Sequence record: SRR20825006_226
Length of the DNA stretch: 64,000 bases
Strand: one strand, 5' to 3'
Both the position numbers and the translations under genes were made by a program. Positions 1 through 64,000 of this stretch are shown here, in pieces. Under the pieces are notes generated by a model. That model searched no databases, was not told where the DNA came from, and saw nothing but the letters and a program-made list of their open reading frames with translations. Position 1 is the stretch's first letter. Each line of letters begins with the position of its first letter.

Positions 1-1151
1 TTCTTGCCAATTTTTGGAGCAAGCCCCATCATAACAGCTTCAGACATTAATAAACCACCGCCGATATCCAAATTCTTGCGCATTTGGTCTTTTGCAACAA
101 CAATATTTTCAAGAATAAACCGAGAGTGTGATAATGATCCAGAGAAAAGAACAAACGCTTCAGGAATTACAATCCACTCCAAGTGCATTGGGCCAACTGC
201 TCTCTCGTGCTCTTGAATCATAGCAACTAGCTGAGAACTCACTGTTTCGCGTAAACGATGTGCAATCGCAATTATAGGCTCACAAGAAATTGGGTTTCGT
301 TTCTGAGGAAGCGTTGTGCTTGCCCCACGACCAACTTCAAAAGGTTCGCTAACTTCACCGATTTCTGAGCGCATCAAAATTGCAACTTCATTCGCAATTT
401 TCCCTAAGGTAGAAGCAACTAAAGAAATCCAAAAAACTAGTTCAGCCCATCTATCTCTTGCTGTATGCCAAGTAATATCTGGAGATTCCAAACCAAGCTC
501 CTTCATCATTTCGGTTTGAACAGTTAGTCCCTTATCACCTAGAGTTGCGAAGGTACCAACTGCACCAGCACACTGACCAACTAATACTCTTTTCTTAATT
601 TCTTGAAAACGTTCTTTGTGCCTTAAGACCTCATCTAACCAAACTGCAACTTTATAACCAAATGTGATGGGTGCCGCTTGCTGTTGAAAGGTTCTTCCAG
701 CCATCACCGTATTTCTATGGTCTTTTGCAACTTTTTGAAGAGCTTTTATAATGCCATTCAAATCCTTTTCTATTAAATCGAAGGCATCTCTAATCTGGAG
801 AACAGTACCAGTGTCTAAAATATCCTGTGTAGTTGCTCCATAATGAACCCATCGAGCTGTTTCCGCGTCGCAAGATTTTGTTAACTGATGCACAAATGGA
901 AGAATTGGAAAACCAACTCGGTCAAACTCTTCCTTCATAGCTTTGTGATCCAGTTTCTCTAACTGGGCTATTTCTTCGATCTTTTTTGCTGTTCCAGCAG
1001 GAATTACCCCAACCTTTTCTTCAGCTTTTGCTAACGCTACCTCAGTATCCAACCAAGCTTGTACTCGTTGGTCATCTGAAAAAATAGCACGCATTTCTGC
1101 GGTGCCAAACATATCGCGATAGTAATTGGAATCAATAATTGATGAGGGCAT
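1..1151 (-). CDS. Fumarase/aspartase (adenylosuccinate lyase / 3-carboxy-cis,cis-muconate cycloisomerase-like) superfamily lyase, 3' end beyond window
   Basis: Absent from the ORF track because it has no stop in the window. Translated by hand from ATG at 1151: MPSSIIDSNYYRDMFGTAEMRAIFSD...HYGATTQDI...GRTFQQQAAPITFG...GAVGT...GASTTLPQKRNP...QEHER, i.e. the three conserved regions of the superfamily. Confidence 0.85.
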   Translation of the reverse strand, partial: MPSSIIDSNYYRDMFGTAEMRAIFSDDQRVQAWLDTEVALAKAEEKVGVIPAGTAKKIEEIAQLEKLDHKAMKEEFDRVGFPILPFVHQLTKSCDAETARWVHYGATTQDILDTGTVLQIRDAFDLIEKDLNGIIKALQKVAKDHRNTVMAGRTFQQQAAPITFGYKVAVWLDEVLRHKERFQEIKKRVLVGQCAGAVGTFATLGDKGLTVQTEMMKELGLESPDITWHTARDRWAELVFWISLVASTLGKIANEVAILMRSEIGEVSEPFEVGRGASTTLPQKRNPISCEPIIAIAHRLRETVSSQLVAMIQEHERAVGPMHLEWIVIPEAFVLFSGSLSHSRFILENIVVAKDQMRKNLDIGGGLLMSEAVMMGLAPKIGK

Positions 1152-1152
1152 G

Positions 1153-1872
1153 TTAGATTTTTTTTGATATTTCTTTTAGTCGTTGAATAACTGATTCATC
1201 TACTTTTGTTGAGTAAATTAAATCCAAATTTTCACGAATCGTTTCAATTGGCCAATTCCACCATTGTATTTCTTCTAATGCTTCGATGATATTATCCTCG
1301 AAACGCATTTTAATTTTCTTTGCTGGTACACCTGCTACAATTGAATAAGGTTCTACATCTTTGGTAACCACGGCACCAGCACCAATTATAGCACCATTAC
1401 CGACTTTAACTCCTCGAAGAACTATAGCATTAGATGCCAGCCAAACATCATTTCCAATTACACAAGTTCCAAATTCGTTATATCTATTTTTTAAATCTTC
1501 ATTGGTATCATGACTAATGTTTCCATCCATTAGCATTCTAAATCTCCATAAAGGACTTGTAGTAACATTTGAAAATTCGTGATTACCTCCACCAATAGAA
1601 ACATTCCATGCCAATGAGCAAAAACTACCCACTTCTGCTGTTCTTATTGAAGTCCCTATACCTGTATAAGTAAATTTCCCAATCTTTGATTTTAAAATAT
1701 AATTTTGTCTATTTATTGAAATATTAGACTCTAAACTACTCCCAATGATAATTGCATAATTCCCTACAATTACCCCACTACCAATACTACTGTTTTTGAT
1801 TTCAGCTTCCTTGTAAACTTTTACATCCTTTTCTAGTTCGCTAGAAATAATTTTAGCTGTTGGTGATATCAT
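1153..1872 (-). CDS. Hexapeptide-repeat (left-handed beta-helix) acyltransferase, CatB/Vat-like
   Basis: Hexapeptide repeats, IGNDVWLASNAIVLRGVKVGNGAIIGAGAVVTKDVEPYSIVAGVPAK, C-terminal WWNW. Confidence 0.85.
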   Translation of the reverse strand: MISPTAKIISSELEKDVKVYKEAEIKNSSIGSGVIVGNYAIIIGSSLESNISINRQNYILKSKIGKFTYTGIGTSIRTAEVGSFCSLAWNVSIGGGNHEFSNVTTSPLWRFRMLMDGNISHDTNEDLKNRYNEFGTCVIGNDVWLASNAIVLRGVKVGNGAIIGAGAVVTKDVEPYSIVAGVPAKKIKMRFEDNIIEALEEIQWWNWPIETIRENLDLIYSTKVDESVIQRLKEISKKI

Positions 1873-1882
1873 ATTATTCGTA

Positions 1883-3133
1883 TTAGATTACCGTATCTTT
1901 AAAAATATCTTTTCTCATAGTCTGTGAACCATTGGTGTCATAAACAGATAATCCACTAATAGCTATAGCTATTTTTTCTTCCAATTCTGATTTACTTTTC
2001 GCTTTAGTTAAAAAAGCGCCCACTCTATCGCCACTAGTCATACTCGAATTTATTGTCATTCCTTTAGTTTTGAAGAAGTAAAATTCATTTATAATACCAT
2101 CTTTTAGTAACTCTTTATGCCCCGTTATATAATCAAATACTCCAGGTTGAGCATATATGAGAGTTGTTGAATAGAATGATTTAGTTTCTTCATATTCTAT
2201 TTTTACAGGAATATCGAGATAAGAATCTATGGTTGCATCCAAAATGTCAAATCCTGTTATAATCTTAACCATACTATAGCTAAGTCCACCACCTATTCTA
2301 GACGCAAATTCAATAACGCTAACGTCATCTTTATTCACTATTGCTTGAAAAAATAATGAAGTATTTTCTAAATTGAAGGCTTTTACAATCCTTTTGGCTA
2401 TCTCGATAACGTTTTCGTATGCCCTCTCTGAAAGCTCGACTGGGATTCGAGATCCGACCGATTGCAAAACTGTATCTTCACCTGCATAAGCAGTTTTAGC
2501 TTTTTCACGAGTCATGATTAAAGTAACTTCTTTGTTTTGCACAAAAAAATCAGCTTGTATTTCTTTTCCTTCTACAAATTCTTCTACAATTGCTTCTTTA
2601 GACCTGCTAATTTCTAGAGCCTCTTTTAGATACTTGCCTAATTCAGCTAAATCTGATGCTTTTCTAACACCTTTTGAACCTGTAGTATCAGATGGCTTAA
2701 CCACTAGTGGCAAAGATAATCCAATATCTTTAATATCTTCAAGTTCACTAACCATAATGTATTTAGATGTAGGAATACCATTATCCAACATCATTTTTTT
2801 CATTAATCCCTTATTAGTTACATTCAAAGCCGTTTCATAGCTATATGGCTTTGGCAAACCTAATTTTTCTGCTACATAACAAGCCGTAACATTTGCTTGA
2901 TCTATAGAAGTACTAATAACCAAACTTGCTGAAAGTTCTTTTGCAATTTCTAGAACCTTCTCTTGATCTAGCGTACTTTCTCTTAAATGTTCATCTGCAA
3001 CATTTTTTGCAGGAGGATTTTCGTAATAATCTATAAGAACAGTGTAATACCCTCTCTTCTTCAAATTTTCAATAAGTGCTTTGTGAGGTGCAGTACCACC
3101 AAGAACAATTGCTATTTTTTTCTTAAGATTCAT
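1883..3133 (-). CDS. ATP-grasp ligase
   Basis: N-terminal Rossmann-like domain (IVLGG), NKGLMK, PLVVKPSDTTGSKGV, IVEEFVEGKE, VIEFASRIGGG. Confidence 0.85.
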   Translation of the reverse strand: MNLKKKIAIVLGGTAPHKALIENLKKRGYYTVLIDYYENPPAKNVADEHLRESTLDQEKVLEIAKELSASLVISTSIDQANVTACYVAEKLGLPKPYSYETALNVTNKGLMKKMMLDNGIPTSKYIMVSELEDIKDIGLSLPLVVKPSDTTGSKGVRKASDLAELGKYLKEALEISRSKEAIVEEFVEGKEIQADFFVQNKEVTLIMTREKAKTAYAGEDTVLQSVGSRIPVELSERAYENVIEIAKRIVKAFNLENTSLFFQAIVNKDDVSVIEFASRIGGGLSYSMVKIITGFDILDATIDSYLDIPVKIEYEETKSFYSTTLIYAQPGVFDYITGHKELLKDGIINEFYFFKTKGMTINSSMTSGDRVGAFLTKAKSKSELEEKIAIAISGLSVYDTNGSQTMRKDIFKDTVI

Positions 3134-4100
3134 ATACTAACTTCTTATGGTCGATTAGTTCCGATTGCCCGTTTTCAAATTGTTTTATATTAGTAAAAGC
3201 CTCATGCATCATATTTTCGAATGATTCACGGGTAATACCACTAATGTGTGGTGTAAGAATTACATTATCTAACCTTAAGAGCTCATTGTCTATTGAAATT
3301 GGTTCTTGCTCAAAAACATCAAGCCCCGCACCTCTCAAGTGTCCTGATTTTAAATAATGTATTAATTCTTTTTCGTCAATTAGTTTTCCTCTTGAAGTGT
3401 TTATAATTATAGCCCCTGCCTTCATCATCAAAAACTCATTAGACCCAATTAATTTTTCTGTAGCACTACTAAGTGGACAATGAAGACTTATAATATCTGA
3501 CTTTATCAAGAGATCAGAAAAAGAACTGTATTTAAGATTCAATGAAGACTCTACTTCTTCTGAAAGTCTAGAAGGCTTACTGTAAATGATGTTTACCCCA
3601 AAAGGTTGTAACATTTTTGCAACATTCATCCCGATATTACCAAGCCCAATGAGACCAACTGTTTTACCATAAAGATCATTAGTTTGTATACCAAGTTCAT
3701 GTTTCTTCCATACACAAGACTTTAAAGTAGAGTCAACTGTATTAAGTCTTCGCAATACTGAAAGTAATAACATCATTGTATGCTCTGCAACACTTCGAGC
3801 ATTTACACCTGGATTTACATAAACAGGTATGTTTTTTTCTTTCAGAGCTTTCAGGTCAAGGGAATCCAACCCGACCCCTGTTCGTTGTATCATTTTCAAA
3901 TTAGGGGCTGCATTTATGATATCTCTATCAATTTTAATACGACCCCCAACTAAAAAATAGTCTGCTTTGCTAGCTTTCTTGATTATATCTTCTTTAGTTG
4001 CTTCATCTATTGATATAATATTAAAACCACTAGGTAGCACTTTTTTTACAACAGATAAGAGTGCTTGTGAATAGTAATTGGTATGTAGTACAAATGGCAT
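3123..4100 (-). CDS. D-isomer-specific 2-hydroxyacid dehydrogenase (SerA/glyoxylate reductase-like)
   Basis: GVGLDSLD, NARSVAEH, GLIGLGNIG, LHCPL, INTSRG, GAGLDVFEQEP, TPHISG (Arg/Glu/His triad present). Confidence 0.9.
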   Translation of the reverse strand: MPFVLHTNYYSQALLSVVKKVLPSGFNIISIDEATKEDIIKKASKADYFLVGGRIKIDRDIINAAPNLKMIQRTGVGLDSLDLKALKEKNIPVYVNPGVNARSVAEHTMMLLLSVLRRLNTVDSTLKSCVWKKHELGIQTNDLYGKTVGLIGLGNIGMNVAKMLQPFGVNIIYSKPSRLSEEVESSLNLKYSSFSDLLIKSDIISLHCPLSSATEKLIGSNEFLMMKAGAIIINTSRGKLIDEKELIHYLKSGHLRGAGLDVFEQEPISIDNELLRLDNVILTPHISGITRESFENMMHEAFTNIKQFENGQSELIDHKKLVYES

Positions 4101-4111
4101 TCTCTTACAGT

Positions 4112-5011
4112 CTACTTTATTGAGCCTTTTTGTGAAATAGTAGCCTCGGGGTAATAACTGTCAATAACGCGTTTCACAAGACTAACCTGCTTAGCTCTTT
4201 TCTTCGCATCAGCATCCGTTGTATCCCAACTATGAGTTTTTGCTACTGAACCACCTGTTTTCAAATAGATTGGTGATGCCACTCTAATCATTTCAGGTAC
4301 TTCATAATGTCTTATAAACCCACCTGTAGATTCAGGGTTTTCCGTATGTATATCAATGGGAATATCGATAGCCTGTCGCATTGCACTTAACATTTGCAAT
4401 TGTATATCTCTAACAGGATTGATAGAATTTGTACCTACTGATTCTAGTAGCTTTGCAGAACATGGGTTTCCATGTCCCGTATGAGCTGAAATTTTAAAAT
4501 GACAATCTTCTGGAATTTCTCCATGTTTTCTCATTTCATTTAAAACCCATAAACAGCCTTCATCGTAAACCAAAAAGCCTCTACAACCTAACCTAGCTCC
4601 ACGCCGAACCTCTTCCATAGCTCTTACAATCTGCTCCTGACCTCTTAAGCGGTATCCCATTCGCTGACCTTCTGATGTATTCACGGAAGCACTTGTGTCA
4701 TTAGTTGCACGTGGCCCAATTGCTAAAACAAGCTCCACCTGCCATTGCTTAGCTAATGAAACCATTTCTTGAATCTCCTCATCTAACAGCATCATTATAC
4801 CCTTAGTCTGAGTAACACGATGAATGGTTAGTCCATACACATCTAATTGGTTTAATAAAGCCTTCATTGAACCAGGACCTTGAATCCCCGGAACTTCAAA
4901 TCTATACTGGGCTCCATCAGAAAACCTCTTCTTAGAATCTGGCAAATCGTATGCATCACCAGATGGTAAACCAATCTTTTCTAAAAACAATCTGCTATCT
5001 TTCATATTCAT
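4112..5011 (-). CDS. Conserved hypothetical protein, probable TIM-barrel (resembles proteins loosely annotated as U32-like 'peptidase')
   Basis: 299-aa ORF in the operon; alternating beta/alpha pattern (YRFEVP, ELVLAIGP, GFLVYDEG, FKISAH, IPIDIHTE, IYLKTGG); family assignment from recall only. Confidence 0.55.
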   Translation of the reverse strand: MNMKDSRLFLEKIGLPSGDAYDLPDSKKRFSDGAQYRFEVPGIQGPGSMKALLNQLDVYGLTIHRVTQTKGIMMLLDEEIQEMVSLAKQWQVELVLAIGPRATNDTSASVNTSEGQRMGYRLRGQEQIVRAMEEVRRGARLGCRGFLVYDEGCLWVLNEMRKHGEIPEDCHFKISAHTGHGNPCSAKLLESVGTNSINPVRDIQLQMLSAMRQAIDIPIDIHTENPESTGGFIRHYEVPEMIRVASPIYLKTGGSVAKTHSWDTTDADAKKRAKQVSLVKRVIDSYYPEATISQKGSIK

Positions 5012-5043
5012 CTAATTAAATTGATTTTATTATTACAACACCA

Positions 5044-6420
5044 TTAAATAATATCATACAATGTATTGATATTATGCTCTACATCAATATTCCAAATTGT
5101 TTGTATAATCTGTTCTGATTCTTCACTAGTTTTTCCACTAAACACTGCTAATGAGAAAAATTTATCCTCTAACTCTTCATCTGAAAGAGCTGTTTCCGGC
5201 TCCCCTTTTGGAAGGTCTATTCTCGCAGTAAAAGTCTGATTATCTTTCGTTATTACATCAACAATTGCTGCACGTTTTTGAGGCGCCAAATCAGTTAGCT
5301 CTTGCCTATCAATAACGCTAACCCTTTTAGTCAAAGACAAAACATCAATGTCATCTATTTTTTCTAAACTGAACTCGTCCATACCGGCCTTCCCAGAACA
5401 CAAAGCTACAGATACGCTGTAAGGAATACTCATTTTAGCTGAATTAACTCCAAGAATATCAGTATGTTCATGACCTCCTACAGCCCAGTAATACGTTGTA
5501 ACTTTCACATTATTAATGTCTGTATAACTCAACTCATTATCTGATCTTATTTTTAAAGCTGCTTCAATTGCTGGGTGACAATGTCTACATGCTGCATAAG
5601 GTTTCATATAGATATTGTGAATTCCTAATTGATTACCACGTTTCCCAATCAACTCCGATAAATCATACTCATCAGCAACCATTGAAATAAGGCCCATTTC
5701 ACCAGATAACACATCATCATGTCCATTAAAACCTGCACTAGCTAAAGTCACAGCAATCAATCCGTTAAGAGAAGCTTGCCCAGAGTTATATGGCTTCAAC
5801 TCAGAACGACCTTTAATTACTCTAAGAATACCCGAGGCACTAGTTGCAGCAGCAGAAAGAGCATTTTTAATCTGCTTATGCGAGAATCCTAGCATTGTAG
5901 AAATTCCTATTGCAGCTCCAATTGTTCCGCAAATACCCGTTGCGTGGTAACCTTTATCTTTTGCAGAAGGTTGAATTGTTCTTGCTAGTCTAATAGCTGC
6001 TTCATAGCCTAGAATTATACCTTTTAAAAAATCTTTTCCACTTACTTTTTCGGACTCAATAAGCGGTATTAGTGCAGAAATAATTGGAGCACCTGGATGG
6101 AACATTCCGAACCTTTCGCCATCATCAAGCTCTGCAACATGGGCATTCATACCATTCAATAATACCGCATTTTGTAGAGATGATTTATGCTTATAGCCAA
6201 CTATTTTTCCCGCTCCCTCAACTGAATCAGACTTTAGGAAATCTAAAATAGAGTCGCCTTTTTCCCGAAGCATTTTACTTCCTGCTAATGTGACTCCCAC
6301 GTAGTCTATTAAGCATCTTTTAGCTTGATAGATATCTCTATCTGAAATCTGTATCTCAAGTAATTCAGAAATAAAGTTATCTGTAACATTTCCTACAAGA
6401 TCATTCCCCATAAGATTCAA
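5044..6420 (-). CDS. MmgE/PrpD family protein
   Basis: LNGMNAHVAELDD, HPG, GYEAA, YHATG, KPYNSG, KPYAACRHCHP, AKMSIPYSV, PKGEPE. Confidence 0.9.
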   Translation of the reverse strand: MNLMGNDLVGNVTDNFISELLEIQISDRDIYQAKRCLIDYVGVTLAGSKMLREKGDSILDFLKSDSVEGAGKIVGYKHKSSLQNAVLLNGMNAHVAELDDGERFGMFHPGAPIISALIPLIESEKVSGKDFLKGIILGYEAAIRLARTIQPSAKDKGYHATGICGTIGAAIGISTMLGFSHKQIKNALSAAATSASGILRVIKGRSELKPYNSGQASLNGLIAVTLASAGFNGHDDVLSGEMGLISMVADEYDLSELIGKRGNQLGIHNIYMKPYAACRHCHPAIEAALKIRSDNELSYTDINNVKVTTYYWAVGGHEHTDILGVNSAKMSIPYSVSVALCSGKAGMDEFSLEKIDDIDVLSLTKRVSVIDRQELTDLAPQKRAAIVDVITKDNQTFTARIDLPKGEPETALSDEELEDKFFSLAVFSGKTSEESEQIIQTIWNIDVEHNINTLYDII

Positions 6421-6445
6421 TTTCCATTAGTTCTAGAATTCATTC

Positions 6446-7588
6446 TTAAGCTATTACTAGTTTTAAATACGAAGCTTCATTTTCAACCACGCCATAAGCT
6501 TCTGCTTTTCGCATAACTTTTTTAGCCCAATTTCTATGAGGATTAATCTCATTCATTTTATTAGCCTTAGCACTTTTTATTACCCCACCACTAGTGCCCA
6601 ATATTTGAGATGCATCTTCATATTCTTCTCTTGTAACCGCTTGCATTGCATTTACAAATTTTAAGTGAGATGGATGGATAATCGTTTTACCAACAAAGCC
6701 ATTTGCTTTATCAATAATTACTTCTCTCAACAATCCATCAATAGCTTCATTCAGAATAATATTTCTTGTTGATAGAGTTCTATGGATATCTTCCTCAATC
6801 AAATGTATGATATCTTCTTTTTTATAAGCTAAAAAGTACTCCCAAACCGGAGCTGAAACTGTATAATCTTCACCCACTCTGTTAAAGTAATTAAGGATAT
6901 CAGATAAACAATCTCTCACTGTAAGTATATCGTATATAGAAGATGTAATACCTCGTCTAACTCCAAATAAAGAAGAGAAGTCTGTGCCTCCAACTCTAAT
7001 ATTTAGAATCAGTTTTTTAAATGGCTCAATAGCATCTTTTAACATGTTCAATTCATTTACTCTCGACTCTCTATAAGCTATAGCCTTGCCTTCAAGAATT
7101 GGCATAGCATAAAGAAGAACACCTAACTTGTTATTTATTGAGTCTAATTGTTCCAAATATTCCTTAGCATTATTGCTATAAAATTTAGGGAAAACGAAAC
7201 CTGATAGTATATCTGCCTGGGAGGCATTAAGTTTCTTTGAGAAGTCTTTAAATTGCTTAAGGTTTCTTACCCTCAAGAATATAAGAGGGATATCATTATG
7301 AGAAAGTTCGCCTCTACTTATTGCATTCGAAATTTCGTCTAAATGATTTAGTACATTTATTTCAGCTTCATGAACGTCTTTTTCTTGAATGGCATCCTCA
7401 AAGCACATTACCATCGAGGTTAGAACAGGCATTTCCATGTTTAATATTTTATCCACTATGTGCTTAGTTCCTGGCATATATAAAGTGCCACCTAAACAAT
7501 ACTGCAATAACCCCTTTTCTGTGTACTTATTAAACTCTACAGGTTCTTTAAAAAATTTAAAATTTGAGTTGTATTGATTGTGTTTCAT
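6446..7588 (-). CDS. HpcH/HpaI-CitE-like TIM-barrel C-C bond lyase
   Basis: LGGTLYMPG, MCFEDAI, IFLRVRN, GFVFPKF, MPILE, RVGGTDF, SAPVWEYF, GFVGKTIIHPSH, KMNE..PH..WA. Confidence 0.8.
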   Translation of the reverse strand: MKHNQYNSNFKFFKEPVEFNKYTEKGLLQYCLGGTLYMPGTKHIVDKILNMEMPVLTSMVMCFEDAIQEKDVHEAEINVLNHLDEISNAISRGELSHNDIPLIFLRVRNLKQFKDFSKKLNASQADILSGFVFPKFYSNNAKEYLEQLDSINNKLGVLLYAMPILEGKAIAYRESRVNELNMLKDAIEPFKKLILNIRVGGTDFSSLFGVRRGITSSIYDILTVRDCLSDILNYFNRVGEDYTVSAPVWEYFLAYKKEDIIHLIEEDIHRTLSTRNIILNEAIDGLLREVIIDKANGFVGKTIIHPSHLKFVNAMQAVTREEYEDASQILGTSGGVIKSAKANKMNEINPHRNWAKKVMRKAEAYGVVENEASYLKLVIA

Positions 7589-7607
7589 TTTTTTCTCTTT
7601 AAAGAAA

Positions 7608-8681
7608 TTAGAAATTTTCTACCATTATTTTTGCTATTAACTCTTGGTCTTTTAGCTCTAATGTCTGAAATAATGGCAAACATAAAATCTTGGAAGAGAT
7701 ATGATGAGATGCAGTCATCTTTTTTGACATTACGTAATTCAAAGAATCAAGACTTGGGAAAAAATACCTCCTAGGAAATATTTGATTTTTCTCGAGCAAA
7801 GATTTCATTCTTAGCATTGTATCTTCACTATCAAACACTACTGGGTAGTAGGCGTAGTTCCAATCGGCATTTTTGTCAATACTAATAAATTGAAGAGGGG
7901 CATTTTCAAGTAAACGATCGTAATTTTTGCATTGTTTTTTTCTCGAACTTAATATATCCTCAATATAAGATAGATTACAAAGCCCCATAGCTGCATGAAA
8001 CTCTGAATTTTTTGCATTAATCCCAATACCATGAAATGCCTCTGGGCCATTATGTCCAAAGTTCCGCATATAACTAAGCTTTGCAAATACCTCAGGATCT
8101 TTAGCGAACACCGCACCACCTTCGATTGTATGAAACAACTTCGTAGCATGAAAACTTGTAGTACTTACATCGCCATACTCAAAAACAGATTTCCCTTTAT
8201 AGGTAGTGCCAAAACAATGTGCAGCATCATAAATCACTTTTAAGTTATACTCTTCTGCTATTTGCTGTATGGCATCGATATCACATGGATTCCCAAATAC
8301 ATGAGTAGCAAGTATCGCACTAGTTTTGGGCGTAATTGCCTCTTTAATTTTAGAGGGATCGATATTAAAAGTATCTTTATCAATATCTACAAAAACAGGT
8401 TTACAACCTTCCCAGACTATAGAGGACGTTGTAGCGACGTATGAAAAAGGTGTAGTTATAATTTCACCATTCAAACTAAGAGCCTTAATTGCAATCTGTA
8501 AAGCGATAGTCCCATTTGATAAATAAAGAAGATTTTCAATATCTAGATATTCCTTAAGCTTCTGCTCTAACTCTCTAACTAAAGGTCCATTATTGGTTAA
8601 ATGCTCCCTCTCCCAAATTCCTTCGAGGTATTTCTGATAATCTTCAATGGGAGGCATAAAAGGTTTTGTAACAGGCATCAT
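7608..8681 (-). CDS. DegT/DnrJ/EryC1/StrS PLP aminotransferase, VioA-like (dTDP-4-amino-4,6-dideoxyhexose synthesis)
   Basis: VTKPFMP...TNNGPLV, SNGTIAL, TPFSYVAT, YDAAHCFG, SFHATKLFHTIEGG (PLP lysine), NAKNSEFHAAMG. Confidence 0.88.
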   Translation of the reverse strand: MMPVTKPFMPPIEDYQKYLEGIWEREHLTNNGPLVRELEQKLKEYLDIENLLYLSNGTIALQIAIKALSLNGEIITTPFSYVATTSSIVWEGCKPVFVDIDKDTFNIDPSKIKEAITPKTSAILATHVFGNPCDIDAIQQIAEEYNLKVIYDAAHCFGTTYKGKSVFEYGDVSTTSFHATKLFHTIEGGAVFAKDPEVFAKLSYMRNFGHNGPEAFHGIGINAKNSEFHAAMGLCNLSYIEDILSSRKKQCKNYDRLLENAPLQFISIDKNADWNYAYYPVVFDSEDTMLRMKSLLEKNQIFPRRYFFPSLDSLNYVMSKKMTASHHISSKILCLPLFQTLELKDQELIAKIMVENF

Positions 8682-10141
8682 AACTGAAACAGGGTTTTAA
8701 TTTTTAATGGTATTTTATTACCAAATAAAGATACTAAAATACGTACTATCTCTGGCTTTATAATCAAATTTCCAACAGTATAAATTGCCCCAGCTAGCCC
8801 TAAATATAGAATTAAAAATACTACGCTTTTCGCTGGAAAAAAATATGATAGTGAGCCAATCGTCAATACCATTGGGAAAGACAATAATAAAACTTTTAGA
8901 ACATCTTTTGCTTGTTCAGCTATTGTATAGTCCAAAAACTTAGCCGTATAATACGTGTTAATAATCAACGCGATATACGAAGATATTACCTGCCCAATCA
9001 GTAAACCATAAATCCCAAACTGTAAGCCAATTAAAATGGCTATAGTTGTATTTACTTTTTTTATAATTTCTAATTTTAAAAAAAGATCGGATCGCCCCAA
9101 TACTTTTAGAATATTTAGGTTTATCGAATGTAAGTGATATAAGATTCCAGACACACACACAATTTGAAGAAAAGGTATAGAGGGTGCCCATTGTGGCCCT
9201 AACACGAAAACTACAATTGGTTCTGCTAATATTATTAGTAACAATATTCCAGGGAAAATAAGAAAAGAACTTAACTGTATTACTTGTCTATAGCCTCTTT
9301 TTAACCTTTCCGGTTCTTTCCCAGCTTTCGCTAGCAACGGATACGTAATTTTTTGAATAATACCTACTAAATTCTTGCTCGCTAAATCCTGCATTTTTTT
9401 AGCTTGCGTATAGTAGCCTAGTGTAGATGCTAAGAAATATTTACCAATTACCAATTTATATACATGTTGATAAATAGTGCTTATAATACCAGATATCAAT
9501 AATTTATAACCAAAACCAAATAATTCATTAAATGAATTTTTATTGAATTTAAATTTTATTACTGAAGGCTGCAACATCCACAATATCAAACTACTGCAAA
9601 AGGCGACTAATAAATACTGTGTGGCTAAGGCCCATACACCATATCCGTTATAAGCCATGATAATTGAAAGAGTTCCAGCAATTACCATTGCAGGGATTTG
9701 AGCATAGGCCTGCTTCTTAAACTGTAGTTGTTGCGTCATTTCGGATCTTTGAATAATAGCGATACCAAAAAAGATAATGGATAATCCCATCACGCGAGTT
9801 AAGTCAATTAATTCAGGACGACTATAAAAATCAGCAATATATGGAGCTCCCATGTATATCAAACCATAAAAAATGAAGGAAACCAATAAGTTAAACCAGA
9901 ATACTGTAGAACGATCTTGGTCTGTTATTTCCTCTTTTCTTATTAAAGATTGCCCCATACCACTATCAACGAAGGTTTGACCTACTTCAAAAAAGATCAT
10001 AAGCATAGCTACTAGACCAAAATCCTCAGGGCTAAGTAATCTAGCAAGTATAACAAATATTACAGATTGCAATATTTGTTGCCCAAACCTTTCTATTGCT
10101 ACCCATATAAAACCTTTTGAGGCTTGGGTTTTAAGAGACAT
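8678..10141 (-). CDS. wzx: Polysaccharide flippase (Wzx/WzxC family)
   Basis: [12 protein letters not shown] motif, about 12-14 hydrophobic segments, LGYYTQA, located in a polysaccharide locus. Confidence 0.88.
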
Positions 10142-11006
10142 TTCTGTTTACTAGATTTTTTAGATAAAGCCCATATCCATTTTTTTTTAATTCTTCAGCT
10201 TTCTCTAGCACTTTTTCCGTACTAATCCATTTTTTTCTCCATGCAATCTCTTCTAAACAAGCAATTTTATATCCTTGTCTACGCTCAATAATTTCTACGT
10301 ACTGAGCAGCCTCCATCATTGCATCATGTGTCCCTGTATCTAACCATGCATATCCTCGGCCAAGTACTTGGACATTTAAAGACCCAAGCTCTAAATAAGC
10401 TTGATTGACCGAGGTAATTTCTAGCTCCCCTCTATGTGATGGCTTTACATTCTTTGCAACTTCTACAACTCTATTGTCATAGAAGTAGAGCCCTGTTACA
10501 GCTATATTACTCTTTGGTTTATCAGGCTTTTCTTCAATGGAGATGGCTAAATTCTCTTTATTCATTTCAACAACACCAAATCGCTCAGGATCGCTTACTC
10601 TGTATCCGAATACAGTAGCTCCATTGAGTTCTGTTACAGTATTCGTAAGTATTTTTCCAAAACCTTGTCCATAAAAAATATTATCCCCGAGGATTAGCGC
10701 TACATCATCGTCACCGATGAACTCTTCCCCAATAATGAAGGCTTGAGCTAAACCATCTGGACTAGGTTGAATAGCATAGCTTAATTTTATCCCCCACTCT
10801 GAACCGTCACCTAAAAGTCGCTTAAAACTCTCATTATCTTCAGGAGTAGTAATAATCAGGATTTCATTTATACCTGCAAGCATCAGCACAGACAAAGGGT
10901 AGTAAATCATTGGCTTATCATACACAGGCATTAACTGCTTTGATATTGCTTTTGTTACAGGGTATAGTCGAGTTCCGCTTCCACCAGCTAAAATTATTCC
11001 TTTCAT
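10131..11006 (-). CDS. rmlA: Glucose-1-phosphate thymidylyltransferase
   Basis: [60 protein letters not shown]. Confidence 0.97.
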
Positions 11007-12055
11007 TTTTTCCCTGTTCCTAAACGTTCTAGATTATAATTTTTATCTGTCACAGCCTCAACCCAATCCATATTTCCCAAATACCATTCAATGGTATTCT
11101 TAATCCCTGTTTCAAAAGTTTCTTCGGGCTTCCATCCTAATTCACGCTCTATTTTAGACGCATCAATAGCATATCTAAAATCGTGACCAGGGCGATCCGT
11201 TACAAATGAAATTTGGTCTCTGTATATAGTTTCTTTGGGCATTAATTCATCTAAAGTATCACATATGGTATGAACTACATCAAGGTTTTTCTTTTCGTTG
11301 TGTCCACCAATATTATATGTTTCCCCTAGTTTTCCTTGTTCAATAACCCGCCAAAGAGCTCTTGCATGATCATCAACATAGAGCCAATCTCTTACATTAT
11401 CACCTTTTCCGTAAACAGGTATATTTTCACCCTGTAATGCTTTAAGAATAACAACTGGAATTAATTTTTCAGGGAACTGAAATGGCCCGTAATTGTTAGA
11501 GCAATTTGTTATCAAAACGGGTAAACCGTAGGTATGGTACCAGGCTCTAGCAAGATGATCTGAGGAAGCTTTACTTGAAGAGTATGGCGAACGGGGATCA
11601 TACGCAGTTTCTTCTGTAAACAGGTCGTTATCTCCCAACGATCCATAGACTTCATCCGTTGAAACGTGTAAAAATCTAAACGATTCTGCAGATTCTTTAT
11701 CCAAGCCCAACCAATATTTTTTTGCACTCTCCAAAAGGACATGAGTACCAACAATATTTGTTTTAATGAATTCCGCTGAGCCATCGATGGAACGGTCTAC
11801 GTGAGACTCTGCCGCCAAATGCATAATTACATTTGGATTGTATTTTTCAAAAATCCTTGCAACTTCTTTACCATCACAAATATCAACTTGCTCAAAAGAA
11901 TATCTAGTAGATTCTGCCACAGATTTCAAAGATTCTAAATGGCCAGCATAAGTCAATTTATCAATATTGATCACTTCATGCTTTGTGTTTGTGATAAGAA
12001 ATCGAATCAAAGCTGATCCGATAAACCCTGCACCACCTGTTACTATTATTTTCAC
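11003..12055 (-). CDS. rmlB: dTDP-glucose 4,6-dehydratase
   Basis: [51 protein letters not shown] start. Confidence 0.97.
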
Positions 12056-12085
12056 GTTATACCTTACCTTAATCTTACTTTTTAA

Positions 12086-12610
12086 TCAAAATTCCTCGCC
12101 GTAGATAAGTAATCTCGTCTTTTCAATAGATACGAAATCATTTTTACTGTAAACGACGGTTCGAATTTTTCTATTTACTAATAACTCTGCCTTCACCACT
12201 AACCTTGCTAAATACTCCGTATTTATGCTGTCTCCAATAAGAGTTATATCAATTATTGGAGCGTCTAACCCTTTCGCTAAATCCCCTGTTAAAAAAACCG
12301 TATCAACCTCTCCAATCTTTCGCAACACTTGGTCAACAATCTTGTCAATTCCAAAATGTTTAAACGCAATATTCTGAAATTCATTAAAAAGCGGAAAATC
12401 TGTATTTACTTTATACATTTTTTTATTCCCAACTTTTTTAGCACTTATCAACCCCGCCTCTTCAAATCTATTTAGTTCAATCCTAACAGAGTTGGTGCTC
12501 TCATTAAAATCTTGGGAAAGCCCACGCAAATACGCACTACTTTCAGGGTTTAAAAAAAACCGCAAAAGAAGCTTAAGTCTTGTTTTTGATGGAATTAACG
12601 TGTCGAGCAT
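12086..12610 (-). CDS. Winged-helix (ArsR-like) transcriptional regulator with C-terminal degenerate nucleotidyltransferase-like domain
   Basis: SKTRLKLLLRFF...YLRGLSQDFNESTNSVRIELNRFEEAGLI wHTH; C-terminal VFLTGDLAKG...IIDITLIGD; immediately upstream of rmlB. Confidence 0.75.
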   Translation of the reverse strand: MLDTLIPSKTRLKLLLRFFLNPESSAYLRGLSQDFNESTNSVRIELNRFEEAGLISAKKVGNKKMYKVNTDFPLFNEFQNIAFKHFGIDKIVDQVLRKIGEVDTVFLTGDLAKGLDAPIIDITLIGDSINTEYLARLVVKAELLVNRKIRTVVYSKNDFVSIEKTRLLIYGEEF

Positions 12611-12614
12611 ATAG

Positions 12615-12641
12615 ATATTGAGTAATAATATTACTCAATAT
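12615..12641. promoter_or_regulatory. Perfect 13-1-13 palindrome, probable operator of the adjacent regulator
   Basis: ATATTGAGTAATA-A-TATTACTCAATAT, 4 nt from the regulator start codon (12610). Confidence 0.7.
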
Positions 12642-12715
12642 ACGTGATTTAAAACAAAATCTCAATCATACCCAAAAAATCATTGACACAACAAAATTCA
12701 GATTTCCACAAACTA

Positions 12716-13264
12716 TTATTTACCACCTAATCTGTCTAACAAGATAACGGTTGAGGCGACTGCTGATACAGTGGATGCGAAAACCCCTAAATAGTCTCTA
12801 AATGTTGCTTTTCTCTTTACTCGCACGGCAACAATCTGATTATTCTTTAGCACAAACTCTTTCATCCCCTCAGGATAAGGTTCTTCGAAGCGATATTTAA
12901 ACTTAGTAATAGTTACACCACCATCTTCATTGTCATATTCTTGAATATTAATTTCCACCCTCATCTTAGACCAATCTATTTGGGTTTGACTATCGCTAAG
13001 TGTTCTTGGGCCAAAACTATATGAAATTAACCTAGCCAAGTCAGTTCCTTTAGGAACTAAGTATCTACCTGAACTACCAACATCTCCCCAAACGTTTACC
13101 GAATCCACCAGTTCTCCTGGCTCTGCAATACGGATAACCCTATCAGCTTGTCGAAACTGAGGGGAATTATAAAATTGGGTAGTCTGTGCTTGAGTTTCTG
13201 CATTTATTAGGAATATAAATCCTAGTAAAGCCCCGATGTATAAATACTTAAATAGATGTTGCAT
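12716..13264 (-). CDS. Small exported SLBB-domain protein, Wza-like polysaccharide export component
   Basis: Signal peptide, VNVWGDVGSSGRYLVPKGTDLARLISYSFGP (SLBB-like), C-terminal amphipathic/hydrophobic helix; context near wzc. Confidence 0.55.
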   Translation of the reverse strand: MQHLFKYLYIGALLGFIFLINAETQAQTTQFYNSPQFRQADRVIRIAEPGELVDSVNVWGDVGSSGRYLVPKGTDLARLISYSFGPRTLSDSQTQIDWSKMRVEINIQEYDNEDGGVTITKFKYRFEEPYPEGMKEFVLKNNQIVAVRVKRKATFRDYLGVFASTVSAVASTVILLDRLGGK

Positions 13265-13327
13265 TCTTTATAAATTCTTAAATTTGTTTAAAGATATTGA
13301 TTTATTCTTTCTTTTCGACGTTTAATT

Positions 13328-14032
13328 CTAGTATCGCAAAAGTCTATGTGATTCATTTCTATCAAAACCTAGTTTGCTCAACCCATAAAGTACTTTTTCA
13401 ATATTATATTCGATTCGAAAATTTTCTACTTCCCATTTATCTGTATCTACTATACAGCAAGAAGCTCTAAAATCATCGTCTCTAGATTGGCCTACACTTC
13501 CTGGGTTTATCAAGTACTTGTTTCCCTTAATAAATGTCATGTTTCCAATTTGACTTGAAACGAAAGCTGGAACATGAGTATGCCCTACAAAACACAGTGG
13601 AATTTCTATTTCATTAAGAACTTTTCGCGCTTTAATAGCACTGTCAATATATGTCCATTTTTCTGGTTCAATAGGAGATGCATGAGATGCAATCCAAGTA
13701 GAATTATCAGTTAAAGTATAAGGCCTATTTGCTAACCACTCTAATTGTTCCGCATCTAAGATACCTTGAGACATCTCTATCAACCTTCTATTTGGATTTC
13801 GGAAGTGGTTAAGACTCAATTTCCCTACCACACCAGCATCATGATTCCCTAAAACAGTGCCAATAGCTCTTTCTTTTATAATATCAATACATTCTGAAGG
13901 AAACGGACCATAACCAACTAAATCACCTAAACATATCCAACAATCTGGGTTATAGGAATCAAGGACTTCTAGAACCGCCTCTAAAGCGGGTAAATTACCA
14001 TGTATATCCGAAATAAGTGCTATTTTTGACAT
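13328..14032 (-). CDS. Calcineurin-like metallophosphoesterase
   Basis: DIHGN, GDLVGYG, GNHD, HASP, GHTH, NPGSVGQ. Confidence 0.9.
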   Translation of the reverse strand: MSKIALISDIHGNLPALEAVLEVLDSYNPDCWICLGDLVGYGPFPSECIDIIKERAIGTVLGNHDAGVVGKLSLNHFRNPNRRLIEMSQGILDAEQLEWLANRPYTLTDNSTWIASHASPIEPEKWTYIDSAIKARKVLNEIEIPLCFVGHTHVPAFVSSQIGNMTFIKGNKYLINPGSVGQSRDDDFRASCCIVDTDKWEVENFRIEYNIEKVLYGLSKLGFDRNESHRLLRY

Positions 14033-14057
14033 AGATTAAATTAAGCAAAATGCTTTC

Positions 14058-14072
14058 AGTATTATTAATACT
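14058..14072. promoter_or_regulatory. 7-1-7 palindrome related to the 12615-12641 operator, in the divergent phosphoesterase/wzc intergenic region
   Basis: AGTATTA-T-TAATACT versus core AGTAATA-A-TATTACT at 12621-12635. Confidence 0.45.
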
Positions 14073-14173
14073 ATAAACTAAGAGTATTAATGGCTAAATA
14101 ATAGTAGCATTGACAAATTGTTTTCCTATCTTATTCAGGATATATTAGAAATCAATATTATTTCAATTAAGAG

Positions 14174-16513
14174 ATGAATTATAACGGAAAAAGCGAGAAT
14201 AGTTATAATACGAATGGATATAGTCCAGTCGTCCGTAAAGATTCCAGTGACGAAGATGAGTTTGACTTAATTAAGTTATTTAATATAATTTTATTAAATA
14301 AATGGACTTTAGCTTCATTTGTTTTTCTTTTTACTACCATCGCTATCATTTTTGCACTACTCCAAACCCCTATCTATGAGAGTAATGGGACCATCATGAT
14401 AAGTGAGAGTAAAAACCGTTACTCTTATGCGGGCTCAGATATTGAGAACCTACTAACCACCACTTATGGTATTGGCGTTGGTAGTACAATCTCAAATGAA
14501 CTTCAAATATTCCGTTCTAGAAAATTGAGCTATAAGTTGGCAAATCGTCTTAGTGAACTTGAATTTGACGAAAATGGAAATAAGTTTCCTGTTTTATGGA
14601 GAGCCTACCCAGTTGACTCGACAACAACTTCATTAGATACAATAGCTATGCGATATCGTGGTAACATCCTGTTTGAAAAACCAGATCAAGCTGCAGATAT
14701 AATATCAATTACATTTGAAAGCCCATTACCTACTGAAGCGTCTACGATAATAAACTTAACAATGGATACCTATTCTGCATTATCAACAGAGCAGAATCGT
14801 ACCATGGCTGTTTCTGCTCTTGAGTTTTTACAAGAAGAAAGAGATAGAATTGAAATTACACTGCAAGCTGCAGAGGATTCTCTTCAAAACTTTATGAATA
14901 CAACCCATTTAGTTGCCGTAAATCCACAAGCAGAAGAATTAATCACAACAATTTCAGAACTCTCTAAAGAGCAACAAAGGTTAGAAGTTAACCTTGTAGC
15001 AGTTAATTCAGGCATCCAGGCTTACGAGGGTCAACTTAACGAGATTAAACCTGGTTTAGCAGATCAATACTCGGAAGCTTTGAGCTCAGTAATAGAGTAC
15101 TATCAACATGCTTTGGCTGAACTTGAGACTAACAAACTTCTATTTTTCGCTAAAAACAAAACTATTTCTAAAACCAGCCCAGAAATAGTAAAAATTAATG
15201 GAGAAATAGATTATATCAAACAACAAATTCGGAGCCGTTCTAATGAGTTAGTTTCAACAAACTCCGATTTGTACCTTAGTTTTATGGGGTCGAAAGATGG
15301 AGGGGTTACTCAGCGTATATCACTTATAAGCCAAAAGCTAATAGACTTGAAAGTTGAACAAGCACAATACTTAACTCAACAAGCTGTCCTCGAGAAAAGA
15401 AGTAATGATATCAATACAAGATTTGAGGAACTCCCTAACGAAATCATCGAACTCTCTCGCTTAAATCGAAATGTTCGTGTAAATGAGGAGATGTATTTGC
15501 AAGTAACAGGGCAACTTGCTGAAATGAGTCTTTGGGAGAAAACACAGTTTGGGCTTGGCCGACCATTAGATTACGCAGAGCCTGCTTTAAAGCCTATCAA
15601 ACCAAAAAAGAAAATAATAGTTCTTATCGGCATATTTTTAGGCACAGTTTTTGGAATGGTTTTTATTTTTGTTAGAGAAATGCTTAACGATAGCATCACA
15701 TCAACAGATGTACTAAAAGAATTCGGCGCTCCAATACTCGGTTCAATACCCGACTTTAATATGATTGGCGAGTTAAATCCAGTCGATCGTCAATATGTGG
15801 GTGATAAATCAGTTTCTAATCAGCTTATCACTTTCTTTGATCACATCTCGCCCATTTCGGAATCCTATCGTAGGCTACGTATCAATGTCGTTTATGCAAA
15901 TCCAGACAAACAATACAAGGTGCTAATGGTAACTAGTGCCACTAAAGGAGAAGGTAAAAGTACTGTAGCTGCTAACTTAGCGATTACTTTTACTGGGTCA
16001 GATAAAAAGGTACTAATTATCGATTTGGATTTACGCCGTCCTACTCAGCATAAAATTTTTGGCGAAAATCGTGAACCAGGTTTAACAGATGTTCTTTTTG
16101 GCACATCTAGTAAAGAACAGGTTGTTCGCTCCACTGTTGCTCCTAATGTAGATTTAATAACGGTTGGTCGTAAAACACCCGAACCCGCTTCTGTATTGGA
16201 TAGCCGTCGTTTAAAACAGCTTATTGATGAGCTTTCAGGAGATTACGATCACATCATATTAGATACAGCTCCTTACGGTATTATATCGGATTCAGCTTCA
16301 TTACTTCGCCTAGTTGACGGTCTTGTTGTAGTTTCACGATTCAACGTTACTACAAAACGCGAGTTATCGTTTACTTTAGAAGGACTTTCCCATCTTAATG
16401 CTGATGTTGTTGGTGTTGTCTTGAATGCTTTCAATCCTAAAAAGAGTACCGATTACTACACGAATTATAACTACTACCAGCGGACTTACTCTGAGTATTA
16501 TAAGGAAGATTAA
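14174..16513 (+). CDS. wzc: Polysaccharide co-polymerase / BY-kinase (Wzc/GumC)
   Basis: Two TM segments flanking a coiled-coil periplasmic domain, ESYRRLR, Walker A SATKGEGKST, IDLDLRRP, ILDTAP, C-terminal Tyr cluster DYYTNYNYYQRTYSEYY. Confidence 0.93.
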   Translation: MNYNGKSENSYNTNGYSPVVRKDSSDEDEFDLIKLFNIILLNKWTLASFVFLFTTIAIIFALLQTPIYESNGTIMISESKNRYSYAGSDIENLLTTTYGIGVGSTISNELQIFRSRKLSYKLANRLSELEFDENGNKFPVLWRAYPVDSTTTSLDTIAMRYRGNILFEKPDQAADIISITFESPLPTEASTIINLTMDTYSALSTEQNRTMAVSALEFLQEERDRIEITLQAAEDSLQNFMNTTHLVAVNPQAEELITTISELSKEQQRLEVNLVAVNSGIQAYEGQLNEIKPGLADQYSEALSSVIEYYQHALAELETNKLLFFAKNKTISKTSPEIVKINGEIDYIKQQIRSRSNELVSTNSDLYLSFMGSKDGGVTQRISLISQKLIDLKVEQAQYLTQQAVLEKRSNDINTRFEELPNEIIELSRLNRNVRVNEEMYLQVTGQLAEMSLWEKTQFGLGRPLDYAEPALKPIKPKKKIIVLIGIFLGTVFGMVFIFVREMLNDSITSTDVLKEFGAPILGSIPDFNMIGELNPVDRQYVGDKSVSNQLITFFDHISPISESYRRLRINVVYANPDKQYKVLMVTSATKGEGKSTVAANLAITFTGSDKKVLIIDLDLRRPTQHKIFGENREPGLTDVLFGTSSKEQVVRSTVAPNVDLITVGRKTPEPASVLDSRRLKQLIDELSGDYDHIILDTAPYGIISDSASLLRLVDGLVVVSRFNVTTKRELSFTLEGLSHLNADVVGVVLNAFNPKKSTDYYTNYNYYQRTYSEYYKED

Positions 16514-16531
16514 TTCTGATTGTAAGCCAAG

Positions 16532-16570
16532 AAAAGCCTCATATAAATTCTGTTATATGAGGCTTTTTTT
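16532..16570 (+). terminator. Intrinsic terminator after wzc (possibly bidirectional)
   Basis: AAAAGCCTCATATAA-attctg-TTATATGAGGCTTTT followed by further T's. Confidence 0.85.
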
Positions 16571-16666
16571 ATGCAGTACTTTTTATGATTACGAAAGGGA
16601 GAAATTTTAGTAGCTAGAACTTTTTCATATACAACGTTAACTTAGCAACGAGTAAAGTTCAATTTA

Positions 16667-18721
16667 TTACAACCTCAATCTAACCTGGATTCCGATAGCG
16701 TTTTTTTTCTGGCCCTTAATCTCACTTAGCCCACTGCTAATGGTATGAACATTTTCGAAGTAAGTGATGCTATACTTAACCCAAATATCTAATCTGTCTA
16801 AGGCTTCGTACTTTACAACCACATAACTGCGTTGCCCCTGCCCTGAAAGCATCACATTGGAAAGCACGTAGAGTAAATCGTTTTCAAATTGATAAACTCT
16901 TGTATCGAAACTTTGGGTATCGAATAATGTAACTCTAGCGTCTATTTGGAGTTTTCTAGTTGGCTGAAGTCTTATATCTTGATATATCAGAAATCCATTT
17001 TCCCAATTCTCGCCAGCGCTTTTATTTCTTGTAAACTCAACACGAGATCGTAGCCGAGTTTGTTTATTTACTTGATACTCACCCTGCACTCTTACGCTGG
17101 CTCTTTTGTTATCTCCAAGTAAGACTTCCTCTAACCCTCCATCATTATGGGTCGAATACTCATCACCTTTTATCTCACTGCGCAAGAGTATATATGCATT
17201 TAATCTTGAGCTAAAATTAGCTTCTACCAAACCCAACACATCAAAGCCTTCCGTAGCTTGGTTAATTCCTGTTCTAGGTTCAGGAAATTTATACTGATCT
17301 ACATACCCAGCTAGAGTATACGTTTCGTTGAGTTCGTGCTTTAAACCTACATAAAAACCTTCCTCATTTCTGGGTGCTGATGAACTTTCGCCAAATCCAT
17401 CCCCAAAAAAAGATTGAAAACCTCTTGTGTATTTTCGGTAATGCATTGTGAAATCGGTGTTAAACCCTAGCGAAGTTTCCATACCTATTACACCACCACT
17501 TCCTCCGTTTTCGCTTCGAGCCCACTCACCATAAACCAAAGCTGAACCAACGAGGCCTCTATAATCTATACCTAAAACAGAATTAGCTTTACCTTCAAAA
17601 TCGTATATATTGCTTAAAGTGGTTCCTTTGGCAATGTATGAGCTAAACTCATTGTGATATGCCGTTGCTCCAATAAAACCGAATCGCGAATTTACTCTTA
17701 CTCGACCTCCTACTGTCATTTGATCTATATTATTCTTTCTATCGAGCTCACTCTGTGTTCGATGAAATCCAGAGGAAGAAGGAAATCTAGTAGTATCTCC
17801 GCTTATTACTGACGCCGTTCTTTTCCGATTTGAATAGAAGCCCGTTACTTCAAAAGTTTCCCCATAGGTTGCTGCCACTCCTCTAAAGAAATCTGTTTCT
17901 TGAGCAGAAGAATATCCTCTAAGTCCTCGTTCATTTTTCCCTGTTGTACCAACCACTTCTCGACCTTTTCCAAAAGCGCCGCCCGTCCAAAGCACTAAGC
18001 CTTGGCCAAAACTTAGACTATAATCTCCAATCACTAAATCTTTCAGTTTTCCATTTTCGGTAAGCGCAATATGTCCGGAGTTGTAGTCAAAACTCGTTGG
18101 TCCTTTTAGTTCCTCTCCTGCGTCTTTCTCTTGAGTTAGATTTACTGATAAATGCCTGCTCGTCATCTTTAGTCGTTGATAGTACTTTCCTTGACTGCCT
18201 AAATAACCACCTGAGGTATCGGGACGAATGTAGCCTTCTTGCTCTTGCAGTTCTTGTTGATACCGAGATATGTATTCTATTTTTCTTCCTGACAGCCAAT
18301 ACTCGGGGCGCTTATACATGTCCTTAAAGCGGGAACTAGCACCACCAACAGTTACATATGGTGACAACCGATTATAAGTTGCTTTACCAATTCCTTTAAC
18401 CTTTAGTAACTCAATTTTTGTTTCAAAGGGTTTCGTTTTACGGTAATTAATTACTTCTGTAGCAATTTTAAGGTTAAAACCAGGGATTTGGAGGAATTCA
18501 TCAATACCAGCAGAATTTAAATTTATGGGATTAGCCACTAAATCTTCTAAAAACTGAGCTAATTGTTCTCCTACTAAACCATCTTCATCATCTAGTTCCT
18601 CAAAAGTTTGCTCTAACTGTTTTTGGACCTGAGTTCTTACAGAATCTTTTTGTTGCCCTAAAAGCACTTCGGCTTTAAAAACCCCGAGCAATATTAATCC
18701 TATGAGTAAACTCTTTTTCAT
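16667..18721 (-). CDS. Exported helix-hairpin-helix (ComEA-like) domain protein with probable C-terminal beta-barrel
   Basis: Signal peptide; PINLNSAGIDEFLQIPGF...ELLKVKGIGKATYNRL HhH module; GDYSLSFGQGL; beta-strand-rich C-terminus ending GIQVRLRL. Confidence 0.75.
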   Translation of the reverse strand: MKKSLLIGLILLGVFKAEVLLGQQKDSVRTQVQKQLEQTFEELDDEDGLVGEQLAQFLEDLVANPINLNSAGIDEFLQIPGFNLKIATEVINYRKTKPFETKIELLKVKGIGKATYNRLSPYVTVGGASSRFKDMYKRPEYWLSGRKIEYISRYQQELQEQEGYIRPDTSGGYLGSQGKYYQRLKMTSRHLSVNLTQEKDAGEELKGPTSFDYNSGHIALTENGKLKDLVIGDYSLSFGQGLVLWTGGAFGKGREVVGTTGKNERGLRGYSSAQETDFFRGVAATYGETFEVTGFYSNRKRTASVISGDTTRFPSSSGFHRTQSELDRKNNIDQMTVGGRVRVNSRFGFIGATAYHNEFSSYIAKGTTLSNIYDFEGKANSVLGIDYRGLVGSALVYGEWARSENGGSGGVIGMETSLGFNTDFTMHYRKYTRGFQSFFGDGFGESSSAPRNEEGFYVGLKHELNETYTLAGYVDQYKFPEPRTGINQATEGFDVLGLVEANFSSRLNAYILLRSEIKGDEYSTHNDGGLEEVLLGDNKRASVRVQGEYQVNKQTRLRSRVEFTRNKSAGENWENGFLIYQDIRLQPTRKLQIDARVTLFDTQSFDTRVYQFENDLLYVLSNVMLSGQGQRSYVVVKYEALDRLDIWVKYSITYFENVHTISSGLSEIKGQKKNAIGIQVRLRL

Positions 18722-18724
18722 TAT

Positions 18725-19543
18725 TTAGAAGAAAAAATTCAAATCTAAACCTGGGCTAACTCCCAATAATTCGTGTCGTTGAAAGGCGATGTTTATTTCC
18801 CAACGTTCCTGACCATAGCCTAAACCAAAGGAATACGCATTGGGTTGAGAACTTATCCCAACTCGGCCTTTTAAGTTTTCTACAATCTTCATTTCAACAC
18901 CTCCCCTAAACGATTTCTCGAAACGAACATCTTTCACTACATCAAAAGAAAAAAGTGCTATTTCTTCTAATCGGTAGGATAAGCCGATAGTTAGTTCTCG
19001 CGGTAAATCTTCATTGATTCCATTATAAGAAGGTCTGTTTATGTTAGTTCCGCGAGCACCGAGCCATAAATCCTCAGATAATTGAGCTGCAAGGCCTACA
19101 TCTACCCCCAATGCTCCGCCAGATCCGTAAGGCCCACCAAAAGTAATCGAGTTATAATTTAGAGCTAGCCCGAACCTCAAGCCTTGCCATCTATTTGCAT
19201 AAGCAAAACGCATTCTAGTTTCGTTGAATAGATTATCTCCATAGCGATGAAACGCAAATGCCGTTAATCCAAATTTAGTTGGATATGTGCCTACAGCAGC
19301 AATATCGGTAAGCTCAGAAACTCCATAATTTCTTAGGCTATAAAATCCAAGGCTGATTTTATCTTCACTTATAAGTGCTGGATTGGTGAATATTGCCCAT
19401 GTATTATCGGGTAAGGCGGCGGTCGCTTGCCCCATTCCAACCCCGTTTGCACCAATAATAACTTGCGCATCAGAAGGGTTGTTGCAAAAAAGAAGCAGGA
19501 TTATAAAAGTAATTTTATATAGATGGAATCGTATTCGTATCAT
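18725..19543 (-). CDS. Outer-membrane beta-barrel protein, PorV/FadL-like N-terminal motif
   Basis: Signal peptide, GANGVGMGQATAAL...IFTNPAL, amphipathic strands, terminal Phe. Confidence 0.6.
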   Translation of the reverse strand: MIRIRFHLYKITFIILLLFCNNPSDAQVIIGANGVGMGQATAALPDNTWAIFTNPALISEDKISLGFYSLRNYGVSELTDIAAVGTYPTKFGLTAFAFHRYGDNLFNETRMRFAYANRWQGLRFGLALNYNSITFGGPYGSGGALGVDVGLAAQLSEDLWLGARGTNINRPSYNGINEDLPRELTIGLSYRLEEIALFSFDVVKDVRFEKSFRGGVEMKIVENLKGRVGISSQPNAYSFGLGYGQERWEINIAFQRHELLGVSPGLDLNFFF

Positions 19544-19565
19544 TGGGTTGAATTTATACTATAAT

Positions 19566-20495
19566 ATGAGATATCTAGAGATAAATACAAAAGTGTTAAA
19601 GCCAAGATTCTATTACTTCATCGTCATTTTCCTATTTTCTACTTTTTCCGTAAAAGGCCAGGAGTTTAACTGCGATGTTACCGTAAATAACGATCTTATA
19701 GAAGGGGCTTCATTTACTTACATCACTGAACTTGAGCAACAAATTGAAGACTATATTAACGAGTATAAATGGACAAATATAGAGTTTCAGGAACATGAAC
19801 GTATAGTTTGCCAAATTCAAATTGTTATTGAAAGTGGTAATTCTAACTTCGACTTCTCTTCTCGAATTGTGTTTAGTTTACGTCGGCCTATTTTTAATAC
19901 AAACACAGAAACAACTTCTATCATACTAACCGATGATACTTGGAAGTTCAATTATCCTCAAGGGCGATCTTTTATCCACGACGAATTACAGTTCGATGAA
20001 CTTACTGGCCTACTAGATTTCTTTATTAACCTAGGACTTGGTTACGATTTTGATAGTTTTTCTCCTCTCGGTGGGACGCCTTATTTTCTAAGAGCCCAGA
20101 ATATTGTGGATCTGGCGCAGACAACTTCAGCTATCGGCTGGTCACGCAGCACTAATAATCGACGAAATCGATATACCTTAATAACTGATTTACTAAATAA
20201 TAGCTATGAACCTCTACGTGAAGCTTACTACACGTATCACCGTAAAGGGCTGGACCTTTTTGTGACGGATGAAACCCAAGCACGCGCTAACGTTTTAGAA
20301 GCTTTAAAACAAATTCGCGACGCCAAACGAAGAGCAACTAGTAATTATTTATTCGATGTCTTTTTTGATACAAAATCTAGAGAAATTGCTGGTATATTCG
20401 AGGGGGCTGATTCAAGAATTAAGCTACAAGCATATGGCGTTCTTTTAGAAACAGATCAAGGCCATCTTTCTGAATATTCTACTCTACAGAATTAA
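19566..20495 (+). CDS. porD: DUF4835 family / type IX secretion protein PorD (SprD)-like
   Basis: QEFNCDVTVN...KWT...RPIFNT...GYDFDSFSPLGGTPYF...GW...NRY...YYTYHRKGLD. Start moved from 19383 (which overlaps the divergent gene) to ATG 19566; GTG 19593 is an alternative. Confidence 0.7.
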   Translation: MRYLEINTKVLKPRFYYFIVIFLFSTFSVKGQEFNCDVTVNNDLIEGASFTYITELEQQIEDYINEYKWTNIEFQEHERIVCQIQIVIESGNSNFDFSSRIVFSLRRPIFNTNTETTSIILTDDTWKFNYPQGRSFIHDELQFDELTGLLDFFINLGLGYDFDSFSPLGGTPYFLRAQNIVDLAQTTSAIGWSRSTNNRRNRYTLITDLLNNSYEPLREAYYTYHRKGLDLFVTDETQARANVLEALKQIRDAKRRATSNYLFDVFFDTKSREIAGIFEGADSRIKLQAYGVLLETDQGHLSEYSTLQN

Positions 20496-20574
20496 ACATT
20501 TTATTTTTGGTTTTGTATATTGAGCCTTCAGAAAAGCGGTTACAAATGATAATTTTTAAGTTTACAATTTGCAC

Positions 20575-21345
20575 ATGAAATTTTACGTTTGCATAAAAAT
20601 GGTGCCTGATGTCTACGCACCCATCCAAGTTAAAGAAGGCGAATTAATTATGGACGCTGATCGCGTAGTGCTAAATGCCTACGATGCTTCAGCTGTTGAA
20701 GAAGCCTTGGTTCTTTCTGGTAAACACGGAGGCGAAGTTGAAGTTATTTGCATTGGCCCTGCTAAAGCATCAGAGACTATTCGAAAAGCATTGGCAATGG
20801 GCGCAGATAAAGGCACGCACATACAAACTTCAGGAACCGAAGGCTATGACTCTGGAAGTTATGCTCAAATTTTAGCTACTTTTTTTAAGGATAAAGAATT
20901 TGATGTTCTAGCATTGGGGAAACAATCTCAAGATTCTGATTCTGGACTCACAGGTAGCATGGTTGCAGAACTTTTAAGCTTACCCTACGCCACAAATGCC
21001 GTAGGCCTTGAAGCTGAGGACAATGCGCTTATTGTTAAACGCCAAGGCGATGCTGGCCAGGAAATGATCGCTTTACCCTTCCCTTGTGCCGTTACTTGTT
21101 CAAACGATATGAACAATCCTCGCATTCCAAATCTTAAAGGTATTATGGCTTCTAAACGCAAGCCTATCGATGCACTTGAGGTTAGTTCTCTTGGCCTAGA
21201 CGAGAATACTCTTACTGCAAAAACAAAAACACTTAGCTACCAAGATAAGCCAGCACGACAAGCTGGCAAGAAGTACGAAGGTGAAGCAGACGAAATTGCT
21301 CGCCAAGTTGCTCAGTTATTAGATACTGAAGCTAACGTTATTTAG
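20575..21345 (+). CDS. etfB: Electron transfer flavoprotein beta subunit (EtfB/FixA)
   Basis: VCIKMVPD, NAYDASAVEEAL, RKALAMGAD, GKQSQDSDSG, PRIPNLKGIMASKRK; ATG 20575 preferred over TTG 20569. Confidence 0.92.
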   Translation: MKFYVCIKMVPDVYAPIQVKEGELIMDADRVVLNAYDASAVEEALVLSGKHGGEVEVICIGPAKASETIRKALAMGADKGTHIQTSGTEGYDSGSYAQILATFFKDKEFDVLALGKQSQDSDSGLTGSMVAELLSLPYATNAVGLEAEDNALIVKRQGDAGQEMIALPFPCAVTCSNDMNNPRIPNLKGIMASKRKPIDALEVSSLGLDENTLTAKTKTLSYQDKPARQAGKKYEGEADEIARQVAQLLDTEANVI

Positions 21346-21462
21346 AAATTATACCATTGAATACCATATCACGAAGTTGACATTATATTGCTTATCGCAT
21401 TCATGCTTCTTCTACGTTAATACACGTATTCAAATATCAAATTATGACTCAAAGGAATTAAA

Positions 21463-22437
21463 ATGAGCACATTACTGACTTACGTTGCCATTACTGACGG
21501 CAAAATTAAACGTTCATCACTTGAGGTACTTTCACACTGTAAACAATTAGCCGATTCCGCTGGACATACCGTAGCAGCTGTGGTTATTGATGCTAATGCT
21601 TCAAGTTACACTGCAGACATTAGTAAGTATGGAGCTTCAAAAGTATACGCTATTGAAAATCCTATTTTCAAAAGCCATATGAATACTCCTCTGCTTAAGG
21701 CATTGGCCAAAACTATGGAAACGGTTTCTCCATCAGTGTTTGCGTTTGCATCCACAGAAAGCACAAAAGATATTTTAGGAGCTTTGGCTGCAAACCAAAA
21801 TGCTGCGGTTCTAGCGGATGTTGCTTCTTTTGAACTCTCCCCTAACGGTGTTACCGCAAAACGTCCTGTAATGGCGGCAAAAGTTCTTGCCAACGCAGAG
21901 GCAATCGGAGATAAGGTTTTGGTGTCTGTTAGATCTGGATCTTACGATTTAATTGAATCTCCCGTTGAGGCCAAAACAGTTTCTATTGATTTTGATATCG
22001 CCGAAAGTGACTTAAAAGCTACACTACGTGAAATTATTTCAATCAGTGGAGACACAATCGACTTAAACGAAGCCGAAGCAATTGTTGCAGCTGGCCGCGG
22101 TGTAAAAGATGAAGAAGGTAAAGCACTCATCTCTGAACTTGCAAGCGTTTTAAATGCTGGTATTGGAGCTTCAAGAGCATTAACAGAATCTGGAGTTTAC
22201 GATCCTAGCCTTCAAATTGGGCAAACTGGAAAAGTAGTTTCTCCTCAATTATATATTGCTGTTGGCATTTCTGGTGCGATACAACACGTTGCAGGTATGG
22301 CAAACAGTAAAGTAATTGTAGCCATCAACAAAGATGCTGACGCACCTATTTTTGAAGTTGCTGACTACGGAATTGTTGGAGATTTATACAAAATCCTCCC
22401 GCCATTCATCGAAGAATTAAAAAAGATTAAAGGCTAG
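21463..22437 (+). CDS. etfA: Electron transfer flavoprotein alpha subunit (EtfA/FixB)
   Basis: [61 protein letters not shown]. Confidence 0.95.
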
Positions 22438-22536
22438 AGAATTCTAAATTATAAATGATGAATTTTGAATTACTTCAATCACTAGTAAGAATGAGAATAA
22501 TTCAAAACTTATAATCCATCATTCAAAATTTCAATT

Positions 22537-23862
22537 ATGGAAGATAAATTTGACTGTATAGTAATTGGTGGTGGCATTGCAGGCTTATCTGCAGCAATGA
22601 CACTCGCCAGAAATAACATGAAGTTTCTTCTTATTGAAAGAGGAGAATTTGCTGGCTCTAAAAATGTCTCAGGTGGGGTACTTTGGGGTAGCGATTTAGC
22701 AAAGCTTGTTCCCAATTATTGGGAAGAAACGGATGGCGGATGGGAGCGTTTCATAAACCATCGCCGCCTTACGTTCATGGATGACCAGTCCACTTTTTCT
22801 CTCGATTTTAAATCAAAGCATTTCAACGAAACACCTTATAACGGCGTAGTAGTTTTGCGTTCTAAGTTTGATAATTGGCTTGCTGGCAAAGTACAAGAAG
22901 CTATTGACGCTAGTGATTTCGCAATGGATTCATTCATCGCTACTGAAATTAAAGTAGACGAAGTGATGATGGAAAACGACAAAGCCATTGGAATCAAAAC
23001 GGGTGAAGATGAGTTTTTTGCAGATTCTGTTATTATTGCCGAGGGTGTAAACAATTTGCTAACTCGCCAAGTTGGCCTTCAGGATAAATATGTCCCTGCC
23101 GACCACATGCTCACAGGCATTAAAGAAGTTATCCGTTTCGATCAAAAAGTTCTAGAAGATCGCTTCCAACTAAATGGTTTAAGTGGGATGAGTAACGAGT
23201 TTGTTGGCTGGGCTACCAACGGCATTGAAGGTGGTGGCTTTCTTTATACCAATCGTGATACCATTTCTTTAGGTTTGGTTTTAGGATTGAAAGATCTCCG
23301 CGAGAAAAAGCAGAAACCTTACGACATCCTCAATCACTTCAAATCTCATCCAACAGTAGCTGATGCTATCCGTGGCGGTGAAGTTGTTGAGTACTCAGCA
23401 CACGTGGTTTCCTCTGGCGATTCTCGAGTAATGCCAAAAGAACTTTATAAAGATGGGATTCTACTAGTTGGCGAAGCTGCAAATTTACTTATGAATGCAG
23501 GAAAAGCCATTCAAGGAATGGATTATGCAATGCGTTCTGGGATTTTAGCTGCCGAAACTATTGTTAAAGCTAAAGCCAAAGGCGATTATTCATCGGCTAC
23601 ACTTAAAGAATATCGTAAAGTGATGGATGAGAGTTACGTAATGAAAGACATCAACAACTTTCAGGATGCCGTTCATTTGTTACATACCGACACCATGCAG
23701 CAGAAAGTGCCTAACTTAGTGTGTGATTTTGGACGTCAGTTCTTCAGCATTAAAAACGAGCCTACTCCGAAATCTGAGAAAATGTTGCTCGGAGCTATAA
23801 AACGACACTCCTCCCTTTGGGAACTCGCTAAACTTGGATTTAAAGCAAGGAAGTCATTATGA
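22537..23862 (+). CDS. fixC: FixC-like FAD-dependent ETF:quinone oxidoreductase subunit
   Basis: IVIGGGIAG, ERGEFAGSKNVSGG, RSKFDNWLA, GGGFLYTNRDTISLG, EYSAH, GMDYAMRSG. Confidence 0.88.
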   Translation: MEDKFDCIVIGGGIAGLSAAMTLARNNMKFLLIERGEFAGSKNVSGGVLWGSDLAKLVPNYWEETDGGWERFINHRRLTFMDDQSTFSLDFKSKHFNETPYNGVVVLRSKFDNWLAGKVQEAIDASDFAMDSFIATEIKVDEVMMENDKAIGIKTGEDEFFADSVIIAEGVNNLLTRQVGLQDKYVPADHMLTGIKEVIRFDQKVLEDRFQLNGLSGMSNEFVGWATNGIEGGGFLYTNRDTISLGLVLGLKDLREKKQKPYDILNHFKSHPTVADAIRGGEVVEYSAHVVSSGDSRVMPKELYKDGILLVGEAANLLMNAGKAIQGMDYAMRSGILAAETIVKAKAKGDYSSATLKEYRKVMDESYVMKDINNFQDAVHLLHTDTMQQKVPNLVCDFGRQFFSIKNEPTPKSEKMLLGAIKRHSSLWELAKLGFKARKSL

Positions 23863-24161
23863 AACTACTCTCACTATCTGAACGACTCGGCTTAGTAAGC
23901 TACCGTAACCAGGCTAAATCTGAAATTAAGCCTCATATTATCGTAGATACCGATATTTGCAATTCCACTTGTCCACACAAATGCACCACATGGGTTTGTC
24001 CTGCTAATTGCTATACGATGGATGACGTGGGTAAAGTACATTTTCAAGTTGAAGATTGTATTGAGTGTGGCACTTGTATGTACGCTTGTGATCAAGGCGC
24101 TGTAGATTGGAATTACCCCGATCCAGAAATTGGACGTGGCGTAACCTGGAATTTTGGATAA
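23859..24161 (+). CDS. fixX: FixX-like ferredoxin
   Basis: HI...CNSTCPHKC...CPANCY...CIECGTCMYAC...WNYP...GV; ATGA overlap with fixC. Confidence 0.88.
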   Translation: MKLLSLSERLGLVSYRNQAKSEIKPHIIVDTDICNSTCPHKCTTWVCPANCYTMDDVGKVHFQVEDCIECGTCMYACDQGAVDWNYPDPEIGRGVTWNFG

Positions 24162-24192
24162 AAAAAAGAGCCCAATATTTGGGCTCTTTTTT
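24162..24192. terminator. Bidirectional intrinsic terminator
   Basis: AAAAAAGAGCCCAA-tat-TTGGGCTCTTTTTT between convergent genes. Confidence 0.88.
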
Positions 24193-24216
24193 ATTTAATA
24201 CTAAACTAAATGCTTG

Positions 24217-24597
24217 TTACTCTTCTGGAGTAAGAGCTACATCCACTTCAAGGATTGGAGTGTCAGCTGTAGCTTCAATAGTTTCTTCATAATCCTCGAA
24301 ACCATCTTCTTCTACTTTAAGAGTATACGTTTCACCTTCAGCAAGCTTCGTGAATATGAAGTTACCTTCGTCATCAGTTTTAGCTGTTAGTGCAAGTTCC
24401 TCAATACTAACTTCAATTCCAGCAAGTACTGAATCGGTTTCGCTATCAGTCACTGTTCCTTCAAGGGTAAGTGCGCTTTTCGAAACTAGTAGCTCAGAAT
24501 TAGCAACTTTGTTATCTGGTGCGTTAATCATCGCAACTGAACTAATTCCAAAAATGAAGATGAATAATCCTAGATATAAATTTTTTCTATTTAACAT
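24217..24597 (-). CDS. Small exported carboxypeptidase-regulatory-like (transthyretin-like/Cna-B) domain protein
   Basis: Signal peptide, LEGTVTDSETDSVLAGIEV...TDDEGNF...YTLKVEEDGF; AGAGGA SD-like site upstream. Confidence 0.75.
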   Translation of the reverse strand: MLNRKNLYLGLFIFIFGISSVAMINAPDNKVANSELLVSKSALTLEGTVTDSETDSVLAGIEVSIEELALTAKTDDEGNFIFTKLAEGETYTLKVEEDGFEDYEETIEATADTPILEVDVALTPEE

Positions 24598-24927
24598 AAT
24601 AGATCCTCTCTTGATTTATTTTTGATGATAGATTCGAATTCTTTTATCGAATTCTTTTGTTATTCGTTGAACATCACTCCCCAGAGAAGGTTCAACTTTC
24701 TAATCATTGTAAATCATTTTCTACGCTTACCATTATTCTTAATAAATATTTTAAGGAACCTATCTTTCTAATCTCCTGCTTAACAACCGCTTAATCTAGC
24801 TCAGCACGTCTTCAGTATGTAATCTTTTATAAATTCGAAAATTCCCGAACGTTTTTATTATTCAAATCCGTTATCTTTGGAAGCGTTTCCACGTAAAATT
24901 AACCACTACATAAGCAACCATCATCAT

Positions 24928-26100
24928 ATGAGCACTACTTTAGAGAATACACTTTCTTTTGATTTGAGCAACGATCAAAAAATGATTCGCGATAGCGTAA
25001 AAGAATTTGTAGAAAGGAATGTTGCACCAACCGTAATGGACAGAGACAACAGCAAGAAATTTCCACATGATATTGTAAAGCAGCTTGGTGAAATGGGAAT
25101 GCTCGGCATCTATCATGAAGAGCAATATGGCGGTGCTGGATTTGATGTTGTTAGCTTTTGCTTAGCTCTTGAAGAAATCGCTCGTTGGGACGCCTCGCTT
25201 GCGCTAACCGTCGCTTCGCATACTTCACTTGGCACAGGGCACATTGCCGTTGCAGGTTCTCATGAGCAAAAAATGAAATATATGCCTTCACTAACTTCTG
25301 GTGAAAAACTTGGAGCTTGGTGTTTGACTGAGCCTGGATCAGGTTCTGATGCTTCAGGAATGAAAACTACGGCTATTAAAGATGGAGACCATTACATTAT
25401 CAACGGCTCAAAGATTTTCATCACCCAAGGTTCCGTAGGAGATATTTATGTTGTTCTTGCCAAAACCGACCCAACTAAAGGCACCAAAGGAATTAGCACT
25501 TTTATAGTTGAAAGAGAATGGGAAGGCGTAAAACCTGGCCCAGGAATGCACAAACTAGGAATGAATTCTTCTGATACCACTGAAGTTTATTTTGAAAATG
25601 TCCGTGTGCCTGCCGAAAATCTTCTTGGAGAAGAAGGAATGGGATTTATTGATACCATGAAAGTTCTTGATGGCGGACGAGTTGGGATTGCAGCACTATC
25701 AGTTGGGATTGCTCGTGGCGCTTTAGAAGAGTCCCTCAAATACGCGATGGAACGCAAACAGTTTGGTACTGCAATTGGCAACTTCCAATACATGGAAGGG
25801 AAACTTGTTGACATGGCTACCGAAATTGAAGCTGCACGCTTATTAGTGCTTAGAGCCGCTGTTCTAAAAGATCAAGGCAAGCCATACACCACCGAGGCAT
25901 CTATGGCTAAGTTATTTGCTTCAGAGCTTTCTGTGCGGGCTGCTTTGGAGGCAATTCAGATTCATGGTGGTTACGGTTACACTAAAGAATATCATGTAGA
26001 ACGATTTTTACGCGATGCTAAACTAATGACCATTGGCGAAGGAACTTCAGAAGTTCAACGCTTGGTTATTGCACGCGAAATGAAAAAGACTTTGGCATAG
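24928..26100 (+). CDS. Acyl-CoA dehydrogenase (short/branched-chain type)
   Basis: [57 protein letters not shown] 24928 preferred over TTG 24877. Confidence 0.93.
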
Positions 26101-26120
26101 TTTTATCACAACTTACATTC

Positions 26121-26150
26121 AAGCCCATATCTTAATAGATATGGGCTTTT
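26121..26150 (+). terminator. Intrinsic terminator
   Basis: AAGCCCATATCT-taat-AGATATGGGCTT followed by TT and an AT-rich tail. Confidence 0.8.
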
Positions 26151-26205
26151 ATTTATTGTATTTATTACACATATTTAAACTCAATGTTAACAAATTTGAG
26201 TTTTC

Positions 26206-27336
26206 ATGAAAAAGCTAACTACTCTTCTACTTTCTGTATTGGTGTTTCTTTCATGCACCAATAAACAAAATCCCAACTCAGGAACCAGCAATAACGTTAT
26301 CATCAATCCTGAATATGGAGATTTACAATCTCAAGAATCCCCTCCTATAAATTTCGAATTAGTTCAAACCTTCGGAAACGATCAGGATGATGAAAACACT
26401 CTTTTCATATATATAAAATCCATTTTTGTTGATACAGACCAAAACATCTATGCACTCGACCCATACTCGCCTAAACTTATTTCCTATTCAAAAACGGGTA
26501 CAGTTCGTTGGATAGTTGATAGCCCTGGAAAAGGTCCTGGAGATCTTGATCAACCCAAAGGAATGGTTTGGAACAACAACGATCTAATCTATTTGTCCAA
26601 CATTAACGGACACAGAATTGATGTATTCAATTTAGAAGGTGAGTTTGTTGAGTCCCTCAGCCTTCCCGAAAGTAAAAGGTCACTTGAGCCCATTGGTTAT
26701 TCTGATGAAAAACTCATTCTTGCTACAGAAGTAGGAGGAGCCTTTGCTAAGAAATTTTCAGTATTCGATATCAACAACCTCTCTTCACCTAAAACCACTT
26801 TTACCATTGATGAAACTGGAGACATCGAAGTACCGGTTTCCTCTTCTTGGTTCTCGCAAGCAACGCTCCTTGATGGGGAAATTGTTTATGGAGGAGTTTC
26901 AGAGTATAAATACAGCTTTGTTAACTTAGATAGTACCAAAGACAAAACAGTTCAACGAGAATTTGGAAAAATTGTGCGACCTGGTTTTTTTGAAGATGAC
27001 GAAGGTAGTGTTATCGGGGCTCTTGGTGGAATGAGACCTCCTTTAAAACTTTCTTCTGGTCACTACCTTACTTCAGCGAGCTGGCCTGTTGATATAGATG
27101 ATCCTGACGCATTTATACAAAATATGTTCATGGGAATAACTACTGAATATAAGCTTGAAAACACTATCGACCTTTTTGATAAAAACTGGAACCTTTTATA
27201 TTCAATTGAAAGTGAAGAGCCTGAGCATCCCGATTATGGAGCCCCTCAATTTGTAGATTCAGAGGGATATCTTTACTCCATTTTCACAATCCCTTTTGCT
27301 CATATCAAGAAATTCAGCATTACTATAAATGAATAA
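26206..27336 (+). CDS. 6-bladed beta-propeller (NHL-like) lipoprotein
   Basis: Lipobox FLSC, GKGPGDL..P, RIDVFNLEGEF. Confidence 0.72.
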   Translation: MKKLTTLLLSVLVFLSCTNKQNPNSGTSNNVIINPEYGDLQSQESPPINFELVQTFGNDQDDENTLFIYIKSIFVDTDQNIYALDPYSPKLISYSKTGTVRWIVDSPGKGPGDLDQPKGMVWNNNDLIYLSNINGHRIDVFNLEGEFVESLSLPESKRSLEPIGYSDEKLILATEVGGAFAKKFSVFDINNLSSPKTTFTIDETGDIEVPVSSSWFSQATLLDGEIVYGGVSEYKYSFVNLDSTKDKTVQREFGKIVRPGFFEDDEGSVIGALGGMRPPLKLSSGHYLTSASWPVDIDDPDAFIQNMFMGITTEYKLENTIDLFDKNWNLLYSIESEEPEHPDYGAPQFVDSEGYLYSIFTIPFAHIKKFSITINE

Positions 27337-28474
27337 ATATTCAAAGATCAGTCTCTTCAGGCTGACCATCCTAACACTTGCTTCATTTCTTATTTGGAAC
27401 TGTTCCGATGCAACCAAAAATGAAGTAAGTGATTCTAGGATTATCCAAAATCCAGAATACGGTTCCAAGCAAAACACTGTCCCAACGCCTTTTGAGTTCG
27501 TGCTTGAAGATTCTATTTTTATTCAATTACCTGAAGACTTCATTCTATCGGGAATAAGCTTTCTCAGTACCGATAATAACGGAAATTTCTACTTTATGGA
27601 TATTGCTCAATCCAAACTCATTTCCGTTTCTCCGGATGGCACCCTGAGATGGATAACTGGTGAAAAAGGAAAAGGGCCTGGTGACTTCGAAAGTGTTTGG
27701 GGTATATCAATTCTAGACAGTTCAATAATGGTTAACAATATCAACAGTTCTCGTCTCGATTATTTCGATTTCGAAGGAAATTTCATTAAAAGCACTTCTT
27801 TGGGTAAAGACGTTGGTTTCTCTTCTATAGTAGGAATCACTAAAAACGGGAATTTAGTCATGAGTGGTCCTAACTGGGATTCTTTCGGTCACAGTATTCT
27901 ATTAGTAAAACCAGAATCGGACTCTTTAATTGTAGAACACTCCTTTAAGATTGATGAATCGAATGGTGTTAAAGTAACTAAAGGTTTTAATGCTAAAACA
28001 GAGATACATATTATTGATGATAACATCGTAACCGGTAGTATTCACGATTATTCCTTTAGTATTTACGACTTGGAAGGGACTCTTCTTAAAAATATTCATC
28101 GTGATTTTGACAGAATTGTTCGTCCGGGAATGTATGTATCTGAAGAGTTTAGTGTTTTGAATAGCTTTGGAAGTACTGCATCTCCATTTAAGATAAATAA
28201 TGACCTTTATCTTGCTACAGCAAATTGGCCCACCAATGTTTCTGATCCTGATCAATTTACAAAAAGAGCTACTCTTGGAAGTGAGGAAAGAGTTCAATTC
28301 ATGAACACCATAGATTTTTTCGATGCAAACTGGAACTTACTTTATTCCATCGAAAGCGATGGGTACAATTCAAAAATTGGTCGCATTCAGCTCGTCAAAG
28401 ATGAATCCATTTTCACTGCAAGAGCTGAACCCTCCCCAACTATTTTCAGATATAGGATTTTGGAACGGAATTAA
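27329..28474 (+). CDS. 6-bladed beta-propeller (NHL-like) lipoprotein, paralog of the upstream gene
   Basis: Lipobox-like IWNC, GKGPGDF, RLDYFDFEGNF; shares NPEYG, IVRPG and NWNLLYSIES with 26206..27336. Confidence 0.72.
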   Translation: MNKYSKISLFRLTILTLASFLIWNCSDATKNEVSDSRIIQNPEYGSKQNTVPTPFEFVLEDSIFIQLPEDFILSGISFLSTDNNGNFYFMDIAQSKLISVSPDGTLRWITGEKGKGPGDFESVWGISILDSSIMVNNINSSRLDYFDFEGNFIKSTSLGKDVGFSSIVGITKNGNLVMSGPNWDSFGHSILLVKPESDSLIVEHSFKIDESNGVKVTKGFNAKTEIHIIDDNIVTGSIHDYSFSIYDLEGTLLKNIHRDFDRIVRPGMYVSEEFSVLNSFGSTASPFKINNDLYLATANWPTNVSDPDQFTKRATLGSEERVQFMNTIDFFDANWNLLYSIESDGYNSKIGRIQLVKDESIFTARAEPSPTIFRYRILERN

Positions 28475-28571
28475 TTTTTCCGATTAATTTGTAGGAAATT
28501 TTATTCCTCAATAACGATATTTTCCTTACTATCTAATTCCAACATCTACAACCTGAAAATACGTTTATAGA

Positions 28572-29774
28572 ATGTCCAAAAATCTATTCAACATCGACGA
28601 CGCTCTACTCTTTGAATCTGAATTGAACGAAGAAGATCGTTTAATCATGGAAACTGCTCGTGATTACGCACAAAGCAAGTTAGAACCACGTGCTCTAAAA
28701 GGAAATACCGAAGAATATTTTGATATGGACATTGCCCTAGAAATGGGCGAAATGGGGTTGCTAGGTGTAACTGTTCCTGAACAATATGGTGGATCAGACG
28801 CTAGCCAAACCGCTTATGGTTTAGTAGCTCGCGAAGTAGAACGTGTTGACTCAGGCTATCGCTCTTTTATGAGTGTACAATCTTCTTTAGTTATGTACCC
28901 GATTACTACTTTCGGCACTGAGGAACAAAAGCAACGTTTCCTTCCAAAGCTTGCTACTGGCGAGTTAATTGGTTGCTTTGGACTAACTGAGCCAGATCAT
29001 GGTTCAGATCCTGGCTCTATGGTTACCACTGCTATTAAAACCGATGGCGGATGGATTATGAACGGTGCTAAAATGTGGATTACAAATTCACCTATCGCCG
29101 ATGTTGCCGTAGTTTGGGCAAAAGCAAAAGAATCTAAAGATGATGAAGGTGTAATTCGTGGTTTTCTTGTTGAAAAGGGAACCAAAGGTTTTTCAGCTCC
29201 TCATACTAAATTCAAAATGTCGTTGCGCGCCTCTGAAACAGGTGAGTTAGTGTTTGATGATGTTTTCGTTCCTGATGAAAATGTATTCCCAGACATTCGT
29301 GGTCTAAAAGGTCCATTTATGTGCTTAAACAGCGCTCGTTATGGTATCGCTTGGGGAACTGTTGGTGCCGCTGAATTTTGTTATCAAAAAGCTCGCCAAT
29401 ATGTGCTCGACCGTAAACAATTTGGCAAACCTTTGGCTGCAAATCAGCTTATCCAAACTAAACTGGCGAACATGCTTACTGATATTACTGCTATGCAAAT
29501 GTTTGTTCTAAGATTGGGCAAGCTTAAAGATGAAGGGCGAGATCATCCTTCAATGACCTCCCTAGCAAAACGTTTCAATTGTGGTAAAGCCTTAGAAATT
29601 GCCCGCGTTTCTAGAGATATGCACGGTGGAAATGGTATCGTTGGTGATTACAGAATCATTCATCATGTAATGAACTTAGAATCTGTAAACACTTACGAAG
29701 GAACCTATGATATTCATGGCTTAATTTTAGGTCGTGAAATTACTGGAATTCAATCTTTTACTCCGAAGGGTTAA
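28572..29774 (+). CDS. gcdH: Glutaryl-CoA dehydrogenase
   Basis: YGLVAREVERVDSGYRSFMSVQSSLVMYPI, CFGLTEPDHGSDP, KMWITNSPIAD, CLNSARYGIAWG, NLESVNTYEGTYDIH. Confidence 0.9.
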   Translation: MSKNLFNIDDALLFESELNEEDRLIMETARDYAQSKLEPRALKGNTEEYFDMDIALEMGEMGLLGVTVPEQYGGSDASQTAYGLVAREVERVDSGYRSFMSVQSSLVMYPITTFGTEEQKQRFLPKLATGELIGCFGLTEPDHGSDPGSMVTTAIKTDGGWIMNGAKMWITNSPIADVAVVWAKAKESKDDEGVIRGFLVEKGTKGFSAPHTKFKMSLRASETGELVFDDVFVPDENVFPDIRGLKGPFMCLNSARYGIAWGTVGAAEFCYQKARQYVLDRKQFGKPLAANQLIQTKLANMLTDITAMQMFVLRLGKLKDEGRDHPSMTSLAKRFNCGKALEIARVSRDMHGGNGIVGDYRIIHHVMNLESVNTYEGTYDIHGLILGREITGIQSFTPKG

Positions 29775-29785
29775 ACCCTTTGGAG
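29761..29785 (+). terminator. Hairpin overlapping the gcdH stop codon, possible terminator or processing stem
   Basis: CTCCGAAGGGTT/AACCCTTTGGAG, with only a weak U-tract. Confidence 0.4.
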
Positions 29786-29892
29786 ATTTCCATTTCTGAA
29801 TAATATCAACTCATTCTAAATTGCAGACTCTGTTTTACTGATAAGAGAATAATTCTATATTAAGGCAACTAACAAATTTTTTGGGAAACGCC

Positions 29893-30375
29893 ATGATTAA
29901 AAAAATTCTTCTCGCACTTGCTGTAATTCTAGTCATAATGCAGTTTTTCACTATTGATAAGTCGGTACCTGAAACCAATCCAGCTATAGACTTTATGAAT
30001 GTGACAAGCCCAACATCAGAAGTTGCTACGATTTTAAAGAATGGCTGTTATGACTGTCATTCTTATAACACTAAATATCCTTGGTACTCCAATGTAGCTC
30101 CCGTTTCTTGGTGGGTAAAAGACCACATTGACCATGGCAGAGACGAACTCAACTTTTCTTTATGGGGAAGTTATTCTGCCAAAAGAGCTGACCACAAACT
30201 AGAAGAATCTTCTGAAATGGTTCTAGAAGAAGAAATGCCACTTCCTTCTTACACATGGATTCATGGAGATGCTAAGTTAAGTACAGAAGAACGCACATTA
30301 CTTGCCAACTGGTTTGATGATTTACGTGCTACAATGGTAATTCCTGTTGATAGTACAGAGGACCATGGCGAATAA
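29893..30375 (+). CDS. Haem-binding domain protein (single CxxCH cytochrome c-like)
   Basis: N-terminal TM, CYDCH, YPWYSNVAPVSWW, GRDELNFS, EMPLPSY; ATG 29893. Confidence 0.85.
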   Translation: MIKKILLALAVILVIMQFFTIDKSVPETNPAIDFMNVTSPTSEVATILKNGCYDCHSYNTKYPWYSNVAPVSWWVKDHIDHGRDELNFSLWGSYSAKRADHKLEESSEMVLEEEMPLPSYTWIHGDAKLSTEERTLLANWFDDLRATMVIPVDSTEDHGE

Positions 30376-30380
30376 TTATT

Positions 30381-30950
30381 TTGAACCAACTCTTAAATGA
30401 CATTGCATATTGCACGGTTTGTTCAGAATATTTACCACTTGGCCCAAGACCAATTGTTGCAGCATCTCCTTTAAGCAAAATTGTAATTATTGGGCAAGCT
30501 CCCGGCTTAAAAGTTCATAAGTCGGGAATCCCATGGGATGACAAAAGTGGTGATCGTCTTCGAGAATGGATGGGTATTGATAAAGACACCTTCTACAACC
30601 CCGCTAAAATTGCGATAATCCCAATGGGATTCTGCTATCCAGGAAAAGGTAAATCTGGTGACTTACCTCCAAGAAAAGAATGTGCTCCACTTTGGCATCA
30701 TTTACTTTTTGAGATGATGGAAGATGTAAAGTTGATCTTACTAGTTGGACAATACGCTCAGAAGTATTATTTAAAAGACAGGGCGAAAGCTACGTTAACA
30801 GAAACAGTAAGAAATTATACAGAGTATCTCCCCGATTTTCTTCCAATACCCCATCCATCCCCTAGAAATAATATTTGGCTTAAAAAGAACGCTTGGTTTG
30901 AAAGAGAGCTCGTTCCAAAATTGGAATACATAGTTAAACAGCATATTTAA
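30381..30950 (+). CDS. Uracil-DNA glycosylase superfamily protein
   Basis: CTVC, IIGQAPG, PWDDKSGDRLREW, GFCYPG, PHPSPRN; TTG start. Confidence 0.88.
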   Translation: MNQLLNDIAYCTVCSEYLPLGPRPIVAASPLSKIVIIGQAPGLKVHKSGIPWDDKSGDRLREWMGIDKDTFYNPAKIAIIPMGFCYPGKGKSGDLPPRKECAPLWHHLLFEMMEDVKLILLVGQYAQKYYLKDRAKATLTETVRNYTEYLPDFLPIPHPSPRNNIWLKKNAWFERELVPKLEYIVKQHI

Positions 30951-31033
30951 AGCCTCTCTTTTTTTGAATTATATTCAGTTAGTTCTGCAACTAACACCTC
31001 CATGAATTACCTTTCACGAAATAAGGACGGCAT

Positions 31034-31537
31034 ATGGATATCGCACAAAAGTTAAAAGACAATACAAACGCATTCATCTCGATAATAGAGAACTTTCCAG
31101 ATCAATTTTTCAATAGTAAACCATCACAAGGGGTTTGGTCTGCTGCTGAAATAACAGAGCATATGATTCGTTCTGAATTTGGTTTATCTAGGCTTTTTAA
31201 TGGAGAGACAAAAAAGCAAGACGATTACGACGGTATTGTAATGGAACGTGCCATAAAGGAAAAACTATTGAACATGGAGAATAAAGTTCAAGCTCCATCT
31301 ATCATCCAACCTACAGCTGGAGAGAAAAGTAAAAGCGAGTTGATTACCAAGTTTAGTGCAATTAGAAAAGAGTTGCTCAATAATATTGAGACTATGGACA
31401 ATGAAGTTATCTGTTTAAAATATCCACATCCCCTTTTTGGCTATCTAAGTAGAAAGGACTGGGCTTATAGCAGTATTTATCATTGCCAGCGTCACATAAT
31501 GCAAGTAAATGATATTTTAACTCAAATTAATAAATAG
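31034..31537 (+). CDS. DinB-superfamily protein
   Basis: WSAAEITEHM, HPLFG, HCQRH. Confidence 0.8.
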   Translation: MDIAQKLKDNTNAFISIIENFPDQFFNSKPSQGVWSAAEITEHMIRSEFGLSRLFNGETKKQDDYDGIVMERAIKEKLLNMENKVQAPSIIQPTAGEKSKSELITKFSAIRKELLNNIETMDNEVICLKYPHPLFGYLSRKDWAYSSIYHCQRHIMQVNDILTQINK

Positions 31538-31606
31538 TCGCTCTCTTATTTGATTTTAGCGAAGTATATTAGAAAAAAGTCAGCATATATAAGAATACAG
31601 ATTTAG

Positions 31607-32554
31607 ATGAGAAAAACGGGTTTTTTAGGAATTTTACTTTCACTTATAGCAATATCTTCTGCAACAGCACAAGACATTCAGCGTCTTAATATCACTTTTG
31701 AAAGCGCTGGTTATACTATGCATGGCGAGCTCATAATGCCACAGAAGCAAGACAGCGTGCCAATGATTGTGTTTCTTCTAGGAGCAGGTGCGAACTCTTC
31801 TTATAGAACGCTGTATAAATCTTTTGTAGAAGAAAATCTTGAAGCTCTTTTTTTAAGTGAAGGATATGGAATCCTCTATTTTGACAAACGAGGCGTAGGC
31901 GACTCTGAAGGAAAATGGCACAAAACGGATATCTATGAACGCGCTGATGATGCTAAAGCCGCAATCGATTTCCTAAAAACAGTTAAAGCTGTTGATAGTT
32001 CTCGTATTGGATTGGTTGGTCACAGCCAAGGTGGTTGGGTTGCTCAAGTAGCGGGAGCTTTGTACCCTAACGACATAAAGATGACTGTTTCTCTTGCAGC
32101 ACCTGTTTTTAGCACGCAAATGAGCTTAACCAACATCTACTATAGCGAGTACATTTGTGAAGGCGACGAGAAAGAAAAAGCTTTCGAAAATGCAACCAAG
32201 AAAGCACGTTCTGATTTAAACTGGGTAGATTGGTTCCCTTTAAAAAAAGCATGGCGCCATTTAAAAGAAATTGCTGAGTTCGATCCTAGCAATGAGTTAA
32301 AAAACCTAACCGTTCCATCATTCTTTGTTTTTGCTGATAATGACAATATGGTTTATCCAGGCTGGGCGATAAATAGTTTGAACGAGTTATTCCCAAATGG
32401 AATTCCAGACAACTATACTCTTCAAATCATTCCAGGTGCAAATCACGACTTTAAGACTGCTCCAATGTGCGCTGACAACGATGAAGTTACCACCGCTCCA
32501 TATTCACAATATTTTAAGCAAGTTTTCAAGTCGTGGGTAACCAGTCACTTATAA
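31607..32554 (+). CDS. Exported alpha/beta hydrolase
   Basis: Signal peptide, DKRGVGDSEG, GHSQGG nucleophile elbow, D (DNDNMV) and H (GANH). Confidence 0.85.
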   Translation: MRKTGFLGILLSLIAISSATAQDIQRLNITFESAGYTMHGELIMPQKQDSVPMIVFLLGAGANSSYRTLYKSFVEENLEALFLSEGYGILYFDKRGVGDSEGKWHKTDIYERADDAKAAIDFLKTVKAVDSSRIGLVGHSQGGWVAQVAGALYPNDIKMTVSLAAPVFSTQMSLTNIYYSEYICEGDEKEKAFENATKKARSDLNWVDWFPLKKAWRHLKEIAEFDPSNELKNLTVPSFFVFADNDNMVYPGWAINSLNELFPNGIPDNYTLQIIPGANHDFKTAPMCADNDEVTTAPYSQYFKQVFKSWVTSHL

Positions 32555-32626
32555 ACAATACTCTCCGCTTCTTACTAAATATTTTAAGAGTATAGCATTG
32601 AACAAGTTACACTAAAAGAGAACCTG

Positions 32627-34630
32627 CTAGTTTTCCCAATATGCATACTTCACTTTGTCGCCAACAATAATTTTGTCCACTACATCTAGACCTTCTATTA
32701 CTTCCCCAATTATTGTATAGCGCCCATTCAAGTGCGGTGACCATTGATGCATTGCGAAGTACTGGCTGCCTTCGGTATCCGTACCAGCACTTGCAATACC
32801 AACTACGCCTCTTTCATATTGTTTTGCACTTGCTTCTGTAGGCACAACATAATCAGGGCCGCCGAAGCCATCACCAGTCTCAACATCTCCACCTTGAATA
32901 ACAAAATTTTGTGCAACTCTATGAAACGCAACGTCATTATAATCTCCAGCAAAAGCTAAGCTATCCATTCCTGAAATTGTTGCTGGAGCTGCTAGCACAT
33001 CCATTTTTATTTTTATATTTCCTTTAGAAGTTTGCAATACATAAGTCGGATTTTCACCTAACTCTGCAAGTCTTTTCCAGTCGGGTTTTCTAAATTTAGT
33101 TGGACTACCTTCAACCACTTCTACATCCCAACCTTGGTTAGCTAAGGTGTTATTTAATGCTGTATTTCCTTTTGAAGCAAGGGAATCGATTAAAGCTAAA
33201 GCTTCATTTTCAAATCGTTTTTTGAGGATATCAGAAACACTTTGATATACTTCAACATCTTCAGGTAAACTAAACCTTGCTAGCATTGCCTCTAGTTTTG
33301 AGAACTCAGTATCTCCGATTATATCTTTATCCATAAAAAGGCTAGTTAAGCCATATATCATTGAACGATCGGCAATTTCTAAACTATTAAATACAATGCT
33401 CCGCGCTTCTGAAATTCGTTGTGGTGTTTTAAAAGTTTTGTCTACTGAACCCCACCAGCTCGTAAATTCATTGATAGCAAACAGTCGATTAAAACGTTTT
33501 TCCGAGTTTACATCCTCTCTTAGTAAACTAAAGAAATCTTCATCAGACAATGTCTTTTTCAACACAGAATACTTCACCGTTTGCAGATAAGGATCATCTC
33601 CTGCCAAATTTCTTACCATTGTTAATAAACTAGCAGGGTCGTTAATGGTGTTTAGACCTTCCAACCTCACAGCTGGCTCTAACGACCCATTTCCTGCAAC
33701 TTTAGAACGTATTACGCTATTCAGTTTAGTAACGTAATTCTCTTTTCCTTGAAGAGTTTTTAAAGCGGCAATTATTACGTTGGGATTTTTATGATCTAAT
33801 AGTGTGCTCAATACCAATATAGAATGTTCATTATCATCTGCCGTTTTAATTCCTTTTGCAATTTCAATTGCTAACTGAACATTCATTACTGAGTAAACAT
33901 CTAAATCATAATGGTACAATACATTCTTGGAGTAGTTTTTCATCAAAATTTTAACCACAAATTGATCCAGCAAATCGTTCTGTAAAGCGTCTTCCCACCG
34001 GTACAATAAATCTTTTTCTACTTCTGCACTCAGCTCAATATTATTTCGATAAAACCCATACAAATACGATCGTCCAATTTTAGGGCTAGAACTTTCAAAA
34101 GTTTTCCGAACTATTTGTAATTGTTGAGTACTTGATGTTGGCAACTTTCCCGTAAGCTCACCTACGGCATAAGCTATCACAAACTCTAGCTCATCATCGC
34201 TCTTCTCAACTTCAGTATCTAACAACATTGAAAGTGCGCGTTCAGTCCCATTTTTCCCAAGCACTGTAGCCAAACCAACTCTTAATTCAGGGTTAGTTTC
34301 CCAAAGGTTCTCAAGCTCAGAAACCAAGTCTTCGTCTAAATCTTTATACCATAATGAAGCCCACGCCGCTTTAGAATTGTCTTCGATAACTTTATCTACA
34401 AGAGCACTTAAATTGCTACTCGGTGTGCTAATCATGGCGTTCCATGCTTGCAGACGAACTAAGGAGTCACGATGTGTTGTAAACTTCAGAATCTCAACTT
34501 CATCCCGGTCAAAGATTGACATATATAAACCTGGATATTCTTCGGTTATAATTTTTTCAAAATACTGGTTTGAGTTACCACAACTTGATGATGAAATTAC
34601 TAAAACAGCAATGAATAAATATTTATACAT
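32627..34630 (-). CDS. Lipoprotein with HEAT-like repeats and C-terminal cyclophilin PPIase domain
   Basis: Lipobox SSSC; FHRVAQNFVIQGGD, GIASAGTDTEGSQYF, HLNGRYTIIG; ATG 34630 preferred. Confidence 0.82.
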   Translation of the reverse strand: MYKYLFIAVLVISSSSCGNSNQYFEKIITEEYPGLYMSIFDRDEVEILKFTTHRDSLVRLQAWNAMISTPSSNLSALVDKVIEDNSKAAWASLWYKDLDEDLVSELENLWETNPELRVGLATVLGKNGTERALSMLLDTEVEKSDDELEFVIAYAVGELTGKLPTSSTQQLQIVRKTFESSSPKIGRSYLYGFYRNNIELSAEVEKDLLYRWEDALQNDLLDQFVVKILMKNYSKNVLYHYDLDVYSVMNVQLAIEIAKGIKTADDNEHSILVLSTLLDHKNPNVIIAALKTLQGKENYVTKLNSVIRSKVAGNGSLEPAVRLEGLNTINDPASLLTMVRNLAGDDPYLQTVKYSVLKKTLSDEDFFSLLREDVNSEKRFNRLFAINEFTSWWGSVDKTFKTPQRISEARSIVFNSLEIADRSMIYGLTSLFMDKDIIGDTEFSKLEAMLARFSLPEDVEVYQSVSDILKKRFENEALALIDSLASKGNTALNNTLANQGWDVEVVEGSPTKFRKPDWKRLAELGENPTYVLQTSKGNIKIKMDVLAAPATISGMDSLAFAGDYNDVAFHRVAQNFVIQGGDVETGDGFGGPDYVVPTEASAKQYERGVVGIASAGTDTEGSQYFAMHQWSPHLNGRYTIIGEVIEGLDVVDKIIVGDKVKYAYWEN

Positions 34631-34696
34631 AGTTTGCACACATTTGTTATTGACCTTAACTCTGAAATTCCGTTATTTGCACATACTTCACACATA
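34626..34696 (+). promoter_or_regulatory. Two direct-repeat boxes upstream of lexA, candidate LexA operators
   Basis: TACATA-N5-CACACA (34626-34642) and CACATA-N5-CACATA (34680-34696), flanking a TTGACC (34650) putative -35. Confidence 0.55.
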
Positions 34697-34709
34697 AAGC
34701 AACTACATT

Positions 34710-35366
34710 ATGGATAATGCGCATTTAACAAGAAAACAGCAGGAATTTTTTAATTTTATCTTAGAGTATAAGAAAGAATATGATGTTTGGCCTACCTATA
34801 GAGAAATTGCCGATCATTTTGGCTTTAAATCTCCTAATAGCGTAACCCAAAATATTCAAGCTTTACTTAAAAAAGGATATTTGGTTAAACGTAATGATGA
34901 AGAGTATGATTTAGCACCTACGCAAAAAGACTCCCTCTTTGATCAAGATAACGAACCTGGAATTCCCGTACGAGGTCTTATTGCAGCTGGTTTTCTTCAA
35001 GAAGCTGTTGAAGCCGATTTGGGTTCAATAACTCTTGCTACATTATTTCCAAATTTAGACAAGATTTTCGCATTACGTGTTTCTGGGTTCAGCATGAAAG
35101 ATGTTGATATTTATGATGGCGACTTTGTTCTACTCATGGATACCGACGTCCAAAACGGAGATATTGGAGCGGTTCTTTATAATGGCGAAACAAGTTTAAA
35201 GAAAATATTTTGGGATGATAATGGCCTCCGATTAGAAGCTGCCAATGAGGCTTACGACGATATTATCATTGAACCCGATGTTTTTGAAGAAGTTCGTATA
35301 ATTGGTAAGTATATCGGACACGTGAACCGCCAGGGCTTCCACAGAGCATCTTCAAAAGTAGCATAA
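34710..35366 (+). CDS. lexA: SOS repressor LexA
   Basis: LTRKQQE...PTYREIADHFGFKSPNSV wHTH, IAAG cleavage site, VSGFSM catalytic Ser, TSLKK catalytic Lys. Confidence 0.93.
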   Translation: MDNAHLTRKQQEFFNFILEYKKEYDVWPTYREIADHFGFKSPNSVTQNIQALLKKGYLVKRNDEEYDLAPTQKDSLFDQDNEPGIPVRGLIAAGFLQEAVEADLGSITLATLFPNLDKIFALRVSGFSMKDVDIYDGDFVLLMDTDVQNGDIGAVLYNGETSLKKIFWDDNGLRLEAANEAYDDIIIEPDVFEEVRIIGKYIGHVNRQGFHRASSKVA

Positions 35367-35530
35367 ATACAATTGAGCCCCTGCATAATACTTAGTTGAA
35401 TTTTTGGAATATCCCATTCTAATAGATTTACAAAACTATTATTAAAAAGCGTAATTATAGAGTTATCTAGCGCATACCAAAATTAATAGTAATTTATCTG
35501 CTATTTATTAAGGTTCTAATGCTTTTTTGC

Positions 35531-35561
35531 TTTGTTTTATCCTAACTATCAGTTATCTTTG
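35531..35561 (+). promoter_or_regulatory. Bacteroidota-type housekeeping promoter for rplU-rpmA
   Basis: TTTG (35531)-N19-TATCTTTG (35554-35561) matches the -33 TTTG / -7 TAnnTTTG consensus. Confidence 0.55.
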
Positions 35562-35598
35562 CAAGCTCTTGAAAATCATAAAAGAAATTATTTAGGCC

Positions 35599-35970
35599 AT
35601 GTACGCTATAGTTGAAATCGGCGGACACCAATATAAAGTAGCTGAGAAAGATGTTTTGTTTGTAGACAAGCAAAACTCTGAAAATGACAAGCTAACTTTT
35701 GAGAATGTTCTTCTTGTTAAAGACGGCAAAGGTGCTGTTAAAGTTGGTACACCTGTTGTTAAAGGTGCAACAGTTACTGCAACTCTTATTGATAATGTGA
35801 AAGCAGACAAGGTTCTGGTTTTCAAAAAGAAACGCCGTAAAGGATATCAAAAATTGAACGGACATCGTCAAATGATGTCTCAAATTCAGATTCAGAAAAT
35901 TTCTGCTTCAGCTCCTGCAAAAAAAGCTGCTGCTAAGAAAGCTGAACCTAAAACCGAAGATAAGGATTAA
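35599..35970 (+). CDS. rplU: 50S ribosomal protein L21
   Basis: MYAIVEIGGHQYKV...VFKKKRRKGY...GHRQ, Ala/Lys-rich tail. Confidence 0.98.
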   Translation: MYAIVEIGGHQYKVAEKDVLFVDKQNSENDKLTFENVLLVKDGKGAVKVGTPVVKGATVTATLIDNVKADKVLVFKKKRRKGYQKLNGHRQMMSQIQIQKISASAPAKKAAAKKAEPKTEDKD

Positions 35971-35973
35971 GAA

Positions 35974-36231
35974 ATGGCACATAAGAAAGGTCAAGGTTCT
36001 ACCAGAAACGGTCGTGATTCGGAAAGTAAACGTTTAGGCGTTAAGAAATTCGGTGGAGAGTTCGTTCGTTCGGGTGGTATTATCATCCGTCAACGTGGAA
36101 CTAAATTCCATCCTGGTGATAATGTTATGCGTGGTGGCGATGATACATTATTTTCAGTAGCTGATGGGCACGTTAAATTTTCTGTAAGCACTGGCGGAAG
36201 AAAATTCGTAAACGTAGATCCTGCTAATTAA
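35974..36231 (+). CDS. rpmA: 50S ribosomal protein L27
   Basis: [24 protein letters not shown]...[10 protein letters not shown]. Confidence 0.98.
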
Positions 36232-36253
36232 TCTGATTAGCAAATCATTTTTT

Positions 36254-36287
36254 AAAAGCCTTAACTCGCTGAGTTAAGGCTTTTTTT
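36254..36287 (+). terminator. Intrinsic terminator after rpmA
   Basis: AAAAGCCTTAACTC-gct-GAGTTAAGGCTTTTTTT. Confidence 0.88.
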
Positions 36288-36300
36288 ATATCTTACAGTT

Positions 36301-36957
36301 ATGGAAAAAACACTACATATTCCCCGTTTAGATATACCGATAAAATCTATTTTTTGCATCGGGAGAAACTACTCCGAACATGCAAAGGAATTAGGAAATG
36401 CCGTACCAGAAGAGCCTATAGTTTTTTTAAAGCCTTTAAATACTATCTGCTTTGATGGTGATACTATTTCGATTCCCTCTCAAAGTAAAGATGTTCACCA
36501 CGAAGTAGAAATGGTAATAGCCATTGGAAAGACTGGAAAAAACATCAAACAAGAAGAAGCCCTAGATTACATTGTAGGAATTGGAGTTGGAATAGATTTA
36601 ACGGCTAGAGATATTCAACAAAAGGCTAAAGAAAAAGGACTCCCTTGGGCTATCGCAAAAGGGTTTGATACCTTCGCTCCAATAAGTGAGTTTGTGCCTT
36701 TAGTTGAGGTTCCTTCTATAAACAATCTTGATCTGGAGTTAAAAGTTAATGGACAAGTTCGCCAAACTGGGAACACTTTAAATATGATTTTTTCTTGTGA
36801 GTATTTAATCAGTTATTTGTCTACCATTTTTACACTCAATCCAGGAGATTTAATATTCACTGGTACGCCAAAAGGTGTCTCTGCTATACAAACTGGTGAT
36901 AAAATTGAAGCATCTTTAAACCGCAACCTTGCTAATCTTTCTTTGAGCGTAGAATAA
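36301..36957 (+). CDS. Fumarylacetoacetate hydrolase family protein (FAHD1/YcgM-like)
   Basis: CIGRNYSEHAKEL, FLKP, HHEVE, DLTARD, WAIAKGFDT, GDLIFTGTPKGV. Confidence 0.92.
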   Translation: MEKTLHIPRLDIPIKSIFCIGRNYSEHAKELGNAVPEEPIVFLKPLNTICFDGDTISIPSQSKDVHHEVEMVIAIGKTGKNIKQEEALDYIVGIGVGIDLTARDIQQKAKEKGLPWAIAKGFDTFAPISEFVPLVEVPSINNLDLELKVNGQVRQTGNTLNMIFSCEYLISYLSTIFTLNPGDLIFTGTPKGVSAIQTGDKIEASLNRNLANLSLSVE

Positions 36958-36959
36958 TT

Positions 36960-38780
36960 TTGAAGCAATTCTATTTCCTATTTTTTATTGTTCTGATACC
37001 GAAAATCAGCCAATCTCAGCTCCTTGATACCACACATATCTGGCCCACTAATGCAGGCCAATTTCTGTCTTCTACTTTTGGTGAAACTCGTTCTGCCCAT
37101 TTTCACGCTGGACTAGATATAAAAACATGGGGAAGGGAAGGATATAAAGTATATGCAACTAGAGGAGGAGTTATAAGTCGCTTATCGATAACTAATACTG
37201 GTTATGGAAAGGCTATTTACCTTAAACATGATGATGGTACTTACACCGTTTATGCTCACCTTCAGCGTTTCACCAGCAGATTTCAACAAAAAGCAGATAG
37301 CGTTCGGTTAGAAACTTATTCTTATGAGATGGACGGATTTTTCGAACCCGATGAGATTTATGTAAGACAAGGTGAGGTTATTGGTTACACAGGATCTACT
37401 GGAATTGGACCACCACATTTGCATTACGAAATTCGAAACGAAAAAAACGAACCTATCAACCCGCTAAGTTCCAATCTTTTTGTTATAGATACTGTATCTC
37501 CAACTTTTAGATCCATTTTGGTAGAGCCTTTAACGCCAACAACCACTATTGAGGGGCAGTTACTCCCCAAAAAATTTTCCCCTAAAAGAGTGAGCCCAGG
37601 CATATATGACGCAGGGGAAATATCAGTTAGTGGCACGGTAGGGATTAGTGTAAATGTATATGACGGAGCCGATCAGGTGTATAACAAATATGCTATTTAT
37701 GAACTTATTCTCTTATCAGGATCCGACACTTTATTTGTCGAAAAGCTTCAGCGTTTTAATTTCGACCAAGCTGATAACATGTTCCTTGACCGAACAAAAT
37801 CCCCGACTTCAAGAAGTCGCTCTTATCAACGTTTATTTTTAAAGGATGATGCAGACAATCCATTTGTTATATCGCACCAAAATAATGTTGATGGCACTTT
37901 TAATGAGCCGTATACCATCATTGCTAGAGACTACTATGGAAATACGTCTACCGCAACTCTTAAATTTATTCCAGACATTCCCCAGTCTATTAAAGAGTCG
38001 ACACCTACCATTTCGAAATTGAAAGATGCTTACTGGCATGAGGATTGGGTTGATTTTGCTGATACAACTTATCTAGATTTGAAAAATTTCAGCTACGGCA
38101 CACTTTGGGATTCTACAATCAATCAGAGAATTATAGAACCGTTAGTCGACTTAAATACCACTCTAGCACGAATAAATCCAAATGCTAAATCGGTAGTAAC
38201 AACTCCTGATTATAGACTAACAACTACCTTTCCTGAACGTAGCTTTTTTGACACTTTAAGTATTTTACAATCTTATACGCTAAACGGCGACACTCTTCAG
38301 ATAGATTTACTACCAGAAAACTTGCCTATCAGAAATGCTTTTGCGCTACAAATTTATGTTGGAGATTTTTTAACCGATTCAGATCGTGTTAATCTATACA
38401 GTTACAATCCCAGTAGTGGCAAACTATCATTCATAAACACACAAGTATCCGGGAATACAATTTATGCCTCAACATCTTCTTTTGGAGCATTTAGATTAGC
38501 TCAAGATACTCTCCCTCCAACTATTAACCAGCCAATATACCATCGATTAGATAACGGTGAACGGGTATTTTCCATAAAAGCCAATGATTCATTATCAGGC
38601 ATAGATTTTACTACAGCAGTTTTCATTATCAATAAAGAAAGAGGGATTGCTGAATTTGATTACGAAAACAATGAGTTTACCTTTTATTTACCTGGCTTTG
38701 TACCAAAAAAGGTAAATGAGATATATTTTCAAGTAAAAGACAGAGCTGGAAATATTTCTGAGGCTATCTTCCAGCTCTAA
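36960..38780 (+). CDS. M23 family metallopeptidase, exported
   Basis: FGETRSAHFHAGLD, YAHL, GSTGIGPPHLHYEIR; TTG start. Confidence 0.85.
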   Translation: MKQFYFLFFIVLIPKISQSQLLDTTHIWPTNAGQFLSSTFGETRSAHFHAGLDIKTWGREGYKVYATRGGVISRLSITNTGYGKAIYLKHDDGTYTVYAHLQRFTSRFQQKADSVRLETYSYEMDGFFEPDEIYVRQGEVIGYTGSTGIGPPHLHYEIRNEKNEPINPLSSNLFVIDTVSPTFRSILVEPLTPTTTIEGQLLPKKFSPKRVSPGIYDAGEISVSGTVGISVNVYDGADQVYNKYAIYELILLSGSDTLFVEKLQRFNFDQADNMFLDRTKSPTSRSRSYQRLFLKDDADNPFVISHQNNVDGTFNEPYTIIARDYYGNTSTATLKFIPDIPQSIKESTPTISKLKDAYWHEDWVDFADTTYLDLKNFSYGTLWDSTINQRIIEPLVDLNTTLARINPNAKSVVTTPDYRLTTTFPERSFFDTLSILQSYTLNGDTLQIDLLPENLPIRNAFALQIYVGDFLTDSDRVNLYSYNPSSGKLSFINTQVSGNTIYASTSSFGAFRLAQDTLPPTINQPIYHRLDNGERVFSIKANDSLSGIDFTTAVFIINKERGIAEFDYENNEFTFYLPGFVPKKVNEIYFQVKDRAGNISEAIFQL

Positions 38781-38786
38781 TTTTGA

Positions 38787-39164
38787 CTACAAATGGGCTA
38801 TGCAACTGATTTCAACGAGCACATTTTTTGGTAAAGTTTGCACAGCTACTGTTTCTCGAGCAGGAGGTTCAGAAGTAAAATTACTTCCATATACTTCATT
38901 TACTTCGGCAAAGTCACCCATATCATCTAAAAATATAGAACACTTCACAACTTTAGAGAAATCGGATCCAGCCGCTTCAAGAACCGCTGAAAGGTTTTTC
39001 ATTACTTGAACAGCTTGTTCTTTAGCTGCTTTGCCAACTATTTCCATTGAACTTGGATCAAGAGGTATTTGTCCGGAACAATACACAACTCCATTAAGTA
39101 ATACTGCTTGGCTATATGGGCCGATGGCCTTAGGAGCCTTCTCTGTTGAAATAATTTTCTTCAT
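38787..39164 (-). CDS. ridA: RidA (YjgF/YER057c/UK114) enamine/imine deaminase
   Basis: APKAIGPYSQA, SGQIPLDP, NEVY, PARETV, LPKNVLVEI. Confidence 0.93.
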   Translation of the reverse strand: MKKIISTEKAPKAIGPYSQAVLLNGVVYCSGQIPLDPSSMEIVGKAAKEQAVQVMKNLSAVLEAAGSDFSKVVKCSIFLDDMGDFAEVNEVYGSNFTSEPPARETVAVQTLPKNVLVEISCIAHL

Positions 39165-39298
39165 AATTTATCCTATTTATAAAACTTAATATTAAATCTG
39201 TAAAGCTGTTTCCTTTTTTTGCGGAAAGCGCTTTATATAGTTACTTTTAACAACATATCAAAACAACTTGAAATCAACCACTCTCAATTTTTACAAAC

Positions 39299-40612
39299 AT
39301 GAAAAAGCTTATCAATAGCCTGCTTACCCTTACTGTTTTTACGGCCATGCTGGTGGGTTGCGGAGGTGATGAATCATTCATCGGCCAAGCAAAAAAAGGT
39401 GTTACATCTAAGGATTACCAAGCAACATTGGTTGCAGTAGATTCAATTTTAGCAAAAGACCCTAACAATGCAGAAGCTTATTACTACCGTGGCGTAGCTT
39501 ACGGCGAGATAGCAAATAATAACCCTGTTGTTGCAAACCGAAAAGATGCCTACCAGAAAATGAGAGACGCTTTAGTGTCTGCAATGGAGGTTACAAATGA
39601 CGAACCAATTAATCTAGTTGCGCTAAAATCTGAAGACCTTATTAGAAACAAATGGAGTGTTGAACACAACGCTGCTGTTCAGTTTGCAAGTGGCGATACT
39701 ACTTTAGCTCCTGTTGACAATCCATTAGAAATTGCAGTAGACCACTTACAGAATGCAGTTACTATTAATCCTGACAGTACACTTTCTTTTGAAGTTCTTG
39801 CTGAAGTTTATAGAATGAAAAAAGATTACAAAGGTGCAATTGGTGCTTTAACTGCAGTTATTGAAAAAAAGGAAGTTCCAGCTGCTTTTGACTTTAGCAA
39901 CCTTGCTTCTTTCTATATGCTTACTGAAAATTACGAATCTGCTGTTACGGTTCTCGAAGAAGCAATTGAGTTTTATCCTGATTCAGTGGATTTAGTTCAA
40001 AAAATCGCTGATTCTTACATGAAAACCGACCGAAAAGACGAAGCAATATCTGCTCTTGAAGATCTTATTGCTACAGATCCTAGTAACCCCCAATACCATC
40101 TAGTAATAGGAACACAGATATATATTATGGCTAGCGATATTAATGAAGAAATATCTGCTAGTTATGATAAAATCTTTGATTTAGACCGCAGCCTAAGAGG
40201 GCTAAAAGGCGCCGAAAAAACTAAGGTCGAAAAAAATATAGCTACGCTACGTAGTGACATTGCGGCAAAGCAGACAGAATCTGAAAAACTTACCACTCGT
40301 GCAATTTCAGAATTAAAGACGGTAACTGAACTTTTACCTGAAGAAGCACCTGCATATAATACTTTAGGTATTGTGTACCAGAACAAAGCAGCGTCTTTAT
40401 TTGAAGAACGTAATGCAACTACAGACAACAATCTAGCTGCAGATCTAGACAAAGAAGCCAAGGCTGAATTAACTAAAGCAATGAAGAGCTACGAGAAAGC
40501 AACTTCACTTGCACCAGACAATACTGACTATTGGACTTCATTATTTAGAGTGTATACCTCTCTAGGAATGAACGATAAAGCAGAAGCAGCTATGAAAAAA
40601 GCTGGAATGTAA
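39299..40612 (+). CDS. TPR-repeat lipoprotein
   Basis: Lipobox LVGC, multiple TPR-like units (AEAYYYRGVAY, PAYNTLGIVY). Confidence 0.8.
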   Translation: MKKLINSLLTLTVFTAMLVGCGGDESFIGQAKKGVTSKDYQATLVAVDSILAKDPNNAEAYYYRGVAYGEIANNNPVVANRKDAYQKMRDALVSAMEVTNDEPINLVALKSEDLIRNKWSVEHNAAVQFASGDTTLAPVDNPLEIAVDHLQNAVTINPDSTLSFEVLAEVYRMKKDYKGAIGALTAVIEKKEVPAAFDFSNLASFYMLTENYESAVTVLEEAIEFYPDSVDLVQKIADSYMKTDRKDEAISALEDLIATDPSNPQYHLVIGTQIYIMASDINEEISASYDKIFDLDRSLRGLKGAEKTKVEKNIATLRSDIAAKQTESEKLTTRAISELKTVTELLPEEAPAYNTLGIVYQNKAASLFEERNATTDNNLAADLDKEAKAELTKAMKSYEKATSLAPDNTDYWTSLFRVYTSLGMNDKAEAAMKKAGM

Positions 40613-40626
40613 TTTATATTATTAAT

Positions 40627-41820
40627 ATGATTTTATCCAACCATCCGTTTAATACCCGACTTGCAGGCCTTGTGCTTGCAATCGGGTTTTTTTGTTCTTG
40701 TGCTACTACTAATGTAAATGTAGACGCTTTAATAGCTGATAAAGACTATGATAGCGCCCTAAATGCAATAGAAGCTGAACTTGAAAAAAATCCCAATCAG
40801 CCAGACTTATACTATCTAAAAGCTACCATCAATGGTATGCTAGCCGATCATGTTTCTGTATCTGAAAGAAAGCCTTTCTACGAAAATATGATTGAGGCTT
40901 TAGATGAAACAAAAACCATGGCAATTGAAGATACTTCTTTTCAAGACAAGGTGGATAACCTAGCTTTGGGATATTGGACGAAAGAATACAATACTGGCCT
41001 TAAAAGTTATGAGGCCGGCAGTAAAAATAATGTTTATGACGAGTCTATTGCTCATTTCAAAAACTCTATCTCACTAAAGCCAACTGAAATCAAAGGCTAC
41101 AAATCACTTTCGATAGCCCAGTACAATTCTGGTGATGTTGATGTAGCTATTGCAACTTTAAACGAAGCTCGCTTTGTCGTTGAAAATGAAGCTGAACTGT
41201 TTGAAGACTTAGGCTTTCTTTACCTTGAGGTGGGAAATGCTGAACAATCGGCCTATTACTACAACTTAGCCAATACAGATATAGTTAAAAACAAAAATGT
41301 GGCATTTGGATTAGTTAACGCCTACATAGCTGCCGAGAATAATGCAGATGCGTTAGATTTATTAAATCAGTTAGTAAACTACTACCCCAAAGATGCCAAG
41401 CTACATAATGTTTACGGAACACAACTTTATAACGAAGCTTCTAGCCTATTTGAGGAACTTACTGCAGCTTATGTAACCTACGACTCTAGCTCTGTTGAGA
41501 GTATTAAAGTTGAAATTGAAGGCGTTTCAGAGTTAGCCGAAAAAGAATTTATAAAAGCATACTCAACAGACACTTCAGACGTTGAGTTTATTGAGAGCCT
41601 CGCTGTGTTCTATAATAACATGGCAGGAAATTATTTTTCATTAATGAAAACCTCTTTTGAGGAGGACAACTCAACCATAAAAGGCAAAGCACTTACCTTA
41701 GTTGATTTTGCAATCACTTATTACAACAATTTATCTGCACTTGCTCCTCAAAATGACCAAATTGATAACAAAATTCGAACTTTAAATACTTTAAAAAGTA
41801 GTTGGGCTAAGACCGAATGA
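40627..41820 (+). CDS. TPR-repeat lipoprotein, paralog-like to upstream gene
   Basis: Lipobox-like FCSC, NPNQPDLYYLKA, WTKEYNTG / YGTQLY matching WSVEHNAA / IGTQIY upstream. Confidence 0.75.
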   Translation: MILSNHPFNTRLAGLVLAIGFFCSCATTNVNVDALIADKDYDSALNAIEAELEKNPNQPDLYYLKATINGMLADHVSVSERKPFYENMIEALDETKTMAIEDTSFQDKVDNLALGYWTKEYNTGLKSYEAGSKNNVYDESIAHFKNSISLKPTEIKGYKSLSIAQYNSGDVDVAIATLNEARFVVENEAELFEDLGFLYLEVGNAEQSAYYYNLANTDIVKNKNVAFGLVNAYIAAENNADALDLLNQLVNYYPKDAKLHNVYGTQLYNEASSLFEELTAAYVTYDSSSVESIKVEIEGVSELAEKEFIKAYSTDTSDVEFIESLAVFYNNMAGNYFSLMKTSFEEDNSTIKGKALTLVDFAITYYNNLSALAPQNDQIDNKIRTLNTLKSSWAKTE

Positions 41821-42953
41821 AATTCAATACCAAAACTATTCACGCTGGGCAACACAACGAAGAAACTTCAGGCGCTGTAATGCCACCCATTTTTCAAACT
41901 TCCACTTTTGCACAGGAGGCGCCTAATGTACACCAAGGCTATGATTATGCTCGTGTAGGTAATCCTACAAGAACAGCTCTGGAGAAATTAATAGCTGGGC
42001 TTGAAGGTGCTGATGAGTGTGCTTGTTTTGCTAGTGGAGTTGCAGCGATGGATGCTTTGATGAAAATGTTTCGTCCAGGTGACCATATTATCGCTACAAA
42101 TGATTTGTATGGCGGTTCTTATCGTTTGTTTACTACTGTTTTTGAGCCATACGGCATTGATTTCTCTTTTATAGACATGACTGACATTAGCCTTGTTGAA
42201 AAGGAAATCCAACCCAATACAAAGCTACTTTGGATTGAAACACCAACAAATCCTCTTTTACGAGTTGTAGATATTAGGGCTTTAACTACGGTTGCAAAGG
42301 CTAATAATGTTCTTACCGTAGTTGATAATACTTTTGCATCTCCATATTTACAGCGCCCATTAGAGTTCGGTGCAGATGCTGTACTACATTCAGCAACAAA
42401 ATACCTTGCTGGTCACTCCGATGTAATTCATGGTGCTGTTGCATCATCTAATCAGGCCATCATGGAGAATTTGCGCTATCAAGTTAAAACTTGTGGTGCC
42501 GTACCTGGCCCAATGGATTGCTATCTCACTTTGAGAGGAATAAAAACTTTACATGTTAGAGTACAACGTGCCGTTGATAATGCTAAGAAAATTGCAACTT
42601 TCTTAGAGAATCATGAGCAAGTAGCTTCAGTATTTTACCCAGGATTAGAATCTCATCCTCAGCACAAGCTAGCGGCTAAACAGATGGATGATTTTGGAGG
42701 AATGGTTTCTTTTTCTCTGAAAGATGACTCTATTGAAGCTGCTATCAAATTTATGAGTAATACTAAAGTATTCACTCTTGCTGAAAGTTTGGGTGGTGTT
42801 GAATCTCTTATAAGTCACCCAGCCTCAATGACTCATGGCTCCATACCAAAAGAGATGCGTGAAAAAGCTGGACTCAAAGATTCTTTGATTCGACTTTCTG
42901 TAGGCATTGAAGATGTTGACGATCTTATAGATGATTTAAACAAAGCATTTTAA
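41817..42953 (+). CDS. Cystathionine gamma-lyase/synthase (Cys/Met metabolism PLP enzyme)
   Basis: PPIFQTSTF, YARVGNPT, DLYGG, ETPTNP, DNTF, SATKYLAGHSD, AESLGGVESL, RLSVGIE. Confidence 0.93.
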   Translation: MKFNTKTIHAGQHNEETSGAVMPPIFQTSTFAQEAPNVHQGYDYARVGNPTRTALEKLIAGLEGADECACFASGVAAMDALMKMFRPGDHIIATNDLYGGSYRLFTTVFEPYGIDFSFIDMTDISLVEKEIQPNTKLLWIETPTNPLLRVVDIRALTTVAKANNVLTVVDNTFASPYLQRPLEFGADAVLHSATKYLAGHSDVIHGAVASSNQAIMENLRYQVKTCGAVPGPMDCYLTLRGIKTLHVRVQRAVDNAKKIATFLENHEQVASVFYPGLESHPQHKLAAKQMDDFGGMVSFSLKDDSIEAAIKFMSNTKVFTLAESLGGVESLISHPASMTHGSIPKEMREKAGLKDSLIRLSVGIEDVDDLIDDLNKAF

Positions 42954-43035
42954 TAGAATTTAGCTGTAGTTTTTTAGTATCTTCTAGAGTGCAGAAAAGC
43001 GCTTTTTTAATCCAAATTCAATAAAATAGTTCTTC

Positions 43036-44214
43036 ATGAGAGATGTAGTAATTGTTGAAGCAAAACGTACTCCAATAGGTTCTTTTGGTGGAAGCTTAGC
43101 TTCGTTCACCGCGCCAGAACTAGGAAGTATGGCAATTCTTGAAGTAGTAAAATCTGGCGGTATCAAACCGGATGACGTTCAGGAAGTTGTTATGGGGAAT
43201 GTTTTATCTGCGGGTATTGGCCAAGCACCTGCACGTCAAGCTGCGTTAAAAGCTGGTCTCTCTGTTAAAACTCCTGCTACTACTGTTAATAAAGTATGTG
43301 CATCGGGTATGAAAGCAATTATGATTGCTGCCGACCAAATCCGTTTAGGAGAAGCTGATATAATTGTTGCTGGTGGAATGGAGAGTATGAGCAATGTGCC
43401 ATATTATTTGCCAAAGCAACGCTTCGGCTCAAAATATGGGCATGTACAATCGGAAGATGGGATATTGAAAGACGGCCTTTGGGATGTCTACAACGACTAT
43501 GCAATGGGAAATGCTGCAGAACTTTGTGCGAAAGAATGTAACATCTCAAGAGAACAACAAGACGACTTTGCAATAACTTCCTACAAAAGAGGGATGAATG
43601 CACAAAAAGAAGGCTATTTTGAAAATGAGCTTATAAAAGTCAAGATCACCGATCGCCGAGGTAATGTAACCATTGTTAATGAAGATGAAGAAATTGGTCG
43701 AGTTAATTTTGACAAAATACCAAGTTTACGACCTGTTTTTGACAAAGCAGGAACTGTGACTGCTGCAAATGCCTCAAGTATTAACGATGGTGCCGCAGCT
43801 CTTTTAATCATGAGTGCTGAAAAAGCTACTGAACTTGGGCTTAAACCTCTCGCAAAAATTCTAAGCTCTTCGAGTGCTGCTAAAGAACCAGAATGGTTTA
43901 CAACTGCTCCTTCTGATGCTATACCGATTGCATTAAAAAAAGCTGGTATATCCATCAAAGATGTTGATTTATTCGAAATTAATGAAGCATTTTCTGTTGT
44001 TTCAATTGCTAATAATCAAATTTTAAAACTGAATCATGAGAAAGTAAATATTCATGGTGGAGCAGTAAGTATTGGGCATCCTCTTGGCTGTTCAGGTGCG
44101 CGCATCGTTGTAACACTATTGCATGCACTCAAACGAACTGGTGGGAAATATGGTTGTGCAGGCATCTGTAATGGTGGCGGTGGCGCCTCTGCACTTGTGG
44201 TCGAAATGCTATAA
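43036..44214 (+). CDS. Acetyl-CoA C-acetyltransferase (thiolase)
   Basis: NKVCASGMKA, NEAF, GHPLGCSGAR, CNGGGGA. Confidence 0.95.
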   Translation: MRDVVIVEAKRTPIGSFGGSLASFTAPELGSMAILEVVKSGGIKPDDVQEVVMGNVLSAGIGQAPARQAALKAGLSVKTPATTVNKVCASGMKAIMIAADQIRLGEADIIVAGGMESMSNVPYYLPKQRFGSKYGHVQSEDGILKDGLWDVYNDYAMGNAAELCAKECNISREQQDDFAITSYKRGMNAQKEGYFENELIKVKITDRRGNVTIVNEDEEIGRVNFDKIPSLRPVFDKAGTVTAANASSINDGAAALLIMSAEKATELGLKPLAKILSSSSAAKEPEWFTTAPSDAIPIALKKAGISIKDVDLFEINEAFSVVSIANNQILKLNHEKVNIHGGAVSIGHPLGCSGARIVVTLLHALKRTGGKYGCAGICNGGGGASALVVEML

Positions 44215-44249
44215 TTTTAAAAAGAGTTGAAAAAAAGGCGCTTTTACAT

Positions 44250-44278
44250 TTGACATTATTCATTCTCTGGCATATAAT
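44250..44278 (+). promoter_or_regulatory. Perfect sigma70-consensus promoter upstream of porU
   Basis: TTGACA (44250-44255)-N17-TATAAT (44273-44278). Confidence 0.6.
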
Positions 44279-44477
44279 AACGTTAGACTTTGAACAAACC
44301 ATATTGAATCAGTAAAAACGCTACCCAACCAATAATTCAACATAACAGACTCCCAATCTGTAGGGATAATTTAATTCCTGTTTAAGTCTTAACTACTCAA
44401 AAGAAGAATATATACTACAACGCTACTATCTAAGCACAAATGTGCATTAAACATTTACTCTAGACCGTCATAAATTA

Positions 44478-47400
44478 ATGCGATTTAGTCCTCTACTTTT
44501 TTGTGGGTGGCTCTTACTAGTATGCTCAAATAGTGTTTTGGCACAAAGTATACAGGTGGTAGCTGAAACTTCTTCTTTCATAGATTATGAACTTAAGAAC
44601 GAAGAACTACGTGCATTGCCCCCTAGCTCTATGCTAGTTCCTTTTGTTAATGGTTCACCTCAATACAAAATACTTGAACAGTCGATAAGCACTAGTTCTA
44701 ATAGCCAAAACCTAAATAAGGCTAAATCATTACTCTTATCTTCTGACTCTTCGGCTGTTATAGAATTTTTTGAACCAGGACTTTTTAAAGGAAAAGAATT
44801 CTCTCCTATTCGAATTAATATAGCTCGCTATAATCAAAACGAACTTTTAGTTACTCGATATCTAAAATTCAGAGTATATAAAGCTACTAAACAATCGGCG
44901 TTGACCTTGGAAAAAGGCAAAAAAGCAGTTTCGTTACCCCTTGCAGCTGGAACGTGGTATAAGATTCCTATTTCAAAAAACGGAATTTACTCTATAGATC
45001 GCTCTTATCTTTCTGATCTAGGAATCGATCCAAATAGTATAAATCCTAAGAATATTCAGCTATGGGGAACTGGTGGAAAACTATTACCCGAAGCAAATAA
45101 CGAAACAAAACCTGAGTTTGTTCAAATACCCGTTATTGTGGAGGGTGAAGCTGATGCAAGTTTCGACCAGAACGATAGAGTTATCTTTTACGCAAACAGC
45201 CCCAACTTGTCATATCAAGTTGGTAACAACTTTCTTCATCAAGTCCATCCATATAGTACTGAGAGCTATATTTATCTAACCATTGCTTCTGATGCTGGTT
45301 TAAGGCTTACCCCTGCTAACAGCTCGTTAAGCTCCACATCTACTACCACCACTTTCGAAGATTTTATATGGAAAGACGATGAGCTCACAAAATCGGAATC
45401 CAAAATACGCTCAGGTAGAGAATGGCTTGGTCAAACAGTTAACTCCTCACAAAGCGGTAATTTTGTATCTATCTTCAAAGACACACTTTCCGGAATACTG
45501 CCAAACTCAACAGTAAAAATAGCTGGTAAATTTTATGGGCGTTCTTTAAGTCGCCTATATACAGATATAAAGCTAAATACTTCATCCCTATCTACTGTTT
45601 CGATTTCGTCCATTTCTGATTTTGACGCTAGTGAATATAGCTCTGCAAATAGTGTAACCTTCTCTAAATCAGTTACTCCAACTATTGAGAATGGAATACT
45701 TGACCTTCAGATTAAAACGAATTTCAATAGTTCAAACGATCAATTGTTTATAGATTGGTTGAGGATTGTTGTTCAGAGAGAACTTGTGCTTAATGACAAT
45801 AACTTATTGTTTAACACACCTTATAATTCTGACAATATTGAAGGAACTACATACATATTAAAGGGCTTCTCTACCCAGCCCTATGTAATGGATATTTCGA
45901 ATCCGATTTCGCCAAAGCTACTATCTGTATCTGCGTCTGGTAACGATTTTGAGCTCATTTATTATAGAGGCAGTAACCTACAGGTAATTGCTCAAAATAA
46001 CTTATTTAGCCCTAAGAAAGGGCAACTCATCCCAAATCAGAATATTAAAGAGCTTACAAACTATCCAGATTATATTGTTATTACCTCAGAGGAATTATTA
46101 TCTCAAGCTCTTGAGCTAGCAGAATATCGTTCTACTCAAGGCCTAATTCCATTAGTTGTTACTCAAAGCCAAATATTTAACGAGTTTTCTGGTGGCCTAA
46201 AAGATCCTTCTGCTTTAAGAGATTATGTGAAATACATTTATGATGAGGCACTTTCTAATGGGGAGTTACTTCCAAAATATTTACTTCTTTTTGGAGATAC
46301 TTCCTATGATCCCAAAGGAATAATTAAAAATGGTCTAACTAATCATGTAATTACGTATGAAAGTAAAGAATCGGTTCACAGAACAGGTACTTTTGGCACA
46401 GATGATTACTTTGCATACTTAGATGATAACGAAGGCAATTTTGGCAATGGTGGAACGTCAGATTCTTTCCTAATGGATATTGGTATAGGCAGAATACCAG
46501 TACAAACTTCATCCGAAGCAAGAGCTTACATTTCCAAGCTTAAAACATACGAAAACCCAAAAAATAAAGGTACTTGGCAAAGCCTTGTTACTTTTGCAGC
46601 AGACGATGACTTTCCCAAACCTCTTGAAAACAAAGATCTGCATACTTTCAACGCTGATCTTTCAGCTGAAATGATGAATGTAAACGAGCCTGGCATTCGC
46701 ATAAAAAAGATTTATGAATTTTCATATCCCATTGAGATTAATGGCACTGGTCGACAAATTCCAGAAGCTACTAAAGACTTAATGTCTACCATTAATAACG
46801 GAACCTTAGTTCTTAGTTATCTAGGCCATGGAAACGAACAAACGTTAACCGATGAAGAGCTCTTCACTTCTGATTACATTACTGATTTCACAAACAAAGA
46901 TAAATTATGTGTTCTTATAACTGCTACCTGTCAGTTTGGAAGATATGATGATACGGGTGCTCAATCTGGAGCGGAAAAATTCGTTTTAGCAACTAATGGT
47001 GGTGCCATCGCTTCATTTACAACCACTCGCGTTGTGTATACAGGCAGTTTAATTGGCACAAACACTAACTTTGCATTAAGCATAGCGCTTTCTCAAAAAA
47101 TGTCAGAGCGCAATCCTGATGGCACACCTAAGCGTTTAGGCGATATAGCTATGCAGACCAAAAATACTATTCTTGCTGGTTTTAATTCGCGAATCGGAGC
47201 CTCTCTAAATAATAAGAAATTTGTACTTTTGGGCGACCCTGCTAGTGTTTTCCAATTGCCATCAAAAAGAGCTCAGCTTTCAAGTATTTCAAATATTGAT
47301 GTACACAGCCAAGATACTCTTATTACCGTTAGAGCGTTAGATACAATTGAACTATCAGGAGCGATTTTGGATGCAAATGGCGCAACAGATACGCAATACA

Positions 47401-48380
47401 ACGGGCAGTCATCCGTAACTATTTATGATGCTCGCAGATCTATTAGTTTACCTGAACGTTCTTGGATAAACAACCCACAAACGGATTGTAATTTAGATGA
47501 TTGCGAATATTCTATTGAAAGTGACATTCTCTTTAAAGGTAAAGCAAATGTGGTTAATGGTCAGTTCACATTACCCGTTATTATTCCAAAAGACATTAGC
47601 TCGTCAGCAAATACAGGCAGAGTTCTTCTTTATGCTGAAGCTGACGGGAAAACCGCAAGTGGTGCGTACACAAACATTCGTTTTAATGGCTTAAATCCAG
47701 ATGCAGTTAACGATGGCACGGGCCCCGCATTAAATATTTTTTTAAACGATGAGAGTTTCATAAACGGAACACTCGTGAACAGTTCTCCATCTTTATATGT
47801 AGAACTAGAAGATGAATCAGGAATAAACACATCAGGAACAGGAGTTGGACATGAAATAATAGCTACTATCGATACCAAACCTCAACAAACAATAATCCTC
47901 AACGATTTTTATGAGGGCAATTTAAACAACTTTACAGGGGGGCGTATCGAGTATCCTCTGGATGAACTTCCAGAAGGTAGCTATACCCTTAAAGTTCGAG
48001 CATGGGACGTGCACAACAATCCTACTGAAAAAGAAATTTTCTTTGAAGTAGCTGCACAAGAAGAATTGGCTGTTCGGAATATTTACAACTATCCGAACCC
48101 AATGAATAACAAAACTTCTTTCACGTTTGAACATAACCAGCCTGGTAATCCGCTTGATGTATCCGTTAGGATATACACGTTAAGCGGCAAGCCAGTGCAG
48201 CATTTAAAAGAATCAATTATTACATCTAGTAATTATGCCAATATTTCATGGAATGGCCGTGACCGGGATAATGATCGCTTGGGCAACGGTACTTATATTT
48301 ATGTGCTTCGGGTTACAACAGATACCCCGAAAGGAAAACAATCAACAGAAAAAATCGAAAAGCTCGTAATCATAAGATAG
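44478..48380 (+). CDS. porU: Type IX secretion system sortase PorU (C25 peptidase)
   Basis: GTWYKI...GIY, FNEFSGG, YLLLFGD.SYD, DDYF, IGIGRIP, YLGHG and TATC catalytic dyad, LLGDP, KVRAWDVHNN, C-terminal YNYPNP CTD. Confidence 0.93.
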   Translation: MRFSPLLFCGWLLLVCSNSVLAQSIQVVAETSSFIDYELKNEELRALPPSSMLVPFVNGSPQYKILEQSISTSSNSQNLNKAKSLLLSSDSSAVIEFFEPGLFKGKEFSPIRINIARYNQNELLVTRYLKFRVYKATKQSALTLEKGKKAVSLPLAAGTWYKIPISKNGIYSIDRSYLSDLGIDPNSINPKNIQLWGTGGKLLPEANNETKPEFVQIPVIVEGEADASFDQNDRVIFYANSPNLSYQVGNNFLHQVHPYSTESYIYLTIASDAGLRLTPANSSLSSTSTTTTFEDFIWKDDELTKSESKIRSGREWLGQTVNSSQSGNFVSIFKDTLSGILPNSTVKIAGKFYGRSLSRLYTDIKLNTSSLSTVSISSISDFDASEYSSANSVTFSKSVTPTIENGILDLQIKTNFNSSNDQLFIDWLRIVVQRELVLNDNNLLFNTPYNSDNIEGTTYILKGFSTQPYVMDISNPISPKLLSVSASGNDFELIYYRGSNLQVIAQNNLFSPKKGQLIPNQNIKELTNYPDYIVITSEELLSQALELAEYRSTQGLIPLVVTQSQIFNEFSGGLKDPSALRDYVKYIYDEALSNGELLPKYLLLFGDTSYDPKGIIKNGLTNHVITYESKESVHRTGTFGTDDYFAYLDDNEGNFGNGGTSDSFLMDIGIGRIPVQTSSEARAYISKLKTYENPKNKGTWQSLVTFAADDDFPKPLENKDLHTFNADLSAEMMNVNEPGIRIKKIYEFSYPIEINGTGRQIPEATKDLMSTINNGTLVLSYLGHGNEQTLTDEELFTSDYITDFTNKDKLCVLITATCQFGRYDDTGAQSGAEKFVLATNGGAIASFTTTRVVYTGSLIGTNTNFALSIALSQKMSERNPDGTPKRLGDIAMQTKNTILAGFNSRIGASLNNKKFVLLGDPASVFQLPSKRAQLSSISNIDVHSQDTLITVRALDTIELSGAILDANGATDTQYNGQSSVTIYDARRSISLPERSWINNPQTDCNLDDCEYSIESDILFKGKANVVNGQFTLPVIIPKDISSSANTGRVLLYAEADGKTASGAYTNIRFNGLNPDAVNDGTGPALNIFLNDESFINGTLVNSSPSLYVELEDESGINTSGTGVGHEIIATIDTKPQQTIILNDFYEGNLNNFTGGRIEYPLDELPEGSYTLKVRAWDVHNNPTEKEIFFEVAAQEELAVRNIYNYPNPMNNKTSFTFEHNQPGNPLDVSVRIYTLSGKPVQHLKESIITSSNYANISWNGRDRDNDRLGNGTYIYVLRVTTDTPKGKQSTEKIEKLVIIR

Positions 48381-48437
48381 AGCACATTAATTTTCTATTA
48401 ATGCGTTATATTCATCATTAAAAAAACTATCAGTAGT

Positions 48438-49589
48438 ATGAAAAGGATATTATTTTTTATCACATTAGGGGTTTTTGTTTTAAACCCCCTACTCTCAAAA
48501 GCTCAGGTTGGAATTACAGGTGTTCCATTTCTTCAGATTGAACCAGATTCTCGTGGAGCAGGTATGGGTAACACTGGAGTAGCAATAGCCGATAACGCAT
48601 CTGCTATGTTTTGGAATCCTGCTGGTTTGGGATTTCAACGTGGTAACCAAGCTAGCATCACCCACTCAAACTGGCTAGCTAACTTTAATGTAAATGACCT
48701 TTTTTACGATTACGTAGTTATTAAACAATATGTAGAAGGCTTAGGTACTTTTGGTGGACATCTCACTTACTTAAACCTTGGTGAACAATCTCAAACAGCC
48801 GAAGATAGCCCTGATATTATTTCAAGGTTTAATAGTTATGAACTTGCTCTAGGACTTTCTTATGGTACCGAGGTTAATAAAAATCTTGCCTTAGGTAGTA
48901 GTTTACGTATCATTTACTCTAGTTTGGCTAGTGGGGCTCAGGTATCTGGGCAAAAAGTAAATCCGGGCACAAGTGTTGGCGTTGATTTAGCTATGCTTTA
49001 CCGCTCCGATACTTTTAACGTTGGTGCTGAATCTAAAGCCGAAGTTAGCTTTGGCTTGAACCTCTCAAATTTAGGGCCTGGTATTCAGTATTCTGATAAC
49101 GCCCAAAAAGATCCAATCCCAACTATTCTTCGTTTTGGTCCTGCTCTAAAACTTTCTTTAGACAAGGATAATATCAACGAGCTTACATTCGCTATAGACA
49201 TCTCCAAGGTAATGGCTAGAAAAGAGGGCTTTGAAGTTCCTAGTGGAGATTCAACTATTACCGAGTATAAATCGGTTGGAGCATTAAAAGCTCTAGTTGA
49301 TTCTTGGGGAAATTATGAGCGTTTGGACGGAAGAGGCCAAACTATTGATGTAGGTGTATTACAACAATTTATGATTGGTGCTGGTTTGGAATATTGGTAT
49401 AACCAGCGTTTTGCGCTTCGTGGTGGTTATTATTATGAAGACCCAAACAATGGCGATAGAAAGTATATTACTTTTGGTGCAGGACTTAGATACAACCAAT
49501 TTGGAGTTGATTTCAGTTATATAAAAACGTTGGAATCCGACCATCCGTTAGCAAATACTCTCCGATTTAGCATTCTTTTGAACTACTAG
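48438..49589 (+). CDS. porV: Type IX secretion system outer-membrane shuttle PorV
   Basis: VPFLQIEPDSRGAGMG, FWNPA, YLNLG, SNLGP, GLEYWY, LRGGYYYE, GDRKYITFGAG, HPLANTLRFS; follows porU. Confidence 0.92.
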   Translation: MKRILFFITLGVFVLNPLLSKAQVGITGVPFLQIEPDSRGAGMGNTGVAIADNASAMFWNPAGLGFQRGNQASITHSNWLANFNVNDLFYDYVVIKQYVEGLGTFGGHLTYLNLGEQSQTAEDSPDIISRFNSYELALGLSYGTEVNKNLALGSSLRIIYSSLASGAQVSGQKVNPGTSVGVDLAMLYRSDTFNVGAESKAEVSFGLNLSNLGPGIQYSDNAQKDPIPTILRFGPALKLSLDKDNINELTFAIDISKVMARKEGFEVPSGDSTITEYKSVGALKALVDSWGNYERLDGRGQTIDVGVLQQFMIGAGLEYWYNQRFALRGGYYYEDPNNGDRKYITFGAGLRYNQFGVDFSYIKTLESDHPLANTLRFSILLNY

Positions 49590-49594
49590 TGTAA

Positions 49595-52500
49595 ATGCTT
49601 TCAATAAAATCTTTCTTAAAGAGCATGTGGAATTTACCCATGCTCTTTTTAATTTTCCAGCCAGCGGCTTTTGCGCAACAAATTGCTATAAAAAAAAGCC
49701 ATTCTATAACTCCTAGTCTTCAACAAAATGCAGTTCCAACTACAGGAACGCTAAATGTTGTGGCTATTATGGTTGAGTTTGAGCCAGACTCAAATAGGCT
49801 AACTTCTGGTACAGGAATTTTTGGCCCTGGTGGGTTACCATATCTCGAAAATGTGGTTAACCAACGCGTTGAACCTCTTCCTCATGATAAATATTATTTT
49901 GAATCTCACTTAGAGTTTGCAAAGAACTATTTTGAAAAGTCCTCTGATGGGCAACTAAACATCAGCTATCAAGTTCTCCCACAAGTTTATCGCCTCGATA
50001 AAAAAATGGAAGAGTACTCTCCTACTGGAGAAACTTTTACCAACGAGAAAATAGCGTACTTAATCCGAGATTCTTGGGCAAAAGTAAACGAAAATGGCGG
50101 GTTTGATGCCACAGGTTTAAATCCAGATGAAACTGCTTTTGTAATTTTCCACGCTGGTATTGGTAGAGATATTGAGCTCACAGGTACCACTCTAGATATC
50201 ACACCTTTAGACATTCCTTCTATTTATTTGAGCAAGAAAGGCATCGGTGACTTATTAGACAATCCTAGTTTTGATGGATTTGAGATTAATAACGGCTCTT
50301 TCCGAATAACAAACTCTTTGATTATCCCCCGCACGGAATCGCGCCGAGGGCTCGACATTCAAGAAAACGAGTTTGTATTCCCACTTTCTATTAATGGATT
50401 ATTATGCGCATCTATTGGAAGCCATTTAGGGTTACCAGATCTTTTCAATACAGAAACGGGAGAATCAGGAATTGGTCGTTTTGGACTTATGGACGGTGCC
50501 AGCTTCTTTTCTTATAACGGATTATTTCCACCTGAACCCTCGGCTTGGGAAAAAACCTTTTTAGGATGGTCTACTCCGTTTCTTGTTATGGCACCAGATT
50601 CAATCTCACTACCAGCGGCCACACTAAACGCCCCAAACAGTATTGCTAAATATGAGATTTCATCCACCGAATATTTCTTAATAGAAAACCGACATCGTGA
50701 CCTCAATAATAGCGGCGTAACTTTAACCTTTCAGAAACCTGATGGCTCTACAGTTCAGCAAACTTTCCTTAATACCAATGATCAATTTGTGTACCAAGAA
50801 GCAGATTTTGACACGCTCTTAGAAGCTGGCGTTCTTATAGATGTAGATAATTTTGATTGGAGTTTACCCGGTGGATTCGACATTGGAGCCGATGAAAGAG
50901 AAAACACCGCTGATGATCGCTATTTAAACGGCGGTATTCTTATATGGCATATTGATGAAGCTGTTATTCAAAACCAGCTTGCCGATGGAACCATCAATAA
51001 TAATGTAGGACGAAGAGGTATTGTTCTGAAAGAGGCTGATGGAGCCCAAGATATTGGAAGGCCCATTTCTAATAGAAGTGATAACTCGCCAGCTTTAGGT
51101 ACACCGTTTGATTTTTGGTGGAGTGGAAATAATTACAGAGTAATTACACAATCTAACACCATCATTCTCTACAAAAACGAATTTTCTCCTACTTCAACAC
51201 CAAATAATAATAGTAATTCTGGTGCGACCTCGTATTTCCGTTTCTATGATTTTTCAACCAATTTACCAACGGCATATTTTAAGATTGAGGCATTAATACC
51301 TGAAAACGCCCCAACCGTTTCTCACTCTATTTTTATAGATGATAACGAATTTTATAGCTTAACAGATAACTACTCTAACTCATTTCCGTTAGCGCTTTCA
51401 AAAGCCGTTTCATCTGACTTAGAAACCGTTATTATTCCTTATTCAAATGGAGCTTATTTTTTCTATCCAGACTCTAATAAAGTTACAAAAGTAGCATCTG
51501 GAAATATTCAGCAGCCTTTGACGGGGGAATCTATCTACATTCCTAAAAGAGAGATTCAAAGCAATCAACTAATGATTTCGCCTTATCTAAAAGAGAATGA
51601 TTTATGGGTTCAAAAACCTGACTTCGTTACTCCAATTAATAACGGGTTAATCAGTTCTCAGCAGGGAGACACCATCGCCGTTGATGGAACTACTTTTGGT
51701 TATGTTGAACAAACTTCAGAATTACTCCCAAATTTCAGGCCTAATCCTGTTCAGGAATCAAAACGGTTAACTTCAGGACTCGCATCAAACTCAACCAACT
51801 CAATAGCATTCAGTATGGCTGAAGCTTCAATTTCAGACTTTACTAAAACGCCTAGTTCTTACCGTTCTTATGTTGGCAATATGGAGTTTAAAAGTGGAGC
51901 GAATGGATTTTTCATTCTTGAAAATACCCGACTAACACTAGTAAACCCAAATTCCGAATCTCCATTTAAAACTATTTACGAAGGTGGTGAAATTGACTGG
52001 CCAGCCATTGTAGATTTTGATAACGACGGCGAGCTTGATTTCATTTTTATAGACTATTCGCAGAATAATATCAATGCGATAAATTACAATGGCGCTACTT
52101 TAAGTGGTTTTCCAATTATTTTAAACTCTTCTGATAAACTAGTTGGGACGCCATTAGTGGGAGATTTGAATGCCGATGGACAGTTAGATTTAGTTTTAAC
52201 CGTTCAGAACCAATTTGATGTCAATCTCAGATTATATAATCATACAAGTTCAGAGTTTGAGTTTTCTCCGCTTTATGTTGGAGGTGTTTCTTCAGCAAGC
52301 TCTAAGGCTTTGAATCCTGTTATAGATGGAACGCAGATAATTGCAATTAGTCAAACTGGAGAACTTAGAAGCTGGGATTTCAACGCACTAACAAATGCTG
52401 TTTGGAAGAGTAAATACGGTAACGATCCTTACAACAAGGTAGGTGGTGTATTATCAAATACCACCCCTACTCCTGTAAATTTTACCATTCTTAATTCTCA

Positions 52501-52768
52501 AGAAACCTATAATTGGCCCAATCCAGCTAATGCTGAAACCCATTTGCGCTTTCAGCTAGAATCTCCCGGTGGATCTGTAGAAGTTAGCATTATGAGTTTA
52601 AGTGGGAAATTGGTTTATAAAAATACATTTCAATCCACTGGCGGACAACCCGAGGAAATAACACTTAACACCAACAATTGGGCTAGTGGCGGTTATTATG
52701 CGCTCGTGAAAGCAACAGTGAACGGTAAATCTGAATCGAAACTTGTTAAAATTGCGGTGGTGCATTAA
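49595..52768 (+). CDS. T9SS type A cargo: M6/immune-inhibitor-A-like domain (degenerate zinc motif), FG-GAP-like repeats, CTD
   Basis: VIFHAG, ASIGSHLGLPDLF, LMD, SAWEKTFLGW, EYFLIENR, GILIWHIDE; DFDNDGELD and DLNADGQLD; YNWPNPA...KIAVVH. Confidence 0.75.
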   Translation: MLSIKSFLKSMWNLPMLFLIFQPAAFAQQIAIKKSHSITPSLQQNAVPTTGTLNVVAIMVEFEPDSNRLTSGTGIFGPGGLPYLENVVNQRVEPLPHDKYYFESHLEFAKNYFEKSSDGQLNISYQVLPQVYRLDKKMEEYSPTGETFTNEKIAYLIRDSWAKVNENGGFDATGLNPDETAFVIFHAGIGRDIELTGTTLDITPLDIPSIYLSKKGIGDLLDNPSFDGFEINNGSFRITNSLIIPRTESRRGLDIQENEFVFPLSINGLLCASIGSHLGLPDLFNTETGESGIGRFGLMDGASFFSYNGLFPPEPSAWEKTFLGWSTPFLVMAPDSISLPAATLNAPNSIAKYEISSTEYFLIENRHRDLNNSGVTLTFQKPDGSTVQQTFLNTNDQFVYQEADFDTLLEAGVLIDVDNFDWSLPGGFDIGADERENTADDRYLNGGILIWHIDEAVIQNQLADGTINNNVGRRGIVLKEADGAQDIGRPISNRSDNSPALGTPFDFWWSGNNYRVITQSNTIILYKNEFSPTSTPNNNSNSGATSYFRFYDFSTNLPTAYFKIEALIPENAPTVSHSIFIDDNEFYSLTDNYSNSFPLALSKAVSSDLETVIIPYSNGAYFFYPDSNKVTKVASGNIQQPLTGESIYIPKREIQSNQLMISPYLKENDLWVQKPDFVTPINNGLISSQQGDTIAVDGTTFGYVEQTSELLPNFRPNPVQESKRLTSGLASNSTNSIAFSMAEASISDFTKTPSSYRSYVGNMEFKSGANGFFILENTRLTLVNPNSESPFKTIYEGGEIDWPAIVDFDNDGELDFIFIDYSQNNINAINYNGATLSGFPIILNSSDKLVGTPLVGDLNADGQLDLVLTVQNQFDVNLRLYNHTSSEFEFSPLYVGGVSSASSKALNPVIDGTQIIAISQTGELRSWDFNALTNAVWKSKYGNDPYNKVGGVLSNTTPTPVNFTILNSQETYNWPNPANAETHLRFQLESPGGSVEVSIMSLSGKLVYKNTFQSTGGQPEEITLNTNNWASGGYYALVKATVNGKSESKLVKIAVVH

Positions 52769-55700
52769 TGAGAACTATCTTTTTATACATCGCGCTTTTG
52801 GTGATCGTTTTAAGTCCTTCTTTTTCTAGTGCTCAAACTAACCCACAATATTACGATTATTCCCAAAATCACCTTCCTTGGTTTACCATTGAAAGCGATC
52901 ATTTCATGATTCAGTTTCAAGAGGGAAACAGTCGCTCTGCTAAAGTTATAGTGCGAATTGCTGAGGAGATTTACGGACCTATCACCGAATTGTATCAGCA
53001 TGAGCCAGATGAGAAAGTGAGTATTGTGCTCAAAGATCGTGAAGATTACTCAAACGGTGCCGCCTATTTCTTCGATAACAAAATTGATATCTGGTTGCCA
53101 GCGTTAGACACTCCACTTCGAGGCACTCATAATTGGTTCCGAAACGTAATTTCGCATGAATTTACGCACATCATTCAGATTCAAAAAGGAATGAAACGTA
53201 CTCGTAGATTTCCCGTTTCTTACATCCAATGGCTTTCTTACGAAAATGTTCGCCGTCCAGATGTACTCTACGGTTTCCCAAATGGTATAGCTACACTACC
53301 ATTCGTTTCTGTTAATATTCCTGCTTGGATGGCAGAGGGAACAGCTCAATATCAACGTGAAGGTTTATTATACGAAAGCTGGGACGCTCACCGAGATATG
53401 ATCTTGAGAACTCGAATTCTGAGCGACACTTATTTTACGTTAGACGAAATGGGAACATTCTCGTCTAAAACAAGCCTTGAACGTGAGACTGTGTACAACC
53501 AAGGTTATGCCTTTGTTATTTATTTAGCCAACCGATTTGGGGAAGAGATTCTTCGTGAAATTACTCAGGCTCTATCTACAAAAGGCACTTATAATGTTGC
53601 TAAGGGAATAGAAATTGCTACTGGTATTTCTGGTTATACCGTGTTTGATGATTGGATTGCAGAACGCAAAGAATTTTACACCAATGCTACCAATAACCTC
53701 CAAGAAACTTCAAGTACTTATATTGAAAAAGACGGTTTTTTCAATTTCTTTCCTAAAATGTCGCCAGATGGAAACCATGTTGCTTACCTTTCTAACAAAG
53801 GCAGAGACTTTAGTCTTGCTTCACTTTATCTAAAGAATGCGAATGGAAATGAAGAAGTCGCTGTTATTTCTGACCGACTTTTTTCCAATGAAGCAAATCA
53901 TGCAGATGCTATTAAACCTACTATAACTTTCATCAGTACTTCGTTTTCTTTCTCTCCAGATAGTAAAAGCATTGCGTATTCTGTAAACAAACGAAATAAC
54001 CTAGGCGAAGATTATCGTGATATTTTCATCTTCAATCTTGAAACTAAAAAGCATCGTAGATTAACCCAATCAGCCCGAATTGAATCCCCTATTTGGAGCC
54101 CTATAGACAATGTGATTGTTGCAGTACAATACAATAAAGGAACTCAAAATTTAATCCAAATCGATCCGGAAACTGGCGATATTACTCAGTTAACTACATT
54201 CTCAAATGGACAAACAGTATATACTCCTGCATGGAGCCCTGATGGAAAGTCGGTTTATTTTGCTTTCGCTGAGTTAGATCATAGAAATATCTTCCGTTAT
54301 GATTTCGATAGTAGAGATATCAAACCAATTGATACATTTGAAGACACTGATTCCCGTGATCCATTTATTTCTCCGGACGGGAAAAGACTATATTTTGCTA
54401 GTAATCCTGATGGCATTTTCAATATCTACACAAAGTCTTTAGAAAGTAGCGATGTACAAAAACTTACGAGTGTTGTTGGCGGTGCGTTCATGCCTTTTGT
54501 ATCAGGAAATAATGATCTCTACTTTTCAGAGTATGAAGCCGATGGTTATAAGCTTAAAACTGCTTTACTTTCAAACACACAATCACTTGAAACTGGTTCA
54601 TATAAGCCAGCTTTTAAAGTAGACCAAATAAATAGCTACGAAAATGATTCTCTTTACAGCAAACTGAATAATTTTGATGATACGGATATCAAAGCCTTTA
54701 CCGAGTATGAGCATGCCGTATTAGACACTGGAAAATATAATTTTTCGCTTTCTACATTTGATGGTGAGGAGCAATTATCCTACAGGAAGTATACCGATGT
54801 TTATACAAAATTTAGTTTTTTCCCAGTTTTAAGATTCGATAATTATAGCAAGCTTAACGGGAACAATGGTACTTTAATTAAGAAAGGAAAGATTGGGAAA
54901 TTAGGCGAAAATCTTATCCGTGACATTAAACCTGGTATCTATTTCTCTTCACGAGATGTACTCGATAAACTCTCACTATTTGGTGGGGTGATGCTTGGTG
55001 TTGGGTCACAACCTGTTGATGGTTTAACGGATTATATAAAACCTGATCACATTCTCGATTTAGACCGTGATATTTTTCTTATTGCAGAGCATCGGGGGCT
55101 TCCTTTCATCAAAAAAGGATGGTCGCCTACAATCTCTATCGAGTTTTATAACATGCGCAGAAATGTTAAAGACGGACTAGCCATTGAAGAGTTTAAATGT
55201 ACCTCTTGTGCAACACCTGATACCATTAATGTTGATATTGCCTACGATATTTGGGAAGTAGATATATTTCTTAGAACTAAGTTAAACAGAATGAGTTTGC
55301 TCGAGTTTGGTTATGCCTACACTCCGTACAAAGTAAATACAGATAATTTTTATTCTAATGAATTAAAAGGTTTTGTTACAGGTTCTTCTGACCAATATTT
55401 CAAAGGTTCTACTTTTTCTGCGGCGTACACTGTTAACTACTACGAGTACACTAAAGATGCAGATATTGCTCCAATCGGGTTGAAAGGCTATGTCCGGTAT
55501 CAGTACCAGCCGAGCAAGCTTTTGGAGGAGTACGACGTAAAAGACGGTTCTTTAATTCCTGTGTTTAAATCCACAAAAAATCACTCTTCGGAACTTCACC
55601 TTCGATATGGATTCAAACTTCCTAATAATCAAGCCTTGCAAGCTAGAGTTAGAGGCTTTGCTTATTTTAATAAGCCTAATGATTCTTTTTATTCTGATTA

Positions 55701-56118
55701 TATCGGTGGCTTTATGGGCATGCGTAGTTATCCATACTTTGCACTTGGAGGAGAACAAACCGCCTTTACTAGTTTGTCGTATTTCGCACCTATTTTTAGG
55801 AACCTAGCTAAGCAAACTGGTCCTTTCACGGTCGATAAACTTTATGCACGAGTTTTCTTCGAAGCAGGGAATACCTGGAACTCACCTTTCGATTCTGGCA
55901 GCAATTTAAAAACTGGAATTGGTACCGAGTTGAGGTTGGCGACAAACGGATATTATTTATTCCCACTTAAATTTTTTGTAAGTGCGGCTTATGGCTTCAA
56001 TGAGTTTGATATTACTTTGCCAGACGACTTTGTAACAGGCTCAAAAAATAATACCGTAACTTATGGAAGGGAGTTTCTTTTCCATTTTGGTTTAACCTTC
56101 GATTTTGAATTATTATGA
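52768..56118 (+). CDS. Gluzincin-type metallopeptidase + PD40/TolB-like propeller + Omp85-like C-terminal barrel
   Basis: HEFTH...WMAEGTAQY; repeated SPDG motifs; C-terminal GGFMGMRSY, FFEAGNTW, GIGTELR, FHFGLTFDF. Confidence 0.7.
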   Translation: MRTIFLYIALLVIVLSPSFSSAQTNPQYYDYSQNHLPWFTIESDHFMIQFQEGNSRSAKVIVRIAEEIYGPITELYQHEPDEKVSIVLKDREDYSNGAAYFFDNKIDIWLPALDTPLRGTHNWFRNVISHEFTHIIQIQKGMKRTRRFPVSYIQWLSYENVRRPDVLYGFPNGIATLPFVSVNIPAWMAEGTAQYQREGLLYESWDAHRDMILRTRILSDTYFTLDEMGTFSSKTSLERETVYNQGYAFVIYLANRFGEEILREITQALSTKGTYNVAKGIEIATGISGYTVFDDWIAERKEFYTNATNNLQETSSTYIEKDGFFNFFPKMSPDGNHVAYLSNKGRDFSLASLYLKNANGNEEVAVISDRLFSNEANHADAIKPTITFISTSFSFSPDSKSIAYSVNKRNNLGEDYRDIFIFNLETKKHRRLTQSARIESPIWSPIDNVIVAVQYNKGTQNLIQIDPETGDITQLTTFSNGQTVYTPAWSPDGKSVYFAFAELDHRNIFRYDFDSRDIKPIDTFEDTDSRDPFISPDGKRLYFASNPDGIFNIYTKSLESSDVQKLTSVVGGAFMPFVSGNNDLYFSEYEADGYKLKTALLSNTQSLETGSYKPAFKVDQINSYENDSLYSKLNNFDDTDIKAFTEYEHAVLDTGKYNFSLSTFDGEEQLSYRKYTDVYTKFSFFPVLRFDNYSKLNGNNGTLIKKGKIGKLGENLIRDIKPGIYFSSRDVLDKLSLFGGVMLGVGSQPVDGLTDYIKPDHILDLDRDIFLIAEHRGLPFIKKGWSPTISIEFYNMRRNVKDGLAIEEFKCTSCATPDTINVDIAYDIWEVDIFLRTKLNRMSLLEFGYAYTPYKVNTDNFYSNELKGFVTGSSDQYFKGSTFSAAYTVNYYEYTKDADIAPIGLKGYVRYQYQPSKLLEEYDVKDGSLIPVFKSTKNHSSELHLRYGFKLPNNQALQARVRGFAYFNKPNDSFYSDYIGGFMGMRSYPYFALGGEQTAFTSLSYFAPIFRNLAKQTGPFTVDKLYARVFFEAGNTWNSPFDSGSNLKTGIGTELRLATNGYYLFPLKFFVSAAYGFNEFDITLPDDFVTGSKNNTVTYGREFLFHFGLTFDFELL

Positions 56119-57059
56119 CTAAACTTGGTTTCACTTTCTTTTTTCTTTTAGGCATTTTACCCTCATTAATTGCTCAGCCTTTGAACAACTTCTCAGGTAA
56201 TATTTTAAAAGAGACTGAAGCTGTTCAACATAATATAATAACCCTTTCAGATTTCAAGCCTGAAGCCAATCAAGGATTCGGATCTAGCTTTATTAACGCT
56301 GAAAGAACAAGTCCTGGATTTGCTTTTATTTCATCAGCAATTATTCCTGGTTCGGCTCAAGCCGCCAACGGAAAATGGGTACGTGCTAGTATCTACGCTT
56401 TAACCGAAGCTGCAACGGTATTCTATTATTTCAATCGTAACAATGCCGCAAAACGCCAAGAAAGAGCTTACGAGAGCTACGCCAATTCGAACTGGAGTGT
56501 AGTTGCGTATGCACAATGGTTAGTAAACTATTCTCAAGAAAATAGCCTAACTAATGGATATCAAGATTTAGCTGCAAACATTGCTGGTAAATCACCAGAT
56601 TATTCCAATACTACTAATGATTGGCTAAAAGTAAATATTGGTATATTGCACAGCGTAGAGCGAGAAACACCCTATATATTTGAAAGTAGAAGAGCTAGTA
56701 ATTTTTCGCATAACTTACCTAGTTACGGCTCTCAGCAATATTATGAGCTGATTAGTAAATACTATCAGTTCCAATCTGGGTGGTCTGATATTTATCAAAA
56801 TCCATCACTTAATCCCAACAATCCTTATTATAAATGGGATGGATCCGACTCTTCCCCTCAGTTTTACTTAGGGAGAGATAGTGCCGCAGAATTTAATGAC
56901 AATTATCGATTAGCTGGGAACATTTTAAATCTAATCTTGATAAATCATATTATCTCGGCGTTTGATGGTATGTTGACCGTTAAACTAAAAAACAGCCGAC
57001 TTCAAGCTCATGCTAACTTAATGCGCTCAGATTCATTTTCATTAGTTTTACACTTTTAA
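56115..57059 (+). CDS. Hypothetical exported/membrane protein (DUF5683-like N-terminal motif)
   Basis: Signal peptide, SAIIPGSAQAANGKW, QQYYELISKYYQF, NHIISAFD, terminal FSLVLHF; ATGA overlap with upstream gene. Confidence 0.55.
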   Translation: MTKLGFTFFFLLGILPSLIAQPLNNFSGNILKETEAVQHNIITLSDFKPEANQGFGSSFINAERTSPGFAFISSAIIPGSAQAANGKWVRASIYALTEAATVFYYFNRNNAAKRQERAYESYANSNWSVVAYAQWLVNYSQENSLTNGYQDLAANIAGKSPDYSNTTNDWLKVNIGILHSVERETPYIFESRRASNFSHNLPSYGSQQYYELISKYYQFQSGWSDIYQNPSLNPNNPYYKWDGSDSSPQFYLGRDSAAEFNDNYRLAGNILNLILINHIISAFDGMLTVKLKNSRLQAHANLMRSDSFSLVLHF

Positions 57060-57087
57060 GATCCTATTACTTCTCGTACTTTAAAAT

Positions 57088-57921
57088 ATGTTTAAACACA
57101 TTCTGACAAGTAAAATTTTTTATCTTTCTATTCTCGGTATAATAATACTTGGAGCAGGTTCACTATTTCTGCTCGATAAAGTGATTATGCCTTATTACAC
57201 CAATTATAACGAAGGTATTACAGTACCAGATGTAACAAGAGTCACTCTAGAAGAAGCAGAAGAACTACTAACAAGTATCGGCCTCAGGCATGAAGTTTCG
57301 GAACGGAGGGCAAACGCAGCTTTCCCAGCCAATTACGTAATAGATCAGCAACCTACAGCGGCAAATATTGTAAAACCAAATCGCAAGATTTACCTCACCG
57401 TAAACACCGAAGTTAAGCCGAAAGTAGAAGTTCCAAATGTTACCAACCTTTCTTTAAGAAATGCTCAAATTCAATTGCAGAATTACGGGCTCGAAGTTGG
57501 AACTACAACTTATGAATCATCTAGGTTTAAGAACGCCGTTCTTCGTCAATCTATTCCTAAAGGAACTATTGTAGACAAGGGTGCAACCATCGATTTAGTA
57601 GTAAGTGATGGGTTAGGAGATAAGATTGTAACTATCCCCGAAATAATTGGGCTCCGTCTGCCACAAGCGCAACTTCGACTTAGAGAAGCGGGGTTAAGAA
57701 TTGGTGAGATTTTCTTCCAACCTACTAAAGATGTAGATCCGAACACCGTTCTCGATTTTTCTCCAAAAGTTCTTGAAATCATCGAAGGTCAATCGCTCAA
57801 TCTCATAATATCCGAACGTTTTGACGCTACCGAAGAAATAGAAGGAGGCGCTGTTTTTAGCGATTCCACTCAAATTCGTAGAGATTCTCTTAATATTCCA
57901 ACCCCTAAGCCCAACAAATAA
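57088..57921 (+). CDS. PASTA domain-containing membrane protein
   Basis: N-terminal TM, three repeats beginning VPDV / VPNV / IPEI. Confidence 0.88.
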   Translation: MFKHILTSKIFYLSILGIIILGAGSLFLLDKVIMPYYTNYNEGITVPDVTRVTLEEAEELLTSIGLRHEVSERRANAAFPANYVIDQQPTAANIVKPNRKIYLTVNTEVKPKVEVPNVTNLSLRNAQIQLQNYGLEVGTTTYESSRFKNAVLRQSIPKGTIVDKGATIDLVVSDGLGDKIVTIPEIIGLRLPQAQLRLREAGLRIGEIFFQPTKDVDPNTVLDFSPKVLEIIEGQSLNLIISERFDATEEIEGGAVFSDSTQIRRDSLNIPTPKPNK

Positions 57922-57924
57922 ACT

Positions 57925-58596
57925 ATGGATTTTCAACTTCCAATACTTGCTCCCTCTATCTTAGCCGCAGACTTTTCTAAACTAGGCAAAGACATCGAAG
58001 ACTGTATAAAAGGTGGCGTAAGTTGGATTCATTGCGATATTATGGACGGTCATTTTGTGCCTAATATCAGTTACGGGCCTGCCATTGTAAAAGCGGCAAG
58101 CAAATCTGCACCAGATGCTTTTATGGATGTTCACTTGATGATTGAAAATCCAGATAATTTTGTAGATGACTATGTTCAAGCTGGGGCAGATCTTATCTCT
58201 GTACATTACGAAGCTTGCACACATCTGCATCGTTCTATTCAGAACATCAAGAAATATGGCATTATGGCGGGTGTAGTTGTAAATCCTGCTACATCTTTAC
58301 ACAACATCGAACCTATTTTAGAATATGTCGATTTAGTACTCATTATGAGTGTTAATCCTGGTTTTGGCGGGCAGAGTTTTATAGAAAGCAGCTACGAAAA
58401 ACTGCGTGAACTAGTTGATCTAAGAGAAGCTGGTGGACATGCATTCCTCATTGAAGTAGATGGTGGTGTTGGTCTAAAAAATATTCAGGAAGTTGCAGAA
58501 GCTGGCGCTGATGTATTAGTTGCTGGGAGTAGCGTTTTTAGTGCTGAAAATATCCCTGCTCGTGTTCAAGAACTTCAAGAACTTTTAGAGGCTTAA
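57925..58596 (+). CDS. rpe: Ribulose-phosphate 3-epimerase
   Basis: APSILAADF, HCDIMDGHFVPN, DVHLM, MSVNPGFGGQ, IEVDGG, VAGS. Confidence 0.97.
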   Translation: MDFQLPILAPSILAADFSKLGKDIEDCIKGGVSWIHCDIMDGHFVPNISYGPAIVKAASKSAPDAFMDVHLMIENPDNFVDDYVQAGADLISVHYEACTHLHRSIQNIKKYGIMAGVVVNPATSLHNIEPILEYVDLVLIMSVNPGFGGQSFIESSYEKLRELVDLREAGGHAFLIEVDGGVGLKNIQEVAEAGADVLVAGSSVFSAENIPARVQELQELLEA

Positions 58597-58759
58597 CTCC
58601 CTCACATAAAATCTTTATTAAGTTCTATTTCTATCATATTTGAATGTTCGCCTTTATAGTTGTTTTTAGGAACATAACTATCTAAACACCCTTCCAATTG
58701 TTCTACATCATTTTTCTATACAAATGATTAAATTCATAGCATAAATATATGGAGATACA

Positions 58760-59758
58760 ATTATCGAAGACCAACGCACACTTTTAGAACAGTCATTTAC
58801 CATTGAGAAAACCGACCCAGTTTCCTTATTTGGTTTGCATGATGGCAATATTCGCATTCTAGATCTCGCCTTTCCAGAAACTAAAATTAATTCTCGGGGT
58901 GATCGCGTAAAGCTTACAGGCCCAAGCGAAGAAGTAGCCCTAATGGGTGATATTATAGCGGGCATGATTGAAGTTGCCGAACGTAAAGGCTCCGTTTCTG
59001 AAAACGAAGTTAAAACGCTTATTGCACTTAAATCTGGTGAACGGAAAGCTAGAAAACCACACACTCCTTCTTCCGGAAATAGTGGTATAATATTATACTC
59101 TCACGAAGGCGAGCCTATTATCGCAAAAACACCGGGGCAAAAGCGAATTGTCGTATCATCCGAAGTTCACGATATCGTTTTTTCTATTGGACCTGCTGGT
59201 ACGGGGAAAACGTATACTTCCGTTGCTCTTGCTGTAAAAGCTCTAAAAGAACGCCGAGTAAAAAAGATTATACTCGCTCGACCTGCAGTAGAAGCTGGTG
59301 AGAATCTTGGTTTCCTCCCTGGCGATTTAAAAGAGAAAATAGATCCTTATTTACGGCCACTTTACGACGCTCTTGAAGACATGATAGAGCCTGATAAACT
59401 AGAGTTTTATCTAAATAAGAATGTGATTGAGATTGCACCTCTGGCTTACATGCGTGGAAGAACTCTAAATAATGCTTTCGTAATTCTTGATGAAGCCCAG
59501 AACGCAACGAATACGCAGATGAAGATGTTTCTTACACGTATAGGGTTTAATAGTAGAGCTATAATTACAGGCGATGTGACGCAAACTGATTTACCGAGAA
59601 AACAGGAATCGGGTTTAATTTCTATTCAACGAATTCTAAAAGATGTACAAGGCATTGACTTTGTATACCTGACCGAAGAAGATGTGGTTCGCCATAAACT
59701 AGTTAGAGATATCATTAATGCTTACGAGAAATACGAAGAAAGTAGAGACCAAAAATAG
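58760..59758 (+). CDS. phoH: PhoH-family ATPase; start uncertain (ATT 58760 proposed, TTG 58835 in ORF track)
   Basis: GPAGTGKT, RPAVEAGE.LGFLPGD, PYLRPLYDAL, AYMRGRTL, DEAQN, GDVTQTDL, VVRH. Confidence 0.9.
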   Translation: MIEDQRTLLEQSFTIEKTDPVSLFGLHDGNIRILDLAFPETKINSRGDRVKLTGPSEEVALMGDIIAGMIEVAERKGSVSENEVKTLIALKSGERKARKPHTPSSGNSGIILYSHEGEPIIAKTPGQKRIVVSSEVHDIVFSIGPAGTGKTYTSVALAVKALKERRVKKIILARPAVEAGENLGFLPGDLKEKIDPYLRPLYDALEDMIEPDKLEFYLNKNVIEIAPLAYMRGRTLNNAFVILDEAQNATNTQMKMFLTRIGFNSRAIITGDVTQTDLPRKQESGLISIQRILKDVQGIDFVYLTEEDVVRHKLVRDIINAYEKYEESRDQK

Positions 59759-59815
59759 AGCATTACAATTGCGCTTCTCTTTTCAGTGCGAATTATACCA
59801 TCAGGATAAAAAACT

Positions 59816-60619
59816 ATGAAAAAAACTTATTGTGCGACGCTTTATGAAGGAACTTTTTCGGTAGGCCTCGACAAAATATTTAATCGAATTTCAAGAGACG
59901 ACAACCCTGCTAAAGGAGCTCTCAAGATTTCATTGAATCCTTTTTTGATAGTTACACCCGAAAGAAAATTCCTTTTCGATTGTGGTATTGGTGAGTTTGG
60001 AGAAGATACAGGTCCTCAAGTTATTAGAGAACATTTAGAAGCCCACGATTTATCGGAGTTTGATATCACTGATATTGTTTGTAGCCACCTTCATTACGAC
60101 CATATTGGTGGACTAGCTAATAAAGAAAATGGTTATTGGGAACTCACTTTCCCTGATGCAAAAGTTTGGGTTTCTCGAAAAGGCTGGGATAAAGTAATTG
60201 GTAAAGAACTTTTTTACGATGAAGAGAAAACCGAATTCGTTCATTTCCTAAATGCGAAAGCAGATCTCCATTTTATGGATGAAGAAGCACAGCCTTACCC
60301 AGAGCTTCACGTTAGAAAGATCGGTGGCCATACAGAATTTCATCAAGTGTTACTTTTTGATAATGGAAAAGAAAAGTATATGCAAGCGGGAGATGTAATT
60401 GCAACAAAAGCCCAAGTGAATCGAAAATTCGCTGCTAAATACGACTTTGATCCAAAAACTAGCCAGAGACAAAGAGAAATTCTTGGAAAACTAGCTTTTG
60501 ATGAAGGATATACTATTTTGGGCTACCATGACGACTCAACACCAATTTTTAAGATTACTGGCGTTGACGAAAAAACTGGATACATTATTGAAAACCAAGA
60601 TTCCTATGTCCCTGCCTAA
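59816..60619 (+). CDS. Metallo-beta-lactamase fold hydrolase
   Basis: FDCG, SHLHYDHIGG, GGHT, AGD, YHD. Confidence 0.88.
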   Translation: MKKTYCATLYEGTFSVGLDKIFNRISRDDNPAKGALKISLNPFLIVTPERKFLFDCGIGEFGEDTGPQVIREHLEAHDLSEFDITDIVCSHLHYDHIGGLANKENGYWELTFPDAKVWVSRKGWDKVIGKELFYDEEKTEFVHFLNAKADLHFMDEEAQPYPELHVRKIGGHTEFHQVLLFDNGKEKYMQAGDVIATKAQVNRKFAAKYDFDPKTSQRQREILGKLAFDEGYTILGYHDDSTPIFKITGVDEKTGYIIENQDSYVPA

Positions 60620-61397
60620 TTCAATTCATGAAATAAAAGAATTTTTAGTAAAGAAAGGATTCTCAGATACCATTCAAGCTGCTGTGATTCTAGGCTCAGG
60701 TCTTGGCGATTTTGGGAATGAAATTTCAAACGCAATTACTATTCCATATTCCGAAATTCCAAACTTTCCTCAGTCTACAGTAACAGGACATTCTGGATCT
60801 CTGATTTTTGGAATGGTTGAAAATAAAACAACAGTAGCTTTTTCAGGACGATTTCATTTTTATGAAGGCCACCCTTTTGACCGAACAATTCTCCCTGTAC
60901 AATTGGCAAAAGCATTTAATGTAAAGAAGCTTATTATTTCTAACGCAGCAGGTGGAATTAATCTAGATTTTAGAGTCGGTGATTTAATGATCATCGAAGA
61001 CATCATTCGCCAAAATATGATGCTTTCTAATCCATCAGAACAAACCTGGACCTTAAACTTACACCCAATTGCCGACAAAGTTGAGGCCATTGCTAAGTCC
61101 ATTGATGTTGATACTAAACGTGGAGCTTATTTATACGTTAAAGGCCCTAATTATGAGACTAAAGCTGAAATTCACGCTTTCAGAAAACTAGGTGGCGATT
61201 CCGTTGGAATGAGTACTGCCCCAGAGTTAATTGAAGCTGCTAGACTAGGTGTGAAAGCTACCGCAATTTCACTAATAACCAACGCGGCTGCAGGTGTTAC
61301 TGACCAAAAGCTAGACCATGCCGAAGTAAAGGAAGCTGCCGAGATGAAAAAAGAAGAATTCGCCAAACTCGTAAAGGGCTTAATCAAAGAGCTTTAA
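60606..61397 (+). CDS. punA: Purine-nucleoside phosphorylase (trimeric type)
   Basis: ILGSGLG, STVTGHSG, GRFHFYEG, SNAAGG, GPNYETKAE, VGMSTAPE, ITNAAAG; ATG 60606 preferred over 60498. Confidence 0.92.
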   Translation: MSLPNSIHEIKEFLVKKGFSDTIQAAVILGSGLGDFGNEISNAITIPYSEIPNFPQSTVTGHSGSLIFGMVENKTTVAFSGRFHFYEGHPFDRTILPVQLAKAFNVKKLIISNAAGGINLDFRVGDLMIIEDIIRQNMMLSNPSEQTWTLNLHPIADKVEAIAKSIDVDTKRGAYLYVKGPNYETKAEIHAFRKLGGDSVGMSTAPELIEAARLGVKATAISLITNAAAGVTDQKLDHAEVKEAAEMKKEEFAKLVKGLIKEL

Positions 61398-61414
61398 TCC
61401 GATTTATTTAGAAT

Positions 61415-61445
61415 AAAAAAACCCACTCGTCAAAATGGGCTTTTT
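61415..61445. terminator. Weak/imperfect terminator between convergent genes
   Basis: A-run-CCCA-N10-TGGG-C-TTTTT. Confidence 0.35.
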
Positions 61446-61516
61446 GTGTCAAAACTGCTAAGCTCATACAACCTAGCAGAATTAAGGATCAGCATTTATG
61501 AGATTCTTTGAAATTC

Positions 61517-61858
61517 TTATAATCCGCTTTTATCTACTGTAATTAATTCTTTGGCTCGAAGAATTATTAACGCCTCAATAAGCCCCTGCTTAATGACATC
61601 AAATTCTGCTAATGTGAAACAGAATTGTGTTTCCTTAACTAGCGTTTTAATAACTATTCGCTTTTTATTATCTGGAAATAAGATCGAGTATCTAGCGAAA
61701 TCGATTTGTCTATATACTTCCACAAAATCAAAAAACTCATTTTTATTAAAACTCAGCAGAATATTATTAAACAGAAACCCAACATGCCCACAGCCATCAA
61801 ACTGTACTATTTGTAAGCTCTCTGCCTCTGAAAGAATGGTAGAATTTTCTGATTGCAT
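61517..61858 (-). CDS. Small hypothetical protein (DUF6686-like by recall)
   Basis: 113-aa ORF with FLFNNILLSF...EFFDF...FCFTLAEF pattern; palindrome directly upstream. Confidence 0.55.
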   Translation of the reverse strand: MQSENSTILSEAESLQIVQFDGCGHVGFLFNNILLSFNKNEFFDFVEVYRQIDFARYSILFPDNKKRIVIKTLVKETQFCFTLAEFDVIKQGLIEALIILRAKELITVDKSGL

Positions 61859-61861
61859 ATC

Positions 61862-61882
61862 TATTTAGAATTAATCTAAATA
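61862..61882. promoter_or_regulatory. 8-5-8 palindrome, candidate metal-responsive repressor site
   Basis: TATTTAGA-ATTAA-TCTAAATA, 3 nt from the ATG of the small gene. Confidence 0.55.
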
Positions 61883-61920
61883 AAAGACGCTATTGTGAAG
61901 ACTTTATGAAGAAAGGATAT

Positions 61921-64000
61921 TTATCTAGCTATAATTTGAAAATTATGCTCTAATCTGTTACCCAACTCGTCTACTAAAGTAAGTGTGTGTTTACCACCTT
62001 TGGGAGCAAGAGACATTTGATGGAAGCTTGTTGTCTCTCCAATGTAATTATCATCTAGATGCCAAAATATTCTGACGCCTACTTCTCGATGAGCTACCTC
62101 AAACACTGTTTTCCCTAGCTTTCCATCGAGCTCTATGGGCACATAAATAGTAGAGGCATAGAATGGATAAATAAGGCGCATTGGGGCAATTTGCTCTTCG
62201 GCACATGACGGATCAAGTGTAGGTAATGATTTGTACTCTGCGTGTTTTTTCTTGTAATACCATTCCTCAGCAGGCGGCAAAACAAACCAATTTTTTGGGG
62301 TAATTTGGGAAATTTCTGAACAACTACTGTTAACTCGTCGCATTTCTTTGTTCAGAAAAACTCTTTGATGGTAAGCACATATTGAGGTTTTCAGTCCTGT
62401 TTTCGGCACCGAAACCGTATCCACAAGCTCACAATATTCGCTTGCTCTGTGTCCACTTAAACGGCAAACACTAATTGTTTCCATTTCAAAAATAGGTTCA
62501 TTAAACCAAGTAGTTGATGGTAACACATCAAAAACATCGAACAATAATGGCCCTGCAGTTTTTATACCTGTTAAATTCGGTCGACCTTCTCCATCGGCAT
62601 TGCCAACCCAAACACCTACCACAAATTCAGGAGTAATGCCAATGGCCCATCCATCACGATATCCGAAGCTGGTACCTGTTTTCCAAGCTACCTTGCGGCT
62701 ACTTTCAAAACGCTTCCAGTACGCTTCATCTTCGGGGCGATTTACCTCTAGCATTGCTTGGAATGTAGCCCAAACGGCTCCTTCGTTTAGTGAAAATGAA
62801 TTTCCTCGTTCTTCGGGCTCATCCACTGATTGTTTAAAAATCACTTCCTTAAATTTACCTTTGTCTTTTGAGCGAGGGTCGTAATTATTCAACATTTCTG
62901 CCAATGAAGCATACGAGGAAGTGACATCCCAAAGTGTTCCCTCTGCTCCACCTAAAATCAACGATAAGCCATAATGCTCAGGTGGATTTGTGATAGTTTT
63001 TAACCCCAATTCATTCAGGTAATGGTGAAATTTAGGAACTCCAAATTCCTGTAACATATACACTGCTGGCACATTTAAGGAACGCGAAAGAGCTTCAGAT
63101 GCAGGAACCGCTCCATCGTAAGTTCGAGTATAATTCTTTGGAGAGTAATCTGAAAACCGAGAAGGAACATCCGGGACTAAAGTATTTGGCAAAATTTCTC
63201 CCTCATTCAATTTCAGCATATACAAAAATGGCTTTAAGATGCTTCCTGTACTTCGTGGAGCTTGAATTATATCCACACTATGTCCATTTCTGTTTCCTGA
63301 ACCTTCCGTATTTGCAACATAAGCAGCCACTTCTTCTGTTTTTACATTTAACACTAATACGGCTGCATTTTGAATGCCATTTGCACTTAGTTCCCTATGA
63401 TGCTGAGCAACAACTTTATTGATTTGCTCTTGTAGCTGCGCGTTAATTGTAGAGTGGATTTTCTTCCCCCTATTCCCATTCAGATATTGGTTTGCGACAA
63501 CGTGTTGTGCTTCAGAAGGCAACGGATGTGGTTTTTCGGGCAAAGCCTCCAACAAAGACAGTGTGTACGTTAGAGAGTCGATTTTAGTCTGTTCAAACAA
63601 TCGAGAGAGTAATCGATCCCTTTTGGCTTTTAGTGCATCTCTATTTCTTCCAGGATGGATAAGCGCCGGACTATTAGGAAGAACTGCCAGCGTTGCTGAT
63701 TCTGCCCAAGAAAGCTGATCGGGTTTCCTTCCGTAATAACGCCAAGAAGCTGTTTCTAAGCCCACAACATTTCCGCCAAAAGGTGCGTGAGCTGCATACA
63801 TGGCAAGAATCTCTTTTTTGGAGTAAGAAAGTTCAAGCCGAGTAGCCTGAACCATTTCTTTCAGCTTTTCCCAAACGGTACGTTTTGGGTTTTGTTTAGA
63901 AAGGCGAACAACCTGCATACTTAATGTACTAGCTCCACTTACCACTTCGCCAGCTTTGTAATTTTGAATAAGTGCTCTACCGATGGCAACTGGGTCTACA
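61921..64000 (-). CDS. pbpC: Penicillin-binding protein 1C, 5' end beyond window
   Basis: Frame open to the window edge (VDPVAIGRALIQN...SGASTLSMQV, GT51), APFGGNVVG, SxxK (SILK), SLN, KTGTS, C-terminal PBP1C domain. Confidence 0.93.
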   Translation of the reverse strand, partial: VDPVAIGRALIQNYKAGEVVSGASTLSMQVVRLSKQNPKRTVWEKLKEMVQATRLELSYSKKEILAMYAAHAPFGGNVVGLETASWRYYGRKPDQLSWAESATLAVLPNSPALIHPGRNRDALKAKRDRLLSRLFEQTKIDSLTYTLSLLEALPEKPHPLPSEAQHVVANQYLNGNRGKKIHSTINAQLQEQINKVVAQHHRELSANGIQNAAVLVLNVKTEEVAAYVANTEGSGNRNGHSVDIIQAPRSTGSILKPFLYMLKLNEGEILPNTLVPDVPSRFSDYSPKNYTRTYDGAVPASEALSRSLNVPAVYMLQEFGVPKFHHYLNELGLKTITNPPEHYGLSLILGGAEGTLWDVTSSYASLAEMLNNYDPRSKDKGKFKEVIFKQSVDEPEERGNSFSLNEGAVWATFQAMLEVNRPEDEAYWKRFESSRKVAWKTGTSFGYRDGWAIGITPEFVVGVWVGNADGEGRPNLTGIKTAGPLLFDVFDVLPSTTWFNEPIFEMETISVCRLSGHRASEYCELVDTVSVPKTGLKTSICAYHQRVFLNKEMRRVNSSCSEISQITPKNWFVLPPAEEWYYKKKHAEYKSLPTLDPSCAEEQIAPMRLIYPFYASTIYVPIELDGKLGKTVFEVAHREVGVRIFWHLDDNYIGETTSFHQMSLAPKGGKHTLTLVDELGNRLEHNFQIIAR

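Follow-up and report, generated by a model that had tools for sequence, protein, structure and literature searches.

The steps proposed for the core of the locus analysed here resemble the citrate, methylcitrate and glyoxylate cycles. CitE-like enzymes, a family represented in this core, usually act on CoA thioesters. Literature searches gave no description of the gene set itself. In the window (the whole stretch of 64,000 nucleotides that was analysed, from sequence record SRR20825006_226), seven genes directly follow amino-sugar genes of a polysaccharide locus (Table 1). On balance we favour the view that the seven genes are a copy of a widespread, horizontally mobile and modular cassette which supplies a surface glycan with an acyl substituent that is not a sugar, by the steps proposed below. 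Judging from the sequences, the most likely role of the cassette is to produce a small hydroxy-acid and to link it to a cell-surface sugar.

Table 1. Features of the polysaccharide locus in the window, with the matches on which they were named
Feature	Position	Strand	Matches and remarks
Wzc-type chain-length/tyrosine-kinase protein	14174..16513	+	GNVR, Wzz, AAA_31 domains; Wzc NF008568 248.8 bits, below cut-off
Metallophosphoesterase (opens the minus-strand string)	13328..14032	-	PF00149 65.3 bits
182-aa protein	12716..13264	-	no Pfam or NCBIfam match
174-aa protein	12086..12610	-	weak winged-helix signal; PaaX E 0.0018, below cut-off
RmlB, dTDP-glucose 4,6-dehydratase	11003..12055	-	TIGR01181 494.5 bits, cut-off 365.1
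RmlA, glucose-1-phosphate thymidylyltransferase	10131..11006	-	TIGR01207 498.4 bits, cut-off 360.65
Wzx-type MOP flippase	8678..10141	-	PF13440 (Polysacc_synt_3) 304.6 bits
DegT-family sugar aminotransferase	7608..8681	-	PF01041 297.9 bits
CCL, CitE/malyl-CoA-lyase-like C-C lyase (core enzyme 1)	6446..7588	-	PF15617 383.6 bits
PrpD-like, MmgE/PrpD-family protein (core enzyme 2)	5044..6420	-	PF03972 and PF19305, both domains, 164.6 and 122.1 bits
ORPH, 299 aa (core enzyme 3)	4112..5011	-	U32/CutC-like TIM barrel from model
2HADH, D-isomer-specific 2-hydroxyacid dehydrogenase (branch enzyme)	3123..4100	-	PF02826 201.6 bits
ATP-grasp ligase	1883..3133	-	GARS_A, ATP-grasp_4, Dala_Dala_lig_C; LAL_C2 27.4 bits, slightly under cut-off
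Hexapeptide-repeat transferase, xenobiotic O-acetyltransferase type	1153..1872	-	Hexapep 53.5 bits
Lyase_1 (core function 4a)	3..1151	-	PF00206 168.7 bits; CMLE/Tad1 branch

The string reads rmlB-rmlA-wzx-DegT and then CCL, PrpD-like, ORPH, 2HADH, ATP-grasp, hexapeptide transferase and Lyase_1. Every gene named in the original prediction was found on the minus strand, co-directional and tightly packed, and the spacings from DegT on (19, 25, 32 and 11 nt, an 11-nt overlap, then 10 and 1 nt) agree with it; its span of 1-8681 holds the seven genes and DegT, while rmlB, rmlA and wzx, at 8678-12055, lie outside. The Wzc-type gene, divergently transcribed from the string, bounds the polysaccharide locus upstream, and beyond it are housekeeping genes (ETF, acyl-CoA dehydrogenase). 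The metallophosphoesterase shares 81-82% amino acid identity with its counterparts in two related loci, L001 and L004, where the 182-aa protein is also kept (83% and 97%, respectively). Homologues of the 174-aa protein, possibly a locus regulator by its sequence, head loci L008 (42%) and L016 (49%). The wzx product scored 299.3 bits against the O-glycosylation flippase model, below the cut-off of 720. The best NCBIfam match of DegT was a DesI-type dTDP-4-dehydro-6-deoxyglucose aminotransferase (252.4 bits, under the cut-off of 650), and neither rmlC nor rmlD is in the string according to the window gene list; the aminotransferase probably acts at C4 of dTDP-4-keto-6-deoxyglucose. Consensus scans inside the string gave no excess of promoter-like (47 vs 55.6 expected) or terminator-like sites (8 vs 6.8 expected); the string is accordingly put forward as a putative single operon.

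Relatives of ORPH were encoded on 379 genome stretches, and the best 80 of these together with the window make up the 81 loci to which the locus counts below refer; 55 of the 81 have flanks of 5 kb or more on either side and are termed full-flank loci. Since the gene set recurs in the 80 other loci, its arrangement in the window is not due to chance. The 81 loci span many phyla, and CCL (in 74), the PrpD-like gene (in 72) and ORPH are a fixed core across them; the seven genes are a core with swappable branch modules and not one fixed unit. The CCL tree contains at least 11 changes of branch type and at least 3 of hydro-lyase type. Between the window and L004 the flanks have 96% and 93% nucleotide identity, whereas the tailoring segment in between differs, and among 151 genomes from the same order, ORPH is present in just 5.

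A CCL profile of 20 homologues gave weak matches to citrate lyase beta (3qll, E 0.029), malyl-CoA lyase (5ugr, 0.067) and CLYBL (5vxc, 0.18), which align on the FEDA and G-F-x-G-K-x-x-I-H-P motifs; neither a CoA ligase nor a CoA transferase nor a thioesterase is encoded in the cassette, a point against the route proposed below, given the usual CoA-thioester substrates of CitE-like enzymes. The PrpD-like protein reached just 24.9-46.5 bits against 2-methylcitrate dehydratase equivalogs (cut-offs 458-950). Its closest solved relatives are of the IRG1/CAD group, namely B. subtilis IRG1 (7bra, 120.6 bits), and iminodisuccinate (IDS) epimerase (113.5 bits), and by sequence it is assigned to the IRG1/IDS-epimerase-like branch. 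ORPH had no family match in Pfam or NCBIfam and no sequence match in PDB, and the orphan TIM-barrel expected earlier is borne out by its structure model (mean pLDDT 93.3). Its structural matches, including CutC (Z 16.0), U32 Mk0906 (Z 15.1) and class II aldolases (Z about 14.7), are nearly tied over many TIM-barrel families (50 rows, Z 16.0 down to 12.9), and for that reason the reading of ORPH as a 2-oxo-acid/aldol enzyme is a weak one. Relatives at 38-41% identity clear the Pfam U32 cut-off. ORPH is hyper-conserved, with a median identity of 78% over 79 loci across phyla, and has 4639 homologues at E <= 0.001; some distant relatives are located in sugar-acid catabolic clusters with MR/MLE dehydratase, gluconolactonase and IclR, and another adjoins 2HADH and an aminotransferase.

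The fourth core function, a hydro-lyase, exists in two mutually exclusive options, either Lyase_1 with a PF04199 'cyclase' or a class-I fumarase-like pair. The pair was present in 61 of the 81 loci and Lyase_1 in 14, with both in none and neither in 6, all of them contigs shorter than 8 kb; for the full-flank loci the numbers were 46, 9 and, for neither, 0. Lyase_1 runs off the window edge and lacks its C-terminus there (383 of about 447 aa present), and a full-length copy in L004, 98% identical, matched 3c8t (421.8 bits), trans-aconitate decarboxylase (Tad1, 371.7) and carboxymuconate-lactonizing enzyme (CMLE, 336), with 485 against PcaB (cut-off 595). Tad1 and CMLE are thus its closest solved relatives, and with those of the PrpD-like protein they uphold the di/tricarboxylate theme suggested earlier. 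Read against excerpts of PMC11880804, the window Lyase_1 has equivalents of the Tad1 SS-loop serine and Arg360. The PF04199 gene follows Lyase_1 in 13 of 13 relatives, and that of the window, which is cut there, is expected just past base 1.

Three mutually exclusive branches were likewise observed, i.e., a TPP decarboxylase with or without an aldo-keto reductase (AKR; 48 loci), 2HADH (17) and Ldh_2 (14), without overlap; the two loci lacking a branch enzyme are short contigs. As all three alternatives act on 2-oxo acids, a 2-oxo-acid node is implied. Among NCBIfam models the window 2HADH matched PGDH (247.7 bits) and glyoxylate reductase (230 bits) best, without reaching either cut-off. By its score the enzyme of the decarboxylase branch is a phosphonopyruvate decarboxylase, and a phosphono- or sulfo-pyruvate would fit that score better than a carboxylate as the substrate of this branch.

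The original prediction of a dedicated acid route tied to an amino sugar agrees with the wider sample. Glycan genes are present in 44 of the 55 full-flank loci, so the cassettes do not usually sit apart from polysaccharide genes, and among the 23 full-flank loci of hydroxy-acid type DegT and ATP-grasp each occur in 21 and the hexapeptide gene in 5. The latter is found in 8 loci overall, all of 2HADH or Ldh_2 type, and in none of the 32 full-flank TPP-type loci. The ATP-grasp ligase (best PDB matches 4dim, 84.9 bits, and L-amino-acid ligases, about 48 bits) is predicted to join the acid to the amine of the sugar by an amide bond; its orthologues (45-46% identity) also occur in decarboxylase-type loci L012 and L041, which suggests that the ligated carboxylate is common to both products. 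The hexapeptide transferase scored below cut-off with TIGR03308 (143.5 bits), Vat (127.4) and CatB (124.7) and just 59.2 bits with the NeuD/VioB N-acetyltransferase model (cut-off 160.8); its predicted role is O-acetylation, either of the acyl hydroxyl or of the sugar. In L004, a near-identical locus, the cyclase is followed by a homologue of WecF-like TDP-4-acetamido-sugar transferases (140.7 bits, below cut-off), the second gene downstream of Lyase_1.

The alternative raised earlier, in which an amine adds to fumarate and a PrpD-type epimerisation comes next, found no support, with Lyase_1 replaced by the fumarase-like pair in 61 of the 81 loci and most closely related, among solved structures, to Tad1 and CMLE. 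Such an iminodisuccinate/EDDS-like route is not favoured: the 27 chains listed as solved relatives of Lyase_1 at E <= 1e-20 included no IDS or EDDS lyase, and the core is intact in 11 loci without aminotransferase or ligase, which indicates that it acts on free acids. Glycan genes too are absent from these 11 of the 55 full-flank loci, 4 of them carry a LysR regulator, and L066 joins the core, without CCL, to a TRAP-TAXI transporter; the core can thus yield a free metabolite, or the route can work in the catabolic direction.

For the cassette as a glycan-modifying pathway, the data show gene content, family membership, co-occurrence rules and the fold, and the substrates, the reactions and their order are drawn from family chemistry alone. 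Starting from central carboxylic acids, the four core functions would arrive at a small 2-oxo-di(tri)carboxylic acid: they would make or break a C-C bond, form an aconitate-like ene-acid by dehydration, add oxygen back and carry out an aldol or retro-aldol step. The aconitate-like intermediate is suggested by the relatedness of the PrpD-like protein to IRG1/CAD and IDS epimerase and of Lyase_1 to Tad1 and CMLE. Here, Lyase_1 would lactonise an ene-tricarboxylate and the PF04199 hydrolase past the window edge would open the lactone, a net hydration; most other hosts use the Fe-S class-I fumarase-like pair instead. We know of no precedent for lactonise-then-hydrolyse chemistry in PF04199 enzymes. 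The 2HADH would then reduce the 2-oxo acid to a D-2-hydroxy acid, while elsewhere Ldh_2 would yield the L-isomer, and the TPP decarboxylase with AKR a hydroxy acid one carbon shorter. RmlA, RmlB and DegT would supply dTDP-4-amino-4,6-dideoxyhexose, to which the ligase could amide-link the acid, probably via its distal carboxylate; after O-acetylation by the hexapeptide enzyme, the WecF-like transferase and Wzx would carry the sugar into the polymer.

The module is thus widespread, undescribed and swappable, and built round the unusually conserved ORPH. As a working guess, and a rather unlikely one, the acid is 4-hydroxy-2-oxoglutarate, formed from citrate-derived glyoxylate and pyruvate; if so, the product would be 2,4-dihydroxyglutarate in the window and 2,4-dihydroxybutanoate in the decarboxylase branch.

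Fourteen open reading frames run head to tail on the minus strand of the window from position 14032 down to base 3, and the gene string of the original prediction was borne out by these calls together with the Pfam and NCBIfam matches. The sole correction concerns its extent, since rmlB, rmlA and wzx lie outside 1-8681. From the DegT aminotransferase onward the genes are spaced by 19, 25, 32 and 11 nt, an 11-nt overlap, and 10 and 1 nt, and a consensus scan for promoters and terminators inside the string gave no excess over the shuffled expectation. Because the Wzc-type gene is divergent and housekeeping genes lie beyond it, the minus-strand string starts the polysaccharide locus. RmlA (TIGR01207, 498.4 bits against a cut-off of 360.65) and RmlB (TIGR01181, 494.5 against 365.1) were firmly assigned. 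The aminotransferase belongs to the DegT family (PF01041, 297.9 bits) and scored below the cut-offs of the C4-aminotransferase equivalogs (DesI-type, 252.4 against 650 bits; Fuc4N transaminase, 186.9 against 375), so that its C4 regiochemistry is one that we infer. Relatives of the 174-aa protein (42-49% identity) also head two other cassette loci, L008 and L016, and it may be a locus-specific regulator.

Features of the polysaccharide locus and its flank in the window
Order	Feature	Coordinates	Strand	Basis or remark
1	Metallophosphoesterase		minus	Pfam/NCBIfam
2-3	Two small proteins, 182 and 174 aa	12086-13264	minus	no significant family match; before rmlB
4-5	RmlB, then RmlA		minus	each above equivalog cut-off
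6	Wzx-type flippase		minus	Pfam/NCBIfam
7	DegT aminotransferase		minus	Pfam/NCBIfam
8	C-C lyase (CCL)		minus	PF15617
9	MmgE/PrpD protein (PrpD-like)		minus	Pfam
10	Orphan TIM barrel (ORPH), 299 aa		minus	no family match
11	D-2-hydroxyacid dehydrogenase (2HADH)		minus	Pfam/NCBIfam
12	ATP-grasp ligase		minus	Pfam/NCBIfam
13	Hexapeptide transferase		minus	Pfam/NCBIfam
14	Lyase_1 enzyme		minus	Pfam/NCBIfam; incomplete at window edge
	Wzc-type gene	14174-16513	divergent	housekeeping genes beyond
	ETF beta and alpha, ETF-quinone oxidoreductase-like protein, acyl-CoA dehydrogenase	20569-26100	plus	ordinary housekeeping; marks the end of the locus

Homologues of ORPH numbered 4639 at E <= 0.001, and the best 120 of the 4639 shared 79-99% identity although they came from different phyla. 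When one genome per species was scanned, 379 stretches encoding an ORPH relative were obtained, and the best 80 of the 379 were retrieved together with as much as 10 kb of DNA flanking them on each side. These and the window made up the 81 loci analysed, which were searched with the window proteins and with representative members of the families that recur nearby. Loci with at least 5 kb on either side of ORPH (55 of the 81) were treated as full-flank loci. ORPH, on which the selection was based, was necessarily present in all 81 loci; CCL was found in 74 of them and the PrpD-like gene in 72. Each locus carried at most one of two hydro-lyase options, i.e., a class-I fumarase-like two-subunit hydratase (61/81) or Lyase_1 (14/81); the six loci with neither are all contigs shorter than 8 kb, and among the 55 full-flank loci the numbers were 46, 9 and 0, respectively. 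In all 13 Lyase_1 loci among the best 80 the lyase gene was followed by a PF04199 'cyclase' gene, and the window ends exactly at this point. Branch enzymes were equally exclusive among the 81 loci: a short TPP decarboxylase, almost always alongside an AKR gene, was found in 48, 2HADH in 17 and Ldh_2 in 14, with two types together in none; the two loci with no branch enzyme are both short contigs. The 'seven-gene cassette' is a fixed core, made up of CCL, the PrpD-like protein, ORPH and one hydro-lyase option, joined by one of three interchangeable 2-oxo-acid enzymes. That all three of these use 2-oxo acids is the chief reason for taking a 2-oxo acid as the product of the core.

According to the names in the records, the carriers belong to Bacteroidota, Bacillota, Fibrobacterota, Desulfobacterota, Lentisphaerota, Nitrospirota, Atribacterota and Pseudomonadota, and lineages of the rumen and gut are numerous among them. 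Cultured carriers include Billgrantia campisalis A4 (2HADH with Lyase_1), Mongoliibacter ruber DSM 27929 (Ldh_2 with Lyase_1), and Mediterraneibacter massiliensis and Butyricimonas muris (TPP decarboxylase with the fumarase-like pair). No DNA match to ORPH was found in the E. coli genomes, and the plasmid collection held distant relatives only (32-47% identity). Of 151 genomes from the same order only 5 carried ORPH, as did 2 of the 22 from the same genus, and the nearest genome compared carried rml genes at 82% nucleotide identity and no cassette. The window and the near-identical locus L004, from a Balneola metagenome-assembled genome (MAG), are 96% identical in nucleotide sequence over 4119-14088 and 93% identical over 1-1154. 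The segment that separates the ORPH stop from the Lyase_1 start encodes 2HADH, the ATP-grasp ligase and the hexapeptide protein in the window (1154-4118, 3 kb); its counterpart in L004 (10894-16470, 5.6 kb) encodes Ldh_2, an ATP-grasp protein (52% amino acid identity), an unknown protein of 262 aa, an SDR and a KASIII. The difference has the appearance of a recent swap of cassettes, one that would alter the stereochemistry of the substituent. A tree of 67 CCL proteins from a fast maximum-likelihood run (LG+G4, with SH-aLRT support only) requires at least 11 changes of branch type and at least 3 of hydro-lyase type, and in it copies of Bacteroides, Butyricimonas and Fibrobacter were nested in clostridial clades. 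The Lyase_1/cyclase option was mostly found in Balneolales, Cytophagales, Flavobacteriales, Chitinophagales and Halomonadaceae, which are known as aerobic lineages, while the lineages of the fumarase-like carriers are known as anaerobic. On the general physiology of these groups, there is a tendency for Lyase_1 to go with aerobes and the Fe-S fumarase-like option with anaerobes, with a Bacteroidales MAG and a Victivallales MAG as exceptions.

The proteins of the core were placed in families more readily than in reactions. CCL matched PF15617 along the whole model (383.6 bits against 28.4; profile 2-320 of 320), scored below the lyase equivalogs CitE (21.1 against 443.4 bits) and RipC (24.2 against 375), and its profile showed motif-level likeness to 3qll (citrate lyase beta), 5ugr (malyl-CoA lyase) and 5vxc (CLYBL) at E 0.029-0.18. 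The PrpD-like protein has both MmgE/PrpD domains (164.6 and 122.1 bits against a cut-off of 32.1) and fell far under the 2-methylcitrate dehydratase equivalogs (46.5/950, 35.7/575 and 24.9/458 bits); no 2-methylcitrate dehydratase chain appeared in the PDB sequence search at E <= 1e-10. Its best solved relatives were B. subtilis IRG1 (120.6 bits), iminodisuccinate (IDS) epimerase (113.5 bits) and cis-aconitate decarboxylases (CAD; 65-69 bits). Since the active-site residues of this fold, among them a conserved Asp/His/Lys set, are common to decarboxylase, epimerase and dehydratase in the accessible part of the source (PMC6789909), they cannot tell which reaction runs here. The window Lyase_1 scored 168.7 bits on PF00206. 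Its full-length counterpart in L004 (98% identical) was closest to a structural-genomics 'fumarate lyase' (3c8t), followed by Tad1 (371.7 bits) and CMLE. It was below the cut-off of both PcaB models (485/595 and 326.7/355.75 bits) and of the coenzyme-M XcbD model (444.3 bits, cut-off 600), and barely over that of purB TIGR00928 (329.2 against 326.2 bits), with three other models scoring higher. In the portion available of the Tad1 report, an SS-loop serine and an arginine are essential; in the window, S-T-T-L-P-Q-K-R-N replaces the S-S-x-x-P-x-K-x-N loop with the serine kept, and an E-R pair matches E359-R360 of Tad1 in an approximate alignment made by eye (PMC11880804). Together, the relatives of the PrpD-like protein and Lyase_1 suggest that both point to an aconitate-like ene-tricarboxylate.

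ORPH itself is far better conserved than its neighbours. The median identity to the window protein was 78% for ORPH (72.5-82.4, n=79), 62% for RmlA, 56% for CCL and 42% for PrpD-like, and the order ORPH > CCL > PrpD-like held in 65 of 65 loci, which indicates that the conservation reflects constraint and not recent transfer alone. No Pfam family, PF01136 (peptidase U32) included, was matched by ORPH at E <= 1, and in the PDB both the ORPH sequence alone and a profile of 35 sequences yielded chance-level matches only (E >= 0.082). However, the PF01136 cut-off of 22.4 bits was passed by three relatives at 38-41% identity to ORPH (P0126, 26.0; P0127, 25.6; P0130, 27.5 bits). Some homologues are named 'U32 family peptidase' or 'peptidase' by NCBI, and the protein atlas returned only those labels again. 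From an alignment of 35 sequences reaching down to 29-30% identity, AlphaFold predicted a (beta/alpha)8 barrel with a mean pLDDT of 93.3; this superseded an earlier model from 20 near-identical sequences, which had a pLDDT of 70.6 and generic Foldseek matches. The predicted barrel matched CutC (Z 16.0, rmsd 3.0 over 203 residues), Mk0906 of the U32 family (5d88; Z 15.1, rmsd 2.8 over 184 residues) and class II aldolases (Z about 14.7), with many other TIM barrels within 2 Z units of the Mk0906 match. As these matches are nearly tied in both Foldseek and VIA, the fold gives no function. Residues S26, E39, G142, D150, R212 and P247 are conserved family-wide, and the near-invariant ones include K173, R234 and K251.

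The U32 family includes the hydroxylases RlhA, TrhP and UbiU/UbiV, the last two having a four-cysteine 4Fe-4S site. The modelled barrel of ORPH is similar to those of U32 proteins and CutC, as it is to many other TIM barrels. However, it differs from the U32 hydroxylases in having no four-cysteine Fe-S set and in its gene context, which is organic-acid metabolism. As one cysteine (C184) is invariant among 20 close homologues and none is invariant or near-invariant among the 35 family members, ORPH would have no UbiU/V-type Fe-S site. Distant relatives occur in sugar-acid catabolic clusters with IclR, gluconolactonase, MR/MLE dehydratase and sugar ABC transporter genes; those of L084, L085 and L086 share 33-42% identity with ORPH and have unrelated contexts. 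L086 (Streptomyces nigrescens) and L084 (Thermomicrobium roseum) are sugar-acid clusters with IclR and MR/MLE dehydratase, the former also with gluconolactonase. On an Enterobacter chuandaensis plasmid (L085, 6895-13607) the relative lies two genes upstream of a 2HADH and a class I/II aminotransferase, in a cluster that also holds an APH-type kinase and a haem-oxygenase-like iron enzyme. A weak hint of 2-oxo-acid or aldol chemistry for ORPH is all that is drawn here.

Among the branch enzymes, the window 2HADH matched PF02826 (201.6 bits) and PF00389 (99.4 bits) and was under the cut-off of every equivalog, phosphoglycerate dehydrogenase being the best (PGDH, 247.7 against 454 bits). The Ldh_2 enzyme was likewise under the cut-off of 500 of its best model, L-sulfolactate dehydrogenase (301.7 and 306.2 bits). 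In contrast to these, the TPP enzyme of the decarboxylase branch, which occurs outside the window (L025, 8843-9982, and 47 other loci), was over the cut-off of the phosphonopyruvate decarboxylase equivalog TIGR03297 (405.1 against 312.5 bits). PEP mutase (TIGR02320) exceeded its cut-off in just 2 of the 15 carrier genomes searched (2 of the 11 decarboxylase-type genomes tested) and never in the cassette, no window protein matched the PEP mutase family in the Pfam and NCBIfam scans, and ComA was found in none of 5 carrier genomes; positive controls were detected in both genome searches. Automatic labelling of the cassette TPP genes as phosphonate enzymes may be wrong. The ATP-grasp protein was over the cut-offs of GARS_A (55.9 bits), ATP-grasp_4 (47.7) and Dala_Dala_lig_C (46.3), and the hexapeptide protein scored 59.2 bits on the NeuD/VioB model, of which the cut-off is 160.8.

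The original prediction of a dedicated link to polysaccharide genes was supported by the neighbourhoods, the cassettes not usually lying away from such genes. At least one glycan gene, i.e., DegT, flippase, RmlA/B, glycosyltransferase, initiating transferase or Wzc, was present in 44 of the 55 full-flank loci drawn from the best 80 of 379 and the window. In the hydroxy-acid type with 2HADH or Ldh_2 (n=23, including the window) glycan genes were found in 22 loci, DegT in 21, ATP-grasp in 21 and the hexapeptide gene in 5; the corresponding numbers for the decarboxylase type (n=32) were 22, 11, 11 and 0. The ATP-grasp gene lies amid the core genes in many loci, e.g., in the order 2HADH-PrpD-ORPH-ATPgrasp-CCL. 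In L004 a homologue of WecF-like TDP-4-acetamido-4,6-dideoxygalactose transferase (140.7 bits, below cut-off) lies two genes 3' of Lyase_1, past the cyclase. WbqC-like genes (PF08889; 228.8 bits for the L013 copy) were observed inside L013 (4146-4862) and L048 (15932-16636); this family goes with N-acylated 4-amino-4,6-dideoxyglucose in some enterobacterial O-antigen clusters. In L010, L023, L027 and L039, which have no adjacent hexapeptide gene, membrane Acyl_transf_3 O-acyltransferases are encoded among the cassette genes and may substitute for the soluble hexapeptide transferase of the window. However, 11 of the 55 full-flank loci, mostly from Ruminococcus/Oscillospiraceae, have the core, decarboxylase and reductase and no glycan gene or ligase, in the order PrpD-AKR-TPP-ORPH-CCL-FumB-FumA, with a LysR regulator in 4. 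L066 of an Atribacterota MAG (8563-17000) has neither CCL nor glycan genes and encodes a PrpD-like protein, ORPH (73% identity), Ldh_2, a FumB/FumA-like pair, a 6PGDH-like reductase, a TRAP DctM fusion, a TAXI binding protein and an amidohydrolase, and is possibly a catabolic version of the pathway. These 11 loci and L066 argue against a universal glycan role.

Based on these results, the mechanism which we favour, with reasonable but not strong confidence, is that a 2-oxo-dicarboxylic acid made by the core is reduced by the branch enzyme and ligated to an amino sugar. The core would convert central carboxylic acids through an aconitate-like intermediate to a small 2-oxo-dicarboxylic acid, the hydro-lyase step falling to the fumarase-like hydratase in some loci and to Lyase_1 and then the PF04199 protein in others; in the second option, a lactone made by Lyase_1 would be opened by the PF04199 hydrolase. 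In the window, 2HADH would then give a D-2-hydroxy acid, the ATP-grasp ligase would join the acid to the 4-amino group of the dTDP-sugar, and the hexapeptide enzyme, of the xenobiotic type, would carry out O-acetylation. As ATP-grasp orthologues (45-46% identity) are also present in the decarboxylase-type loci L012 and L041, the ligated carboxylate is probably the distal one, and such a ligation would leave a free alpha-hydroxy-acid end on the glycan. One candidate for the acid, unproven, is 4-hydroxy-2-oxoglutarate, formed by citrate to isocitrate to glyoxylate and an aldol reaction of glyoxylate with pyruvate; candidate products would be 2,4-dihydroxyglutarate in the window and 2,4-dihydroxybutanoate in the decarboxylase branch. 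The latter is known as an N-acyl group on a 4-amino-4,6-dideoxyhexose in Vibrio cholerae O1. Absence of isocitrate lyase as a sign of a private glyoxylate route does not discriminate: the enzyme was not detected in 3 of 5 carriers, and matches in the other 2 exceeded the Pfam cut-off. Of these, the match in genome G164 was full-length, and that in G006 was short (47.5 bits), at a site that also scored below cut-off on the PEP mutase model. The O-antigen of Tenacibaculum maritimum bears 2-hydroxyglutarate. This species was dropped as a possible carrier, as the terms hydroxyglutar, ATP-grasp, PrpD and lyase are absent from the searchable text of its O-antigen cluster paper (PMC9796276).

Several known systems resemble parts of the cassette. 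Like the methylcitrate cycle and glyoxylate shunt (PrpC-PrpD-aconitase-PrpB; citrate synthase-aconitase-isocitrate lyase), it combines a PrpD-family enzyme, a hydratase and a PEP/pyruvate-binding TIM-barrel C-C lyase, with hydroxy- or ene-tricarboxylates leading to a 2-oxo acid. However, it contains no gene of the citrate synthase, aconitase or ICL/PrpB families, its hydratase is fumarase-like or a Lyase_1/cyclase pair, there is an additional U32-like barrel, and the output is to a glycan instead of central metabolism. Among named proteins of solved structure, those nearest to the PrpD-like protein and Lyase_1 are IRG1/CAD and Tad1, respectively, which bind aconitate; the similarity is only moderate, and in the cassette both kinds of enzyme are found together. 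The interchange of Lyase_1 with a hydratase argues against simple decarboxylation to itaconate. In O-antigens, N-acyl tailoring is known as N-acetylation of the VioA/VioB type and as 2,4-dihydroxybutanoyl (3-deoxy-L-glycero-tetronyl) on the perosamine of V. cholerae O1. The tailoring of dTDP-4-amino-4,6-dideoxyhexoses shares with the window RmlA, RmlB and DegT followed by genes for a non-sugar acyl group in a Wzx-dependent locus, but the donor predicted here would come from a tricarboxylate-type pathway and be joined by ATP-grasp and not by a CoA- or ACP-dependent acyltransferase. Early phosphonate biosynthesis branches after PEP mutase to a phosphonopyruvate decarboxylase, reductase or aminotransferase, and the sulfopyruvate steps of coenzyme M are catalysed by ComC and ComDE. 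As at these branch points, one 2-oxo acid would be taken by mutually exclusive enzymes, i.e., a TPP decarboxylase, a PGDH-like 2HADH or a ComC-like Ldh_2; in the carriers, however, PEP mutase is rare and outside the cassette, ComA is absent from the five genomes, and the window copy has no decarboxylase.

The last resemblance could possibly mean that the common intermediate is a phosphono- or sulfo-2-oxo acid formed without PEP mutase, with ORPH or CCL making the C-P or C-S bond and the branch enzymes acting as the usual 'pull' enzymes, so that the glycan receives phosphonolactate or sulfolactate in the window and hydroxyethyl-phosphonate or -sulfonate elsewhere. The model matches of the TPP enzyme and Ldh_2 favour this, as do the XcbD score of Lyase_1 and the nearness of the window 2HADH to phosphoglycerate dehydrogenase, the family to which the phosphonopyruvate reductase of valinophos biosynthesis belongs; given the scarcity of PEP mutase and ComA, such a substrate would need a new origin. 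We nevertheless consider it quite unlikely. The cassette enzymes have no sequence likeness to PEP mutase or ComA, and ORPH matches no Pfam family; a role for the PrpD-like and fumarase-like proteins before phosphonopyruvate is hard to devise; all sulfur and phosphorus assignments are below cut-off except for the decarboxylase, which the window lacks; and ATP-grasp requires a carboxylate, of which none is left on a decarboxylated C2 phosphonate or sulfonate, yet ATP-grasp genes accompany the decarboxylase branch. The specific form in which ORPH and a lyase partner constitute a new route to 3-substituted pyruvates (phosphonopyruvate, sulfopyruvate) without PEP mutase or ComA, with D-phospho­no- or D-sulfo-lactate attached in the window, is highly improbable; if true, phosphonate or sulfonate acids made through an unrecognised C-P or C-S bond formation would be placed on the surface glycans of hundreds of species, among them many Firmicutes and Bacteroidota of the gut. 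A stand-alone pathway, in which the core makes or breaks a free organic acid or alcohol that is not attached to the glycan in the window and the ATP-grasp and hexapeptide proteins act elsewhere, e.g., on an amino-acid substituent, would agree with the 11 glycan-free loci of seven genes, with the joining of PrpD-ORPH-Ldh_2-FumBA to transporter and amidohydrolase genes in L066, and with the catabolic neighbourhoods of distant ORPH relatives. It is unlikely, as the hydroxy-acid loci are almost always associated with glycan, DegT and ATP-grasp genes, the ATP-grasp gene often lies amid the core, and in the window genes 1-32 nt apart join wzx/DegT to the rest.

The two remaining explanations assign a different role to Lyase_1. 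The original prediction had offered as an alternative that this enzyme adds an amine, from the sugar or an amino acid, to fumarate and that the PrpD-like protein epimerises the product, giving a chelating N-(dicarboxyethyl) glycan. IDS epimerase does rank high among the structurally solved relatives that the PrpD-like protein has, the aspartase/fumarase superfamily of Lyase_1 includes EDDS lyase in the accessible part of the source (PMC11880804), and both genes are in one cassette here, as a PrpD-family protein lies beside such a C-N lyase in IDS/EDDS catabolism. However, 61 of the 75 loci with a hydro-lyase option (best 80 of 379 and the window) have the fumarase-like pair in place of Lyase_1 while the PrpD-like gene stays; Lyase_1 falls in the CMLE/Tad1 branch, with no IDS or EDDS lyase among the matches listed (27 chains, E <= 1e-20); the core is intact in 11 loci without an aminotransferase; and the 2-oxo-acid branch enzymes would be left unexplained. 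With the lyase replaced by a hydratase in most loci, the alternative did not hold up and is very unlikely. It was also considered whether ATP-grasp and Lyase_1 convert a carboxylate, either on the glycan or on the acid, to a primary amide at the expense of aspartate, with release of fumarate, following the logic of PurC/PurB and ArgG/ArgH. In NCBIfam the ATP-grasp protein matches best to the N-terminal half of the ATP-grasp/argininosuccinate-lyase fusion PRK02186 (100.9 bits, cut-off 625), Lyase_1 matches the C-terminal half weakly (46.9 bits), and the full-length Lyase_1 just exceeds the purB cut-off. The probability of this amidation is minimal, since orthologues of the ligase (43-62% identity) are present in fumarase-type loci without Lyase_1, and purB is outscored by CMLE, Tad1 and XcbD as a match for Lyase_1, which is always paired with the PF04199 gene instead of the ligase.

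The preferred reading, in which a core-made 2-oxo acid supplies an N-acyl group, places the cassette within a known theme: it would be a pathway for biosynthesis of a non-sugar glycan substituent that contains an uncharacterised enzyme family. No description of the gene set was found in the main texts of openly accessible papers. The module draws attention to an uncharacterised enzyme, ORPH, whose conservation exceeds that of RmlA; to a 'phosphonopyruvate decarboxylase' encoded where the genome lacks PEP mutase, a point relevant to genome mining for phosphonates; and to a possible Fe-S-free replacement for an Fe-S hydratase. Non-sugar substituents govern the charge and antigenicity of surface glycans and their recognition by phages and the immune system. 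The end-product option differs even between loci that are 93-96% identical on both sides, and the plug-in logic of one core, two hydro-lyase options and three end products would diversify serotypes compactly.
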